Below are positions 1 through 64,000 of a stretch of DNA of 64,000 nt, piece by piece (positions within the stretch are counted from its first letter, which is position 1; each line of letters opens with the position of its first letter). The position numbers and the translations under genes were made by a program. The DNA lies in contig JBNKIR010000041.1 of assembly GCA_050290785.1 (NCBI GenBank), positions 44,404 through 108,403 on the forward strand, given 5' to 3'. The DNA comes from Sedimenticolaceae bacterium. Its GTDB lineage: Bacteria; Pseudomonadota; Gammaproteobacteria; Chromatiales; Chromatiaceae. The notes below the pieces were generated by a model, which did no database searches, was not told the origin of the DNA, and worked only from the letters and a program-made list of their open reading frames with translations.

Positions 1-799
1 CCTGATTCGCATCCACCTTTGGTATGGGGGCACTCAGGATCTTGGCCACCTGATTGAAGCGCTGTCTCAGCACCTTGTTTTGTTTTATCAGTTGTGGATT
101 GGCGCCGCCGGTTGCCTTGAGGTCTTCCAGCCTCTTCTTTGTCTGCAGCAGCTCCTGTTCCAGGGCCTCGATCTTTTTGCTTGAGGTCTGGTCGGTCTTC
201 TTCAACAGATCCTGCATCAACTGCGCCTCATGCAGGGTGGCATTCAGCTCCGCCTCGCTCGCAGAGAGCTTTTTCTTCAGGGCATTGATTTCTTCGGTTT
301 TATCCTTGGCCTCAGTGGAATTGGATTTCTTCAGGAGCTGCATCAGACGCTTGGTTTCCTGCTGCTCATTCTTGAGCGCCTCACCCGACAGGGCCAACTT
401 CTCTTTGGTCTGGCCCAATTCCTGTTTGATCTTATTCAACTCCTCGCCCTGGGCTGGCGTTGAAGACGGCTTGGCATCCTTGAGCTTCTGTTCCGCCTCG
501 CGCAGTTTATTTTGCAGGGTGCCGGTCTTGGCCTGAAGTTCCAGCAACATGGCCCGCGCAGGCTTTTCATTGCTGATGTAGACCGATTTCACCCAGCCCT
601 CCTTTCCATCTCCCAGCTTTACCTTGGAAAAGGCGTCCTTGCGTTCCAGCACCTCCAGCGGCGTCCCACTGGGCAGTACCTTGAGTGGTTGCAGCCCGGA
701 GGCCGGCTTGGCATAGAGCCCGACCAGCAGCTTGTCTGTAATGTGCTCTGCCTGAGCGCTGCTTATAGTCAACAGGAGGACGAGTAGAATTCTTAACAT
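1..799 (-). CDS. Secreted SH3-domain / coiled-coil protein (YgiM/TIGR04211-like); C-terminus runs off the left edge
   Basis: This ORF is absent from the ORF track because it has no stop inside the window. Reading the minus strand from the ATG at 799 gives MLRILLVLLLTISSAQAEHITDKLLVGLYAKPASGLQPLKVLPSGTPLEVLERKDAFSKVKLGDGKEGWVKSVYISNEKP. An uninterrupted K/E/Q/L-rich coiled coil then continues to base 1. The architecture is signal peptide, bacterial SH3-like segment, then coiled coil. The listed + strand ORFs here are antisense to it. Confidence 0.7.
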   Translation of the reverse strand, partial: MLRILLVLLLTISSAQAEHITDKLLVGLYAKPASGLQPLKVLPSGTPLEVLERKDAFSKVKLGDGKEGWVKSVYISNEKPARAMLLELQAKTGTLQNKLREAEQKLKDAKPSSTPAQGEELNKIKQELGQTKEKLALSGEALKNEQQETKRLMQLLKKSNSTEAKDKTEEINALKKKLSASEAELNATLHEAQLMQDLLKKTDQTSSKKIEALEQELLQTKKRLEDLKATGGANPQLIKQNKVLRQRFNQVAKILSAPIPKVDANQ

Positions 800-804
800 T
801 ATGT

Positions 805-2856
805 TTATTCCTCAGGTGTTGCCCCAGCGGGTATCCCGCTATGACGTAAAAGGGCGTCAATCTTCGGTTCCCGACCCCGAAACGCCACAAATAGTTCCAT
901 CGCATCCCTGGCGCCGCCCTGCTCCAGGATGTTCTGCAAAAAAGATTGACCGGTATTTTGGTCGAAAACTCCTCTCTTCTCAAATAAAGAGAAGGCATCG
1001 GCGGAAAGGACCTCCGCCCACTTGTAGCTGTAGTACCCAGCGCCATAGCCCCCGCCAAAGATATGGGAGAACCCATGGGCGAATCGATTAAACTCCGGCG
1101 GCCGGACCACGGCAACCTTATCCCTTACCTGTTCCAGGATCTCATAGATCCTGCCGCCATGCTGCGGTGAGTACTCCTGGTGAATACGCAGATCGAATAT
1201 GGAGAACTCCAGCTGTTTCACCATCTGCATCCCGGACTGAAAATTCCTTGCCGCCAGCATGCGGCGGTACATCTCATCCGGGATCGACTCACCGGTCTCA
1301 TGGTGCCCGGATATAAGTTCCAGGGCCTCCCGCTCCCAGCACCAGTTCTCCATAAACTGGGACGGCAGTTCCACCGCATCCCAGGCGACGCCGTTGATGC
1401 CGGACACCCCAGGATAATCGATCCTGGTCAGCATGTGGTGTAACCCGTGACCAAACTCATGGAACAGGGTCAATACCTCATCGTGGGTCAGCAGGGCCGG
1501 ACTGTCGCCGATAGGTGGCGAGAAGTTGCAGGTGAGATATGCCACCGGGGTCTGGCAACGATCTTTGGTGACGAAACGACCGATACAGTCGTCCATCCAG
1601 GCGCCGCCCCGTTTGTTGGGGCGGGCATACAGGTCCAGATAGAACTCCCCGCGCAGTTCCCCCTGCCGGTCCCTGATCTCATAGAAGCGCACGTCCGGGT
1701 GCCAGCAGTCTATGCCGTCCACCAGGGTTATCTCTATACCGAACAGCCGTTTTACCACCTCGAACATACCGGGGATGACGCGGTTCTCAGGAAAATAGGG
1801 TTTGAGCTCCTCCTGGGTTATGGAGTAGCGCTGCTGGCGCAGCTTTTCGGAATAGAAACCTATGTCCCAGACCTGGAGCTCATCCACACCAAATTGATCT
1901 AAGGCATATCGCTCAAGTTCGGCATATTCTGTCTGGGCCTGGGGCAGAGAGCGGGCGGCCAGATCGGTGAGAAACTCCATCACCTCCTCGCCGCTGCGGG
2001 CCATCTTGCGGGCCAGTGAACGTTGGACGTAGTTGTCGAAGCCCAGCAGTTGCGCCTGCTCATGCTTCAGGGCCAGGATCTGTTCCATGATCTCGCTGTT
2101 GTCCCACTGACCGGCATGGGGGCCACGGTCCGAGGCGCGGGTGGAGTAGGCCTCGTACATCTCACGGCGCAGCTCGCGCCCTTCGGCATAGGTCAGGACC
2201 GGCAGGTAGGAGGGGAAATCCAGGGTGAACATCCACCCATCTTCACCCCGTTGTTCGGCCGTCTGGCGCGCCAGCTCCTTGGCTGATTGCGGCAGGCCGG
2301 CCAGTTCGTCCTCGTCGGTTATCAGCTTGGTCCAGGCGTTGGTGGCGTCCAGCAGATTCTCGTTGAATCTGCTGCCCAGCCGGGACAGCTCCTGGCTGAT
2401 ATCCTTAAAACGGGCCTTTTGTTCCGGCGGCAGATCCACGCCTGAGAGATGGAAGTCGAGCAGGGCATTGTCCAGACTCTTGATCTGTGCATAGTCCAGT
2501 CCGCCCTCCTCTTCCCTGATCTTCTTGTAGGCCTGGTACAGCCGTTCGTTTTGCCCCATCTCCGTGGCATAGGCACTGAGCTTGGGCAGGCAGGCGTTGT
2601 AGGCGCTGCGCAGCTCATCTGAGTTGACCACGGAGTTCATGTGGCTCACCGGAGACCAGGCGCAGTCCAGCCGGTCATCCATGATCTCAAGGGGCTCAAC
2701 CAGATTCTCCCACGTGAACCTCTGGCCTGCGTCCAGGACCCTTTCGGTCTGGTCGCGACAGTCGGCCAGCAACCGCTCTATGGCCGGCTCTACGTGCTCA
2801 GGACGTATGCGCGAAAAGGCCGGCAGTCCCTCAAGGTTGAGTAGGGGGTTGTCCAT
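805..2856 (-). CDS. prlC: Oligopeptidase A (M3 family zinc metallopeptidase)
   Basis: 683 aa with the HEFGHGLHH zinc motif. Full-length collinear resemblance to PrlC/Dcp-type M3 peptidases. Confidence 0.95.
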   Translation of the reverse strand: MDNPLLNLEGLPAFSRIRPEHVEPAIERLLADCRDQTERVLDAGQRFTWENLVEPLEIMDDRLDCAWSPVSHMNSVVNSDELRSAYNACLPKLSAYATEMGQNERLYQAYKKIREEEGGLDYAQIKSLDNALLDFHLSGVDLPPEQKARFKDISQELSRLGSRFNENLLDATNAWTKLITDEDELAGLPQSAKELARQTAEQRGEDGWMFTLDFPSYLPVLTYAEGRELRREMYEAYSTRASDRGPHAGQWDNSEIMEQILALKHEQAQLLGFDNYVQRSLARKMARSGEEVMEFLTDLAARSLPQAQTEYAELERYALDQFGVDELQVWDIGFYSEKLRQQRYSITQEELKPYFPENRVIPGMFEVVKRLFGIEITLVDGIDCWHPDVRFYEIRDRQGELRGEFYLDLYARPNKRGGAWMDDCIGRFVTKDRCQTPVAYLTCNFSPPIGDSPALLTHDEVLTLFHEFGHGLHHMLTRIDYPGVSGINGVAWDAVELPSQFMENWCWEREALELISGHHETGESIPDEMYRRMLAARNFQSGMQMVKQLEFSIFDLRIHQEYSPQHGGRIYEILEQVRDKVAVVRPPEFNRFAHGFSHIFGGGYGAGYYSYKWAEVLSADAFSLFEKRGVFDQNTGQSFLQNILEQGGARDAMELFVAFRGREPKIDALLRHSGIPAGATPEE

Positions 2857-2910
2857 TTAGTACTTGGTCCTCAAATCAGCAGATCGGGCATTGTGACAGA
2901 AAATCATGGT

Positions 2911-3873
2911 TCACACAGTGGTAAGTTTGAGCGTCAACATCCAGACGGCCAGTGCCCCACCGGCAAAAAAGGCCAAGACAGAGAGCAGAACATTGCGGCG
3001 GAAGCGGCGGACCAGATCAAATTGCGGCAGGGTGGAAAGCAGGAAGGGATGGCTGCCCGATCCGGTGGCACTCAGGGTGTTCAGTATGCTGCCACGGATA
3101 AGCTCCTGCTGCTCCGTCTGTGCCAGCCCTTCCGCCCTCAGACGTACCTGTTCCCACTCCTCCTGGTCAATCCGCCCATCCCGGTTGCGGTCAAACTCAA
3201 ACAACAGAGACGATGTGTCTTCCTTCCATGTGCGCAGCAGCTCCCGTGTGATCTCGCTACGTTGCTGTATATGGTCCACCTCATCCATGGTCTTGAACAG
3301 GCCGATGGCATAAAGCGGATCGCCATCGTGGATCCTGATCTCGGTATAGCGGCGGCTGGATCCGATGGCCTCGGTACTGTTGATGCTTTGGCCCAGTTTC
3401 ATCACTATTTGCCAGCTTGAGGGCAGCTTGCTGCTGTTATGCTTCGGGGTTATGGCGTCGTCGCCCTGCCACACATCCTTACGTTCGGAGGTCACATCCG
3501 CCCCCTCTGGGTCGATAATGCAGTCGCCGGTGCCATCACGCAGCAGGAACAGGTGGTCACTGGTCCCGGAATCGACGGTGAACCAGCCCTTGTCGCCGCG
3601 CCGCTCCACCTTGTAGCTATACCAGCAGCATGGCAGTTTGGTCAGCGGCGCCAGTATGGGCTCTCCTTCCATCTGCACCGCGTTGCCGGCGAGCTCGACA
3701 TACCCCTGATGGGCCGAACGGATATTCGCCGTCGGGGTGTCCTCGATGATACGGGCGCGGCGCAGGTAGCGGAACGCGAAATAAAAGCCACCTACGGCCG
3801 CGGCAGCCGCGAATAGGGTGATGGCCCAGAACTCCTCATCGGCCAGATGCAGAAACAGTTCCGACAGGGGCAT
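2911..3873 (-). CDS. GIDE-domain membrane protein with a C-terminal EF-hand
   Basis: 320 aa with N- and C-terminal TM helices and a central GIDE-like region (QGYVELAGN...LPCCWYSYKVERR). It carries a canonical EF-hand loop, DRNRDGRIDQEE. Its start shares a base with the lemA stop. Confidence 0.6.
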   Translation of the reverse strand: MPLSELFLHLADEEFWAITLFAAAAAVGGFYFAFRYLRRARIIEDTPTANIRSAHQGYVELAGNAVQMEGEPILAPLTKLPCCWYSYKVERRGDKGWFTVDSGTSDHLFLLRDGTGDCIIDPEGADVTSERKDVWQGDDAITPKHNSSKLPSSWQIVMKLGQSINSTEAIGSSRRYTEIRIHDGDPLYAIGLFKTMDEVDHIQQRSEITRELLRTWKEDTSSLLFEFDRNRDGRIDQEEWEQVRLRAEGLAQTEQQELIRGSILNTLSATGSGSHPFLLSTLPQFDLVRRFRRNVLLSVLAFFAGGALAVWMLTLKLTTV

Positions 3874-4445
3874 TATTCAAATAGCGATTTGATATCCACG
3901 TCCTGCTTCTCCTGCTCAGAGAACTCCAGCAGTTCGGCTGCCTTGAAGTTGAACATGCGGGCGATGATCACATCCGGGAACTGCTCGATGCGGACATTAT
4001 TGTTGTTCACACTCTCGTTATAGAACTCACGCCGATCGGCGATGCTGTTCTCCAGACCGGTGATGCGCCCCTGCAGGTGCAGAAAGGTCTCATTCGCCTT
4101 CAGGTCAGGATAGGCCTCGGCCACTGCAAACAGGTTGCCCAAGCCTAATCTAAGCTGGCCCTCGGCCGCGCCCAGTGCTCCCACATCACCCTGCTGGCGG
4201 GCGTTTGATACCGCGCTCCGGGCCTGCATCACCTTTTCCAGTGTCTCCTGCTCATACTGCATGTACTGTTTGCAGGTCTCCACCAGCTTGGGCAGTTCGT
4301 CGTGGCGCTGCTTCAGCAGCACATCGATGTTGGACCAGGCCTTGGATACGCCGTGTTTCAGATTGACCAAGCCATTATAGATAGTCACCGTGTAGATGGC
4401 CGCTACCGCAATGACACCAAGGACTACAAATGTAGAAATATCCAT
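3873..4445 (-). CDS. lemA: LemA family protein
   Basis: 190 aa with an N-terminal TM helix followed by the LemA signature region (YNGLVNLKHGVSKAWSNIDVLLKQRHDELPKLVE). Confidence 0.9.
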   Translation of the reverse strand: MDISTFVVLGVIAVAAIYTVTIYNGLVNLKHGVSKAWSNIDVLLKQRHDELPKLVETCKQYMQYEQETLEKVMQARSAVSNARQQGDVGALGAAEGQLRLGLGNLFAVAEAYPDLKANETFLHLQGRITGLENSIADRREFYNESVNNNNVRIEQFPDVIIARMFNFKAAELLEFSEQEKQDVDIKSLFE

Positions 4446-4512
4446 GCCAGCTCCTTTTTTATGTTATAGGGTTGATTGTATCATCTGCTAACTGAATCTC
4501 TAGGAGTTACAT

Positions 4513-5049
4513 GTGGTGGATATAAGAGCGTTTCAAGGCATGACCCCGCGCATCGCAGAGGATGTCTGGGTGGACCCTACGGCGGTAGTGATCGGTGATG
4601 TTGAGATTGGGTCAGGTTCATCCATCTGGCCTCTGGTGGTGGTGCGCGGGGATATCCATCACATCCGGATCGGCAAAAACACCAACATCCAGGATGGCAG
4701 CGTGGTGCATGTCACCCACGACAGCCGCTTCAATCCCGGGGGCTATCCCACCATCATTGGGGACAACATCACGGTAGGGCACAAGGTAATGCTGCACGGC
4801 TGCACCATCGGGGACAACTGCCTGATCGGCATGAGTTCCACCGTGATGGATGGGGCGATCATCGAACCGCGGGTGGTGCTGGGTGCGGGCAGTCTGGTGC
4901 CTGGGGGCAAGGTGCTGGAGGGCGGTTACCTTTGGGTGGGCTCACCGGTGCGCCGGGCGCGGGAGCTGAATGAGAAGGAGCAGGAGTTCCTGGACTACTC
5001 GGCGCAGAACTATGCTCGGCTGGCGAAGAAGTACCTGGAAGAGGGTTAG
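4513..5049 (+). CDS. Gamma-carbonic-anhydrase-like hexapeptide-repeat protein (YrdA/PaaY family)
   Basis: 178 aa with a GTG start and left-handed beta-helix hexapeptide repeats (IGDVEIGSGSSIWP...IGKNTNIQDGSVVH...IGDNITVGH). Its stop overlaps the convergent aroE stop. Confidence 0.85.
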   Translation: MVDIRAFQGMTPRIAEDVWVDPTAVVIGDVEIGSGSSIWPLVVVRGDIHHIRIGKNTNIQDGSVVHVTHDSRFNPGGYPTIIGDNITVGHKVMLHGCTIGDNCLIGMSSTVMDGAIIEPRVVLGAGSLVPGGKVLEGGYLWVGSPVRRARELNEKEQEFLDYSAQNYARLAKKYLEEG

Positions 5050-5861
5050 CCCTTTAGCATCTCTATGACCGGCGCGGTCTGCGGGTGTATGCCTCGCCAC
5101 AGGAAGAACGACTCCGCCGCCTGTTCCACCAGCATCCCCAATCCACCCAAGGCCTGGCTTGCCCCACGTGTTTGGCCCCAGCGCATGAAGGCGGTGGCTT
5201 TGTCCCCGTACATCATGTCGTAGGTCCAGCCGCCGGGACGCAGAACGGTATCCGGGATCACGGGAACCTGATCTGTCAGCCCCGCCGCGGTGGCGTTGAT
5301 GATGATGTCGAATGAGTCTCCATACAGTTGCTCCAGGCCGCAGCCTCTGACCTCACCCAAGCCAGAGCTGTCTATGGCCAGGGCCTCCGCCTTGGAGGCG
5401 GTGCGGTTGGCGATGACCAGGCGCTTCGGCCCTGCTTCCAACAGAGGTCGTATGACACCGCGGGAGGCACCCCCTGCCCCTAACAGCAGGATCTCCGCCC
5501 CTGCCAGTTTGCAGCCGTGGTTTGCAGTCAGGTCCCGCACCAGCCCGACGCCGTCGGTGTTGTCACCGAGCAGACGGCCGTCCGGCAGCAGGATCAGGGT
5601 GTTGACTGCACCTGCACTCTCGGCGCGCTTACTGCGTTCATCTGCCAGTATCCAGGCGTCCTCCTTGAAGGGGACGGTGATGTTCAGCCCCTTGCCGCCA
5701 GCGGCGATAAAATCGGCCACGTCTTGTTTGAATCGTCCGGGTTCGCCCAGGATACGCCCGTACTCCAAATCCTCTCCGGTCTGTTGCGCAAAGGCGCGGT
5801 GAATCAGCGGGGACTTGCTGTGTTCAATAGGATTGCCGATGACGGCGTATCTGTCGGTCAT
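5046..5861 (-). CDS. aroE: Shikimate dehydrogenase
   Basis: 271 aa with the N-terminus YAVIGNPIEHSKSPLIHRAF and an NADP glycine loop (LLLGAGGASRG). Confidence 0.9.
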   Translation of the reverse strand: MTDRYAVIGNPIEHSKSPLIHRAFAQQTGEDLEYGRILGEPGRFKQDVADFIAAGGKGLNITVPFKEDAWILADERSKRAESAGAVNTLILLPDGRLLGDNTDGVGLVRDLTANHGCKLAGAEILLLGAGGASRGVIRPLLEAGPKRLVIANRTASKAEALAIDSSGLGEVRGCGLEQLYGDSFDIIINATAAGLTDQVPVIPDTVLRPGGWTYDMMYGDKATAFMRWGQTRGASQALGGLGMLVEQAAESFFLWRGIHPQTAPVIEMLKG

Positions 5862-5862
5862 C

Positions 5863-6933
<1,071 letters not shown>

Positions 6934-7134
6934 TTAAAGTGGATCTGGCTCGAGAAAATTTATTTTTTGTCGCTGGATTTTTTACCGATTACCTGCTCAA
7001 ATCAGTAGTTCGTCGGCCTCGGGGAACGCGAAACAGGGTCTGTTGCCCAACTATTTAATGCGGCTAAAAAAATAGCATTGGACCGATATCGTATCGATAT
7101 ATCCGATTATAGTTAGAAGAATGGAGAGATAGTT

Positions 7135-7746
7135 ATGGAGTCTTCGGTATTTAGCAGGATACGCCTTTCGTATCTACTGGCGATCTTTTTTCTGGTGATA
7201 ATCGCTCCTCAGCAGGCCTGGAGTAATCAGTTAAGCCCGCCTCAGGCCATGGTTCAGAAGATCTCTGACCGCATGCAGCAGGCATTAAAGGGCAAACCCA
7301 GCCCCAGCCGGGCCTACAGCCTGGTAAACAGTATCATCGTGCCATATATAAACTTCAATATGGTTGCAAAACGGGCGTTGGGCACGGCCTATTGGAACAA
7401 GGCATCTTCCGGGCAGAGAAGCAGATTTACCGCCCAGTTCAAGAAACTGCTGGTCCGAACCTATAGTTCCGCCTTTGCCAGCTATAACAACTGGTCGATG
7501 CAGCATCTGGGCACCAAGAATTCAGGTAAAAGCGTGGCGGTAAATACCAGGGTATCGCCATCAGGGACCAGCCCGGTCAATGTGAGCTATCTGATGTACG
7601 GCAGCGGTGGTAGCTATCGGGTATACGATATCTATATCTCTGGCGTAAGTCTGGCCAAGAGCCATAGCGCCAGTTTTCAGGGGATAGTCAGGAGTAGCGG
7701 TATGGAAGGCCTGATTAAAAAACTTATCGCCATGAACAAAAAATGA
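7135..7746 (+). CDS. MlaC/Ttg2D-family periplasmic lipid-binding protein
   Basis: 203 aa with a signal peptide and the typical segment INFNMVAKRALGTAYWNKASSGQRSRFTAQFKKLLVRTY. Confidence 0.7.
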   Translation: MESSVFSRIRLSYLLAIFFLVIIAPQQAWSNQLSPPQAMVQKISDRMQQALKGKPSPSRAYSLVNSIIVPYINFNMVAKRALGTAYWNKASSGQRSRFTAQFKKLLVRTYSSAFASYNNWSMQHLGTKNSGKSVAVNTRVSPSGTSPVNVSYLMYGSGGSYRVYDIYISGVSLAKSHSASFQGIVRSSGMEGLIKKLIAMNKK

Positions 7747-7797
7747 TGTTGCAGCAGAGATGTTGATCGAAAAGGCGGCTGGATTCAGCCGCCTTTT

Positions 7798-7998
7798 TTA
7801 ATAGTGGGGTGGTGGCTCGTCTGTAATGGCAGATCCCACGCCCGGGGCTAGGGCCCTTAGTTGAGTCTGTAACTCTTCTATGTCTCTGCGCAGTTCAACC
7901 AGTTCCTGCTGCTGCCCGGCAACTGTTCGGTTCAGTGCCTGAATCAGGTCTTCCTGAAAGGCTACTTTTGTCTCCAGCTCGATTATCTGATCTTTCAT
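7798..7998 (-). CDS. slyX: SlyX family protein
   Basis: 66-aa coiled-coil protein (IELETKVAFQEDLIQALNRTVAGQQQE) typical of SlyX. Confidence 0.8.
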   Translation of the reverse strand: MKDQIIELETKVAFQEDLIQALNRTVAGQQQELVELRRDIEELQTQLRALAPGVGSAITDEPPPHY

Positions 7999-8216
7999 CT
8001 AAGTGTACCGTTATGGCAGGGCAAATATTGCACATCTTCAACTGGTTGATAAATATGGTATTTATTCAAGTCGTGTCAAAATTATCGCAAATGACAAATC
8101 CATGACTAAAGTTCTTCCGGCGGCTGCCGATGATACTACTGCTAAAGGCGATGCAGCGTAACTGCTTATAGTTTCATTTAGTTGATCCTCCGTTTGCGTC
8201 ACATAGTGGCGCACTG

Positions 8217-8248
8217 AGCCCGCCCCTCCCCTGGTGGGCTTTCTTTTG
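8217..8248 (+). terminator. Orphan intrinsic-terminator-like hairpin on the + strand
   Basis: AGCCCGCC (8217-8224) pairs with GGTGGGCT (8233-8240), giving 8 bp with one G-U pair and an 8-nt loop. TTCTTTTG follows. Both flanking genes are on the minus strand, and the reverse orientation has no T-tract. Confidence 0.4.
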
Positions 8249-8270
8249 CCCGATTGAAATCAGGTCATAA

Positions 8271-8849
8271 CTACCCTCGAATGATCGCCCCGGTTGCCGC
8301 ATCTCTTATCATGCTGGGCGATCGTCTTTCTCCGGTTGATCCATGGACGATGCAATCGACAATCCCGGATACCCTGGATCTTACCTGTGTTGCGGTAACC
8401 GCGGGTCTGCGATCGGCTATGTTTGCGCTGGTGGAGACCAGCGGTGAACCGCAGGCCAGACACAGGGAGGCGGCAATCGGATGGTCCGTGACCCTGACGG
8501 CGATGGTCCTATGCCTTCCCCTGAGCCAGTAGGGAAGACCCTCGGCTGCCGGCAGTAGCCAGGTGTTCGGTCCAGGCCAGCTATCCAGGACCGGCCTCAT
8601 CCGCTCCTCAGGCAGGGGCTCTATGTAGGGTAGAAGTTGCTCATAGTTGGCAGCGATCAGTATCAGACCCTTGTCCAGGGGACGATGCTTTTGGATCAAA
8701 AGCCACTCAACGGCACACCAGTTCAACGGATCACACCCCAGTCCGTAGATGGCCTCGGTCGGATAGGCCAGGATACCCCCCTGCCGAAAGCAGCGAACAG
8801 CCTCACGCAGTTTCCAGGGATGGATATTGGCCTTATGCACGCCTGCCAT
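8271..8849 (-). CDS. tsaC: L-threonylcarbamoyladenylate synthase (YrdC/TsaC type)
   Basis: 192 aa with YrdC-domain motifs (ILAYPTEAIYGLGCDP, STSANI). Confidence 0.85.
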   Translation of the reverse strand: MAGVHKANIHPWKLREAVRCFRQGGILAYPTEAIYGLGCDPLNWCAVEWLLIQKHRPLDKGLILIAANYEQLLPYIEPLPEERMRPVLDSWPGPNTWLLPAAEGLPYWLRGRHRTIAVRVTDHPIAASLCLACGSPLVSTSANIADRRPAVTATQVRSRVSGIVDCIVHGSTGERRSPSMIRDAATGAIIRG

Positions 8850-8865
8850 CTCTATTGAAAAGATC

Positions 8866-9372
8866 TTAACCGGCTAGGTCAGACTGGAGTTTCTGGTCCT
8901 TTTCCACAACGCCCTTGGCGTTGTTCTCCCGATCTGCCCGTATACGCCGGGCGATCTCGGGGTCGGATAGGGCCAGGATCTGTGCTGCCAGATAGGCGGC
9001 GTTCTTGGCCCCGGCCTTGCCCACAGCCACGGTCGCCACCGGGATCCCACCAGGCATCTGTACTGTGGAGAGTAGTGCATCCATGCCCTGCAGCGGTCCT
9101 GCGTCCAACGGTATGCCAATGACCGGCTTCAAGGTGGCTGCGGAGACCGCTCCCGCCAGATGCGCGGCCAGTCCGGCGGCGCAGATGAATACGGCGCATC
9201 CGCGGACATCGGCATCTGTTACATAGTCATACGTTTGCTTCGGTGTACGGTGGGCGGAGGTGATCTTGGCCTCGAATGGTATCTCCAGAGATTTGAGTAC
9301 GTCGATCGTCGATTGCAACACCGGGAGGTCTGAATCTGAACCCATCAGAACGGCTACAAATGGCTGGCTCAT
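8866..9372 (-). CDS. purE: N5-carboxyaminoimidazole ribonucleotide mutase
   Basis: 168 aa with [13 protein letters not shown] and SAHRTP motifs. No purK lies adjacent. Confidence 0.93.
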
Positions 9373-9449
9373 AATTTCCTGTCCTGAATATCAGTGGAAA
9401 AGGTGGGGAAGATACCGGATTTTACCGGTTTAGGCTAGTCCTTGCTGGC

Positions 9450-10592
9450 TCAGCGCTCGTTCATCCCCACCCCCAGCGGGATAAGTAGCAGGGCAGCGCA
9501 TATATAGAGGACCGCATCCCAGCCCAGCAGGGTGTATGCATAGCCTGACCCGGTTATACCCAGCCAACCCCCCAGATAGTAGAACATGACATAAAGCGCA
9601 TTGGCCCTACCTTGCCCACTGGACAGGCGCCGGTTGAGTGCGCCTACCGCGGCGGAGTGGATGGTAAAAAATCCGGCACAGACACTGAGTAGCCCGATTA
9701 CCACCGCCAGTATGTCTGGTTGTCGTATGAGCAGCAGGGAACACAACAGTGTCGCGGTTCCCGCCAGCATGGTGTTGCCACTGCCGAATCTGTTACTGAG
9801 CCGACCAGAGACCGGGCCGATAAATATTCCGACCACATAGACCAGATACAGCATGGTGGTGATCTCGGTGGAAAATGCGAACGGCGGCTCGCTGAGCCTG
9901 AACGGCAGATAGTTGAATATGGCGGAAAAGATGGCAAAACTGCCGGCTGCGCAGAGGTAAATGCGCAACAGGTCCCAGCGTCTTAGCAGGGTCAGGAAAT
10001 TGATAGAACGGTTGTGGACGGTGGCAGACGCGGTTTTCCTGGGCAAGATGCGCCAGGCCACGAAAGTGCCTGCCAGGATCATGATCGAGGCCGAGACGAA
10101 GGCGTAGCGCCAGTGGAGCGGCGGGTGGATCCATCCCCCCAGCAGGCGTCCGCCCAATCCCCCAAGTACGGTGGCCGATACGTATGATCCCATCACCACG
10201 CTTAGCCGCTCCAAAGGCAGGGTGCGGGCAAGATAGGCGGCCAGACATGTGGTTAGAGCGGGGATGAAGAGGCCCTGCACGAAACGTGCGCCGATCAGGA
10301 GCGTCAGGTTGTCAGTATAGGCACAGACCAGACCGGCACAGGCAACCGTCAGCCCTCCGGTCAGGAGGATGGGATGGATCTCCAGACGATCGGATAAGAT
10401 GCCAAATGGCAGGTTGGAGATGGCAATGCCCAGGATGACCGCGGATACGGTGAAAGAGACCAGTACCAGATCAGCAGAAAATTCGCTTTGCAGCACCGGC
10501 AGGACCGGCTGGGTGATGTAGATATTGGTAAAGGATGCAGAGACCAGGGCAAAGACCGCCAGCTGGAGCAGAAAGTAGGGGGATCTGGCCAT
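9450..10592 (-). CDS. MFS transporter
   Basis: 380 aa and about 12 predicted hydrophobic helices, with an MFS-like loop (GILSDRLEIHP). Confidence 0.8.
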   Translation of the reverse strand: MARSPYFLLQLAVFALVSASFTNIYITQPVLPVLQSEFSADLVLVSFTVSAVILGIAISNLPFGILSDRLEIHPILLTGGLTVACAGLVCAYTDNLTLLIGARFVQGLFIPALTTCLAAYLARTLPLERLSVVMGSYVSATVLGGLGGRLLGGWIHPPLHWRYAFVSASIMILAGTFVAWRILPRKTASATVHNRSINFLTLLRRWDLLRIYLCAAGSFAIFSAIFNYLPFRLSEPPFAFSTEITTMLYLVYVVGIFIGPVSGRLSNRFGSGNTMLAGTATLLCSLLLIRQPDILAVVIGLLSVCAGFFTIHSAAVGALNRRLSSGQGRANALYVMFYYLGGWLGITGSGYAYTLLGWDAVLYICAALLLIPLGVGMNER

Positions 10593-10623
10593 GATGGAGC
10601 CCGCCTAGAAATCAGTTATTGGG

Positions 10624-12897
10624 CTACTCTTCAACCGGTTCGCTGAATGAGCAATCCTGTTGCGGACAGACCCTCTCTGTACCCTTGCGCTTAGTGGTCT
10701 TGATGGTGAGTATGGGCCAGCCGCAACTGGGACAGGGTCCTGCTATCGGCTCATTCCAGGTGGCGTAGTCACAATCCGGATAGCCGGAACATGAGAAGAA
10801 GATCTTTCCACGCCTGGATTTGCGCTGCATCATGGTGCCACTATTGCACTTGGGACAGGTAACACCTGTATCCTTTGGTTTCTCCAGGGGTTCGATATGG
10901 CGGCAGTCAGGATAGCTGGAACAGCCGATGAATTTACCATATTTGCCCCGCTTGATAACCAGATCTGAGTTACAGTCAGGGCATTTTCTACCCTCGACGA
11001 TCTCTGGCTCTTCCTCAGCACCATTGCCATTCAGATCCCTGGTGTAGTCGCACTCCGGATAGTTGGTGCAGCCGATAAAGCGGCCGTGTCTTCCCAGACG
11101 GATGGAGAGAGGTTTGCCACATTGCGGGCACTCTTCATCCATGGCCTCATGGGTGACATCACTGCGTTTGACGTTCTCTTCGGTGTGATCAATCTGTTTC
11201 TTGAATGGGGTCCAGAATTTATCCAGTAGGGGCACCCACTCCTCTTCGCCGCGGGCGACCGCATCAAGTTCGTCCTCCAGATCGGCGGTGAACCCATAGT
11301 CCACATAGCGTGTGAAATAGTTGGTGAGGAACTTGTTTACCACCCTGCCCACGTCTGTGGGGTAAAAGCGTTTCTTCTCCAGTTCCACATATTCACGGTC
11401 CTGCAGGGTGGAGATGATGGAGGCATAGGTGGAGGGACGGCCTATGCCATGCTCCTCCAGGGCCTTGACCAGGCTGGCCTCGCTATAGCGGGGTGGTGGC
11501 TCGGTGAAGTGTTGCTCCGGGCGTATGGCCTGCAACGCCAGCTCTTCACCCTCCTCCAGTGGCGGAAGGATCTTCTCGTCATCCTTGTCCTTGGCTGCGT
11601 CGTCCACATCTTCCATGTAGACCGCCATGAATCCCGGATTGGCAATGGTGGATCCATTTGCCCGGAACATATTGCCGGCCCCGCAACTGAGGTCTGCAGT
11701 AACTGTGTTTATGGTGGCGTGGATCATCTGGCAGGCCAGAGTGCGCTTCCATACCAGTTCGTATAGTCGGAACTGATCCTTGGTTAGATGCTCCTTCAGC
11801 TCATCGGGGGTATGCCGAATGGAGGTGGTGCGGATGGCCTCGTGTGCCTCCTGGGCGTTCTTGGCCTTGGTCTTGTACTGCTGTGGTTGGGCCGGGAGGT
11901 TCTCGCTACCAAAGCGTTCGGCGATAAAATCCCGTAACTCCACCACGGCATCGTCCGACAGATTTACCGAGTCGGTACGCATGTAGGTGATGAGACCGAT
12001 GGCCCCACTGCCCGTATCTATACCTTCATATAGTTGCTGGGCGGTGCGCATGGTGCGCTGGGTGGTGAATCCCAGCTTACGGGCCGCCTCCTGTTGCAGG
12101 GTGGAGGTGGTAAATGGGGCGGCCGGGTTACGTTTGCGCTGCCTCTTCTGTACCTTCTCAACCAGAAGCTTCCCGGCTGCGGCATCGATCAGATTGCGCT
12201 CCGCCTCTCTGGCGCTCGTCTCGTCGGTGATGCTGAACTGTTCCAGCTTGCTATCCTGATAGTGGGTTAGCTTGGCGCTGAATCCCTGTTTCTCTTTTAG
12301 CAGATCCGCCTCAATGGTCCAGTACTCCTGGCTGATGAAGGCCTCGATCTCCTCTTCACGTTCCACGATCATGCGCAGGGCTGGGCTCTGTACCCGGCCG
12401 GCGGAAAGGCCGCGTCTGACCTTTTTCCACAGCAAGGGAGAGAGGTTAAACCCCACCAGATAGTCCAGGGCGCGGCGGGCCTGCTGGGCGTTGACCAGAT
12501 CCATGGATATATCTCTGGGATGGTCTACGGCGTCCTGCACCGCCTTTTTGGTGATCTCATTAAAGACCACCCTATGCACCGCCTTGTCTTTAAGATGACG
12601 CCTGCTCTTAAGCAGTTCCAACAGATGCCAGGAGATGGCCTCACCTTCGCGATCCGGGTCGGTTGCCAGATAGAGGGCATCGGCCTTCTTCAGCGCCTTG
12701 GATATGGCCTGGACATGACGCTCGTTCTTTTCGATCGCCTGGTACTTCATCCTGAACTGATCGTCCGGATCGACCGCACCACTCTTTGGAATCAGATCGC
12801 GCACATGACCGTAGGAGGCGAGGACTTCAAACTCCTTGCCTAGATACTTTTTTATAGTTTTCGCCTTTGCGGGAGATTCGACTATTACCAGATTCAT
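10624..12897 (-). CDS. topA: DNA topoisomerase I
   Basis: 757 aa with a TOPRIM N-terminus (MNLVIVESPAKAKTIKKYLG), an active-site region and C-terminal Cys4 zinc ribbons. Confidence 0.95.
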   Translation of the reverse strand: MNLVIVESPAKAKTIKKYLGKEFEVLASYGHVRDLIPKSGAVDPDDQFRMKYQAIEKNERHVQAISKALKKADALYLATDPDREGEAISWHLLELLKSRRHLKDKAVHRVVFNEITKKAVQDAVDHPRDISMDLVNAQQARRALDYLVGFNLSPLLWKKVRRGLSAGRVQSPALRMIVEREEEIEAFISQEYWTIEADLLKEKQGFSAKLTHYQDSKLEQFSITDETSAREAERNLIDAAAGKLLVEKVQKRQRKRNPAAPFTTSTLQQEAARKLGFTTQRTMRTAQQLYEGIDTGSGAIGLITYMRTDSVNLSDDAVVELRDFIAERFGSENLPAQPQQYKTKAKNAQEAHEAIRTTSIRHTPDELKEHLTKDQFRLYELVWKRTLACQMIHATINTVTADLSCGAGNMFRANGSTIANPGFMAVYMEDVDDAAKDKDDEKILPPLEEGEELALQAIRPEQHFTEPPPRYSEASLVKALEEHGIGRPSTYASIISTLQDREYVELEKKRFYPTDVGRVVNKFLTNYFTRYVDYGFTADLEDELDAVARGEEEWVPLLDKFWTPFKKQIDHTEENVKRSDVTHEAMDEECPQCGKPLSIRLGRHGRFIGCTNYPECDYTRDLNGNGAEEEPEIVEGRKCPDCNSDLVIKRGKYGKFIGCSSYPDCRHIEPLEKPKDTGVTCPKCNSGTMMQRKSRRGKIFFSCSGYPDCDYATWNEPIAGPCPSCGWPILTIKTTKRKGTERVCPQQDCSFSEPVEE

Positions 12898-13004
12898 GAG
12901 GTCTACAGGTCAGAGGATCTAATGTGGTTGGTTCTATATATAGTTTAAGTTAGCCGGTTTTGCGTTATTAATTGTGGATAACGGGAGTCAATATAGTTGA
13001 CAGA

Positions 13005-13481
13005 CTAGTGTAGATAGAGTGGCTGATCGTTATAGACCAGATCTTCCATCTGGGCAAAAGCCGTCTCTTGTCCCGGTTGATTCATGAGCACCATAAGTAC
13101 GACCCACTTTAGATCGTCCACCTTGATCACCTGGGAATCAAGGGCCATGGCTCTCTCTATTACAAACTCGCGATTGGCCTGATCCAGGATGTTATTCTGT
13201 TCCAAAAACAGCAACAGACCACGGCAGTTGTGATCCATTCTGGCAATTTCCTGATCTGTATAGATCCGGATGGAGCTCTCGGTTTGCGGTCTAAGATTGC
13301 CGGAATCCCTCTGCAACGCCAGCTCATCCAGCCATTGAAAGGCCTTGTATATCTCGTCTTCCGGGAATCCCGCTGCCACCAGCTCTTCGTGCAGGTCTTC
13401 CTGGCTGGAGGGGGACGGCTGGTCGCTATCCATATAGTTTTCATAGAGATATATCAGGATATCGACTACATTCTCGTTCAT
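13005..13481 (-). CDS. smg: Smg protein (DUF494)
   Basis: 158 aa with the N-terminus VVDILIYLYENYMD, in the conserved dprA-smg-topA order. Confidence 0.85.
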   Translation of the reverse strand: MNENVVDILIYLYENYMDSDQPSPSSQEDLHEELVAAGFPEDEIYKAFQWLDELALQRDSGNLRPQTESSIRIYTDQEIARMDHNCRGLLLFLEQNNILDQANREFVIERAMALDSQVIKVDDLKWVVLMVLMNQPGQETAFAQMEDLVYNDQPLYLH

Positions 13482-13490
13482 TTAATAGGC

Positions 13491-14696
13491 CTAGGTTATC
13501 TCTGTCATTCCGTCCTGTCCTGGTGCGGTTTGACCGGTGTTTAGTGCGTTTGTTCCTGTGCGGCAGTATATGCCGCCGGGCGCAGATGATACATGACCTT
13601 CCAGTTCAAGCAAAATCAGCATGGAGGAAACTTCCTCCGCAGTCAATCCGCTGCGCTCAATTAACAGATCGGCATGTACCGGATCGAAACCCATACACGC
13701 CAGCAAGCGCTGATAATCGGGATCCAGCGACCGTGCAGGGTCGGATCCCAGTGTTTCCCCCATTTCTGTATTTGGAATCAGGTGCATGATATGCGGGGCG
13801 AGCTCTTCCAGGATGTCGCCAGCGGTCTCCACCAGCTTTGCCCCCTGGCGTATGAGGCTGTGGCAGCCTCGGGCCAAGGGGTTATGGATGGATCCTGGTA
13901 TGGCGAATACCTCCCGACCCTGTTCCGATGCCAACCGGGCCGTGATCAGGGAGCCGCTCTTTTGTGCGGCCTCCACTACCAGCGTGCCTAGGCTCAGGCC
14001 GCTGATTATGCGATTACGCCGCGGAAAATTGCCGGGCCTGACCTCTGTCCCTGGTGGAAATTCCGATACCAGGACCCCCTTTTCAGCAATGCTATGGGCG
14101 AGCTGGTGCTGACGTGCCGGATATACCCGGTCCAGGCCAGTACCGGTAACGGCGACGGTTAACCCCCCGGCCTCCAGGGCACCAGAGTGACAGATACCAT
14201 CTATGCCTATGGCTAGGCCGCTGGTAATGGTGATTCCGGATACGGCGAGGTGATAGGCAAACTCCCGTGCCGTCTCCTGGCCGGATATGCTGGGATTACG
14301 TGAGCCCACCATGGCCAGTTGCGGGGTTGAGAGTATCTCCGGGTCCCCTGTCAAAAAGAGTATAGGCGGAGGATTGTGGATCTCTTTTAACAGTGTCGGA
14401 TAGAGGGGATCTCTTATCGTGATCAGATGGTTGTTATCTTGTTCCGCCCAGCGCAGATCATTCTCCACCGCTCCCCAGTCGGGATTGCGCAGGTACCCCC
14501 TTAGGCCATCGTTTAGGTCTCCAACATAGGGGCTAGAACTAGAGGTAGCAAACAGATGTTCAGGCTCTCCGGCCCGAACCAGGAGTCGATGGTAGTTGAC
14601 GCTGCCTATGCCTGGAGCATGTAGCAGCGCCAACCAGTATTTAAGTTCCTTGTCGTCTTGCGGTAGGACCTCTACCTCCTCGAGTCGCCGATCCAT
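13491..14696 (-). CDS. dprA: DNA-processing protein DprA
   Basis: 401 aa with a DprA Rossmann-like core (VVSGLAIGIDG..., FPRRNRIISGLS) and conserved synteny. Confidence 0.92.
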   Translation of the reverse strand: MDRRLEEVEVLPQDDKELKYWLALLHAPGIGSVNYHRLLVRAGEPEHLFATSSSSPYVGDLNDGLRGYLRNPDWGAVENDLRWAEQDNNHLITIRDPLYPTLLKEIHNPPPILFLTGDPEILSTPQLAMVGSRNPSISGQETAREFAYHLAVSGITITSGLAIGIDGICHSGALEAGGLTVAVTGTGLDRVYPARQHQLAHSIAEKGVLVSEFPPGTEVRPGNFPRRNRIISGLSLGTLVVEAAQKSGSLITARLASEQGREVFAIPGSIHNPLARGCHSLIRQGAKLVETAGDILEELAPHIMHLIPNTEMGETLGSDPARSLDPDYQRLLACMGFDPVHADLLIERSGLTAEEVSSMLILLELEGHVSSAPGGIYCRTGTNALNTGQTAPGQDGMTEIT

Positions 14697-14716
14697 CAGC
14701 TGCCATGTTTCAAATA

Positions 14717-15805
14717 TTAGGGATTACGCACCCTGTCGTTTACATGCAGCGCCTTGCTTGCAGCCATCACCAGACCAAAGCTCACCCTGGGGAAGGTGCG
14801 AAATACCATCAGCGTTCCCGCCTTTTCGTCCGGCAGTTGTATTGTGTCAGAGCTGATCTCGGTCACCGTATCTCTGACCAATTCCCCTTTTTGGTCGATG
14901 GTAAGCACCGTCCCTACCTCAATCCCATCTACCTGGCCACGGTCGATTATCACCACATTATATTGACCGATCTGGGTTACCCCATTCAAGACACCAATGA
15001 TGCTGCCGTGAACATCATGCTTCGGAGGCTTGGGAAAGAAAGTGGTAATTGGCTTGTCCTCAACCGCCGGGATAAGCCGGTCACCCTTAAGTATCTCCAG
15101 TTCAGAGGTCTCAATAAATATGGTTGCAGGTTCGCCAACCCGCTGTAGTACCGAAGAGGCAATAAATAGCGCTTCATGTCCCAGGATCTCGCCAGTCAAT
15201 GCATCACGATAGGGCTTGCCTGGACGCACCACATCAAATTTCCTGTGTTCCGCATCCGTGATTGACTTGACATAGGCCCTAAATCCGGCCCCTCCCGCAA
15301 TATGCTCATCGGCGAAATCCACTATGTATGGGGCATTATCAAGCTGCGCCTTATCTGCAACATAAGGTCTACTCAAAAATTGCTGGATTGCATCGATAGG
15401 AATGGCCGGTATAGCCTTAGGTATCTCAGAGGTGCGGACCTTGGGCGACAGCTTGACCACCGAGCCTTTCAGGTCTTCTGTAGCTGCAGTGGTATTAGAG
15501 ACCCCGGATACCTCCCTTTCCGCTACTGTAATTTGCGGTTTCCCATCCACGAAACTAAGCACCAGGGTGTCACCCGGATATATCAGGTGTGGGTTCTGTA
15601 TCTGGGGATTGACCTGCCAGACATCTGGCCAGCGCCATGGCTCATTGAGGAATCTTCCGGCTATATCCCAAAGAGTATCGCCCTTGACCACCACATACCT
15701 GTCCGGGTGGTCCGGGTTTAGTGTTGGTTGCCCCGCGGCTATGGCGGCACATGAAAAGATCAGGCCCAAGAAAAAGCCGGTCAGCTTATTAATAGACTTT
15801 GGCAT
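14717..15805 (-). CDS. LysM peptidoglycan-binding protein (TsaP-like)
   Basis: Signal peptide plus a LysM domain (YVVVKGDTLWDIAGRFLNEPWRWPDVWQVNPQIQNPHLIYPGDTLVL). It sits in the position divergent from def that TsaP-like genes occupy. The ATG at 15805 follows an AAGGGA Shine-Dalgarno sequence, and the ORF is open to 15847. Confidence 0.8.
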   Translation of the reverse strand: MPKSINKLTGFFLGLIFSCAAIAAGQPTLNPDHPDRYVVVKGDTLWDIAGRFLNEPWRWPDVWQVNPQIQNPHLIYPGDTLVLSFVDGKPQITVAEREVSGVSNTTAATEDLKGSVVKLSPKVRTSEIPKAIPAIPIDAIQQFLSRPYVADKAQLDNAPYIVDFADEHIAGGAGFRAYVKSITDAEHRKFDVVRPGKPYRDALTGEILGHEALFIASSVLQRVGEPATIFIETSELEILKGDRLIPAVEDKPITTFFPKPPKHDVHGSIIGVLNGVTQIGQYNVVIIDRGQVDGIEVGTVLTIDQKGELVRDTVTEISSDTIQLPDEKAGTLMVFRTFPRVSFGLVMAASKALHVNDRVRNP

Positions 15806-16097
15806 GGCGATCCCTTTGTAGTGATTGCTATTTGATTTAGATTCCAATATTAAGCCGGATTCGAGTTATATGTCGGAACTAGAATCCAGTATCTTCATAA
15901 TGTTAGCGCATATTTCTAAACTATACTATAACCTATATCAAGTCGCGCTTCATGCCTAAATAACACAATTTGCGAACTCTATCTGAGTTTATTCTGTCCA
16001 GTAAGTAAGGAATATCTGGTTTTTACGTGATTTTTTTTGCTCGCTACGGAACAATACCGCAATTAATCCGTTTTTATGTCGAGATGTTGGAGACCCG

Positions 16098-16604
16098 ATG
16101 CCCATACTAGAAATTTTGCATTACCCTGATTCCAGGCTGAGAAATCAGGCAAATCCGGTTGAGGAGTTTGATCAGAAGCTCAAGGATCTCGTCGCCAGCA
16201 TGCTCGAAACCATGTACCACTCCGCAGGCATTGGACTTGCAGCCACCCAGGTTGGGGTTTCCCTGAGGGTCATCGTAATCGACGTCTCTGAGACCAGAGA
16301 TCAGCCGCTCTGCCTTATCAACCCTGAGATTCTGGAGCATGAAGGGGAAAGGGAGTCAGAAGAGGGATGCCTGTCGGTACCGGAGATATACGAGAAGGTG
16401 ACCCGTGCGGAGAGAATCAAGGTAAGGGCCAAAGACCTAAATGGGGACGCCATGGAAATGGATGCCGAAGGAATGCTGGCGGTATGTCTCCAGCATGAGA
16501 TAGATCATCTGGACGGAAAACTGTTTATAGATTATCTGTCCGGGCTGAAACGTCAGCGTATCCGCAAGAAGCTGGAAAAAGAGGCGCGTCTGGCCCAGGC
16601 GTAA
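16098..16604 (+). CDS. def: Peptide deformylase
   Basis: 168 aa with [13 protein letters not shown] and HEIDHL motifs. Confidence 0.95.
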
Positions 16605-16666
16605 GCAGCAAGCGTTTTACCCCTTCTCTATTGCTGTGCCGCAGATGGCAGAGACAAGGAATAATA

Positions 16667-17608
16667 ATGACCCAACCCTTGAACATCATATTTGCCGGAA
16701 CGCCGGAATTTTCTGTGCCGCCTCTAGCTGCCCTGCTCGAATCAGGGCACAGAGTCATCGCCGTCTACACCCAGCCGGATCGTCCTGCGGGCAGGGGGCG
16801 CAAGCTGACGGCAAGTCCGGTCAAGCAGCTGGCGCTGGAGCACGCCATTCCGGTCTACCAACCAAAAAACTTCAAAGACGAATCCGATCTATCGAAGTTT
16901 GAAGGCCTGAATGCAGACCTGATGGTGGTGGTGGCCTATGGCCTGCTCCTGCCGCAACGGATTCTGGATGCCCCACGCCTGGGCTGTATCAATATCCACG
17001 CCTCCCTGCTGCCGCGCTGGCGTGGCGCGGCACCGATCCAGCGTTCCATCCTGGCCGGTGATATAAAGACCGGTATAACCATCATGCAGATGGATGCAGG
17101 ACTGGACACCGGGCCGATGCTGTTAAAGAAGGGCTGTCCTATCGAGGCCGATGATAGCGGCGGGACACTGCACGACCGCCTGTCGCTGCTAGGCGCAGAG
17201 GCGTTGCTGGAGGCATTGCCCGGTATTGCCGATGGGAATATTGAGGCCGAACCACAGGACGACAGCCAGGCGAAATATGCCGCAAAACTGGATAAGAGAG
17301 AGGCGATTATCGACTGGACCCGCAGCGCGGAAGAACTAAGCAGACAGGTGCGGGCATTCGATCCCTGGCCGGTAGCGCAGACCGCTTATGCAGACAAGGT
17401 GCTGCGTATATGGGAGGGGAGCCCTCTGTCCGGGGGAGATGGCGCCAGGCCCGGAGAGGTGGTCTCATGTGGCAAAGAGGGAATAGATGTGGCCACGGGC
17501 GACGGTCTGCTGCGAATCAAGAGATTACAGCTACCGGGTAAACGCGCCATGAGTGCAGCCGATTTTCTCAACGCCCAGGTATTGGATGGGGTGATACTTG
17601 GGCAATAG
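16667..17608 (+). CDS. fmt: Methionyl-tRNA formyltransferase
   Basis: N-terminus [14 protein letters not shown] and an [14 protein letters not shown] motif. The ATG at 16667 follows AAGGA, and the ORF is open from 16631. Confidence 0.95.
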
Positions 17609-18956
17609 ACAAAATTCAGCAGGAGACCACAAGACCAGATCAAACCCTAGTGGCGGGTCGGGTGGGGCGCGAGTCCAGGCTGCCAGGATAATCTTAAGGG
17701 TGGCGGACGGCGCATCACTCTCTGATGTGTTGGCGCAGCGCCTATCCGACATACCTGTGCGGGACCGGGCCTTGGTCCAGGAATTATGTTACGGCGTATC
17801 GCGCTGGTGGCTGCGTCTGCAGTGGCTCACACAAAATCTGCTAGAGAAACCCCTGAAGAGGAGGGACCGGGATCTGGAGGTACTGATACTGGTCGGGCTG
17901 TATCAACTACTCTATATGCGAACCCCTCCCCATGCAGCCGTTGCGGAGACGGTTGAAGGTACCAAGGGACTGGGCAAATCCTGGGCCTCTGGTCTGGTAA
18001 ACGGTGTCCTACGCAACTTCATGCGTAAACAGGATGATCTGCTGGCGGCCATTGCCGATGATATCTCCGCCGATCTGTCCTGTCCGCAGTGGCTATTAGA
18101 CGAGGTCAGGGCTGCATGGCCGGACAGATGGCGCCCGATCCTGGAGGCGGTCAATCACCGGCCTCCGATGAGTCTGCGGGTAAATCTGAAACAGTGCACC
18201 AGGAAGGACTACGTAGCAAGGCTGAAGGATAGATCGATCACCGCCAGACCGATCCCTGGGGTTGAGTCGGGTCTGGTGTTGGATCAAGCCCTGGATGTCT
18301 TCGAACTGCCCGGATTTTCGGATGGGGCGGTCTCGGTCCAGGATGGCGGGGCCCAGCTTGCCGCCGCCCTCATGGCCCCGAAGCCAGGGCAGGAGGTTTT
18401 GGATCTCTGTGCAGCACCAGGTGGCAAGACCTGCCATATCCTGGAGACGGCCTCGGACGACATAGCCATGACCGCGGTGGATGTCAGTGCCGAGCGACTG
18501 CAAAGGGTGCAGGAAAACCTGGATCGCCTTGGGCTCAAGGCCAATCTCCAGACTGGTGATGCGACGGAGACACAGGGGGCCTGGGCGCAACAACGGTACG
18601 ATCGAATCCTGTTGGATGTCCCCTGCTCAGCCACAGGCGTGATCAGGCGCCATCCGGACATCAAATTGTTGAGACGTAGTGATGACATCATCTCTTTGGC
18701 GCAGTTGCAGCGAAAGATATTTAACTCCGCATGGTCGCTGCTGAAACCTGGAGGCATCCTGGTATATGCCACATGCTCTCTGCTGCCACAGGAGAATGAG
18801 GAACAGATTGGACATTTTCTGTCTAACTATCCGGATATATCGGAATTGGCCATAGAAGGGTGCTGGGGGCATCCACGCCGTTTTGGACGACAGACCATTC
18901 CAGGTGAAGACACAATGGACGGGTTCTACTATGCACGACTGCAGAAGGGATGCTGA
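17598..18956 (+). CDS. rsmB: 16S rRNA (cytosine967-C5)-methyltransferase
   Basis: 452 aa with a NusB-like N-terminus, a SAM motif ([10 protein letters not shown]) and catalytic DVPCSATG...ATCS. Confidence 0.92.
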
Positions 18957-19035
18957 GACAGAGTTATGCGGATTTGGTGGCGTTTTGTTGTATCATTCAA
19001 ACAACATAGGTTCCTGGAACCAAAAAGGAAAATAA

Positions 19036-19617
19036 TTGCTACCTTTCTCTCTGCAACATAATCGTATTCTGAAGACCGGACCTTGGGTGCTGCTATTTGC
19101 GTTGCTGTCTCCAATGGCGTCCCAAGCGGCTGATTACAAGATACTCAATCAGACCTGCCGCTCCTCAGAGGAGGCCTTCGTTCTGGATGCAAATATAGAC
19201 TACAACTTTTCAGATAAGGTGATTGAGGCGCTGCAGAACGGCGTGCCCATCACCCTGGAATTGCACCTGCAGGTAAGAAAGAAAGGTGCCTGGCTGTGGG
19301 AAAAGGACCTGCTGGACACCCGCCTGCGTTACCAGATTCGTTATCATGCCCTGGCCTCGGTATATCAGGTGGTTGATCTGCAGAATGACAGCCAGGAGAG
19401 CTTCGTAACCCGAGAGATTGCAATCACCGCCCTCGGTGATATCCAGTCTATGCCTGTGATCAGGCATGATCAGATGGAAAATGGCAAGATCTATACCGTG
19501 AGCCTGAAAACCTCATTGGATGTTGACGCCCTACCGCTTCCTCTGCGTCCTATCGCATACCTTTCACCTTCCTGGAATCAATCCAGCGAGTGGCGTTCAT
19601 GCCTAATCCGTCGGTAG
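19036..19617 (+). CDS. DUF4390-like secreted protein
   Basis: 193 aa with a signal peptide. It sits between rsmB and an ntrY-like kinase, the position DUF4390 genes usually occupy. The family assignment is from memory. Confidence 0.65.
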   Translation: MLPFSLQHNRILKTGPWVLLFALLSPMASQAADYKILNQTCRSSEEAFVLDANIDYNFSDKVIEALQNGVPITLELHLQVRKKGAWLWEKDLLDTRLRYQIRYHALASVYQVVDLQNDSQESFVTREIAITALGDIQSMPVIRHDQMENGKIYTVSLKTSLDVDALPLPLRPIAYLSPSWNQSSEWRSCLIRR

Positions 19618-21854
19618 GAAAGATCACTTCCAGGGCCCTCCCTGTCATAGCGTTGCTGGGACTGCTGCTCGTGGCCCTGCACCTGATGAGCAGCGCCGTG
19701 CAGAATTCGGAAGAGCTGGACAGCCTGTTCATCCCGCTACTGTTGTTCACCCTGGTGGGAATGTTCCTGCTGGTGGCACTGGTGGTAGTAAACATCGTAG
19801 GCCTGGTAAAACGCTATCGCAGTCACGAGGCCGGATCACGTCTGACCTTGCGTTTGGTTACCATATTTGTCGCTCTCTCTCTGGTCCCTGTGGCTGTTGT
19901 CTATTTCTACTCACAGCAGTTTTTGCTGCATGGCATCGATAACTGGTTTGATGTGAGGATAGATAAGGCGATGGAAGATGCCCTGGGTCTGAGTAAGAAA
20001 TCCCTGGATCTGCATCGTCGGGAAAAGTTACGCAGCACCAAAAGGATCTTGTCCGATATGGACGCGGTGTCCGTGCCCGGCATGAGTCTCAGTTTGGAGG
20101 AGATGCGTGATCGTTACGGCGCCTCTGAACTGATCCTCATAGACAGCAAAACCTTCGGGGTAATTGCCAGCAGTAATGCAGACCCCTCGGTGCTGGTTCC
20201 TGATGTTCCGGACATGTCTATCCTGCAACAGGTACTGGATGGAGGCGAATATATCGGTCTGGCCCCTATGGGAGAGACATCACTGCTGCATTTGCGCGTG
20301 GTGGTCACAGATGCATTTCGTCCGGTCATCCTGCAGGCCCTCTACCCCACCACTGACACCATCAGCGGCCTGTCGGAAGAGGTACAGCGTGCCTACAACC
20401 ATTACAAGGAACTGGCATACCTGCGGGAAAGCATTAAGAGCACCTTTACCCTGACCCTGGCACTTGTCCTGCTGTTCAGCCTGTTTTCAGCGGTCTGGGC
20501 GGCATTCTTTACAGCAAGACGCCTGGTTGCCCCGGTGGCGGATATAGCGAAGGGCACCAAGGCGGTGGCAGACGGAGACTATAGCGGCCAACTGCCGGTA
20601 CCGAAGCACAAAGATGAGATAAGCACTCTCATAACATCCTTTAATACCATGACACAGCGTATTGCACAGGCGCGAGATCTGGCGGAGAACAGTCAGCGCC
20701 AGGTGGAGTCCCAGCGCGCCTATCTGGAGACGGTACTGAGTAATCTTTCATCTGGAGTTATGACCTTTGATCCCGACGGCACCCTGAGAACGGCCAACTA
20801 TGCGGCCAGTCTGATCCTGCAGGTGGATATGGCCGAGATGCAGGGCGAACGCCTGGATATCCTGGCGCGCAAATCAGGAAAGATGCAGCAATTTGTGGAT
20901 CTGCTGCAGGAACCGCTATCGGAGAAGGGACAAGACTGGCATGGAGAGATCATCCTCTATGGTAGCGAGGGACGACAGATACTGCATTGTCACAGTACTC
21001 CTTTGGCCGGACTGGGGGGGGATGCAAACAGCGGCCATGTCCTGGTGTTCGACGACATCACCACCCTGATAAAGGCCCAGAGGGACTCGGCCTGGGGTGA
21101 GGTGGCGCGCCGCCTGGCCCATGAGATCAAAAACCCACTCACACCCATACAGCTTGCAGCAGAGCGGTTACGCCATAAATATCTACGGCATATGGACGCA
21201 GCGGATGCTGCGGTATTGGACCGATCAACCCATACCATTGTGCAGCAGGTGGAGGCCATGAAAGAGATGGTCAACGCCTTCTCCGATTATGCCCGTCCAT
21301 CCAAGATGATGCCGGAACCCTTAATCCTAGATAATCTGGTATCAGAGATACTGGAATTATATCGTGACTCAGTTGCGGATATAGACCTGAAGTCAGATCT
21401 GGCATCAGATCAGGTTAAGATCGAGGCCGATCCAGTGCGCATACGACAGGTGGTGCATAATCTAGTGAAAAATGCCCAGGAGGCAGTGATGGAACAGGGG
21501 GGAGGTGAGATAAGTATCACCACCCGACAGGTGTTTGCAGCGGATGCACGTTTTGTAGAATTCCAGGTGTGTGACAATGGACCAGGATTTAGAGTCGAGA
21601 ATATGGCCAATCTGTTTGAACCCTACGTGACCACCAAGGCCAAGGGCACTGGTCTCGGACTTGCCATCGTGAAGAAGATAATTGAGGAGCATGGGGGTAT
21701 GATCTGGGCTGAGAACCGTAGTGAAGGCGGAGGCCTGGTCGCTTTTCGTCTGCCTATAATGACCGCTAATATAGATGTCGCGTACAGTTCCGGCACACAA
21801 CAATTCGAAGATGACGCCGCAAATAAAGAACAGAGATTGAGGAACAATAGATGA
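19590..21854 (+). CDS. ntrY: NtrY-like sensor histidine kinase (TM-HAMP-PAS-HisKA-HATPase)
   Basis: 754 aa with N-terminal TM helices, HAMP, PAS, an H-box (HEIKNPLTPI), and N/G boxes. Confidence 0.85.
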   Translation: MAFMPNPSVGKITSRALPVIALLGLLLVALHLMSSAVQNSEELDSLFIPLLLFTLVGMFLLVALVVVNIVGLVKRYRSHEAGSRLTLRLVTIFVALSLVPVAVVYFYSQQFLLHGIDNWFDVRIDKAMEDALGLSKKSLDLHRREKLRSTKRILSDMDAVSVPGMSLSLEEMRDRYGASELILIDSKTFGVIASSNADPSVLVPDVPDMSILQQVLDGGEYIGLAPMGETSLLHLRVVVTDAFRPVILQALYPTTDTISGLSEEVQRAYNHYKELAYLRESIKSTFTLTLALVLLFSLFSAVWAAFFTARRLVAPVADIAKGTKAVADGDYSGQLPVPKHKDEISTLITSFNTMTQRIAQARDLAENSQRQVESQRAYLETVLSNLSSGVMTFDPDGTLRTANYAASLILQVDMAEMQGERLDILARKSGKMQQFVDLLQEPLSEKGQDWHGEIILYGSEGRQILHCHSTPLAGLGGDANSGHVLVFDDITTLIKAQRDSAWGEVARRLAHEIKNPLTPIQLAAERLRHKYLRHMDAADAAVLDRSTHTIVQQVEAMKEMVNAFSDYARPSKMMPEPLILDNLVSEILELYRDSVADIDLKSDLASDQVKIEADPVRIRQVVHNLVKNAQEAVMEQGGGEISITTRQVFAADARFVEFQVCDNGPGFRVENMANLFEPYVTTKAKGTGLGLAIVKKIIEEHGGMIWAENRSEGGGLVAFRLPIMTANIDVAYSSGTQQFEDDAANKEQRLRNNR

Positions 21855-23218
21855 GTCAGCCCCACATACTGGTTGTAGATGATGAACCAGATATCAGAAC
21901 CCTGGTAAGGGAGATCCTGGAAGATGAGGGCTATTCGGTAGCTACTGCAGAAAACGGGGCCACGGCCCGTAGCGCCCTGCGGGACCGCCGACCTGACCTA
22001 GTGCTACTGGATATCTGGATGCCGGATGTAGATGGCATCACCCTATTAAAGGAGTGGTCTGAAGATGATGGACTCCCCTGTCCCGTGATCATGATGTCAG
22101 GACACGGCACCGTTGAAACGGCTGTAGAGGCAACCCGTTATGGGGCCTACGATTTTCTGGAGAAGCCGCTTTCCCTGGCGAAACTGCTGCTGACGGTAGA
22201 GCGTGCGCTTGAAGCCGACAGACTGCAGCAGGAGAACCTGGGGCTACGCCGTCATGTGCAGCACATGGTGGAACCTGTAGGCAAGAGCCCTGTAATTCAG
22301 CGTCTGCGGGAACAGGTAAAACGTGTGGCGCAGCACGACTCATGGGTGTTGATAACCGGACAGGCGGGGACAGGCAGAGAAACCTTTGCCCGCTATCTCC
22401 ACAGCCAAAGTTCCAGACGCGATGGACTGTTTGTGGATGTGGCGGTGTCATCCATATCCAAGGGAAATTCCGCGCGTGAGCTGTTTGGAAGCGAAAAGGA
22501 CGAGCGTATTCAATACGGCGCCCTGGAGCAGGCCCGTGGTGGCACCCTGTTTCTGGATGAGGTCGCAGATATGGACCTGGAGTCCCAGTCTCTATTGCTG
22601 GGGGCGTTGGATACAGGCTCTTTCATCCGAATTGGAGGGGCGGACCCGGTCGACATCGATGTGCGTATTGTGGCCGCCACCAAACGTGATCTGGAGAGCG
22701 AGGTGCATGAGGGTCGTTTTCGCGAAGATCTGTTTTACCATTTGAACGTAGTTCCACTCAACGTGCCGCCGTTGCGGGAGCACGCAGAGGATGTCCCTGA
22801 TCTGCTAAACTTCTACATCGACCATTTTGTGCAGCATGAAAAGTTGCCCTATAGACATTTCAGCGTGGGGGCCCAGAACTTTCTCCGCAATTACGGATGG
22901 CCCGGCAACGTCCGTGAGTTGAAGAATATGGTGCAACGCCTGCTGATCCTGGGCGCCGGGGAAGAGATTACCCAAGATGAGGTGGAACTTGCGGTAAATG
23001 GGCGCAGGGTTACCGAGATAGTGGATGCCGGTGGAATGTTCTCATTTGACCAGCCGTTACGTCAGGCCAGAGAACAGTTTGAGAAGGTGTATCTGGAGTA
23101 TCAGTTGGAAAAAAATAACGGAAATGTAAGCAAGACCGCTGCCGAGGTGGAGATGGAGAGGACCCACCTCTACCGCAAGCTGAAATCTTTGGGTATCGAG
23201 ATAAAAGATAAGAAGTAG
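21851..23218 (+). CDS. ntrX: NtrX-like response regulator (REC-AAA+-HTH) with a degenerate AAA+ domain
   Basis: 455 aa with a REC domain (ILVVDDEPDIR...DLVLLDIWMP). The AAA+ Walker A reads GQAGTGRE (Lys to Arg). No GAFTGA loop is present (ELFGSEKDERIQYGALEQA). A C-terminal Fis-type HTH follows. ATGA overlap with ntrY. Confidence 0.85.
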   Translation: MSQPHILVVDDEPDIRTLVREILEDEGYSVATAENGATARSALRDRRPDLVLLDIWMPDVDGITLLKEWSEDDGLPCPVIMMSGHGTVETAVEATRYGAYDFLEKPLSLAKLLLTVERALEADRLQQENLGLRRHVQHMVEPVGKSPVIQRLREQVKRVAQHDSWVLITGQAGTGRETFARYLHSQSSRRDGLFVDVAVSSISKGNSARELFGSEKDERIQYGALEQARGGTLFLDEVADMDLESQSLLLGALDTGSFIRIGGADPVDIDVRIVAATKRDLESEVHEGRFREDLFYHLNVVPLNVPPLREHAEDVPDLLNFYIDHFVQHEKLPYRHFSVGAQNFLRNYGWPGNVRELKNMVQRLLILGAGEEITQDEVELAVNGRRVTEIVDAGGMFSFDQPLRQAREQFEKVYLEYQLEKNNGNVSKTAAEVEMERTHLYRKLKSLGIEIKDKK

Positions 23219-23282
23219 CGACACACTATTGTGTATGGCTGCAAATGATCACTGCATTATCAAATAAGATCAAAATATTGAG

Positions 23283-24656
23283 ATGAAGATTATCATTCTT
23301 GGCGCAGGACAGGTTGGCACCTCCGTGGCGGAAAATCTGGTTCTGGAAGATAACGATATAACCATCGTTGACAAGAACCCCGATCTGCTCAAGGGATTGG
23401 AGGATCGTCTGGATCTACGTACGGTGCATGGACACGCGGCCTATCCCGATGTGTTGATGCAGGCCGGGGCGGAGGACGCGGATATGATCCTGGCGGTCAC
23501 CAACAGCGACGAGACCAACATGGTCGCATGTCAGGTGGCATATAGCCTGTTCCGAACACCCACCAAGATCGCGCGAGTGAGATCCCAGGGCTTTCTTAAC
23601 TACCCACAACTGTTCGATACCGATGCCATGCCGGTGGACCTTCTGATCAGTCCGGAGCAATCGGTTACCGACTACATCTGTCGACTGATCGAATACCCCG
23701 GTGCTTTGCAGGTGCTGGATTTTGCCGAAGGCAGGATTCGGCTGGTGGCGGTACGGGCCTATCATGGCGGCCCGCTGGTGGGGCAGAAGCTAAGAACCCT
23801 GTACGATCATATGCCCGACGTGGACGCCAGAGTTGCGGCCATCTATCGTCAGGGCAAGGCAATTCAACCGGAAGGCGACACCAAGATCGAGGTGGATGAC
23901 GAGGTGTTTTTTATCGCTGCCGTGGAGAATATCCGTGCGGTCATGGGTGAGCTGCGCAAACTGGAACGCCCCCTCAAACGGGTGATCATTGCCGGTGGCG
24001 GTAATATAGGCAGACGCCTGGCAATGGAACTGCAACAGGAGTATCAAGTAAAGGTCATCGACCGGGGCAGAAACAGATCCAAGGCATTGGCGGAAGAGCT
24101 GGACAAATGCATAGTACTGAATGGGGATGGGGCAGACGAAGATCTCCTGCTGGATGAAAACATCGAAAACACCGATGTCTTCTGCGCCGTAACCAATGAT
24201 GACGAAGCGAACATCCTCTCCGCCATGTTGGCCAAACGCTTGGGTGCGCGCAAGGTGATGGCACTGATAAATCGTCCCTCCTACGTGGATCTGGTGCAGA
24301 GTGGGCCGATCGATATAGCCATCTCACCACAACATGCCACTATCGGCACCCTCTTGGCCCATGTTCGACGTGGTGATGTAGAGGTGGCTCACTCTCTGCG
24401 CCGGGGTGCCGCGGAGGCGATCGAGGCGGTTGCCCACGGCGACTCCTCGTCCTCGAAGGTCGTGGGCAAGATGATTGAGGATATAAAACTGCCCAAGGGT
24501 ACGAGCATAGGGGCGATCCTGCGGGGCGAAGAGGTACTGATTGCCCACCACGATACCGTGATTGAATCCGAGGACCATGTGATCCTGTTTCTCGTGGATA
24601 AGCGCCGCATCGCTGAGGTGGAGAAACTGTTCCAGGTCGATGTTACATTTTTATGA
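23283..24656 (+). CDS. trkA: Trk system potassium uptake protein TrkA
   Basis: 457 aa with two RCK/NAD-binding repeats ([22 protein letters not shown]). Confidence 0.95.
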
Positions 24657-24720
24657 GGACACTCGTTTTTAACCTGATCCAGGATAGGATTTGCGCCTGT
24701 TCGGAAATCCGGGGTAGCGC

Positions 24721-26172
24721 ATGAGTTTCGTAGTGGTTCAGCGCATACTCGGTATTCTCATGATGGTATTCAGCCTGAGTATGCTACCGCCGATGCTGGT
24801 CTCACTGCTGTTCAGTGATGGGGCTCTACTGGCGTTTTTTGCCGGATTTTGTGGCATCTTCCTGATCGGGGCGCTCTGCTGGTATCCGGTGCGCCGGGAA
24901 AAACGTGAATTTAGACTGCGTGACGGCTTCATGATAGTGGTGATGTTCTGGACCGTCCTAGGTCTCTTAGGTGCGGTACCGTTAGTCCTTGCCGAATACC
25001 CGCAAATATCTGTTACAGATGCGATCTTCGAGTCAATATCGGGATTGACCACGACTGGCGCTACGGTCATCGTCGGTCTGGACAGTCTACCGAAATCGAT
25101 CCTGTTTTATCGTCAACAACTGCAGTGGCTGGGCGGTATGGGGATCATCGTGCTGGCGGTTGCAGTTCTGCCCATGCTCGGTATTGGCGGCATGCAGCTC
25201 TATCGGGCCGAGACTCCGGGGCCCATGAAAAATTCCAAGCTAACGCCCAGGATCACAGAGACGGCCAAGGCCCTCTGGTTTATCTATCTCGGCCTTACCG
25301 TTGCCTGCACCCTGGGCTACTGGCTGGCCGGTATGGACATGTTCGATGCGCTGGCCCATGCCTTTTCCACCATAGCTATCGGTGGTTTTTCCACCCATGA
25401 TGCCAGCATGGGGTTCTTTGACAGCGCCTTGATAGAGGCGGTAGCCGTGGTATTTATGCTGCTCTCCGGCATCAATTTCGCGCTGCACTTTGTGGTGGTG
25501 AAACGCAGGGATATACGGGCATATCTCCGTGACAGTGAATTGCTCTTCTATGTTGGCATTCTCTCAGTGGTCTCTGTGTTGGCGGTATTGGTGCTTCACT
25601 CCTCCAATACCTATTCTGACTGGGGACGGGCCGTCAGCAGGGGGATATTTCAGGCCGTTTCCATAGGGACAACCGCCGGTTTCACCACTGCGGATTATTC
25701 ACAGTGGCCAGGATTTGTCGCCATCCTACTTCTGTTCACCAGCTTTATAGGCGGCTGCGCCGGATCCACAGGCGGCGGAATCAAGGTGATCAGATTTCTC
25801 CTCCTGATCAAACAGGGTATACGTGAGATCAAGCGCCTGATCCATCCCAATGCCGAGATCCCGGTCCGGGTTGGTGGCAAGGCCATTGAACCACGGGTAG
25901 TGGATGCGGTTTGGGGGTTTTTTGCCCTATATGTGGGCTGCTTTACGGTGATGTATCTGGCCCTGTCTCTGACCGGGCTCGATTTGATGACCTCTTTTTC
26001 CGCAGTTGCGGCCTGTATCAACAATCTAGGCCCAGGCCTGTCCGCGGTCGCATCCAACTATGCTGCATTGAATGATCCGGCAAAGTGGATCCTCTGTTTC
26101 GCCATGTTGTTGGGGAGACTGGAGATCTTCACCCTGCTGGTACTCTTTTCGGCCGCCTATTGGCGAAAGTAG
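24721..26172 (+). CDS. trkH: Trk system potassium uptake protein TrkH (copy 1)
   Basis: 483 aa polytopic protein with selectivity-filter-like TTTGAT, GGFSTHD and TAGFTT segments. It lies adjacent to trkA. Confidence 0.93.
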   Translation: MSFVVVQRILGILMMVFSLSMLPPMLVSLLFSDGALLAFFAGFCGIFLIGALCWYPVRREKREFRLRDGFMIVVMFWTVLGLLGAVPLVLAEYPQISVTDAIFESISGLTTTGATVIVGLDSLPKSILFYRQQLQWLGGMGIIVLAVAVLPMLGIGGMQLYRAETPGPMKNSKLTPRITETAKALWFIYLGLTVACTLGYWLAGMDMFDALAHAFSTIAIGGFSTHDASMGFFDSALIEAVAVVFMLLSGINFALHFVVVKRRDIRAYLRDSELLFYVGILSVVSVLAVLVLHSSNTYSDWGRAVSRGIFQAVSIGTTAGFTTADYSQWPGFVAILLLFTSFIGGCAGSTGGGIKVIRFLLLIKQGIREIKRLIHPNAEIPVRVGGKAIEPRVVDAVWGFFALYVGCFTVMYLALSLTGLDLMTSFSAVAACINNLGPGLSAVASNYAALNDPAKWILCFAMLLGRLEIFTLLVLFSAAYWRK

Positions 26173-26306
26173 CACTCCTTTTACCTGATTCTGCTTGCCG
26201 ACATGGCCTAAAACATCACAACAAAACAGACCCAAACCGTTCAGGTTTGGTTCATGCCCCATCCCCTATTCTGAAGTTGAATCAAACAGAGATAGGAGGA
26301 TTCATC

Positions 26307-26693
26307 ATGAAAAAACAACTTAGCAAGGCACTGTTCGTTCTTTTGGCCCTTGGTCTGGCCATGCCCGTCTTTGCCGGCAGCCCACTGCAAAATATAGAGA
26401 GGAACCAGATGCACCGCATTCAACAGGGTATCCACTCAGGCGAATTGACCCGGAGTGAGGCCAGGGTACTGAAAAAAGAGCAAAGCAACATTCGTCAGCT
26501 CAAGAGACGCTTTTTGAGAAACGGCCATCTATCCAAAGGAGAGCGACGTACCCTGAAGAATAGATATGCCAGTGCCAGCCGTCACATCTATCGCCTGACC
26601 CACAACCGGGCCACCAGCCATACCCAGAGGCATCATTACTATTCACCATGGGGCAGCGATGGTTACAGAACCTTTGGGTTCCTGTTTCACTAA
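26307..26693 (+). CDS. Small secreted basic protein, function unknown
   Basis: The ATG at 26307 follows AGGAGGA. Signal peptide MKKQLSKALFVLLALGLAMPVFAG. An internal two-fold repeat is present (GELTRSEARVLKK / GHLSKGERRTLKN). The listed ORF start at 26085 overlaps trkH and is rejected. Confidence 0.55.
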   Translation: MKKQLSKALFVLLALGLAMPVFAGSPLQNIERNQMHRIQQGIHSGELTRSEARVLKKEQSNIRQLKRRFLRNGHLSKGERRTLKNRYASASRHIYRLTHNRATSHTQRHHYYSPWGSDGYRTFGFLFH

Positions 26694-26721
26694 GATGCGG
26701 GCATCTACTATGAAACATACG

Positions 26722-26759
26722 CTGAGGCCAGACCTGTACTTAATAGCATAGATCTGGCC
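26722..26759. terminator. Hairpin between convergent genes
   Basis: GAGGCCAGA (26722-26730) pairs with TCTGGCCTC (26751-26759), giving a 9-bp stem and a 20-nt loop. It lies between the stops at 26693 (+) and 26776 (-). Confidence 0.4.
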
Positions 26760-26775
26760 TCAGCTATTTTCGGGT

Positions 26776-27429
26776 CTATCCTTTCCCCTCCAGTAAGTCC
26801 AAGGTCTCGGACGCAATCTCCCTCACTTCAGGATCTGTGTCTACCAACAGACCTTTTACTACTGGTATGGACCTAGGGTCCCCGGTCAAACCCAGATAGT
26901 GGCAGGCATCCGCCCTGACCTGAGACTGATCGGACCGGGTGAGCTCAATCAGTTTGGGAACCGCCGGTGCGAGGAGACCCCGTTCCTGCAGCTCCTCTAT
27001 GGCAGCCCCAATCCCGATACGGATAGCCATTGGTGTCTCTTGATCTCCCAGGAGGTGCAATAGATCGTCAATACTGCCTGGGTGTTTTTTGACCATGCGC
27101 ACCAGGGTGTCCAACCTTCTGATCTCTATAAGGTGGATAAAGTAGGTGCTAAAACCCGATGCCGTGGTGGCCAGGCCGACCCACACCTTTAGCTCCTCTT
27201 CCGTATAGCGGCCAAAGAACTCAAACACGCCTATCCTGAACCATGGGGCCGAGGTGGCCCCCAGGGAGCGCGCCTTCTCAGGGTGAACGGCCACATTTAT
27301 CACCTCAAGATGTCCCAGGATACCCTCCTTCACCATACTGGAGAGTGCATCCAAAACCGGTAGGCAGTGTCGGCACCCGGTACTGATTAACAGCAGCGCC
27401 TTAGGCGGAGTTTTTTTAATGATATGCAT
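26776..27429 (-). CDS. Thioredoxin-fold (CxxC) protein fused to HEAT-like repeats
   Basis: 217 aa. The N-terminus LLLISTGCRHCLPVLDAL is a glutaredoxin/thioredoxin-like CxxC. The C-terminal helical repeats end with PVVKGLLVDTDPEVREIASETL (HEAT/PBS-lyase type). It is divergent from aprB. Confidence 0.6.
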   Translation of the reverse strand: MHIIKKTPPKALLLISTGCRHCLPVLDALSSMVKEGILGHLEVINVAVHPEKARSLGATSAPWFRIGVFEFFGRYTEEELKVWVGLATTASGFSTYFIHLIEIRRLDTLVRMVKKHPGSIDDLLHLLGDQETPMAIRIGIGAAIEELQERGLLAPAVPKLIELTRSDQSQVRADACHYLGLTGDPRSIPVVKGLLVDTDPEVREIASETLDLLEGKG

Positions 27430-27622
27430 GCCTATTGTGTCGCCAATCGTCTTATCGGTAATCCAGCATCCTTCTGGACTTGTATATGATTATGTTTTTC
27501 AAGCAATTTATGAAAACATAGCATGGGGGGTCATATGTCCAGACATGACTTGAGTGTACGACATTCAAGTGCCAGAGACACCTTCATAAGGATATTTTAT
27601 GCTAGCCTGCAAAGAACTATTT

Positions 27623-27636
27623 GGCACTTTTGTGCC
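27623..27636. promoter_or_regulatory. Perfect 5-N4-5 palindrome upstream of aprB-1
   Basis: GGCAC-TTTT-GTGCC, centred about 69 bp upstream of the aprB ATG. The geometry is like CRP/FNR-family operators, but the half-sites match no site I can name. Confidence 0.25.
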
Positions 27637-27698
27637 TAGCTTCTTATGTTGGTCTGCCCAAGCCGCTGCAACGACAATAAATATCAGGAGTAAGCGCC

Positions 27699-28166
27699 AT
27701 GCCAACTTTTGTGCGTACCGATAAGTGTGATGGATGCAAGGGTCAAGGTGAGATCGCCTGCATGTACATCTGCCCGCATGATCTTATGAAGCTGGATGTA
27801 GACGGTTCTGAGACCGGCCATGCAATGCAGGCCTTTAACCAGGAGCCGGAACAGTGCTGGGAGTGTTACTCCTGCATCAAGATCTGTCCGCAGCAGGCCA
27901 TTGAGGCAAGACCTTATGCCGATATCGTTCCGTTGGGTGGTTCAGTGCAACCTCAACGCGGGACCGACTCCATCACCTGGACCATCCGATTCCGTAACGG
28001 CAACATGAAGAGTTTTAAATTTCCAATTCGCACCACGACCGAGGGATCCATTGACGCCTATGGCGGCAAGCCTGATGCAGATATCGGCAAGATCAGTGAG
28101 CCGGGTTTCTTTGTACAGAACAACGGCTATCGTGCCGGCGACACCGACGAACTGATCCGCAAATAA
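27699..28166 (+). CDS. aprB: Adenylylsulfate (APS) reductase beta subunit, copy 1
   Basis: 155 aa. MPTFVRTDKCDGCKGQGEIACMYICPHDLMKLD plus CWECYSCIKICP give two [4Fe-4S] cluster motifs. The insertion in the first cluster motif resembles sulfate-reducer-type AprB. Confidence 0.93.
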   Translation: MPTFVRTDKCDGCKGQGEIACMYICPHDLMKLDVDGSETGHAMQAFNQEPEQCWECYSCIKICPQQAIEARPYADIVPLGGSVQPQRGTDSITWTIRFRNGNMKSFKFPIRTTTEGSIDAYGGKPDADIGKISEPGFFVQNNGYRAGDTDELIRK

Positions 28167-28212
28167 AGATATATCGAGCCAAAATAACAAATTATTTATT
28201 GAGGTAATAACG

Positions 28213-30201
28213 ATGGCTGGTGAATTTGGCAATCCTGAGGTAGTCGTTGAAGAGGTGGACATCCTCATCATAGGTGGCGGCATGGGGGCCTGTGGTGCCG
28301 CCTATGAACTGGGGCCATGGATCAAAGCGGCCGGTGGTGACATCAAGGTTAAACTGGTGGATAAGGCGGCCATGGACCGTTCCGGCGCCGTGGCCCAGGG
28401 GCTGTCCGCCATAAATACCTACATCGGACCCGATCAGGATCCTGCCGATTACGCCCGTATGGTATCTAACGATCTAATGGGTATCACCCGTGATGATCTG
28501 ACCTACGACCTGGGCCGCCATGTGGATGAGTCCGTACACCTGTTTGAGGAATGGGGACTGCCGATCTGGAAGACCGATGAGAGCGGTGAACGGCATGACG
28601 GATCCAAGGGCATGCCACCGCTGGCAGAGGGCGGCAAACCGGTGCGTTCCGGCAAGTGGCAGATAATGATCAACGGCGAGTCCTACAAATGGATTGTGGC
28701 CGAGGCCGCCAAGAAGGGCCTGGGCGTGGAAAACATCCAGGAACGCGTCTTTATTTCCAGGCTGGTTAACGACAAGAACGACAGCAACCGCATTGCCGGG
28801 GCCGTTGGTTTCTCGGTGCGCGAGCACAAGCTGTTCATATACAAGTTCAAGGCCTGCCTGCTGGTTGCCGGCGGTTGTGTGAATATCTTCCGCCCCCGCT
28901 CCGTAGGCGAGGGCCAGGGTCGCGCCTGGTACCCGGTCTGGAACGCAGGCTCCACCTACACCATGGCCGCTCAGGCCGGTGCCGAGCTGACCATGATGGA
29001 GAACCGTTTCGTGCCGGTCCGGTTTAAGGACGGTTATGGCCCTGTAGGCGCCTGGTTCTTACTGTTCAAGTGCAAGGCCACCAACGCCTTCGGTGAGATC
29101 TACCTGGAGCGGAACAGGGCGATGCTGGATGATTATCCTCCCTATGGGAAGGCCTCCGTTCCCGCCGCCTGTCTGCGTAATCACCTGATGCTGAAAGAGC
29201 TGAGGGAAGGCCGCGGTCCCATCTGGATAGATACCGTAACCGCGCTCGGAGATCTGTGTGCGACCCTGTCACCACGCGAGGTGAAGCATCTTGAGGCCGA
29301 GGCCTGGGAAGATTTCCTGGACATGAGTGTCGGCCAGTGCGGCATCTGGGCCGGGGAGAACATCGAGCCGGAGAGGAAGAACTCCGAATTGATGCCAACC
29401 GAACCGTACCTGCTGGGTTCTCACTCCGGCTGCTGCGGCATCTGGGTCTCCGGTCCGGAGGACCTGGGCGCACCCACCGAAGAGGAAGAGGAAGGCGTCC
29501 CTGAGCATCTGCCTTCAGGCTGGAACTGGGGCTACCGCAGCATGACCACCGTAACCGGTCTGTTCACCGCCGCCGACGGCGTTGGCGCATCTGGTCACAA
29601 GTTCTCTTCCGGCTCCCACGCCGAAGGCCGTATCGCGGCAAAAGGCATGGTCAAGTTCATCATGGACAATAGAGAGTGGAAACCTGAACTGGATACATCT
29701 GTGGAGGATCTGGTCGCTGAGATCTATCGTCCGGTGCGTAACTATATGGGGCACAAGGACGACACCACCGCTATCGATGTAAACCCGAACTATATAACAC
29801 CCAGGATGCTACAGTTCCGCCTACAGAAGCTGATGGACGAATACGTGGCTGGAATCGCCACCTACTACACCACCAATGAACACCTGCTTGCGGTGGCGGA
29901 GGAGAAGCTCGCAGATCTGAAGGAGGACGCCCTGAAGATGCGCGCCAAAGACCTGCATGAACTGTTGCGCTCCTGGGAGAACTACCACCGCATCTTCACT
30001 GCGGAGGCGCACATGAAACATATTCAGTTCCGCGAGGAGTCCCGTTATCCGGGCTTCTACTACCGCGCCGACAAAAACTTCATTGATGAGGAACACTGGA
30101 AGTGCTTCGTAAACTCCATCTATGACAAAGAGGCCAAGACCTTCAAGTGTTTCAAGCGCGCGCATACGGATCTGATCGACAAGTCCAAGCTGTTCAAATA
30201 G
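28213..30201 (+). CDS. aprA: Adenylylsulfate (APS) reductase alpha subunit, copy 1
   Basis: 662 aa with an FAD fingerprint (ILIIGGGMGACGAA), DRSGAVAQGLSAIN and RFKDGYGPVGAWF. Collinear with copy 2 but clearly divergent. Confidence 0.95.
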   Translation: MAGEFGNPEVVVEEVDILIIGGGMGACGAAYELGPWIKAAGGDIKVKLVDKAAMDRSGAVAQGLSAINTYIGPDQDPADYARMVSNDLMGITRDDLTYDLGRHVDESVHLFEEWGLPIWKTDESGERHDGSKGMPPLAEGGKPVRSGKWQIMINGESYKWIVAEAAKKGLGVENIQERVFISRLVNDKNDSNRIAGAVGFSVREHKLFIYKFKACLLVAGGCVNIFRPRSVGEGQGRAWYPVWNAGSTYTMAAQAGAELTMMENRFVPVRFKDGYGPVGAWFLLFKCKATNAFGEIYLERNRAMLDDYPPYGKASVPAACLRNHLMLKELREGRGPIWIDTVTALGDLCATLSPREVKHLEAEAWEDFLDMSVGQCGIWAGENIEPERKNSELMPTEPYLLGSHSGCCGIWVSGPEDLGAPTEEEEEGVPEHLPSGWNWGYRSMTTVTGLFTAADGVGASGHKFSSGSHAEGRIAAKGMVKFIMDNREWKPELDTSVEDLVAEIYRPVRNYMGHKDDTTAIDVNPNYITPRMLQFRLQKLMDEYVAGIATYYTTNEHLLAVAEEKLADLKEDALKMRAKDLHELLRSWENYHRIFTAEAHMKHIQFREESRYPGFYYRADKNFIDEEHWKCFVNSIYDKEAKTFKCFKRAHTDLIDKSKLFK

Positions 30202-30219
30202 GGACTATAGAGGTAACGC

Positions 30220-31110
30220 ATGGGGAACAACGGAGGAGGTATCCCCTATTCGAGTAATCTGGTTCCGGCCAATCTGGAACTGGACTCCAGGCTGGAGTTC
30301 CATTGTGCCCCGGGGATATCCTGCTTCAATGCCTGTTGTAAACGGGCGGACATCACGCTCACGCCCTATGACATCATCCGTCTCAAGGATCGTCTGGGCA
30401 AGAGTTCCACCGCTTTCCTGAGGGAACATACCGTACCGTTTCAGATGGAACAGGACGGCCTGCCCGGGGTGAAGCTGCGTACCGACAATGACGGCCAGTG
30501 CCTGTTTATGACCGGTGCCGGCTGCAGTGTATACGAAGATCGCCCTACCGCCTGCAGGTACTATCCACTGGGCCACATGGCCATGCACAGGGGCGGCGAG
30601 GCCCACGAGGAGACCCACTACTTCCTGATTAGAGAGGATCACTGCATGGGGCACAACCAGGGTCGTGTACTCACCATCCGGGAGTTTCTGCAGGAACAGG
30701 AGACCGGCAAATACGATGAGACAAACCAGGCGTGGCTGCAGATCATGCTAAAGAAGCGTTCCTCCGGACCCAACGTGGGGCGGTTGCCGGAGAGCTCGTT
30801 GCAGATGTTCTTCATGTGCTCCTTCGATATGGATCGTTTCCGGCGTTTCATCACCAGTGATGGCTTCAGGAACACCTATGAGCTGGATGATTCTGTATAC
30901 GAAACCCTCGCTAATGGAGATATCCCCCTAATGTACTTCGGCATCAGGTTCATGCGGCAGGCATTTTTTGGCGAACGCACCATTCCAGAGAGAGAGGGCG
31001 CCTGGGAAAATAGGGTTAAAGAGCGGGAAAAGGTGTGGGAGACCCGTCGTCAGGCGGAGATTATACGCAGGCGACATCAAGTAGATGAGAAAACCGGAGA
31101 CGACGGATAG
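30220..31110 (+). CDS. YkgJ/UPF0153-type Cys-rich (putative Fe-S or Zn) protein
   Basis: 296 aa, 18 nt downstream of aprA-1. Cys motifs are FHCAPGISCFNACCK and CLFMTGAGCSVYEDRPTACRYYP, typical of the CxxCxxCC family. The long C-terminal extension is uncharacterised. Confidence 0.65.
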   Translation: MGNNGGGIPYSSNLVPANLELDSRLEFHCAPGISCFNACCKRADITLTPYDIIRLKDRLGKSSTAFLREHTVPFQMEQDGLPGVKLRTDNDGQCLFMTGAGCSVYEDRPTACRYYPLGHMAMHRGGEAHEETHYFLIREDHCMGHNQGRVLTIREFLQEQETGKYDETNQAWLQIMLKKRSSGPNVGRLPESSLQMFFMCSFDMDRFRRFITSDGFRNTYELDDSVYETLANGDIPLMYFGIRFMRQAFFGERTIPEREGAWENRVKEREKVWETRRQAEIIRRRHQVDEKTGDDG

Positions 31111-31160
31111 GTGCACTGTACAGGTAACCGCGCTTAAATGTCGTTATCCTGGCATGAGAT

Positions 31161-31223
31161 CGGAGTCAAAACGTCTGGCCTTGTTGGTTGAGCCAGACGT
31201 TAAATATTAGTGATTTGACTCCG
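31161..31223. terminator. Compound hairpin between convergent genes
   Basis: The inner stem is AACGTCTGGC (31170-31179) pairing with GCCAGACGTT (31192-31201). The outer stem is CGGAGTCAAA (31161-31170) pairing with TTTGACTCCG (31214-31223). It lies between the stops at 31110 (+) and 31249 (-). Confidence 0.5.
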
Positions 31224-31248
31224 CTCTATACCGACGACGATGTTGCAA

Positions 31249-31719
31249 CTATCCTGCGGTTGCCGCAAGCAGTCCCGTCTCTGACTGATATGGGAGCGCC
31301 TCGTGCCCCGCGATAAAACCGCGGCAATTTTCAGCACCGCATGAACAGTGAAACGGCCTGAACAGATGCGGTTCTGTTTGATCATAATCCATGGTGATGA
31401 TATCGCCCGGCTGTATATCCCTCTTTGCGATAAACAGTCGTCGCGTCATGTCACAGTGCATACTCGGATCGCATGAATGCAGAATCTTGCCCATGAAATA
31501 TGGGTCATGGATGTGCAGATCCGGACCAACTGTTAATGAGAACTGCGTTATGGCCTCCACAAAGTACCCGGAAAAAGCACACACAATTTCACCTTCAGAG
31601 AAGGAAGAACGCGCAATGATCCCCTCTCCTACAGAATCACTGATTCTGCAGATTTCGAAATGTTCGGTGCTTGGTTCATTAGGGAAAGGAGGTAGAGAGT
31701 CGGGATAGAATCTTTTCAT
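31249..31719 (-). CDS. SET-domain protein (putative lysine methyltransferase)
   Basis: SET motifs ILHSCDPS (NHSC-like) and GDIITMDYD, plus a post-SET CSCGAENCRG. The internal ATG at 31719 overlaps the upstream stop as ATGA. The ORF is open to 31806 (TTG). Confidence 0.8.
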   Translation of the reverse strand: MKRFYPDSLPPFPNEPSTEHFEICRISDSVGEGIIARSSFSEGEIVCAFSGYFVEAITQFSLTVGPDLHIHDPYFMGKILHSCDPSMHCDMTRRLFIAKRDIQPGDIITMDYDQTEPHLFRPFHCSCGAENCRGFIAGHEALPYQSETGLLAATAG

Positions 31720-32093
31720 CGGAAGAACACCTGGTGATTGATTAAAGAGGGACCGAATGTCTGCTGAACAAAGTCCAGGACATCGAATTCTGAGAAGGTC
31801 TTGCAACTGAAAACGTCCAGATACATGTCACGGGCCTGGTCATTGGTGTGTATTACTATGGCGCTGGTCTCAATCAGTTGCACCGCTGAGATCCCGACCT
31901 CGATACCTCCGCCAAAACGTTCTACGACAGGATCACCGAAGGCAACCATATCTATACGATCGACCAGGTCAGTCATAAAGTGGGCGATCTTCTCCTTATC
32001 CAGGATGTTTTCATTACAACCGCGGGACGTCACAATGAGATGCTTCCCATAATACCTGATCCCATCTATATCAATTCGTCGATACTCTTCCAA
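31716..32093 (-). CDS. S-adenosylmethionine-decarboxylase-fold (SpeH-like, pyruvoyl-type) protein, divergent
   Basis: 125 aa with a TTG start. GKHLIVTSRGC and GISAVQLIETSAIVIHTNDQARDMYLDVFSC align without gaps to my recollection of class-1 AdoMetDC ([31 protein letters not shown]). The processing Ser, the IHT His and the Cys are kept, but ES becomes TS and WPE becomes NDQ. Confidence 0.6.
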   Translation of the reverse strand: MEEYRRIDIDGIRYYGKHLIVTSRGCNENILDKEKIAHFMTDLVDRIDMVAFGDPVVERFGGGIEVGISAVQLIETSAIVIHTNDQARDMYLDVFSCKTFSEFDVLDFVQQTFGPSLINHQVFFR

Positions 32094-32374
32094 TTTCTCT
32101 ACCTCTTCATGGATTTATGTGAGACACAAAAAAACGCATCCAAGCTAAAAGCCACCGACCCGTTCAGGGCCAACCACTTAAAACTCGAGATGCGTTATGT
32201 AATCTTTCTTTCCTAGTCAGATGCCGGCCAGAAGCCTGCTCTGATACTTGAGTTTCAGCTCAAGGATTTCTCGGGAATGGCGTACTCCTATATGTTGATT
32301 TTTGCGAAAAATAGCACTTTTGGCGCCACTGTCAATAAATATTTCATCTGCCCCAACGATCGACGGATGTGGCA

Positions 32375-33370
32375 TTACTTCTCTGGCAGAATATATCTCC
32401 CAAGATAAGCGGAGGCCCCCAGGAGCGCCGCTCTGTCGTTTAGGATGACATGCACCGGGATGGACTTCATCAAGCCCTGCATCTTCCCTTTATTGCAGAA
32501 TGCCTCAAGAAATTGCGGCCGTTTCAACCAGTCCAATATCTTAGGGGCAATACCGCCGCCAAGGTAGATACCACCGATAGACATTATCTTAAGCGCCAGG
32601 TTTCCTGCCTCGGCGCCATATAGTCGGGAGAATATCTCCAAGGCCTCTGCGCCAACCGGATCCTCTCTATTTGTTGCAAGAGCGGTAATGGTACTGGCGG
32701 CATCGCCGCTATCCGGGGCAATATCAAGCCATGCAGGGTGCTCCAATCGACGCCTGTCCAGCAGGAATCTATAGATGGAGACCAGCCCCGGCCCAGACAC
32801 TATCTGTTCCCAACAGACATTGTGCCCATCCCGTTTAAGTTTGGAGAGCAATTCCATCTCCAGGTCACTGCCTGGCGCAAAGTCACAATGGCCGCCTTCG
32901 GTGGCAAATGGGATATGCCGTGAGCCATCCCAGAACATCCCGGCCTGGCCGAGGCCAGTACCGGCAGCGATCACTGCACAGTTCCCCATGATCACCTGCG
33001 TGCCTTGCTGAAGGGTATGGATATCCTCTTTATTCAATGAGGCGATCCCGTATGCGGTAGCCTCAAGATCATTGATCAGATGGACTGAATCTATTCCGAG
33101 TTTTTGCTCAAGCTCCCCTGCATCGATCTCCCAGGGCAGGTTTGTGGTCTTGCACCTGCGCCCAGTTATGGGTCCTGCAATGCCAAAGGCCGCATCTGAT
33201 ACGGGGCGCCCGTAAAGGGACAAAAAGTCTGCAGAGATATCCTGTAGGGAACTGTACCCGGCGCTTGGATAGGATTTCTCAAGTATCGGGACAGCCAGGT
33301 CATCAATATCAAATATTGCCAATCTGGTCTTGGTGCCACCGATGTCGCCGCTCAGGATACTCATAAGCAA
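32375..33370 (-). CDS. glk: Glucokinase
   Basis: 331 aa with an ATP-binding N-terminus (LSGDIGGTKTRLAIF) and overall Glk collinearity. Confidence 0.9.
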   Translation of the reverse strand: MLMSILSGDIGGTKTRLAIFDIDDLAVPILEKSYPSAGYSSLQDISADFLSLYGRPVSDAAFGIAGPITGRRCKTTNLPWEIDAGELEQKLGIDSVHLINDLEATAYGIASLNKEDIHTLQQGTQVIMGNCAVIAAGTGLGQAGMFWDGSRHIPFATEGGHCDFAPGSDLEMELLSKLKRDGHNVCWEQIVSGPGLVSIYRFLLDRRRLEHPAWLDIAPDSGDAASTITALATNREDPVGAEALEIFSRLYGAEAGNLALKIMSIGGIYLGGGIAPKILDWLKRPQFLEAFCNKGKMQGLMKSIPVHVILNDRAALLGASAYLGRYILPEK

Positions 33371-33574
33371 AATCCTATGCCTTATTGCGAAAAAAGAAAA
33401 AACAATTATGGATATTACGCCTAGTTTAGAGAGATATCAGCTTGTGATAATAAGATTAATATCTAAAAAGCTGTTCTTTTAGTGGCATCTATCCATATAA
33501 AGAAAACCTGACATCTGTCGCTAATATTCAGTGCGGATGGAATTTCCGTCAAAGTAGGGCTTTTTCAACTTTTT

Positions 33575-36500
33575 ATGCTTCTTAAAACTAAAATTCTAGC
33601 TGTGGTGGCGGTTGTTTTTCTTGGACACTTCGCAGTGGCTGAGTATGTCAGCCACCAACAGGTCAAGGCGGATGTCATTAATGATATCAGGGATGATGCG
33701 CGTGTGGTTCGCGGCATGGTGATGGCGCTTAGAGCCGTATATCAAAAATATATCATTGAGCACAAAGTCCCGATAAATGACATGACACTTGGGCTCCTGC
33801 CTGCTGAGGCGCTTACCCGCATCTCCCTGGAATTCAGGAACTGGGTTGATTCAGGCCTCAGCTTTAATAATGTGATTGATACACCGCGCAACCCTATCAA
33901 TATGGCAGATGAGATCGAGATGGAGGCCATAAGATACTTCAAGTCCAGACCAAAGGAAAAAGAGCGTCTGGTGCCATTCAAAGATAAGAATGGCGCCCCA
34001 TATTACCACTACTCCCAGCCCATCTGGATGGAACAGCGTTGTCTGGAATGCCATGGCGATTATGACGCAGCTCCCGAGAGCGTCAGAAAGAGATACAGCC
34101 TGGGATATGGCTATAAGTTGGGTGACTTTGGCGGGTTGATGAGCATCAAGCTACCTGCATCAATAATCGAGCAGCGCGTCAACCAGCAACTTTGGCACAA
34201 CGCATTGAGTCACTTTGGCAGTCTTCTAGTTACATATCTACTTCTATCCTGGTTATTGCAGAGCGCCGTCCTCTCCCGTATCAGCAAGCTTAAGGATGCG
34301 GCCGTCAGAATGGCCAAAGGAGACTATTCTGAACGCGCCCGGTTGCCGGGAAGTGATGAGATGACACAGGTATCCATCGCATTCGATGATATGGCACAAA
34401 AAATTGAGAAACGGGAACGGGCCCTTGAGGTACAGAAATCGCTCTATGCCGCTCTGTCCTGGACATCAAAGAGCATAACCCGGCTGGATTCACAGCGGGA
34501 ACTATTCAAGCATACCTGCCGCATCGCAGTCGAGCATGGAGGTATGGATCAGGCCTGCATCGGGTTAGTGGATGCAGATAGAGAGAGATTGGAAATAGTA
34601 GAAGGTACTGGCTATAACGTCATCGGCATAAACTATTCAATGGTCACCTCACCAGCGGAAGAGGTTGCGCCAATTGTGGTCGCCGTCAGGGAAAACAGAT
34701 CCATCGTTTCGAATGACGCCAGATCAGAGTACCCAGCACATCAGTGGCAGTGGATGCTGGCGCAAAACGGGATGCAGGCCGCCGCAATATTCCCCTTAAG
34801 ACTACACGGGAGGCCAATGGGATCTTTTTGTGTACTTTCGAGAGACAGAGGATTCTTTAGTGATGAGGTAATTGGATTGCTGGACGAGATGGCGGCTGAG
34901 ATCTCATATGCGATACATAATTACCATCTTGCCGATGAACACAGGCTAACACATAAAAGACTCGAAATATCGAGTATGGAACTGAGGCGCCTGAACAGTC
35001 AGCTGAGTCTGCTGCTCGAATCCACAGGCGAGGGCATTTATGGCATCAACACTGAAGGTAAGTGTACCTTCATCAACCAGTCGGCACTGGAGATGTTCGG
35101 TCTTACGCGAGATGAGGTGATTGGAATGGCCATTCATGAAATCACTCATCATACGCATACGGATGGGACAGAGTATCCCGCAGAATCCTGTCCCATGCAC
35201 CAGGCCTTTATCTCTGGAACACCATGTAGGGTGCAAAAAGAGGTGTTCTGGCGCAAGGACGGGAGCTCGTTTCCTGTAGAGTACTCTGCCCACCCCATAA
35301 CCGAGGCAGGCGAGTTATTAGGTGCGGTGGCGGTCTTTCGTGATGTTACCGATAGCCACGCCATGGAACAGAGACTTAGTTTTCTGGCGACCCACGATCC
35401 GTTGACCAGGCTAATGAATAGATATGCATTCGAGCAGCATCTGAAGCGGGCCCTGCAGGACGCACGCTCAAATCTTTCCCAGCACGCCCTCTGCTACATG
35501 GATCTGGATCAGTTTAAGGTGGTAAACGACACCTGTGGGCATGTGGCAGGCGATGCCATGCTTCAGATGATCGCAAAGCTATTGCCGGACAATCTCAGGC
35601 AGAGCGATACACTGGCGCGCCTGGGTGGCGATGAATTTGGCCTGCTGCTGGAGGATTGCACCCTTGAGAGGGCGGAGCTACTTACGACCAAGATATGTGA
35701 GACTGTAAAGAAATTCCGTTTTACCTGGGATGATAAGACATTTTCCATAGGTGTCAGCGTCGGTATTGCAGCGATTACCGAAGAGACTATCAGCATCGAT
35801 ACGGTAATGAGCGCTGCGGATGCCGCCTGCTATATTGCCAAAGACATGGGGCGGAACCGCGTACATATCCATATGGCCGACGATGAAGAGGTGGCTAAAC
35901 GCCAGGGCGAGATGAGGTGGGTCAGCGAGATCCAGTCAGCAATCGAAGAAGACAGATTGTACCTGGATCGTCAGGCCATCATCCCTTTGTCTGAAAAAGA
36001 GCAGGACCTGGATCACTTCGAGATACTTCTCAGGATGCGGGACAGAGAAGGCAAGGATGTACCGCCAGGTGCTTTTATTCCTGCTGCGGAGCGATTTGCC
36101 ATAATGCCCATGCTCGACCGTTGGGTAATTCAAAATACCATGTCCTGGCTAGAAGAGGCCGAGAATAGAGGTCAGCGTCTGGGGCTATGCTCTATAAATA
36201 TTTCCGGGCACTCCCTGGCGGATGGAGGACTAAAAGAGTTCATACTTGATCAGATTAATATGCATAGGATCCCTCCGGAAAAGGTGTGCTTTGAGATAAC
36301 CGAGACTGCGGCCGTAAGTAGGTTGGATCAGGCCAACCAGTTTATCGGTGAGATGAGGGGACTAGGTTGTCGTTTTGCCCTGGATGACTTTGGCACAGGG
36401 ATGTCGTCGTTTGCCTATCTTAAGAATCTGCAGGTGGATTTTATCAAGATTGACGGTAGCTTTGTGCGTGATCTATTGGAGGACCCGGTAGATTGTGGAA

Positions 36501-36658
36501 TGGTTGAGTCCATTAACCAGATCGGGCACCTGATGGGGTTGAAGACCATAGCTGAGTATGTTGAGTGCGACAAGGTACGCAAGCGTCTGGCCGAGATAGG
36601 TGTGGATTATGTGCAGGGATTCGGTGTGGCCAAACCCACACCTCTAGAGTGGGACTAG
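33575..36658 (+). CDS. DUF3365(heme-c)-HAMP-GAF-PAS-GGDEF-EAL signalling protein
   Basis: 1027 aa. The periplasmic domain has CLECHG (CxxCH). After a TM segment and HAMP come GAF and PAS. The GGDEF motif is intact (RLGGDEF) with an RQSD I-site 5 residues upstream. The EAL domain has EIL, FEITE, DDFGTG and KIDGSF motifs. Confidence 0.9.
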   Translation: MLLKTKILAVVAVVFLGHFAVAEYVSHQQVKADVINDIRDDARVVRGMVMALRAVYQKYIIEHKVPINDMTLGLLPAEALTRISLEFRNWVDSGLSFNNVIDTPRNPINMADEIEMEAIRYFKSRPKEKERLVPFKDKNGAPYYHYSQPIWMEQRCLECHGDYDAAPESVRKRYSLGYGYKLGDFGGLMSIKLPASIIEQRVNQQLWHNALSHFGSLLVTYLLLSWLLQSAVLSRISKLKDAAVRMAKGDYSERARLPGSDEMTQVSIAFDDMAQKIEKRERALEVQKSLYAALSWTSKSITRLDSQRELFKHTCRIAVEHGGMDQACIGLVDADRERLEIVEGTGYNVIGINYSMVTSPAEEVAPIVVAVRENRSIVSNDARSEYPAHQWQWMLAQNGMQAAAIFPLRLHGRPMGSFCVLSRDRGFFSDEVIGLLDEMAAEISYAIHNYHLADEHRLTHKRLEISSMELRRLNSQLSLLLESTGEGIYGINTEGKCTFINQSALEMFGLTRDEVIGMAIHEITHHTHTDGTEYPAESCPMHQAFISGTPCRVQKEVFWRKDGSSFPVEYSAHPITEAGELLGAVAVFRDVTDSHAMEQRLSFLATHDPLTRLMNRYAFEQHLKRALQDARSNLSQHALCYMDLDQFKVVNDTCGHVAGDAMLQMIAKLLPDNLRQSDTLARLGGDEFGLLLEDCTLERAELLTTKICETVKKFRFTWDDKTFSIGVSVGIAAITEETISIDTVMSAADAACYIAKDMGRNRVHIHMADDEEVAKRQGEMRWVSEIQSAIEEDRLYLDRQAIIPLSEKEQDLDHFEILLRMRDREGKDVPPGAFIPAAERFAIMPMLDRWVIQNTMSWLEEAENRGQRLGLCSINISGHSLADGGLKEFILDQINMHRIPPEKVCFEITETAAVSRLDQANQFIGEMRGLGCRFALDDFGTGMSSFAYLKNLQVDFIKIDGSFVRDLLEDPVDCGMVESINQIGHLMGLKTIAEYVECDKVRKRLAEIGVDYVQGFGVAKPTPLEWD

Positions 36659-36893
36659 AAGATTCACACGCATTTGGTTGAATCTTCGGATGTACTAATA
36701 AGGGAGATGCATAGCCTCTTTTGTCATTGGGATTCCCGATAATTTCACGGCTATCTCCGGTTAGTTGTGAGATTAATCAGGATATCACTACAGTTTGTCA
36801 TAAATTTATTGTCTAGATCGGGTGGAAGTCTATACTTCTTTGTTACCTGAGGCCTCAGTCGGGATATCAAATCAGCAATCAGGGAGGTTGGAT

Positions 36894-38618
36894 GTGGCCA
36901 GTGTAAAGAATTACAACCTGTTTCTGTTGCCTAAAAGGCACAGCTCATTCAAGACGCGGGATGAGTTTACAAAAAAGAATATCAAACAGTGGATAGATGG
37001 TCTGCCCCTGGGAGGGGATCCGGAGAACTCTGCATTTGATCTATACGGCAAGTTGGACCGTCTTAACCGCCTTGAGCTCTCCCCGGCAAACAGATTTGAG
37101 ATCCTGGAACTGATAGAGCAACCCCTTGAATTCGTCCTGGGTGCATTGAAAAGGGAGTGCGCTGAAGGTGAAGCACCCCTAAATATCAAGAGACGCATGG
37201 TGGCGGATTTGCGGCTCGACATCCTGATCCAGGCGGTAAAGGCCTATAAGACAGTACTGTCGCAATTTCATGACGCCACCATCACCGGGCTTCTATTCCA
37301 TAAGCACACCAGGAGTAAGGCGCTGAGAAACGCCCTCTTTTACCTGGGTGAGTCCATACTGCACTCCTATCTGACCTATCAACCTTGCCTGCAATATGCC
37401 TGGAAGGAGCTGCACGGCATCTATTACTACTCAGTAATAAACGAACTGCAGACGCCTAAAGATATTGTGGCTAATACAGATCACCCAGACCAGATCGGTA
37501 TAGATGGGCTGTATAAACAGATGCTGTTACTGGCCCTGGCAAATCCCAATGCAATGCTTTGCGGAGAGGTGGAGAGGGTCTACGATATCCTGAAGAAGTG
37601 GGTGTCCTTTGTGGATCTGGTTCCGATCAAAAGTGCAGTAACGTCCGAATCGTTCTTTCTGATCGACGCCCAGAGTGACGGTATACCTTGCGCTCCTAAT
37701 CTGTGCAGAAACGAGATGATCCGTGTCGGCTGGTATTTAATTACAGACGAACTGGAAAAGACTCTTGCCAAAAAGGTGGCCGTGGCGGAGGCGGCACAGG
37801 CCAGTATGCGTCCCACCGATGCTGGGGCCTTGAGACTGATGAAGAGGCTGAAAGACGCCTGGTCGCAACAGATCAGATCGCGCGAACTGAGGAGTCGCTC
37901 CTCAGGCGTTGTAGAGCTGATTTGCGGCCTGGATTCCCTGCATCTAGCCCACGGAGGTCAAGATATGGATCATGGCAGGTCAAGGCCATCATCGTCGGAC
38001 TCCACCAGATCCACCCCAGGTCATCACATCATCGACTCTCCCATACTGGATAATGATGAGGTCCTGATAGAGGTTAAGCCTGGAGTCTTGGAGCTGCATA
38101 GGTCCTATGAGGTGAAACGAGGTCAACCTGAGAGAGCTCAGCATAGGGTCGGCGGTAAAGAGTGCATCGCCTCAAATAGAAGCGAAAACGGGTATGGCCT
38201 GAATTGGCCAGACAGCGGAGACGGAGGTACCAGGGTAGGTGAGTTGGTGGGGTTAAATCCCATCAACGGCGAAGCGAATGAAACCTATCTGAGTCTGGGG
38301 GTGGTTCGCTGGATGTCCGCTGAGCAGCCAGGGTTCATGGGCATGGGCATAGAGCTGCTACACGGTAAGATCGAGCCTGTTATCCTGCAACGCAGTCGGA
38401 AGGGCGTGAAGCAGATGGAGTACATAAAGGGGTTTTTACAGCATGATGCTGAGGAAGATTCCCTCAGTCTGATCGCCCCGCCTTTATATGTGACAAAAGA
38501 AGATCGATACACTGTGGTTACGGGGAACGAAGAGATCCCGGTAGATTTAATCAACATCGTCGATAGCACAGATTCATTTGTAAGATTTAAATTTGAACAG
38601 CTCTCCATAAACGCTTGA
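36894..38618 (+). CDS. Uncharacterised protein, paralog A (novel N-domain plus split PilZ-like C-terminus)
   Basis: The GTG at 36894 follows a strong AGGGAGG Shine-Dalgarno sequence and aligns with the N-terminus of paralog B. The ORF is open from 36822. Blocks shared with paralog B are KQWI..LP, NRL.(L/M)SP..RFE, AYKTV(L/M)SQFH, HK.TRS, W(K/R)ELHGIY.Y.VIN, SGVVE(L/V)I.G..SLH and LG(V/I)(V/I)RWM. It also has NRSENG, which fits the PilZ (D/N)xSxxG motif. Confidence 0.8.
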   Translation: MASVKNYNLFLLPKRHSSFKTRDEFTKKNIKQWIDGLPLGGDPENSAFDLYGKLDRLNRLELSPANRFEILELIEQPLEFVLGALKRECAEGEAPLNIKRRMVADLRLDILIQAVKAYKTVLSQFHDATITGLLFHKHTRSKALRNALFYLGESILHSYLTYQPCLQYAWKELHGIYYYSVINELQTPKDIVANTDHPDQIGIDGLYKQMLLLALANPNAMLCGEVERVYDILKKWVSFVDLVPIKSAVTSESFFLIDAQSDGIPCAPNLCRNEMIRVGWYLITDELEKTLAKKVAVAEAAQASMRPTDAGALRLMKRLKDAWSQQIRSRELRSRSSGVVELICGLDSLHLAHGGQDMDHGRSRPSSSDSTRSTPGHHIIDSPILDNDEVLIEVKPGVLELHRSYEVKRGQPERAQHRVGGKECIASNRSENGYGLNWPDSGDGGTRVGELVGLNPINGEANETYLSLGVVRWMSAEQPGFMGMGIELLHGKIEPVILQRSRKGVKQMEYIKGFLQHDAEEDSLSLIAPPLYVTKEDRYTVVTGNEEIPVDLINIVDSTDSFVRFKFEQLSINA

Positions 38619-38654
38619 AGTTCGTATAATAAACAAGCATCAACCATTTGACCC

Positions 38655-38685
38655 GGGGCGCGAAATCATGGCGCCTCGTTCTTTA
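38655..38685 (+). terminator. Weak hairpin plus T-rich tract after paralog A
   Basis: GGGGCGC (38655-38661) pairs with GCGCCTC (38671-38677), giving 7 bp with one G-U pair. GTTCTTTAT follows. Confidence 0.3.
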
Positions 38686-38797
38686 TATCACCCGCCTCAG
38701 AAATTGAGTTTATACTTAAAACAGTATATTAATTACCTGATTATATTTTGTTTTTACCTGATTCGGCTGGTTAATCGAGGATGTCTGGAGATGCTGC

Positions 38798-40645
38798 ATG
38801 ACGAGGGTTAATATGAATCCATTTATCCTGCCTGAGAGATCAACGCCGGATAAGCTAGAAGATGAGTATGACCATAAGGCGTTCAAGCAGTGGATTTCTG
38901 ACCTCCCTATTGGAAATGTCGGGAATGTAGCGCGTTCCCTGCATTATGAAATAAACCGGCACAACCGTCTGGACATGTCTCCGTTAGAGCGATTTGAGGC
39001 CATGCAGATGATGTTGCCCGCATTAGCCTTTGTGCGTGAGGGATTGTGGTCGCACTATGCAAGCAAGCCCTTTCCCCTTTCCAAGGAGAACAGGCTTATC
39101 GCCCGCCTTCATCTTGAGCTGCTCGTGGGTGTTGTGGTGGCGTACAAGACCGTCATGTCGCAATTTCATAGCGACTCCTTTACCGGCCATCTCCTGCACA
39201 AACGCACCAGATCAGAATCGGTACGGCATGCACTATTTTTTCTCGCTGAGATCCTATCGCATGAGTATGCGATATACAGGGCAAGCCCTAAATTTGTCTG
39301 GAGAGAACTGCACGGAATCTATCATTATGCAGTGATAAATGATCTGCGACTGAATGAGATTGAGGTGACAGATGACGATGCTGTCGACCACATGACCGTG
39401 GATGATATTTATAAGAGGATCCTCCTGCTTGCCCTGACAGATCCCGGCTCGTTGCTTCGAGGCGAGATCACCAGAGTAAGTGATGCCTTGATCGACTGGC
39501 TGCCTGAGATCCCAATCATCCCCGTCGGCAGTGGAATGCCGTCTCCTTCCGTTTTCATCGTCGATGCGACAAAAGATGCGCCTCCCCACGTTACAGACAA
39601 AACAGGAATGGAGCGGATTAAGATCGGCTGGTTTTTACTCACTGATCGGTTGAATGAGATCCTGGACCAGGAGATAAGTGAGATCAGAGGCAGATCGAAA
39701 AGTAAACTGCGCCCGGTAGATCTGGTGACTGCGACCCTTTTTGCCAAGCTGCGCAAGAGATGGACGCCGGACGCGGTCTTACGTGAAGAGCGCACCGATG
39801 GCTCAGGTGTTGTCGAAGTGATCAGCGGCATAGAGTCGTTGCATTGGCTGTTCGGTGGCTGGAAGCTACAACAGGAGATAGAGGATGAGCCTGATGACCC
39901 GATAGATACATGGTCCGGAGATGAGGAGAGCGACGATAGGCCGGTTCGCACACTGGAACGGGATGAATTCATTATCGATGCAGATCCGGAACTTATAGCG
40001 GCGATAGGCTCTGCTGCAAAACCGAAGAGAGACGAGGTTGAGGCCAATGGGAAGGCACAGGATGAAGTGGAGGTGGATTTTTATAACGCCGTGGCAGATG
40101 GCGAGTCCAGTGGCGAGGAGTGCACCTGTGTGAACCAAAGCAAAAGGGGTTACTATCTAACCTGGACTGGGGAAGGGGAATATCAGGCGCATGTTGGCGA
40201 ACTGATAGGGGTCAACTCAAGGGATAACCTGGATTTTGACAGTTCCTGGCGTCTGGGCATCATCCGCTGGATGCGCATGCAATCAAGCGGTCTGATGGGG
40301 TTTGGCATCGAACTGCTCGATGGAGATATTGAGTCAATCAGGCTTGATTCCAGACACACCATGGACTCCGCCCCCAATCCCACCCTGGGATTCCAGCAAA
40401 AGATTAACGGCAGGATCGATACCCTGGTCACCCGGCCCTTCCTCTTTAACAAGGGCGATAAATTGATGTTAACCACTGTAGATGGTGAAATGCCTGTTGT
40501 ACCGGGTGAGACTATAGAGTGTACGGACGCCTTTATTCGTTTTAAGATCCATTTTGATTCGCACTCGAAAGGGAAGACCAAGAAAGCTCCCACAAAAAAT
40601 ACTGGGGCTGAGGATATTTTCAATAACATTTGGGACGATCTGTAG
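38798..40645 (+). CDS. Uncharacterised protein, paralog B (novel N-domain plus split PilZ-like C-terminus)
   Basis: 615 aa with a GGAG Shine-Dalgarno sequence 7 nt upstream. It is collinear with paralog A over its whole length. It has NQSKRG ((D/N)xSxxG) and a long acidic insert (EDEPDDPIDTWSGDEESDD...) between the conserved SGVVEVISG strand and the rest of the beta-rich C-terminus. Confidence 0.85.
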   Translation: MTRVNMNPFILPERSTPDKLEDEYDHKAFKQWISDLPIGNVGNVARSLHYEINRHNRLDMSPLERFEAMQMMLPALAFVREGLWSHYASKPFPLSKENRLIARLHLELLVGVVVAYKTVMSQFHSDSFTGHLLHKRTRSESVRHALFFLAEILSHEYAIYRASPKFVWRELHGIYHYAVINDLRLNEIEVTDDDAVDHMTVDDIYKRILLLALTDPGSLLRGEITRVSDALIDWLPEIPIIPVGSGMPSPSVFIVDATKDAPPHVTDKTGMERIKIGWFLLTDRLNEILDQEISEIRGRSKSKLRPVDLVTATLFAKLRKRWTPDAVLREERTDGSGVVEVISGIESLHWLFGGWKLQQEIEDEPDDPIDTWSGDEESDDRPVRTLERDEFIIDADPELIAAIGSAAKPKRDEVEANGKAQDEVEVDFYNAVADGESSGEECTCVNQSKRGYYLTWTGEGEYQAHVGELIGVNSRDNLDFDSSWRLGIIRWMRMQSSGLMGFGIELLDGDIESIRLDSRHTMDSAPNPTLGFQQKINGRIDTLVTRPFLFNKGDKLMLTTVDGEMPVVPGETIECTDAFIRFKIHFDSHSKGKTKKAPTKNTGAEDIFNNIWDDL

Positions 40646-40668
40646 TCCAATAACTTAACAGCAATAAC

Positions 40669-41202
40669 ATGAACGATCCTGATGATACGTCTGCAACAGA
40701 CGGGCAGAGACGCATGGGCAAGGGGATGATTATAGGCGCCTGGTTGGGTTTGCTGATTGTCCTGACACTGCTGGCCAATTCCTATCTTGAGCGCGTAAGA
40801 AATCCCAACACCAGCCCGCAAACATCCAGCTCCGGCCAGGTGAAAGAGGTCCTCCTGGTGCAGAATAGGGCCGGTCACTATGTGGCCAGCGGACACATCA
40901 ATGGCAACGAAGTCACCTTTTTGTTGGATACCGGCGCGACGGATGTTGCGCTCTCAGACGACCTGGCCGCCCGACTCGGACTGCACAAGGGGGCGTATAT
41001 ATCCACCCAGACGGCAAATGGCGAGGTTACTGCGAGATTGACCATGCTCTCTGAGGTAAGTATTGGCGAGATTAGGTTGTCCGATGTCCGGGCAAGTATA
41101 TTACCGAGCATGCAGGATGATGAGGTGTTGTTGGGGATGAGCTTCCTCAGACAACTGGAGCTGGTGCAGCGAGGGGACCAGTTACTGCTGCGGCAATATT
41201 GA
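40669..41202 (+). CDS. Membrane-anchored retropepsin-like (clan AA, TIGR02281-type) aspartic protease
   Basis: 177 aa with one TM helix (MIIGAWLGLLIVLTLLA), then GHYVASGHINGNEVTFLLDTGATDVALS (DTGA active site) and LLGMSFL. It starts 24 nt after paralog B. Confidence 0.8.
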   Translation: MNDPDDTSATDGQRRMGKGMIIGAWLGLLIVLTLLANSYLERVRNPNTSPQTSSSGQVKEVLLVQNRAGHYVASGHINGNEVTFLLDTGATDVALSDDLAARLGLHKGAYISTQTANGEVTARLTMLSEVSIGEIRLSDVRASILPSMQDDEVLLGMSFLRQLELVQRGDQLLLRQY

Positions 41203-41211
41203 CCCGGCATC

Positions 41212-42771
41212 CTATATTTTGATACAGACCCCGCCGCGGCGGCTGTCCCCCTTCCCCCGAAGTTCCCCGCCGTGATCGCGCACCACAGTATGGGCACCAC
41301 CAAAAAATAGGTTCTTCCCCGGCCAGAGGTGATACTCTGGGAACCCCCTGGTTAGGGAGTCAATAGCCTCATCCGGAATACCTCCCTCAAGGTTGAGCAG
41401 CCCGCTCTCCAGGTGGATCCTGGCGAACTCCACGGCCTCGTCTACCTCCAGATTAAAGTCGATCAGATTGATCAGCACCTGCAGGATGGCGCTGCGAATC
41501 CTGTTGGAACCGCCAGAGCCGGTCACGACCCTGTCTCCGTTAGGCAGCATGGCCAGGGTTGGGGCCATCATGGATGCGATGCGTCTATCCTCGGGCCACT
41601 GGTGAAAGCCACGGGGATTGAGGTCTTCCTCACCCAGCATATTGTTCAACATGATACCTGTCCCTGGCAGGACATAACCCGAGCCCTCACCGTTTGACAG
41701 CGTCATGCTGGCCATATTGCCCATGTTATCGGCAACACTGATCTGGGTCGTGCCCCTTGAGAAGCTGGCGTGATCACGCAGGATGTTTTGGTAGGACGCG
41801 ATGGATTCAGCGGAAAGAATCCGGTCGCTGATCGTCTTGTCCAGAAAAGAGTCTATATTGTGGCCGTGTCGCAATTCCTGGGTTATCTGCATGGCATGGG
41901 CCAGATTGGCCAGATGCTCAATACAGTGATGCTGTATACCACCCAATCCCTGCCTCTCTAAAATTGCCAGGGTGAATGCGATCAGGGTCCCGCCGACGGA
42001 TGGGGCCGGATTGGTATGAAGCAGTGCGCCCTGATACTTGAGAGAGAGCGGCTCCCTTTTTTCAACACGATATCCCGCCAGATCATCCAGGTGAATGGCG
42101 CCGCCCTGTGTTCGACACTCCTGCGCCAGTCGCTGCGCCAGTTCCCCCTGATAGAACAACTCCTCTCCCTCCTGCACCAGTGCGGTGATGACATCCGCCA
42201 TAGGTCCATGCAGCACCATCTCACCTTCCGGTGCGATCCTGCCGGGATAGTTACTGCACTCATGGATGCCCAGCGCCTCTGGCCCGGACTCAATGATGGG
42301 GGCCACGATGGTGGAGATATAGTGCTGAAAACTGTTGATCGTCACCCCGGAGCGAGCCAGTTGAATGGCCGGTTCCATCAGCAGATCCAGGGGGAGAGTG
42401 CAAAGATCCCTATGCATGGCAAAAATACCACGCACCACCCCCGGCACTGCGATGGATCCCATCCCTATGTGGAACTCCTGCTGAGCGGTTCCAAAGTCGG
42501 CGATTATGGGATAGAAATCCAGCTCCTGCTCCTTGGGCTTGTGTGATGGGGTGTGGGCGAAGAAATCGTACAGTACCGGTTTGGCACCATTGAGATGCGC
42601 CAACAGAAATCCCCCTCCGCCCAGGGACGAGAGCACCGGCTCGGCTACGCAACTGGCTGCCAGCGCAGCCAGACAGGCATCAAAGGCGTTACCCCCTTCA
42701 GCTAAAATCGAGGCGGCGGCGCCGGCGGTGTCCTGATGCCCTGCAGCAACTATTCCTGGAGAGTTTTTCAT
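41212..42771 (-). CDS. ggt: Gamma-glutamyltransferase family protein
   Basis: 519 aa with a GGT N-terminal region (AAGHQDTAGAAASILAEGGNAFDA) and an autoprocessing Thr region (RGTTQISVAD). Confidence 0.88.
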   Translation of the reverse strand: MKNSPGIVAAGHQDTAGAAASILAEGGNAFDACLAALAASCVAEPVLSSLGGGGFLLAHLNGAKPVLYDFFAHTPSHKPKEQELDFYPIIADFGTAQQEFHIGMGSIAVPGVVRGIFAMHRDLCTLPLDLLMEPAIQLARSGVTINSFQHYISTIVAPIIESGPEALGIHECSNYPGRIAPEGEMVLHGPMADVITALVQEGEELFYQGELAQRLAQECRTQGGAIHLDDLAGYRVEKREPLSLKYQGALLHTNPAPSVGGTLIAFTLAILERQGLGGIQHHCIEHLANLAHAMQITQELRHGHNIDSFLDKTISDRILSAESIASYQNILRDHASFSRGTTQISVADNMGNMASMTLSNGEGSGYVLPGTGIMLNNMLGEEDLNPRGFHQWPEDRRIASMMAPTLAMLPNGDRVVTGSGGSNRIRSAILQVLINLIDFNLEVDEAVEFARIHLESGLLNLEGGIPDEAIDSLTRGFPEYHLWPGKNLFFGGAHTVVRDHGGELRGKGDSRRGGVCIKI

Positions 42772-42890
42772 AGGTCATTTCAGGATGTCTTTGTCACTCT
42801 AACATAATGGATTTACAGGGCTATTGTGAACTTTTTCAATTATTTCTTGGCAAAATGGAGCTATAGTTAATAATAAGCTCTTGAACTATA

Positions 42891-42921
42891 CAAGAAACCG
42901 CGACATGTTCGCGGTTTCTTG
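42891..42921. other. Perfect 13-bp stem-loop in a divergent intergenic region
   Basis: CAAGAAACCGCGA (42891-42903) pairs with TCGCGGTTTCTTG (42909-42921), with a 5-nt loop. It lies between the divergent starts at 42771 (-) and 43011 (+) and has no clear U-tract on either strand. Confidence 0.4.
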
Positions 42922-43010
42922 TCGGTTGAGAGATTGGTCTGAACCCCTTACTGTCCCGGGGTAAAGGCTATGATATAAAATATAAGGTTCAGGATCCGGA
43001 AGGATATTGC

Positions 43011-46000
43011 ATGGCCGTGGCACCCAAACAAAACAGCCTACAGACACTTAAAAAACTGATCCCCCTGAATTTGCTCCCGGAAGCAGACCTGGAACAGCTT
43101 CTTAAGACAGCAGCATTCAAGCAGGATAGGGCTGGAACTTATCTGTTCCGTCAGGGGGATACCGATTACCATAATATCTACCTGCTCTCCGGCAAGGTGG
43201 CCTTACTTGATAATATGCGGGAAGTGGACAGGGTCGCGGCGGGAAGTGAGACCGCACGTTTCCCGTTGGCCCATCAGATTCCCAGAAAGAACTCCGCTCG
43301 CGCCATCGGCGTGGTTGAATATGTCCTGATCGACAATCGCAAGCTTAGCGAGATGCTGGTTCGAAACAAGGATGATGACTATAAGGTTGCCGACCTCAGC
43401 TCCACCATCAGCGATGATTGGATGGACCAGCTCCTCCAATCCAAGGTATTCCAGCAGATTCCACCATCCAACATCCAGGGTGTGATCATGCGCATGGAGG
43501 AGGTAGAGGTCAAACGCGGGGAAAAGGTGGTGGAACAGGGGGGAGAAGGGGATTACTTCTATCTGATCCACCAGGGGAGATGCACGGTTTCACGTCTGGA
43601 AGATGGCAAAAAAAAACCAACCGAGCTGGCCAAACTCGGACCGGGAGATAGCTTTGGTGAAGAGGCGCTGCTCTCTGACAGTCCGCGCAACAGCACGGTA
43701 ACCATGCTAACCAAGGGGATCCTTTTGCGTTTGGCAAAAGAGGATTTCATCCAGTTTGTAAAGCGTCCTTTGGCCAGGGGGGTAAGCTTTGAAGAGGCCG
43801 ATGCCCTGGTTGCAAAAGGTGCCGTATGGCTCGATGTCAGGTCTCCGGTACAGTATGCAGCAGGACACCTGGAACACAGTGTCAGCTTCCCGCTGGATAC
43901 CTTACGCTATCAGGCACCAAACCTGGCTTTAGATCAGAAATATGTCATCTGCTGCGACGATGGGCATTTGAGTTCCACTGCGGCATATCTCCTGACCGAC
44001 CGTGGATTTGTCGTCTCCGTCCTCGAGGGAGGACTCAGGACGGCGCCACCCGATCTTATGGTCAAGGAAAAGCCTGATACCGAGTCCAGCGCAAAGGTTA
44101 TCAGCCTGCACCCAGGCGAGGAGATCGCCGATGACAAGACTCATGCAAAACAGCAAGACGATCAGAAGGCTCTGCAACAACAGTTGGCTGCGGCAAACAG
44201 CCGCATCAAAGACCTGGGGGTAAAATTTCAGACCTATCGCGACCGACACAAGAAGGAAGAGGCGAAGCAGCTGGCAGAGATAAAGGCGCAAAAGATAATC
44301 ATCGATAAAAACCGCATCAGGCTAGATGAGCTAAGGATGAAAAGGGACGCCGACAGGAGGTTGATTGAACAGCTACAGCAAGAGTCAGGCGAGCTGAACA
44401 CCTCCATAAAAGAGGCTACTGAAAAGTTGAGCCAGGCCCAGAAGAATATCGTAGACCTTGAGGCTCGGCTTCAGGGTGCACAGGACACCAAGCAGTCAGC
44501 CGCAGCCGAAAAGGATGAGCATAGAAAGGAACTGGAGGCGTTAAGAGATAGATTGGAAGACGCCTCTGCTGAGAAGGCCGCACTGGAAGGGAAAATCGAG
44601 CGGTTGCAAAGTGGTCAGGGAGATGCCAAACAGAAACAGGATGAGGCCCTGGAAGACTTAAAACAGCAGATAAAACAGCTACAGGTTGACCTGGATGAGG
44701 CCCGTGAGATAACCCAGTCTGGACAAGCCGATCTGAAAAAGTCGCAAGAGGCAAGCCATGCGATGCAATCCGAACTGGATAAACTCAGAAAGGCAAATCG
44801 GGAGATACAGGATGAGCTGAATGAGTCCAGAGAGGCGAGTCAGACCGTACAGGACGAATTAAACCAGGCACAGGAAAGGTATCTGGAACTACAGTCAGAG
44901 ATGGCCGAGGTTAGGGGGGCCTTGCGGGACAAAGAGTCTGAGCTGGAGAGATCACTGGCTAAAACTGATCGCCAGGGAGATGAAGATACCGACGCCCTGC
45001 ACGAGGAGATCAAGACCCTTACCGAGGCACTGGCAGAATCTGATTTGGCATACGATCAAATCAGAGAGCAGGCCGAGGCGCTGGCGAAAGAAAAAGAGCA
45101 GATCCAGCAAAAGATGCGGGAGCTGGAACAGAATCGTTCACAGGATAGACCCAAACCGGCACGGGATGACAGGCGCACCTCAATCGAGAGGGAGGTCTTT
45201 GGCGACGTCGATGAAGACTTGGTTTCCAAAGGATTGGATATGGTGGAAGAAGAATCGCTACGTCAGGAACTGGAGGATCTGCGCAATGCATCCAGTAATT
45301 GGGAGCAGCGATTAAACGAGGCCGAAGAGAAATGCAGAGCCCTGGATGATGCGCTGGAGGACCGGGATAAGGAGATTGATCAGATCCGGCTGGAACTGGA
45401 CGAGGGAAAGGCCAGGCTGGTTGAGTCTGAAGAACAGCGACAGCAGAGCGACGCAACGATCAACCAGCTTAGAGAGCTGGCTGCCAGCGGAAAGCCGGTG
45501 AATGAATATGTAGATTCGCGTCTGACGAATCCCCCTGCGAAAACACTTCATATAGATAACCTGATTTCTGGTCACTCCCCTGGGCGGGCCATAGCACTAT
45601 GGGCGCTGCTGGGTGCAGGTATATGTTTTGCTGTGCTTGACGGACTGATGATCTATTCCGGACGAGGTGAGTTACTCTCAGGGATGCTACAGAATGGAGA
45701 AGAGCAACAGATTGGCCCTATGGCGGTTGAGCGAAATGGTATAGATCTACTCGCGTCATCAAGAAGAAATAGTCCGTTCATTACCAACGATAGCAAAATT
45801 GGCGCGAATACCGTGATTTCCGCCAAAGAAAAGGACCAGGCCGTGAAAACCGAGTCGTCCTGGACTGTTCTAAAGGATATAAGCTTTGGCCCGACAATGG
45901 TCAGGCTTAACGGTGGTAACTACACTATGGGCAGCAATAGGAACCAGGTCTCCAGTGATCAATGGCCTGCCCATAATGTCGAGATAAAGTCATTTGCGAT

Positions 46001-46577
46001 AAGTCAGACTGAAATCACCTTTGATGATTATGATCGCTTCGCCAAAGAGACTGGCCGCAGGCTTCCTGATGACCAGGGTTGGGGGCGTGGTTCGCGCCCG
46101 GTCGTTGATGTTAGCTGGGATGACGCTGTGGCCTACACCAAATGGCTGTCCCAACGTACAGGCAGAACATATCGCCTCCCGTCAGAGTCCGAGTGGGAAT
46201 ATGCCATTCGCAGCGGCAGTGATTCAACCTACTGGTGGGGCTATCAGATGGAGGAAGGCAGAGCGAACTGCTTTGATTGCGGCAGCGAATGGGACCGCAA
46301 GAGTACAGCTCCGGCCGCCAGCTTCCCGCCAAATAATTTTGGACTTTATGACATGGCGGGTAACGTAAGAGAGTGGGTCATGGACTGCTATCGTCCCAAC
46401 TATAGCGGCGCCCCTCAGGATGGAACCGCATGGTTGGAAAGGGGTTGTAATGAACGAGTAGCCCGGGGTGGCGCATATAATAAGACCAGCGACAGCATGC
46501 GTTCCGTCTGGAGAGGACGCTTCAAACCCAACCTACGCTTCAGCTTTACCGGTTTCAGGGTTGTGCTCGAACTTTAG
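43011..46577 (+). CDS. Multidomain protein: 2x cNMP-binding, rhodanese, about 450-aa coiled coil, TM, FGE/SUMF1-type domain
   Basis: 1188 aa. The second cNMP domain has FGEEALLSDSPRNSTV. The rhodanese loop reads ICCDDGHLSS. A Q/E/K/L-rich coiled coil spans roughly residues 370-830. The TM segment is AIALWALLGAGICFAVLDGLMIY. The C-terminal FGE-sulfatase domain has RLPSESEWEYA, GLYDMAGNVREW and RGGAY. Confidence 0.85.
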   Translation: MAVAPKQNSLQTLKKLIPLNLLPEADLEQLLKTAAFKQDRAGTYLFRQGDTDYHNIYLLSGKVALLDNMREVDRVAAGSETARFPLAHQIPRKNSARAIGVVEYVLIDNRKLSEMLVRNKDDDYKVADLSSTISDDWMDQLLQSKVFQQIPPSNIQGVIMRMEEVEVKRGEKVVEQGGEGDYFYLIHQGRCTVSRLEDGKKKPTELAKLGPGDSFGEEALLSDSPRNSTVTMLTKGILLRLAKEDFIQFVKRPLARGVSFEEADALVAKGAVWLDVRSPVQYAAGHLEHSVSFPLDTLRYQAPNLALDQKYVICCDDGHLSSTAAYLLTDRGFVVSVLEGGLRTAPPDLMVKEKPDTESSAKVISLHPGEEIADDKTHAKQQDDQKALQQQLAAANSRIKDLGVKFQTYRDRHKKEEAKQLAEIKAQKIIIDKNRIRLDELRMKRDADRRLIEQLQQESGELNTSIKEATEKLSQAQKNIVDLEARLQGAQDTKQSAAAEKDEHRKELEALRDRLEDASAEKAALEGKIERLQSGQGDAKQKQDEALEDLKQQIKQLQVDLDEAREITQSGQADLKKSQEASHAMQSELDKLRKANREIQDELNESREASQTVQDELNQAQERYLELQSEMAEVRGALRDKESELERSLAKTDRQGDEDTDALHEEIKTLTEALAESDLAYDQIREQAEALAKEKEQIQQKMRELEQNRSQDRPKPARDDRRTSIEREVFGDVDEDLVSKGLDMVEEESLRQELEDLRNASSNWEQRLNEAEEKCRALDDALEDRDKEIDQIRLELDEGKARLVESEEQRQQSDATINQLRELAASGKPVNEYVDSRLTNPPAKTLHIDNLISGHSPGRAIALWALLGAGICFAVLDGLMIYSGRGELLSGMLQNGEEQQIGPMAVERNGIDLLASSRRNSPFITNDSKIGANTVISAKEKDQAVKTESSWTVLKDISFGPTMVRLNGGNYTMGSNRNQVSSDQWPAHNVEIKSFAISQTEITFDDYDRFAKETGRRLPDDQGWGRGSRPVVDVSWDDAVAYTKWLSQRTGRTYRLPSESEWEYAIRSGSDSTYWWGYQMEEGRANCFDCGSEWDRKSTAPAASFPPNNFGLYDMAGNVREWVMDCYRPNYSGAPQDGTAWLERGCNERVARGGAYNKTSDSMRSVWRGRFKPNLRFSFTGFRVVLEL

Positions 46578-46888
46578 CCCTGGGTGTTTAGAAAGTCTGA
46601 TACGGATATGGATACCAGATCTGCCGGAATGGCCGGGGATTCCGTTCTGACTTCAAGCTCAATTAGCTGCAGTGAGGTGGCAAGATCAACTGGCCCATGA
46701 CGTCTGGTCTCATTTGCAGCCAGCCCATCTCGATTACTCTGGTAAGTAATCCCACCTGATGTCAGGTCATATTTGGTGATCATACCACACCTCATTGTAT
46801 AGACAGTGGATTGGGGTTTTCCACTCTTGATCTATATAGCGGCGCTGCGTTCTGTAACTTTAGGTCCTTATTGGAATATCGTTAAGAT

Positions 46889-47194
46889 TCATTCACCTAG
46901 CAATTCGTCATTATCCAGGTCATCTAATGGATTAAGGTGATTTTCTCCGGCAGGTCGGTCCAGATCCACGCCATAGTCATCATTGCTGATATCAAATGAT
47001 CCGGACCAATCCTCAGGCGCCTCGGCACGGCTTAACACCAGCTCCTCCCAGGCGTCTGAGTCATACTCTTCAACTGTGCCATCATAGAACTGCACCTCTA
47101 TGGATTGTTCCTCCTGGTCCATGGCGACCACTTCAAGGATTTCGCCCTCTACAGTCTGATACCAGCTACCGACAGCAGGTTGGGGTTTACTCAT
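46889..47194 (-). CDS. Small acidic hypothetical protein
   Basis: 101 aa with an SH3/Tudor-like beta-rich N-terminal half (VGSWYQTVEGEILEVVAMDQEEQSIEVQFYDG) and a very acidic tail. No family could be assigned. Confidence 0.55.
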   Translation of the reverse strand: MSKPQPAVGSWYQTVEGEILEVVAMDQEEQSIEVQFYDGTVEEYDSDAWEELVLSRAEAPEDWSGSFDISNDDYGVDLDRPAGENHLNPLDDLDNDELLGE

Positions 47195-47359
47195 ATCTAT
47201 TGCTCCTCTGCTATTGTACTTATCTGCGGATGAACAAGTTTCCTGTTTTAAACTGGAGGTCCCTGTTATTTAGTATTGCACTGGATCGGCTTCTATTCCA
47301 GTATTGAAATCCGCGCGATGTTTACAGCTATTTATAGATGAAGATAAAGGAGAGTTGAG

Positions 47360-48163
47360 TTGAGTTGGTGGGGCAAGATGTTAGGCGGGGCCTTCGGTTT
47401 TATGCTTGGAGGACCACTTGGTGCCATTCTTGGCGCGGTACTGGGACATAACCTGGATCGCGGCATGGATGGTCTCAAAGGTTATGAATCCATGCGTCCA
47501 GGAGACAGGGAGAGGGTACAGACGGCCTTCTTTACCGCTACATTTTCTGTAATGGGCCATCTGGCCAAGGCCGACGGCCGGGTGTCGGAAGATGAGATAG
47601 AGATTGCCCGCAGGGTCATGGATCAAATGGACCTGAACCAGAAGCTGCGGCAGACGGCTATCCGCCTGTTCGAAGAGGGCAAGAAACCCGGTTTCCCCCT
47701 GGACGATGTATTGGAACAATTTCGCCAGGAGTGCCATCGCCGCCTGACCTTGATCCAGATGTTCGTGGAGATCCAACTTCAGGCGGCCTATGCAGATGGG
47801 GTACTGCACAGAGAGGAAGAACGGCTACTGTTGCATATCTGCCATAGTCTCAATATCCCAGAACGGCTATTCCGTCAGCTGGAAGAGATGATCAAGGCCG
47901 AGCGACACTATGCCGGAGGGAGACGTCCCACACCTAAACCATCGGGACCATCACTGGAAGATGCCTACGCCATACTCATGATTTCACCCAAGAGCAGTGA
48001 CGCAGAGGTGAAACGGGCCTATCGCCGCCTGCTCAGTCAACACCATCCTGACAAGTTGGTCTCCAAGGGGCTGCCGGAGGAGATGATGAAACTGGCAACG
48101 CAAAAGACCCATGAGATACGCCAGGCCTATGAACAGATCAAGCAGGCACGTGGTTTGAGCTAG
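47360..48163 (+). CDS. djlA: Co-chaperone DjlA
   Basis: 267 aa with a TTG start, a Gly-rich TM N-terminus, a TerB-like middle and a C-terminal J domain (AYAILMISPKSSDAEVKRAYRRLLSQHHPDK). Confidence 0.85.
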   Translation: MSWWGKMLGGAFGFMLGGPLGAILGAVLGHNLDRGMDGLKGYESMRPGDRERVQTAFFTATFSVMGHLAKADGRVSEDEIEIARRVMDQMDLNQKLRQTAIRLFEEGKKPGFPLDDVLEQFRQECHRRLTLIQMFVEIQLQAAYADGVLHREEERLLLHICHSLNIPERLFRQLEEMIKAERHYAGGRRPTPKPSGPSLEDAYAILMISPKSSDAEVKRAYRRLLSQHHPDKLVSKGLPEEMMKLATQKTHEIRQAYEQIKQARGLS

Positions 48164-48166
48164 CCG

Positions 48167-49195
48167 CTACTTGAATAGAAGGATAAACGGTTCCAGCAGT
48201 TCTCTGCTGAAAAAGTTCTGCATCTCGTCCCGCATCAGTTTCAGTGCGTCGAATTTACTCAGGGCCTGTTTATATGAGCGTTCGGCAGTAAGTGCATCAA
48301 ATACGTCGGCAAGACAGCAGATACGGCCATAGACATGCGCCTCTTCGCCATGGAGATGTTTGGGATATCCAGTCCCATCATAGCGTTCGTGGTGCTGCAA
48401 CACTATGTATTCACACTCTTCCGATAGTTCGCCCGCCTCCTTCAGGATCTTGTATCCCTGATAGGGGTGGGTGCGCATCTGATTCATCTCCTCATCTGTC
48501 AGAGGCCCGGGCTTGTTGATGATCCTTGGGTCAATATTTACCTTACCCAGGTCGTGCAGAAAGAAGCCCGCGCCCAACTCCTCGAGATCGTGATCATCGG
48601 AATGGCGAAATATCTCTTTGGCCAGCATGATTGAGGTAATGCCCACATTCACCGAATGAGCGAAGGTATAGAAGTCGTGGGAGGTAATAAGGAGCATGTT
48701 GTGGGCTGTCTCGTCATCCCTGAGGATGAGGTCAGTAACAGACTTGATGGCACCTTTGCTGGCGGTGATGTTCTCCGCCGTCGGGCTTTCCAGCAGGCGA
48801 GACATCATCTCCATTGAGTGTTCATACACCGCCTTGGACTTGGCGCTGGGACTCAGGCCCTTATCCTCAATCACCTCAATTAGCTCTTTTGGTACCAGGG
48901 TCTCCGGATTCCATTTGGGCGGAGGGATTATATCTACTGATTCCTGCTGCTCAGACTCATCGATCATGACATCTGCCGATATCCGGGTTGATCTTTCGGC
49001 CGGCGATTCGGGGGGCAGGTCGCTTTTATCAAAATCCACCTCTATGGCACGAAACCCGCAGGCATGGATCTCTTTGATCTGATGCCGGTTTTTTATCTTG
49101 AATTGGTTCAGACTGAAGGGGTGGCTGAGCCAGGATACGGGCAGGATGACATACATCCCAACCTTAAGGTCTTCAATAGGCACCTTTTTGATCAT
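48167..49195 (-). CDS. HD-GYP domain c-di-GMP phosphodiesterase (DUF3391 N-terminus)
   Basis: 342 aa with HDLGK, a HHERYDGTGYP motif and an N-terminal DUF3391-like segment. Confidence 0.9.
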   Translation of the reverse strand: MIKKVPIEDLKVGMYVILPVSWLSHPFSLNQFKIKNRHQIKEIHACGFRAIEVDFDKSDLPPESPAERSTRISADVMIDESEQQESVDIIPPPKWNPETLVPKELIEVIEDKGLSPSAKSKAVYEHSMEMMSRLLESPTAENITASKGAIKSVTDLILRDDETAHNMLLITSHDFYTFAHSVNVGITSIMLAKEIFRHSDDHDLEELGAGFFLHDLGKVNIDPRIINKPGPLTDEEMNQMRTHPYQGYKILKEAGELSEECEYIVLQHHERYDGTGYPKHLHGEEAHVYGRICCLADVFDALTAERSYKQALSKFDALKLMRDEMQNFFSRELLEPFILLFK

Positions 49196-49268
49196 ATCGC
49201 CCCTGATATCCGTTATCTTTTTTCAGCACAGAGCAGGCGCAACCCGAAATCAGGTCTGCAGATGTCAA

Positions 49269-51791
49269 TTATATCGGCAGGGATGGAACCGGCTTGAGTT
49301 TCCAGATCTCCTGATTGTAATCCACTATGGTTCGGTCGGTGGAAAATCTGCTGCTGGAGGCGGTGTTTAGAATACTGCTGGTCACCCAGGCATCATGGTC
49401 ACGATATCTTTTAGCCGCACGCTTCTGGGCCTTAACATAACTGGCGAAGTCGGCCGCCACCTTCCAGGGGTCGTCAGGACTGCGGATGGAGTTGATGATC
49501 GGATCGAACAGTCCGGGCTCCATATGGTTAAAGTGTCCTTTTTCCAGCAGATTCATAACCCGTGAGAGATTATGATCTGATTGAATGATGGAGTTAGGGT
49601 CATAGCGTCCATGCAGTCCCTGGACCTCATCAGCGGTGAGACCGAAGAGGAAAAAGTGCTCTTCCCCCACCTCTTCTCTGATCTCTATATTGGCCCCATC
49701 CAGGGTACCAATGGTTAGTGCACCGTTCATCATGAACTTCATGTTGCCGGTACCGGATGCCTCCTTGCCGGCCGTAGAGATCTGCTCCGAAAGATCTGTG
49801 CCCGGGCATATCACCTCCATGGCGGAGACCCGATAGTCCGGGAGAAAGGAGCATTTGAGTTTATCTCCAACCTCCGGGTCATTATTGATTACATTGGCCA
49901 CATTGTTAATCAGCTTGATGATCAGCTTGGCCTGGGAATATCCTGGTGCCGCCTTGCCTCCAAACAGGACACAGCGCGGAATCCATCCTGAGATCTTGCC
50001 GGCCTTGATCTTGGCGTAGAGATGGATGACGTGCAGGATATTCAGAAGCTGCCGCTTGTATTCATGGATACGCTTTACCTGTACGTCGAACATCGCGTCT
50101 ATATCAAACTGAACTCCACACTCTTTGAACACCAGTTGGGCCAGACGCTCTTTGTTCTGCTGCTTGACCAGGATCCAGCGGTGTCTGAACTTCGGGTCAT
50201 CTATATACTCTTTCAGTCTGTGAAGTTGGCTCAGATCAGCGATCCAGTCATCCCCTATGAAGTCACTGATCAATCCTCGCAGTCCCGGATTACATGCGGC
50301 CAGCCAGCGGCGCTGGGTCACGCCGTTGGTCTTGTTATTGAACTTGCCGGGCCATAGCTTGTAGAAGTCATGGAATAGCCACTGGCGCAGCAATTCAGAG
50401 TGCAACGCGGCAACCCCGTTGACCGAGAAACTGCCAACTATGGCCAGATATGCCATGCGTACCTGAGGATTGTCCCCCTCCTCTATTATGGACATACGAC
50501 GCAGACGGTCGTTATCCCCGGGCCAGCGGTTCGCCACCTCGCCCAGGAAGCGGGCGTTGATTTCATAGATGATCTGCAGTGGACGCGGCAGCAGATACTC
50601 AAACAGGCGCACCGGCCACCTTTCCAGGGCCTCCGGCAGGAGGGTGTGATTGGTATAGGCCATGGTGTTCCTGGTTATCTCCCACGCCTCCTCCCAACCC
50701 AGTCCTTCCTGATCCACCAGGAGGCGCATCAGCTCAGCCACCGCGATGGAAGGGTGAGTATCATTCAGTTGAAAACAGTTTTTCTCGGCGAAATTAGAGA
50801 AATCAGCGCCATTGTTCAGTTTCCATCTCCTGAACACGTCCTGCAGACTGGCTGAGGCAAGGAAATACTGTTGCCTAAGTCGCAACTCTTTTCCGCATTC
50901 GCTTGCATCATTGGGGTAGAGCACCATGGTGATGTGTTCGGCCGCATTTTTGGCCTCGACAGATTCAGTGTAACTCCCGGCATTGAACTCGTCCAGATCG
51001 AATTCATCTGTAGCCGCAGACTTCCAGAGTCGCAGGGTGTTTACCGTATCGTTTCTATATCCAGGGACGGGGACATCGTAAGGGACGGCAAGCACATCAT
51101 GGGTGTCCAGCCAGCGCACCTCCAGCTTGTCGTCCCAGTTGGATCTTATCTCGGTATGACCGCCAAACTTGACCCGCTGAGTAAATTCGGGACGATCCAC
51201 CTCCCAGGGATTGCCATTACGCAGCCAATGATCTGGTTCCTCAACCTGATAGCCCCCCTGAATATCCTGTCTGAACATGCCATACTCATACCGGATGCCA
51301 TAGCCGTGCACCGGCAGTTGCAAAGTGGCGCAACTGTCGAGGAAGCAGGCCGCTAGCCTCCCCAGGCCGCCATTACCCAAACCGGCATCTGGCTCGCTCT
51401 CAGCGATCTCCTCCATGACTAGGCCCAGTTCGTACATGCCCTCTTCAATGGCATCTCCCAGGTTAAGATTAAGTGCGCTATTGCCCAGGGCGCGACCCAT
51501 AAGATATTCCAGAGAGAGATAGTAGGTGCGTTTACAGTCACTATCCTGGTATGCATGTTGAGTACTTTGCCAACGCTCCATCAAGCGATCCCTCACTGCC
51601 ATGGCCAGGGCGGCGAAGGGGTAGTGCGTGTTGTTGCAATCCTGATCCCGGCCCAGGGTGCGACAGAAATATCTTCTGAAATCCTGCGCTATCCCTCCCG
51701 CGTCCATGGGCAGGGACGGCAGATTGCCCAGAGAGCCGTTCAGGCGACTCTTGAGCAAAGGGGTGAATGGTGAATATTTGGTCGGACTCAT
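49269..51791 (-). CDS. glgP: Glycogen/alpha-glucan phosphorylase
   Basis: 840 aa with the PLP-lysine motif EASGTGNMKFMMNG. Confidence 0.95.
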   Translation of the reverse strand: MSPTKYSPFTPLLKSRLNGSLGNLPSLPMDAGGIAQDFRRYFCRTLGRDQDCNNTHYPFAALAMAVRDRLMERWQSTQHAYQDSDCKRTYYLSLEYLMGRALGNSALNLNLGDAIEEGMYELGLVMEEIAESEPDAGLGNGGLGRLAACFLDSCATLQLPVHGYGIRYEYGMFRQDIQGGYQVEEPDHWLRNGNPWEVDRPEFTQRVKFGGHTEIRSNWDDKLEVRWLDTHDVLAVPYDVPVPGYRNDTVNTLRLWKSAATDEFDLDEFNAGSYTESVEAKNAAEHITMVLYPNDASECGKELRLRQQYFLASASLQDVFRRWKLNNGADFSNFAEKNCFQLNDTHPSIAVAELMRLLVDQEGLGWEEAWEITRNTMAYTNHTLLPEALERWPVRLFEYLLPRPLQIIYEINARFLGEVANRWPGDNDRLRRMSIIEEGDNPQVRMAYLAIVGSFSVNGVAALHSELLRQWLFHDFYKLWPGKFNNKTNGVTQRRWLAACNPGLRGLISDFIGDDWIADLSQLHRLKEYIDDPKFRHRWILVKQQNKERLAQLVFKECGVQFDIDAMFDVQVKRIHEYKRQLLNILHVIHLYAKIKAGKISGWIPRCVLFGGKAAPGYSQAKLIIKLINNVANVINNDPEVGDKLKCSFLPDYRVSAMEVICPGTDLSEQISTAGKEASGTGNMKFMMNGALTIGTLDGANIEIREEVGEEHFFLFGLTADEVQGLHGRYDPNSIIQSDHNLSRVMNLLEKGHFNHMEPGLFDPIINSIRSPDDPWKVAADFASYVKAQKRAAKRYRDHDAWVTSSILNTASSSRFSTDRTIVDYNQEIWKLKPVPSLPI

Positions 51792-51892
51792 CTTTATACC
51801 TCTACATAGACTAGCTAGTAGTCTAGCCTCCTTGTATGCAGATGGGCATCACAATTCTGAAATTAATCGCAATGGATCGGCGTGAGAGCCCT

Positions 51893-53011
51893 CTAAAAAT
51901 CTTCCACGCCGATGCTAAGCCCCTTGCCAACGTCATCAGTATTGATCTCGCCGCTCTCGTCCAGCCTGATCCTGAGGGAAAGATTATTACGGGAATCAGC
52001 ATTGCCCAAGGCGTTCTCAAGGCTGATCCTACCCTCCTTGTAGAGCTTGTACAGTGCCTGATCGAAGGTCTGCATTCCGCGCTCGGTACCTTGCTCCATC
52101 GCCTCCTTGACGGCATGGATATCACCTTTCTGGATCAGCTCGGCGATAAATGTAGAGAGCAGCATGATCTCAACCGCAGGCACCCTCTGTCCGTCAGTGC
52201 TTTTGATCAGTCGTTGCGAGACCACTGCCTTCAGGTTGAGGGACAGGTCCATATACAGTTGATGATGGGCGCTATCCGGGAAGAAGTTTATGACACGATC
52301 CAGGGCCTGGTTTGCATTATTGGCATGGAGAGTGGACAGGCAGAGGTGCCCGGTTTCCGCATAGGCGATGGCATGCTGCATGGTCTCACGGTCGCGAATT
52401 TCACCGATAAGGATTACGTCCGGGGCCTCGCGCATGGCGTTCTTCAGGGCCATCTCGTAAGAGAGGGTATCCAATCCCACCTCGCGTTGATCCACCACCG
52501 ATTTTTTGTGGGTATGGAGGAATTCGACCGGATCCTCAATGGTCAGGATATGTCCGGTCATGTTGTTATTGCGATGGTTTATCATCGAAGCCAACGTAGT
52601 GGATTTACCTGAACCGGTAGATCCAACCACCAGGATCAGTCCCCGCGGCTCCATTATGAGTTCTTTCAGTATCTGCGGCAGGTGCAGCTCTTCGATACTG
52701 GGTATGTTGCCCTTGATATAACGTATAACCATGGCCACATCACCACGCTGGCGATATACGTTCACGCGGAAGCGTCCCAGGCCGCTGATGGAGATGGCCA
52801 GGTTACCCTCCATGGTCCTCTCATACTCCTTAACCTGCTCATCGTTCATTATGGAGTATGCAAGCTTGCGCACCATACCAGGGGCCAAGGGGGTATCGCC
52901 GATAGGCATAGTGTGACCTTCCGCCTTCAGATTCGGCGGGGCACCGGTACTGAAGAAGAGATCAGAGCCGTTTTTCTGCACCATCAATTTCAAATATGGG
53001 ACTATATCCAT
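51893..53011 (-). CDS. pilU: PilT/PilU-family type IV pilus retraction ATPase (PilU-like)
   Basis: 372 aa with Walker A GSTGSGKST, an Asp box, Walker B and a His box (TLHAN). No pilT lies adjacent. Confidence 0.88.
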   Translation of the reverse strand: MDIVPYLKLMVQKNGSDLFFSTGAPPNLKAEGHTMPIGDTPLAPGMVRKLAYSIMNDEQVKEYERTMEGNLAISISGLGRFRVNVYRQRGDVAMVIRYIKGNIPSIEELHLPQILKELIMEPRGLILVVGSTGSGKSTTLASMINHRNNNMTGHILTIEDPVEFLHTHKKSVVDQREVGLDTLSYEMALKNAMREAPDVILIGEIRDRETMQHAIAYAETGHLCLSTLHANNANQALDRVINFFPDSAHHQLYMDLSLNLKAVVSQRLIKSTDGQRVPAVEIMLLSTFIAELIQKGDIHAVKEAMEQGTERGMQTFDQALYKLYKEGRISLENALGNADSRNNLSLRIRLDESGEINTDDVGKGLSIGVEDF

Positions 53012-53091
53012 CCAAATATCTCCAGCTGGTTTTTTTGCTTATCGCATGAACATCTCTATTAAGCGGCAGCCAGCGGTAAAAATTTAGTGTC

Positions 53092-53451
53092 TTGATAGGG
53101 TTGGAGTGCATCCAGTTCACACTATTCCATTAATTATAGGTGGAAAACCTAATTTATTATCGTTCTGGTCAGGTGCAGACAGAAAAAATATCTGCGCAAT
53201 ACTAGGTTACTGACATCTCCGCATACAGGTAGAGACGGGTTGATAGGGTGAATATGCCCAGAAGGTCAGAAAATTTGCCTAGACGCATACAGGCATATAC
53301 GACTGATGTGCTCTTTAATCGCAACGTCTAAAGCGAAACAGGCTTAGCATATCGACAGTTGGCCCCAATGCCCTCATCAGGCCGGACAAATCTGGGGGAA
53401 ACGGAAAGCTACGCCATCTCTTGGATACCGCAGGTATTGTTTGATAGGGTG
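53092..53451 (+). repeat. Short direct repeats in a 490-bp non-coding region
   Basis: TTGATAGGGT occurs at 53092-53101, 53240-53249 and 53441-53450; the last two copies are followed by G. CGCATACAGG occurs at 53220-53229 and 53284-53293. Confidence 0.6.
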
Positions 53452-53457
53452 TGCAGC

Positions 53458-53495
53458 AAATGGCCGCGAATACCAGGTAGGTATCGCGGCCATTT
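53458..53495 (-). terminator. Strong hairpin 3 nt downstream of the 53-aa ORF
   Basis: AAATGGCCGCGA (53458-53469) pairs with TCGCGGCCATTT (53484-53495). TACC/GGTA extends the stem after a 1-nt bulge. The trailing U-tract is poor, so it may be a stabiliser rather than a classical terminator. Confidence 0.45.
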
Positions 53496-53498
53496 ATG

Positions 53499-53660
53499 TT
53501 AGGGGCGTTTCGGAGTGGTGTACTCGGCCACTTTGTGAAAAGACTCCCAAATGGTCTCGTAGCCTACGAAGCCCTTTTCGTTAGCCGCCATCTGACGGGT
53601 TGTAACAAAACGTGCCTTGCCTTCTGGCACCTTAGGTCTGGTTTTGGCTGGTCCGCTCAT
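53499..53660 (-). CDS. Unlisted small ORF (53 aa), function unknown
   Basis: It falls below the 60-aa cut-off of the ORF track. Translation is MSGPAKTRPKVPEGKARFVTTRQMAANEKGFVGYETIWESFHKVAEYTTPKRP. The ATG is preceded by AAAGGTGA with about 5-nt spacing, and a hairpin follows the stop. Confidence 0.5.
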   Translation of the reverse strand: MSGPAKTRPKVPEGKARFVTTRQMAANEKGFVGYETIWESFHKVAEYTTPKRP

Positions 53661-53908
53661 AATTCACCTTTCTCTTAGCTCTCGAAGTATCAACTACCTT
53701 ATTTGCAGTTTAACCTTCTCAAGTCACCATAATTTTTTCGAGCTTGGATTATATAGCAGCAGTATAGAGGAGACCAGCAATCAGAGGCTTATCTGGATTT
53801 CTATTTTTTTTGCTGCTATTCATACCGCTTATCCCTGTTTTTGGCTCCCATTTCAGATAAAATCCATAATTCGCACAACTTATTACTTCTAAAAGAGAAT
53901 TGCCCGGA

Positions 53909-54256
53909 ATGCCACAATATATATTTGTTTATCTAGGGGGTGAATACCCTTCCAGCCCGGAAGAGGGACAAAAGCATTTTCAAAAGTATCAGAGATGGCT
54001 CGACTCCCTTGGCGACGCGGTCATAAGCCCGGCCATACCCTTCAAAGACACCCACTCAGTTCAGACCGATGGTACTGCCTCCCCTGGAAGCATGACTGGT
54101 ATGTCAGGACTCAGTATTCTCCGCTTAAACTCCATGCAGGAGGCCCTGGAAGCTGCTCAGTCCTGTCCCTTTTTAGAGATCAATGGCGTCCTGGAGGTAT
54201 CAGAGATGATCGAAATGTCCAACTCAGATGCGGGTGGGGGCCAGGCAGTAAACTAG
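53909..54256 (+). CDS. YCII-like small protein
   Basis: The N-terminus MPQYIFVYLGG is typical of YciI/DGPF-like proteins, and the C-terminal part reads LSILRLNSMQEALEAAQSCPFL. The ORF is open from the TTG at 53900. Confidence 0.55.
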   Translation: MPQYIFVYLGGEYPSSPEEGQKHFQKYQRWLDSLGDAVISPAIPFKDTHSVQTDGTASPGSMTGMSGLSILRLNSMQEALEAAQSCPFLEINGVLEVSEMIEMSNSDAGGGQAVN

Positions 54257-54280
54257 GGCCTGTTAGCACCGATTCTAGTG

Positions 54281-55330
54281 ATGGAGTTTGTCTGTTACGA
54301 CCATTGGGATCAGTTGCCGCATGACGCCGGTGAATTTTTCGCCGTAGCCGGGAGGGAGAGCGCCTTTTTCTCCCTGCCATGGCTGAAAAATCTTACAGAT
54401 AACGGGCTTGATGAAGATCAGTCAGCATTTCTGGCTTGCGTCCTTGATAGAGACAGTCTCCTTGCGCTGCTACCCCTGACCAGGCGCGGTGGAAATCACT
54501 ATTATTCACTTAAGCACCTCTATACCTCACTCTCCAGCTTACTGATTTGTGAAGATCGCCAGGATCAGATTATTGAGTGTTTGGTTGGGGGCCTGACGCT
54601 CCTGCCAATTGACTATCTGCAGATAGACCCCATCGCAGAGGATGATCCCAAACTGCTCCTATTACAGAGGGCGCTGGAAGCTTCCAGTTATACATGTCAA
54701 CGTCACTATCGATTCTATAACTGGTTCCACCGTACCGAACAACAGACATTCGCCGACTATATCTCCTCCCGTCCAGCTAGAGTACGCAATACCATTGCCC
54801 GCAAACAGCGTAAGCTCGAACGGGAACACGGATACCGAATCTCGCTGTATACAAAGAATGATCTACAAAAAGGTATGGCGGACTACCGTTCTGTCTATAC
54901 CGCCAGCTGGAAGGCCGAGGAACAGTTTATTGAATTTATCGATGGACTGGCAGCGCGATTTGCACAGCAGGGCTGGCTAAGGCTGGCAATCCTCTACGCC
55001 GGGGAAGCCCCTGCTGCGGCCCAGTTCTGGTTTGTCGCCCACGGCAAGGCCAGTATCTTCAAGCTGGTCTATGATCAGGCCTGGATGAGATATTCGCCCG
55101 GCTCCATCCTTACTGCATATCTCATGCGACATGTGATAGATATAGATAAGGTTGAGGAGATCGATTTTCTTACCGGCAACGACGCCTACAAGCAGGAGTG
55201 GATGTCTGAGCGCAGAGAGCGTATCAAGCTGTGCTGCTTTCCTTCAAAGCCCCAAGAAGGTCCCGGAATGCGTTTGTTAGGGCCATTTGCCGGATTGCTG
55301 AACTGGCTAAGGCGGACGGTGTATACTTGA
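54281..55330 (+). CDS. FemAB/CelD-like GNAT acyltransferase
   Basis: About 350 aa. The C-terminal half reads AILYAGEAPAAAQFWFVAHGKASIFKLVYDQAWMRYSPGSILTAYLMRHVI...DFLTGNDAYKQEW, which is typical of the Acetyltransf_6/CelD family. Confidence 0.7.
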   Translation: MEFVCYDHWDQLPHDAGEFFAVAGRESAFFSLPWLKNLTDNGLDEDQSAFLACVLDRDSLLALLPLTRRGGNHYYSLKHLYTSLSSLLICEDRQDQIIECLVGGLTLLPIDYLQIDPIAEDDPKLLLLQRALEASSYTCQRHYRFYNWFHRTEQQTFADYISSRPARVRNTIARKQRKLEREHGYRISLYTKNDLQKGMADYRSVYTASWKAEEQFIEFIDGLAARFAQQGWLRLAILYAGEAPAAAQFWFVAHGKASIFKLVYDQAWMRYSPGSILTAYLMRHVIDIDKVEEIDFLTGNDAYKQEWMSERRERIKLCCFPSKPQEGPGMRLLGPFAGLLNWLRRTVYT

Positions 55331-55341
55331 ACTTTGCAAAT

Positions 55342-55668
55342 ATGAAGACAGGTCCCATGGAACAGATTATTGATATTGAAAAATATGAAACACTTCAGGA
55401 GATTTTTGTTGGAGAGATCATCGAGCAGATCCGCCTAAAGCTTATTGAGGCCGGGATCTCCGGAGATCTGCTTATCGAGCTTACTGGTCATATCGCATTC
55501 AGTGTCACCAGCACTATTGATGGTAATGCGATCATCGAAAGAGATGGCGTCGATGTCCATCCCTATCTGGTCTTTTCCGGTGAGGAGGATCAGATTATCC
55601 ACGGGGGCGAGAACTCTTTTACCCATGAATTCGTGGCCAGTGAGATGGCCAAGGCGTTCAGCGACTGA
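55342..55668 (+). CDS. Hypothetical protein
   Basis: About 108 aa from the ATG at 55342 (alternative start 55357). The Shine-Dalgarno sequence is weak and no motif was recognised. The listed start at 55231 overlaps the GNAT gene. Confidence 0.4.
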   Translation: MKTGPMEQIIDIEKYETLQEIFVGEIIEQIRLKLIEAGISGDLLIELTGHIAFSVTSTIDGNAIIERDGVDVHPYLVFSGEEDQIIHGGENSFTHEFVASEMAKAFSD

Positions 55669-55685
55669 AGGATCAATGTGGCAAG

Positions 55686-56321
55686 ATGACGATAAAACTT
55701 ACACAAAAACACATCATTAAGGGCACTCAGGAGCTGGTATTGATCGACGACTACGTCGATATTCGCACCAAGGCACCATTTAAGGATGAAGAAGTGATCA
55801 GGGTGATGCTTACGGTGCTTAACCCGGAGCCGGTCATTAGCAAGTCGAAGCTGGAATTTAATAGCCGGGTCAATGGCTGCCCACTCATATCACTCTATTT
55901 GGGGGAACCCAGCACCGAGGAGTTCAACGCATTTGTCAACGAGCTGAAGCAGAGGGCACTCGAGGAATTCAGTGCCTTTGCCGGCCTTAGACGCCCCGGC
56001 CCCGTTTCCGGGATAGAAGCCGAAGAGCCGCCGCCCGAACGCGATGAGTCTGCAGAAGAGCGTATCGTCAGCAAGAGAAAGTTTATTGATGCCGCAAAGA
56101 TTGGGGATGCAATTGAGATGCTGGCAGCTCAGCTGGATTTGGAGGATATAAAGCCGTTTATCTCGACCCTGGAGGCACTAAAGGAGGAGCCAAATAATCA
56201 GGACCTGCTGGTCCAGCTGCTGCATGCATTCAACGACCTGGGATCAAGGCAGGGGCCTGTTCTGGCCTACGCGCCTTACGTAAACGTCCTGCTGTCCGAC
56301 GATCCATTTGAGAGAAAATAA
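55686..56321 (+). CDS. Hypothetical protein (beta-rich N-domain, acidic linker, helical C-domain)
   Basis: 211 aa with no recognisable motif. Confidence 0.5.
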   Translation: MTIKLTQKHIIKGTQELVLIDDYVDIRTKAPFKDEEVIRVMLTVLNPEPVISKSKLEFNSRVNGCPLISLYLGEPSTEEFNAFVNELKQRALEEFSAFAGLRRPGPVSGIEAEEPPPERDESAEERIVSKRKFIDAAKIGDAIEMLAAQLDLEDIKPFISTLEALKEEPNNQDLLVQLLHAFNDLGSRQGPVLAYAPYVNVLLSDDPFERK

Positions 56322-56327
56322 CCAGGT

Positions 56328-56837
56328 TTAGATAGGCACTACATTTTCGCCATCGATATCCGGGCCTTGAACGATCTTGGTTCCTGCCTCGATCTCTTCC
56401 GGAGTTGCATCCCGGACCGATAGAATCTCCAGGGTGAAGATCAGATCTCTGCCGCAGAGCGGGTTATTGCCATCAACGGTCAGGGTCTTATCATCCATGC
56501 GGGTGACGATGAACTCCATTGTCTCGCCCTTCTCATTTTCCATCAGGATCTTGGTCCCGATCTCACGGTACTCTTCCGGTACGTTTTCGATGTGGTCAGT
56601 GAATACCAGGCTCTCATCACGGGCGCCGTAAATCAGGTTGCCGTCGATTGGGACCTCGATGGTATCTCCGGCAGACCGTCCCGCAAGCTCATCAGTAACC
56701 TGGGTTGCCAGCGTCTGACCGGCTCCATGTACGTAGCTTAGTGGGAACTCGATGGTGGAAAGGACATGCCCGCTCTTTTTATCCGTGACCTTATAGGTCA
56801 ATTCGACCATCTTATTGTTTTGAATTATCTCTTTCAT
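56328..56837 (-). CDS. slyD: FKBP-type peptidyl-prolyl isomerase, SlyD-like, without a His-rich tail
   Basis: 169 aa with an FKBP core, an IF-insert pattern and the conserved NPLCGRDLIFTLEIL. The C-terminus lacks a His/Cys-rich metal-binding tail. Confidence 0.85.
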   Translation of the reverse strand: MKEIIQNNKMVELTYKVTDKKSGHVLSTIEFPLSYVHGAGQTLATQVTDELAGRSAGDTIEVPIDGNLIYGARDESLVFTDHIENVPEEYREIGTKILMENEKGETMEFIVTRMDDKTLTVDGNNPLCGRDLIFTLEILSVRDATPEEIEAGTKIVQGPDIDGENVVPI

Positions 56838-56843
56838 GGATGA

Positions 56844-57194
56844 TCAGAAGATGGATGCCGCAAAGATCTTGGGTTCGCCCCTTTCATAGCCGATCACCAT
56901 TCTGCCCAGCCACTCGCCCGGCTTCTTGGTGCTGCGGACCCTAAACAGAAATGACACATGCTCGCCGCGGCGGATGAAGCCAAGGAAGTCGTAGTTCTGG
57001 TCAAGACTGCGGGTCAGTTCGCTATGGGCAAACTGGTTGCCCACTTCCACTTCATTCAGGCCGAGCATCAGGTCATAGGAAAAATTTCGGATAAATTTTC
57101 CGTATGCACCTTCATTGGAATATTTAATCAGATCCTCCCACCAGGGGATACCCATCTCCAGAAGCTCTTCATCTGTCTTATCAATAATATTCAT
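56844..57194 (-). CDS. Hypothetical protein
   Basis: 116 aa, located 6 nt upstream of slyD and immediately after the aprMBA terminators. No motif was recognised. Confidence 0.55.
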   Translation of the reverse strand: MNIIDKTDEELLEMGIPWWEDLIKYSNEGAYGKFIRNFSYDLMLGLNEVEVGNQFAHSELTRSLDQNYDFLGFIRRGEHVSFLFRVRSTKKPGEWLGRMVIGYERGEPKIFAASIF

Positions 57195-57236
57195 CTGTAG
57201 CTCTTTAATATTGGAAACGCCATACCTTACAAATAA

Positions 57237-57311
57237 AAAGAGGCCAACACAAAATATTGGCCTCTTTAACCCTGTAAAGCCAGGCAGGGGCCCAAAAGGG
57301 CACCTGCCTGG
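57237..57311 (-). terminator. Two tandem hairpins after aprA-2; the distal one is a classical intrinsic terminator
   Basis: Hairpin 1 (57280-57311) is CCAGGCAGGGGCCC-AAAA-GGGCACCTGCCTGG, with 13 bp and one mismatch. Hairpin 2 (57237-57267) is AAAGAGGCCAA/TTGGCCTCTTT, followed on the minus strand by TTTTTATTTG. Confidence 0.7.
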
Positions 57312-57317
57312 TTTATT

Positions 57318-59231
57318 TTACTGACCAGCCTTCTCTTTAGCCTTCAGTTCTGCCAGAGCTTTATCTTCGATATCTCCGACCAGATGATAGAGAGGTGCCT
57401 TTTCCATGGTGTATTCGCCAGTAGCTGGATCACGACGGGAAACTGTCAGTACATGCCAGTTCTCGTCATCCACCTTCATGGCGTCACCACGGTAGTAGTA
57501 ACCCGGCCAACGAGTCTCCTTACGGAACAGGGTGTGCTGGAATACAGACTCTGCAGCAAGATGACGGTGCTTCAGCTCCCATGCACGAAGCAGTTCGTGG
57601 ATGTTCTCTGCAGCAACCTTATCCAGATCCTCCTCCAGGATCTTCATCTTCTTCAGACCGATGCTCAGCAGCTTCTCATTGGTCATGTAGTTAACCGTTA
57701 CACCACCACAGTACTCATCCATCAGCTTCTGCAGACGATCCAGACCCTGACGTGGGTTGATGTAGTTCGGGTTAACACTACCTGCAACGATCTCGTTGCG
57801 GTAAACCTTGTAGTGCTCCAGCGGCTTATAGATCTCGGCCTTGCGGCGATCGATCTGAGCCTGAGAAACAGAGATGCCCTCGGCCTTGCCGTCGTCGATG
57901 TACTTACAGGCAGCCTTGGCAGCCAGACGACCCTCGGTGAAAGAACCGGAGGAGAAGGCGTGCGGAGTTCCGCCGATGGCGTCGCCGGCACCGAACAGAC
58001 CTTCAACGGTGGTCATACGGTTGTAGCCCCAGAAGTACTCGGGTGGAGACAGGTCTTCCGGACCGGAGCACCAGGCGCCGGAACCGGTGGCGTGGGAACC
58101 CATCACATAAGGCTCAGAGGTGGTGAGCTCCGGGTTCTCGTACTTAGGGTTAACGTCGGTAGCGGCCCACAATACGGCCTGACCAACGGTCATACCCAGG
58201 AAGTTGTGCCATCCGATCTCTTCCAGATGCGGGTCCTGGAAGGCCTCCATGGTAACCATGTGGATAGGACCACGACCGGCATTGACCTCATTGATCAGCG
58301 CGTGGTTACGCAGGCAGGTTGGGATAGGACGGTGGGTAGCGTGAGACAGCTCTGGATCCAGATACTCCTTACCTACCATCTTCTGCAACTCAGGGAACCA
58401 CTTGGATTCGTACTCTTCACCGTTGCAGTTCTGGGTGTAGGTCTTCAGATGCAGGAAGTATGCGCCAACCGGACCGTAACCGTCTTTGAAACGGGCCAGA
58501 ACGATCTTGTTCTCCATCTGGGTCATCTTGGCACCGGCGCCGATCAACAGACCATAGGCAGAACCGGAGGACCAAGGTGCGTACCATACACGACCAGCAC
58601 CCTCACCAACGGAGCGTGGCTTGTAGATGTTGGAGGCACCACCGGCACCAACGATAACGGTCTTGGACTTGAAGACGTGGTAGTTACCGGTACGTACGTT
58701 GAAACCAACAGCACCGGCTACGCGGTTCTCTTTGGAATCGTCCATCAGCAGGTGGGTTACACAGATACGGTTATAGACCTTGTCCGCAGATTTTTTGGCG
58801 GCTTCGGCCACCAGCGGCTTGTAGGACTCACCGTGGATCATGATCTGCCAGCGACCTTCACGCAGATAGGCTCCGGTCTTCGGGTTGCGCATGATCGGCA
58901 TGCCCCAATCCTCAAACTGATGCACGGTTGAGTCAACGTGACGGGCCATATCGAAGGCCAGGTCTTCGCGCACCATACCCATCAGGTCGATACGGGCGTA
59001 ACGCACGTGATCTTCCGGATTGTTCTCGCCAAAGCGGGTGCCCATGTAGCAGTTGATCGCGTACAGTCCCTGCGCCACAGCGCCGGAACGGTCGATGTTT
59101 GCTTTTTCTGCAATAACGATCTTCTTGTCCTTGCCCCAGTAACGCGCCTCAAAGGCAGCACCGGTACCGCCAAGGCCAGCACCTGCAACCAGGATATCGA
59201 TATTGTCTTCTACGATAGTTTTGTAAGCCAT
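57318..59231 (-). CDS. aprA: Adenylylsulfate (APS) reductase alpha subunit, copy 2
   Basis: 637 aa with an FAD fingerprint (ILVAGAGLGGTGAA), DRSGAVAQGLYAIN and RFKDGYGPVGAYF. It has a TAATG overlap with aprB-2. Confidence 0.95.
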   Translation of the reverse strand: MAYKTIVEDNIDILVAGAGLGGTGAAFEARYWGKDKKIVIAEKANIDRSGAVAQGLYAINCYMGTRFGENNPEDHVRYARIDLMGMVREDLAFDMARHVDSTVHQFEDWGMPIMRNPKTGAYLREGRWQIMIHGESYKPLVAEAAKKSADKVYNRICVTHLLMDDSKENRVAGAVGFNVRTGNYHVFKSKTVIVGAGGASNIYKPRSVGEGAGRVWYAPWSSGSAYGLLIGAGAKMTQMENKIVLARFKDGYGPVGAYFLHLKTYTQNCNGEEYESKWFPELQKMVGKEYLDPELSHATHRPIPTCLRNHALINEVNAGRGPIHMVTMEAFQDPHLEEIGWHNFLGMTVGQAVLWAATDVNPKYENPELTTSEPYVMGSHATGSGAWCSGPEDLSPPEYFWGYNRMTTVEGLFGAGDAIGGTPHAFSSGSFTEGRLAAKAACKYIDDGKAEGISVSQAQIDRRKAEIYKPLEHYKVYRNEIVAGSVNPNYINPRQGLDRLQKLMDEYCGGVTVNYMTNEKLLSIGLKKMKILEEDLDKVAAENIHELLRAWELKHRHLAAESVFQHTLFRKETRWPGYYYRGDAMKVDDENWHVLTVSRRDPATGEYTMEKAPLYHLVGDIEDKALAELKAKEKAGQ

Positions 59232-59713
59232 TAGTAGTACACCCCTGCTTTCATTTCCAGGCCATTGGATTCCAGCGTGTGCAGGTCTCCATCATCCAGA
59301 CGGATGTATTTCGGCTCGTTAAAAAGTAACTGGCTATCACGTTGTTCCTGAGTAGGCGCGGATTCATTGGCCAGCTTAGGAATTCCGACCCCCCATGGTT
59401 TGGTGGTTATAGGAGCCAGCAGGTTTAGGTCAGTTTCGCCGTTACGGGACTTGATGCGCCAAGCGATAACGCCCTTTTCCTCATCACGGATAGCGCGTAC
59501 CGAGTGACCCAGCGGAGCGAAGTCGGCATAGCCACGAACGTCGATAGCATTATGTGGGCAGGCCTTAACACAGGAGTAGCACTCCCAGCACATGTTAGGC
59601 TCAAGATTGTAAGCACGACGATAGGTGGTATCGATGTGCATAATGTCGGACGGGCAGATATCAACACAGTGTCCACAACCGTCACAACGAGTCATATATA
59701 CAAATGTAGGCAT
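59231..59713 (-). CDS. aprB: Adenylylsulfate (APS) reductase beta subunit, copy 2
   Basis: 160 aa with CDGCGHCVDICP and CWECYSCVKACP ferredoxin motifs and a long C-terminal tail. Confidence 0.93.
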   Translation of the reverse strand: MPTFVYMTRCDGCGHCVDICPSDIMHIDTTYRRAYNLEPNMCWECYSCVKACPHNAIDVRGYADFAPLGHSVRAIRDEEKGVIAWRIKSRNGETDLNLLAPITTKPWGVGIPKLANESAPTQEQRDSQLLFNEPKYIRLDDGDLHTLESNGLEMKAGVYY

Positions 59714-59751
59714 TTTATTCCTCTCTTTTAATTAGTTCGTTGAGCGGATAC

Positions 59752-60594
59752 TTAGTAGTGACGTGGGTGTTCACGCTTGATGCCAAGCCCCATGTAACCA
59801 GGCTTTTCGCCCATGTACTCAGGGATATCCGGATATCTTGCATGCACCTTAGGATCTGACAGATCAGGTACGTCAGGCAGATTCTCTTGTGAACCATCCG
59901 CTTTGGTGATCTTCTTCTGGTAGGCGGCAGCCGGCTTGAAGAACATGTGGGCGAACTTCGACCACAATACTGTTGTGAACAGGACGGTGCTTGCGATGAA
60001 GTAGATCACAAAGAACAGCAGACTCAATCCGGCAAGGCCCGCGCCTGAGAGAGACCAAAGCAGTCCGAAAGTGGTGGTCATCAGCAGGGAGACGATAAAG
60101 AGGTCGGCCATAGCCAATTTGAATATCTTTTTACCCTCTGAGTTTACGTCCACACGGATAGAGAACCAGAACCAGTAGCCTCCGACCATAACCAGAGCCG
60201 CGCCCAGATGCCACAATATCGGCCAGATGCCGGCTGCAGCCACCGTTGGGAACAGAAAGATCTGCACGATGGTGGAAACCATAAACATGATGAAACCGTA
60301 CATCAGGCAAAGGTGAGAGATCCTGCGTTTAACGTTGTTAAACTCGGAGGAAGTCATGATCTCCCCAAGGAGGGTGGAAATCATAAGGCCGATTTTCTGC
60401 CCGCCGCTAACGGTGCGGGTGGCATTCTTTTGGGCCTTCTTCGCATTCTCGAAAAAGTATTTGGCACTCTTCTTATGGACGGTATCCAGAATGGTGCCAC
60501 CGATCACTGCAATCAACATCAGAACGATGTAAATTTGCATGATCATTGGCGAGATAAATGCTGATAGCTCGCTAAATGGGTTGGTTGTAATCAT
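59752..60594 (-). CDS. aprM: Putative APS reductase membrane anchor AprM
   Basis: 280 aa with about 5 TM helices and a cytoplasmic tail. It lies directly upstream of aprBA in the aprMBA order described for Allochromatium-type loci. The assignment rests mostly on position and topology. Confidence 0.7.
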   Translation of the reverse strand: MITTNPFSELSAFISPMIMQIYIVLMLIAVIGGTILDTVHKKSAKYFFENAKKAQKNATRTVSGGQKIGLMISTLLGEIMTSSEFNNVKRRISHLCLMYGFIMFMVSTIVQIFLFPTVAAAGIWPILWHLGAALVMVGGYWFWFSIRVDVNSEGKKIFKLAMADLFIVSLLMTTTFGLLWSLSGAGLAGLSLLFFVIYFIASTVLFTTVLWSKFAHMFFKPAAAYQKKITKADGSQENLPDVPDLSDPKVHARYPDIPEYMGEKPGYMGLGIKREHPRHY

Positions 60595-60784
60595 TGTCTC
60601 CTCTCTCCCGGGGATAGTGGACGTCTTTAAAATAGTGAAAACCAGCCAATAATAAACATATGGCGTAGTATCCTCTAATTAGTAATCCTTTGTAGTTGAT
60701 TAGCGGGGTTAATAGATCACGGCAGGGGCCCGTGTCCCGTGCCTGGCATGAGGCGACTATATCATAGGGGCTAAGGTCTGGTGC

Positions 60785-62230
60785 CTAGCGTTTCCAGAAT
60801 GGCGGATAGAACAGGATTAAAAGGGTAAAGATCTCCAGCCGCCCCACCAGCATCCCGAAGATTCCGAGCCACTTGACGGTGGGAGTGACCGTCGTAAAGT
60901 TCACTGCCACCTCGCCCAGCCCCGGACCCAGTAGATTTATGGTTGCGACTACCGCGCCGAGAGCGGACACCAGATCGAGTCCGGCCGTCATCATCGCCAG
61001 GGTGAGGAGTAGGGAGGTAATGATATACAGGACATAAAAGCCCCAGACCGAAAACAGCACGTTTTCCGCCACGGCCCTGTCCCCCAATTTAACCACAGTA
61101 ACAGCCTTGGGATGGGAGAGATGGAACAGCTCCCGCAGACCGAGTTTTGCCAGCAGCAAAATACGCAGGATCTTGATGCCGCCGGCCGTGGAGCCGACGC
61201 AACCACCGATGAACGAGAGTATGATCAGCGTGAGGGGGATGTGCAGTGGCCAGTCGGCGAAATTGGCGGTGGTGAATCCGGTGCTGGTAAGAACCGATGC
61301 GATCTGAAAACTGGAATGCCGCAGTGATTCCCAAAATCCCGGATAGGTGTTGGCGGCAAACAGACTGATGGCGACGATCAGGGTCGAAACCAAAAAGATC
61401 ATCCCATAGGTGCTGACCTCGGGGTCAGCGGTGTATTGTTTGGTAGACCTCCGCCTCAAAGCGACAAAATGGACCGCAAAATTTGCACCACCTGACAGCA
61501 TAAAGACTATGGCTATGCCCTCTATGAGTTGGCTTTGATAATATCCTATGCTGCTATCGTGGGTAGAGAATCCACCGGTGGCGATGGTGGAGAAGGCATG
61601 GCCGATCGCATCAAACAGATTCATGCCGGCCGCCCAGAATGCCAGGGCACAGGCGATAGTAAGGCTAAGGTAGATCATCCACAGTGAGCGCGCGGTTTCG
61701 GCTATCCTGGGGGTAATCTTGTCCTGTTGGGAGATCCCGGAGGCCTCCGCCCGATACAGCTGCATGCCGCCAACACCCAACAGGGGAAGGATGGCCACGG
61801 CCAACACGATTATACCCATGCCGCCAAGCCACTGGATCTGTTGCCTATGGTAGAGGATGGATTGTGGCAGTTGATCCAGCCCCACGATAACCGTCGCCCC
61901 GGTGGTGGTGAACCCGGACACAGACTCAAAGATGGCGTCGGTGATATTGAGATGCAGTCCAAGGATAAAAGGCAGGGCGCCGACGATACCCAATATGACC
62001 CAAAACAGCGTAACGACCAGAAAGCCGTCGCGCACAGACAATTCGCTATGCTGCCTGATATTGGGGAGCCATAGTAGCAGGCCGACAAATGCCGTGGTGA
62101 GCAGGGAGGCCACAAAGTTCATCCACTGCCCGTCATGATAGAGCAGCGAAACGCCGATGGAAGGCAGAAAGCTCATGCTGTAAAGCAGGAGCAGAATACC
62201 GAACATCTGTGTTATTGCTCTCCAATGCAT
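60785..62230 (-). CDS. trkH: TrkH-family potassium transporter (copy 2), no adjacent trkA
   Basis: 481 aa, collinear with copy 1 (shared blocks DAIFES.SG.TTTGATVIVGLD, QWLGGMGIIVLAVA, GGFSTHD). Confidence 0.92.
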   Translation of the reverse strand: MHWRAITQMFGILLLLYSMSFLPSIGVSLLYHDGQWMNFVASLLTTAFVGLLLWLPNIRQHSELSVRDGFLVVTLFWVILGIVGALPFILGLHLNITDAIFESVSGFTTTGATVIVGLDQLPQSILYHRQQIQWLGGMGIIVLAVAILPLLGVGGMQLYRAEASGISQQDKITPRIAETARSLWMIYLSLTIACALAFWAAGMNLFDAIGHAFSTIATGGFSTHDSSIGYYQSQLIEGIAIVFMLSGGANFAVHFVALRRRSTKQYTADPEVSTYGMIFLVSTLIVAISLFAANTYPGFWESLRHSSFQIASVLTSTGFTTANFADWPLHIPLTLIILSFIGGCVGSTAGGIKILRILLLAKLGLRELFHLSHPKAVTVVKLGDRAVAENVLFSVWGFYVLYIITSLLLTLAMMTAGLDLVSALGAVVATINLLGPGLGEVAVNFTTVTPTVKWLGIFGMLVGRLEIFTLLILFYPPFWKR

Positions 62231-62390
62231 GGTGTCAGTCGCCTTTTAAGGAGTTTGTCGTCAAAAAGAGGATGACGCCTGATCGGAGGTGAGGAAGAGA
62301 TAGATATACATATCGATGCTATCAACAATCGTTATCTGATTAATTATCTGTGCTGAAGGGATAAAGGGCACATAAAAAAAACGTAAAAAA

Positions 62391-62407
62391 TTTACATTAT
62401 TTTTATT
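62391..62407 (+). promoter_or_regulatory. KdpE-box-like direct repeat TTTACA-N5-TTTATT
   Basis: These are 6-bp AT-rich direct repeats with 11-bp periodicity in the trkH2/kdpD-like intergenic region. They resemble the E. coli kdpFABC KdpE site TTTATA-N5-TTTACA, recalled from memory. Confidence 0.25.
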
Positions 62408-62409
62408 TC

Positions 62410-63969
62410 ATGGTTGTATTGTCCGATGCGTCGCATGAACCATGCCGCGCCGGGAGTTGTATGCCTCGTATCACACGAAAAAACGGTTTCGATATCTCAT
62501 CTACCTCACCCGTTACGCACTATGCGAGCGCGGTGGGCGTAGTCCTGGCCTCGGTGGTACTGGCATCTCCAGTGCACCGCTTGATGCCGCACGCCAGCCT
62601 CTCCCTGCTGTTTTTGACCGGGGTGCTGATCGTGTCGGCGCGCACCGGCCTTGGTCCTTCACTCTTTTCCAGTGTGCTCAGCTTCCTGGCCTTCAACTTC
62701 TTTTTTACCCAGCCCTACTACACGTTGGCTGTGGCGGATGACGGTGATGTGGCCACACTGGTCTTTTTCCTCTTTATGGCTGCCATCACCGGCAATCTTG
62801 CGGCACGCATGCATAGAGAGATGGATAAAAGCCAAGCATCGCTGCAACGTATTTCCAATCTTTACGAGTTTAACCGGCGCATGTCGTCTGCCGTGGGGGC
62901 CGAGGCCGTGCTGGAGGCCACGGCGGATCATCTTGCCCATTCCATAGACGCCCCCGTTGTGGTGCTCATGGCGCGATCTGGTGAGCCGTTGATGGTAAGC
63001 GCCCAGGCAGGAGGGGAGATGGAACCAGAACGGGCCAGTATTGACGCCGCCTGGGCACAAAACGATATGGGGCCGGCAGTTGATGGTCCCTGGCACTTCC
63101 TGAAACTGACGACCAACCAGGAACCGATCGGCATGGTGGCTATTTACGGAGACCTGGATAGTGAGCAGATAACCCTGGCCCGCACCCTGTGTAATCAGGC
63201 AGCAATCGTCCTGGACCGGATTAATCTGGTGGAAGATCTGGAGAAGGCCAGGCTGGTGTCGGAGACGGAACGATTGCGTTCGGCCCTGTTGTCATCCGTT
63301 TCACATGATCTGCGCACACCGCTGGCATCTATCGTCGGATCCGCCACCAGCCTGCTTGAATATGGCGCGTCTTTCACCGATGAAGATCGCAGAGAGTTAT
63401 TGGCGACCGTATTGGACGAGGCCAGGCGTCTGGATCGCCATATACAAAACCTGCTGGATATGACCCGTCTCGGCCAGGGGAGTCTGAATCTGAAACGGGA
63501 CTGGGTGGATGTACACGATATCGTTTCCAGCGCCGTGAGCAGACTGAGGGACACCATTAAGGGGTTGTCGATCAGGGTCGATATAGCCGATGATGTGCCG
63601 CTGTTATGGGTACATGGCATCCTGATTGAACAGGCGCTGGTAAACCTTCTGGACAATGCGGCATGTTTCTCACCCAGCGAGGGTGAGATTAAGGTCAACG
63701 TTCAGACGAACAGTGATCTGGTGTTGCTTGATGTGTGCGACTCCGGCCCCGGAATTCCTGAAGAGGAGAGGGAGAAGATATTCGATATGTTCTACACCGT
63801 GGGCAAGGGTGACAGTGGCAAGACCAAGGGGACCGGATTGGGCCTGGCCATCTGCCGTGGCATGATCGCCGCCCACGGCGGCAGTGTGAGCGCCCTTAAT
63901 GGGAGGGGCGGCAAAGGCACCTGCATGCGGGTTGAGCTACCCATAAGGCAACCGGAGGGTGCGGAATGA
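62410..63969 (+). CDS. kdpD: KdpD-like sensor histidine kinase lacking the N-terminal KdpD/Usp module
   Basis: 519 aa (alternative start at MPRITRK, 62461). It begins with a DUF4118-type four-helix TM block, followed by a GAF-like linker, an H-box (SHDLRTPLASI) and N/G boxes (DSGPGIP, GTGLGLAI). Confidence 0.85.
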   Translation: MVVLSDASHEPCRAGSCMPRITRKNGFDISSTSPVTHYASAVGVVLASVVLASPVHRLMPHASLSLLFLTGVLIVSARTGLGPSLFSSVLSFLAFNFFFTQPYYTLAVADDGDVATLVFFLFMAAITGNLAARMHREMDKSQASLQRISNLYEFNRRMSSAVGAEAVLEATADHLAHSIDAPVVVLMARSGEPLMVSAQAGGEMEPERASIDAAWAQNDMGPAVDGPWHFLKLTTNQEPIGMVAIYGDLDSEQITLARTLCNQAAIVLDRINLVEDLEKARLVSETERLRSALLSSVSHDLRTPLASIVGSATSLLEYGASFTDEDRRELLATVLDEARRLDRHIQNLLDMTRLGQGSLNLKRDWVDVHDIVSSAVSRLRDTIKGLSIRVDIADDVPLLWVHGILIEQALVNLLDNAACFSPSEGEIKVNVQTNSDLVLLDVCDSGPGIPEEEREKIFDMFYTVGKGDSGKTKGTGLGLAICRGMIAAHGGSVSALNGRGGKGTCMRVELPIRQPEGAE

Positions 63970-64000
63970 GCTCGGCGGGACGCATACTCATCGTTGAAGA
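63966..64000 (+). CDS. Response regulator (KdpE-like), N-terminal fragment at the window edge
   Basis: ATGA overlap with the kinase stop. The translation MSSAGRILIVE looks like the start of a REC domain. Only 11 codons are visible. Confidence 0.5.
   Translation, partial: MSSAGRILIVE

Follow-up and report, generated by a model that had tools for sequence, protein, structure and literature searches.

Two adjacent genes on the forward strand of a Sedimenticolaceae contig (JBNKIR010000041.1) raise the question of what kind of c-di-GMP-related protein they encode and whether they represent a new family. A first-pass annotation had read them as tandem paralogs with an unrecognised N-terminal domain and a split PilZ-like C-terminus, and as candidate c-di-GMP effectors of a possibly undescribed family. 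We followed up this reading in the window, the whole 64,000-nucleotide stretch of DNA that was analysed. It is probable that the two proteins, here termed A and B, form a lineage-specific tandem pair of the FimW family and act as split-PilZ c-di-GMP sensors with an altered binding motif, the C-terminal tail having been lost in A.

Two Collinear Paralogs in Tandem

Paralog A, a FimW-family protein of 574 aa, is encoded at 36894-38618 (forward strand). Its open frame spans 36822-38618 and extends further 5' than the likely start, GTG at 36894, which lies 6 bases past a GGGAGG Shine-Dalgarno site; the 574 aa counted from this codon equal the length of the gene call on public contigs. Paralog B, likewise a FimW-family protein (615 aa), follows at 38798-40645 on the same strand. 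Both gene assignments draw on the open reading frame, the precomputed Pfam FimW_N label, hhalign and AF2 models, and that of A also on its start. A and B align collinearly from end to end (BLASTP, 35% identity over 584 columns, E 1e-117), confirming the earlier description of adjacent, same-strand, collinear paralogs. They have in common the blocks KQWI..LP, NRL.(L/M)SP..RFE, AYKTV(L/M)SQFH and HK.TRS, followed by W(K/R)ELHGIY.Y.VIN(E/D)L, LLLAL, VGEL(V/I)G(L/V)N, LG..RWM and G(M/F)GIELL.G.IE. All of the blocks listed in the first-pass annotation were found, except that its IGW(Y/F)L(I/L)TD has to be amended, since A has VGWYLITD. A scan for promoters and terminators over 36500-41400 returned sites no commoner than in shuffled sequence, and nothing in Rfam matched 36400-41400, where there is therefore no c-di-GMP riboswitch.

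Assignment of A and B to the FimW Family

The P. aeruginosa protein FimW (PA4958) has been described in the literature as a c-di-GMP receptor controlling type IV pilus assembly (PMC11656802, PMC10212136, PMC12564702), which binds c-di-GMP, goes to the cell poles and stimulates pilus assembly (PMC10212136, PMC7322531, PMC12564702). In the precomputed Pfam annotation, FimW_N (PF27104) is present on A, on B and on 40 of 40 close homologs, and FimW_C (PF27125), which canonical family members carry, is recorded on neither A, B nor the single-copy clade. Both halves of the A/B clade are nevertheless homologous to those of proteins bearing FimW_N and FimW_C, as aligned by hhalign: the N-terminal halves with a probability of 100% (E 3e-52, 289 columns) and the C-terminal halves with a probability of 99.5% (E 3.2e-23, 277 columns), the latter in a register that sets REER opposite KRRFSR and NxSxxG opposite NVSAGG. 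A and B have the family's typical size (~600 aa) and collinear architecture, and are ~20-24% identical to canonical members. A search with the family profile found 4,987 representatives at E <= 1e-3 (some 5,000 clusters at 50% identity); of the best 150 of the 4,987, almost all are ~600 aa long and matched over their full length.

Judged by these sequence relationships, A and B are duplicated, divergent members of an already described family, and what is new here is the variant binding motif and the duplication. The N-terminal domain that had been called unrecognised is FimW_N, and the proposal of a possibly undescribed family has to be given up; the first-pass annotation had itself named homologs in an already characterised family as the outcome that would overturn it, and the homologs belong to such a family, FimW. 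That the N-terminal domain was left unplaced is understandable, because scans of A and B against Pfam-A and NCBIfam copies older than the FimW models gave nothing significant. Homologs are labelled 'hypothetical protein' at NCBI and, in some cases, 'cyclic-di-GMP-binding protein' at JGI. Searching PDB sequences with this profile yielded chance matches alone (E of at least 0.57) and no relative with a solved structure.

The proposed tie of A and B to the characterised PA4958 draws on Pfam family names, synteny and the literature. A search with the homolog P0037 returned relatives from Thiohalobacter and Thiogranum, with no Pseudomonas among the 120 matches listed. PA4958 was not among the homologs from the search with the 109-sequence alignment, whose candidates were those already known from the initial search, and a cluster look-up for 10 central representatives gave metagenomic proteins only, without PA4958.

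A Predicted PilZ-Type Barrel Split by an Insert

In the architecture that we propose for A and B, a mostly helical FimW_N domain of ~320 aa would be followed by a predicted PilZ-type c-di-GMP-binding beta-barrel, in which a probably flexible insert of 65-85 aa lies between the Arg-motif loop with strand 1 and the strand bearing (D/N)xSxxG, and by a putative second small beta domain after the barrel. The AF2 models (pTM 0.74 and 0.72) place beta-barrel strands around the motifs with high local pLDDT, and the C-terminal part of A has a mean pLDDT of 79.9. In two independent Foldseek searches of the PDB, the top matches were mostly c-di-GMP-binding PilZ proteins (PlzD 2rde, PlzA 7mie, MrkH, YcgR, MotI and BcsA) with probabilities of up to 0.9; E is at least 0.02 (none below 1e-3), TM-scores are low at 0.2-0.3, and two-barrel serine proteases are also listed. 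For the N-terminal domain, Foldseek with the full-length model gave low-probability helical matches only (such as Cry toxins and designed repeat proteins). Pfam PilZ (PF07238) does not match A or B at E <= 1 and matches one of 28 relatives (E 0.15). When the family's C-terminal profile, either complete or with the insert removed, was compared by hhalign to MapZ/PA4608 (sequence checked against PDB 5xly/2l74), nothing meaningful was aligned, the power of such a profile-versus-single-sequence comparison being low.

A and B share with the canonical PilZ receptors (YcgR, PlzD/VCA0042, MapZ/PA4608, MrkH and PlzA; PF07238), which account for the majority of the top matches of either Foldseek search, a predicted beta-barrel and the order of the motifs: the Arg motif precedes strand 1, and (D/N)xSxxG sits where strands 2 and 3 turn. 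They differ from them in lacking a significant Pfam PilZ match (and in Foldseek E values of 0.02 or worse), in having a 320-aa helical domain instead of PilZN as partner, in the extra beta domain past the barrel, and in the distance between the two motifs, which is 95-115 residues compared with the ~20-30 usual for canonical PilZ domains. The insert is 64 aa long in A (37959-38150, forward strand, after beta-strand 1 and before the NxSxxG strand, mostly of low confidence) and 83 aa in B (39860-40108, forward strand, with pLDDT <50 over residues 358-437). It contains 11 D/E and 9 K/R in A and 27 D/E and 8 K/R in B, so its strongly acidic character in B stands; overall it is a little shorter than the 70-100 aa claimed at first. 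An insert of ~65-100 aa between the Arg motif and (D/N)xSxxG runs through 109 diverse members, and the split PilZ-like module is a feature of the whole FimW family and not of A and B alone. A large insertion in the PilZ barrel is also found in Xanthomonas XCC6012 (PDB 3ph1), a tetrameric non-binding PilZ protein that is among the structural matches (probability 0.9). XCC6012 is without c-di-GMP motifs and its insertion is a helical tetramerisation bundle, whereas A and B have an intact (D/N)xSxxG, and most of their insert is predicted with low confidence. The beta-rich C-terminus with PilZ-type motifs split by a long insert, as first described, is borne out.

An Altered Arg Motif Fixed in the A/B Clade

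At the family RxxxR position, A has SRELR (aa 329-333; 37878-37892, forward strand), with the first Arg replaced by Ser and an Arg at +1, and B has LREER (aa 328-332; 39779-39793, forward strand), with Leu in place of the first Arg; the canonical RxxxR before strand 1 is present in neither. Both conform to the (D/N)xSxxG motif of PilZ domains, through NRSENG in A (aa 428-433; 38175-38192, forward strand) and NQSKRG in B (aa 446-451; 40133-40150, forward strand), as had been proposed. Across the family (B numbering), R328 is found in 104 and R332 in all 109 representatives, N/D446 in 109, S448 in 108 and G451 in 109; A and B keep the invariant second Arg and (D/N)xSxxG. The deviation noted as RELR/REER (RxxR) is real and clade-specific: the five representatives lacking R328 all belong to the A or B clade, and xRxxR is fixed in 18 of 18 A and B orthologue sequences, with the first Arg replaced in every one and R329 and R332 kept in all B orthologues.

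The first Arg of RxxxR is normally required for c-di-GMP binding by PilZ domains, and c-di-GMP-blind adaptors are known, such as P. aeruginosa PilZ (PA2960) and XCC6012. It is possible, though rather unlikely, that A and B are adaptors of this kind, which would have kept the FimW scaffold and its protein interactions and lost nucleotide binding. The restriction of R328 loss to the A/B clade would fit this explanation, as would the failure of the Pfam FimW_C model to register on A or B and the structural match to XCC6012. Yet all 18 A/B orthologues (45-68% identity) keep N, S and G in (D/N)xSxxG along with both the second and the +1 Arg, which is unexpected for an abandoned site. Furthermore, RRxxR, with Arg at +1, occurs in 28 of 109 family members, so the +1 Arg was already present in the ancestral site. 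For A and B as c-di-GMP sensors, the motif suggests that binding is probably retained but altered, and the earlier label of 'candidate c-di-GMP effector, possibly degenerate' named the right functional class.

Duplication History and Tail Loss

B ends in IFNNIWDDL (40616-40642, forward strand), its version of the family-wide tail motif (D/E)Fxx(I/L)Wxx(L/I); a regular expression for this motif matches 99 of 109 representatives, and most others carry close variants. Every B and single-copy orthologue has the tail, whereas it is missing from the nine A orthologues and from P0041. The A and B clades are sisters, and a single duplication is retained as A+B orthologue pairs in eight other related MAGs (45-68% identity), as found by a genome scan with clade-specific patterns that reaches close relatives only. 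Replacement of the first Arg of RxxxR preceded the duplication, so that both copies have a conserved xRxxR, and A lost the FxxIWxxL tail afterwards. This loss points to a division of labour between A and B, which may cooperate.

Genomic Context of the Pair

As first reported, the pair lies directly downstream of a DGC/PDE gene (33575-36658, forward strand; Pfam/NCBIfam domain scans). Its product, a 1027-aa Tll0287-like/HAMP/GAF/PAS/GGDEF/EAL protein, has an intact GGDEF motif, RxxD site, EIL variant of EAL and DDFGTG. This gene adjoins the pair in loci L005, L006 and L011 and lies ~5.7 kb upstream in L023. Downstream, a gene for a clan AA (DTGA) retropepsin-like protease of 177 aa with an N-terminal membrane helix (40669-41202, forward strand; TIGR02281, 109 bits) begins 23 bases past B and is probably co-transcribed with it. 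The order of a FimW-like gene and then the DTGA protease gene recurs in 11 of 14 related loci and in L023 (L020 is the same contig as L017), several with gaps of <=23 bases or overlaps. Conserved alongside A and B are the genes for the membrane retropepsin-like protease, for GGT and for a cNMP-rhodanese-FGE protein, rather than pilus genes. The window also contains, ~11 kb downstream, a PilT/PilU-family type 4a pilus ATPase gene (51893-53011, reverse strand; TIGR01420, 443.6 bits, cutoff 319), so the organism possesses type IVa pilus genes.

The usual genomic partner of fimW is FimX (P. aeruginosa PA4959). A and B resemble this arrangement in that a GGDEF-EAL gene adjoins them, but its product differs in length, in its Tll0287-like/HAMP/GAF/PAS sensors and in having GGDEF and EAL motifs that are intact; beside canonical FimW genes, the FimX-like product is a REC-PAS-GGDEF-EAL protein of ~690-710 aa. 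No FimX-like neighbour was found in the window or in L005-L018, whereas such a gene stood alongside in 4 of 4 canonical FimW loci examined, in agreement with the published fimW-fimX arrangement (PMC11656802).

This context would suit a pair re-purposed from type IV pili as a c-di-GMP-dependent regulator or substrate adaptor of the retropepsin-like protease, possibly with GGT and the cNMP-rhodanese-FGE protein, an explanation that we regard as unlikely. In its favour are the recurrent, tightly spaced protease gene beside A/B-type genes and its absence from canonical loci, where FimX takes its place. Functional coupling, however, does not follow from synteny alone, the neighbours GGT, DjlA and HD-GYP resemble a conserved housekeeping block, we found no link between this protease family and c-di-GMP, and a PilT/PilU gene lies 11 kb away. 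It is more doubtful still that xRxxR and the split between A and B are the signature of a heteromeric sensor derived from FimW, in which ligand handling has changed and B alone keeps a partner-docking tail. Such a sensor could bind c-di-GMP with another stoichiometry or affinity, or another cyclic nucleotide, and its output could have shifted away from FimX and type IV pili, towards the membrane protease encoded in the same probable transcript.

Discussion

By analogy with P. aeruginosa FimW, the most likely function of A and B is to respond to rising c-di-GMP by way of the split PilZ module; a change in their oligomerisation or localisation would follow, and with it the promotion of type IV pilus assembly or of a related surface-attachment output. 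An undescribed family with a novel N-terminal domain, which the empty scans with older models, the NCBI labels and the lack of a structural relative in the PDB might have suggested, is highly improbable and is refuted by the FimW_N labels in newer Pfam, which also holds FimW_C, and by the hhalign matches to both canonical FimW halves, with the JGI names and the FimW literature pointing the same way.

FimW is a recognised c-di-GMP effector whose mode of action reviews still treat as unknown. For annotation, our results place 'hypothetical proteins' of sulfur-oxidising Gammaproteobacteria in the FimW family, in other respects an ordinary finding. The lineage is also a natural experiment, in which the first Arg was replaced, xRxxR fixed, the gene duplicated and one copy left tail-less. 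A comparison of A and B to the single-copy orthologues that have RxxxR could reveal the residues that set c-di-GMP affinity in a split PilZ module, as well as the binding partner of the tail.

Two Tandem Paralogs and Their Conserved Blocks

The two adjacent genes, A and B, lie on the same strand (+), with open reading frames at 36822-38618 and 38798-40645, respectively; B encodes 615 aa. The probable start of A is a GTG at 36894, with a GGGAGG site six bases before it, giving a protein of 574 aa, which is also the length of the gene called for A in identical public contigs. The first-pass annotation, made from the sequence alone, described the genes as tandem, same-strand, collinear paralogs, and indeed BLASTP aligns A with B over their full length at 35% identity (E 1e-117). 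The shared blocks and motifs that it listed are all found where it placed them, except that A carries VGW where IGW had been given. Its description of the insert in B as strongly acidic also holds, with 27 D/E against 8 K/R in 83 aa; the insert in A is 64 aa long. The observation is genuine and well described, yet the pair belongs to a known family.

A and B Match FimW-Type Proteins in Both Halves

Searches of A and B against local copies of Pfam-A and NCBIfam gave no match. In precomputed annotation of public proteins, PF27104 is assigned to B and to each of its 40 detectable homologs, and in the annotation of identical public contigs this family, named FimW_N, is found on both A and B. A second family, PF27125 (FimW_C), is annotated on more distant full-length homologs; neither A nor B has a recorded match to the Pfam FimW_C model. 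Profile-profile comparison was run separately for each half, between the A/B clade and proteins carrying both FimW_N and FimW_C. The N-terminal halves matched with a probability of 100% (E 3e-52, 289 columns) and the C-terminal halves with a probability of 99.5% (E 3.2e-23, 277 columns); in the latter alignment, NxSxxG and the Arg motif line up. Because both comparisons are significant, A and B are, as judged from sequence profiles, homologous to canonical FimW-type proteins in both halves. The earlier suggestion of a possibly undescribed family is ruled out by the FimW_N labels on both proteins and by this profile homology.

A family profile built from 28 sequences and searched against 1.84 billion representative proteins recovered 4,987 members at E <= 1e-3, of which 2,174 reached E <= 1e-30. 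Among the 150 matches listed, nearly all are ~600 aa long and matched end to end; the family is large, and its architecture is fixed.

The tie between A/B and the characterized P. aeruginosa protein PA4958 rests on the Pfam family names, the fimW-fimX-like synteny and the literature. The known c-di-GMP effectors of P. aeruginosa include FimW (PA4958; PMC10335732), which is regarded as a PilZ-domain protein of type IV pilus assembly (PMC12564702). Upon surface contact, FimW binds c-di-GMP, moves to the cell poles and promotes the assembly of pili (PMC10212136, PMC7322531). How FimW acts is still described as unknown (PMC6581867, PMC11656802), and the phenotypes of fimW mutants are under debate (PMC12288467; bioRxiv 10.64898/2026.09.03.749161).

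The Split PilZ Signature and Its Variant in A and B

In 109 diverse family representatives (B numbering), Arg is found at position 328 in 104 and at 332 in all 109, N or D at 446 in 109, Ser at 448 in 108 and Gly at 451 in 109. The family signature is the canonical PilZ RxxxR ... (D/N)xSxxG, its halves separated by an insert of ~65-100 aa. The C-terminus had been described as a split, non-canonical PilZ domain. The first Arg of RxxxR is indeed absent in A and B; the split layout is common to the whole family and is not peculiar to this locus. R328 is missing in five of the 109 representatives, namely A, B and three others from the A and B clades, and 28 of the 109 have RRxxR, with Arg at +1. 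Within the otherwise variable insert (37959-38150 in A, 39860-40108 in B) there is a conserved short element around D389-E390 of B, RDEFIIDADPEL in B and NDEVLIEVKPGV in A, which is invariant or nearly so in A, B and the single-copy clades.

In the AF2 model of B (mean pLDDT 73.8, pTM 0.74), a mostly helical N-terminal domain with a small sheet (residues ~26-321) is followed by the Arg motif (328-332), strand 1 (338-343) and a short helix, the low-confidence insert (358-437) and a run of strands (440-519), the first of which ends in N446-x-S448, with G451 after it. A second beta domain (527-586) precedes a linker and tail, both of low confidence. The C-terminal 257 residues of A, modeled independently (mean pLDDT 79.9, pTM 0.72), have the same layout. 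For the proposed PilZ-type barrel, Foldseek searches of the PDB with both models were mixed: the best-ranked matches are mostly c-di-GMP-binding PilZ proteins (probability up to 0.9), but with TM-scores of 0.2-0.3 and nothing below E 1e-3. The top PilZ matches are BcsA, MotI, MrkH and YcgR for full-length B, and PlzD/VCA0042, PlzA, MrkH, YcgR and MotI for the C-terminal model of A, which also matched the tetrameric PilZ protein XCC6012, which is known not to bind c-di-GMP. Two-barrel serine proteases appear lower in both lists. The models thus suggest a PilZ-like fold for the C-terminal module, for which the motif evidence is the stronger.

An Old Duplication and Loss of the C-Terminal Tail in One Copy

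Taking one genome per species, we identified 14 related loci, in 11 Sedimenticolaceae MAGs, one Chromatiales MAG and two unclassified gammaproteobacterial MAGs. Tandem orthologs of A and B occur in eight (50-64% identity to A, 45-68% to B), and the remaining six have a single copy ~33% identical to B, in four cases within a similar gene neighborhood. A neighbor-joining tree places the A and B clades as sister groups, with the single-copy clades outside. In the single-copy proteins the motif is the canonical RxxxR; it is xR(E/A/G)(L/I/V)R in the A sequences (9/9) and xRE(E/K/G)R in the B sequences (9/9). Given this topology and these motif states, the most parsimonious history has the first Arg lost, and the Arg at +1 kept, before the duplication, a state that both copies would have held since. 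That A and B, both lacking R328, have turned into nucleotide-blind adaptors is rather unlikely in our view; the retention of xRxxR in both copies since the duplication points to a variant site that still works, not to decay.

At least 99 of the 109 representatives end in a conserved motif, (D/E)Fxx(I/L)Wxx(L/I), which is preceded by a low-complexity linker and resembles a short docking motif. It is present in B (IFNNIWDDL, 40616-40642), all B orthologs and all single-copy orthologs, and every A ortholog is without both motif and linker, which is a clear sign that A and B have diverged in role.

Genomic Neighborhood

The first-pass annotation had placed a gene for a diguanylate cyclase/phosphodiesterase directly upstream, and a GGDEF-EAL gene (33575-36658) does adjoin the pair. 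Its 1027-aa product has Tll0287-like, HAMP, GAF, PAS, GGDEF and EAL domains, with the GGDEF, RxxD, E(I)L and DDFGTG motifs intact. Such a gene adjoins the pair in the window and in three related loci (L005, L006, L011), the flanks of the others being too short to judge. In L023, a 49%-identical B-clade locus, it lies ~5.7 kb upstream, with an hdr-like cluster on the opposite strand between it and the pair. Clusters of this type (CCG, Fer4, FlpD, FAD-binding) are found in related genomes immediately upstream of, and on the strand opposite to, the FimW-like gene(s) (1526-6764 in L023; 4538-9613 in L020, on the same contig as the single-copy locus L017), and none is present at the corresponding window position. 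Farther upstream are AprB and AprA (APS reductase) genes followed by one for a CxxCxxCC protein (27699-31110, +); this arrangement is consistent with a sulfur-oxidizing Sedimenticolaceae-type gammaproteobacterium. The 64-kb window also contains TrkA and two separate TrkH genes (23283-26172 and 60785-62230).

Beginning 23 bases downstream of B is a gene (40669-41202, +; TIGR02281) for a retropepsin-like protease of clan AA (DTGA), 177 aa long and with a membrane helix at its N terminus. No neighbor is more consistent: in 11 of the 14 loci, and also in L023, this gene comes directly after the FimW-like one. Next come GGT and the gene (43011-46577, +) for an 1188-aa protein with an unusual combination of cNMP-binding, rhodanese, long coiled-coil (weak SMC/Rad50 matches) and C-terminal FGE-sulfatase/PvdO-like regions, whose synteny is kept in 11 of the 14 loci. 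Farther downstream, within 8-12 kb of the pair, genes encode an HD-GYP-type c-di-GMP phosphodiesterase (DUF3391 + HD_5; 48167-49195, -) and a type 4a pilus ATPase of the PilT/PilU family (51893-53011, -; TIGR01420, 443.6 bits). Rfam found no riboswitch or other family over 36400-41400, and a promoter and terminator scan around the pair was uninformative.

We also examined four canonical fimW loci, from Thiohalobacter sp. IOR34 and three metagenomic contigs. All four have a gene for a FimX-like REC-PAS-GGDEF-EAL protein (~690-710 aa) next to fimW or one gene further downstream, in agreement with the published finding that fimW is encoded with fimX (PMC11656802). Upstream are epmB (radical SAM) and a divergent efp-epmA pair, with parC/parE or psd nearby; the epmB/efp-epmA/fimW/FimX-like block is conserved across distant Gammaproteobacteria. 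The protease gene is absent from these loci, whereas A and B are flanked by it and have no FimX-like neighbor. A shift of output to this membrane protease, probably co-transcribed with B, seems improbable, although it is compatible with ligand binding.

Together, the homology, architecture, motif states, duplication history and synteny are observed, and A and B are best interpreted as divergent FimW-family c-di-GMP receptors, whose ligand binding and output we infer. The family to which they belong is already known; new are the clade-specific variant of the binding motif, the old tandem duplication with tail loss in one copy, and the altered neighborhood. By analogy with P. aeruginosa FimW, A and B may couple the c-di-GMP level to type IV pilus assembly or surface attachment.
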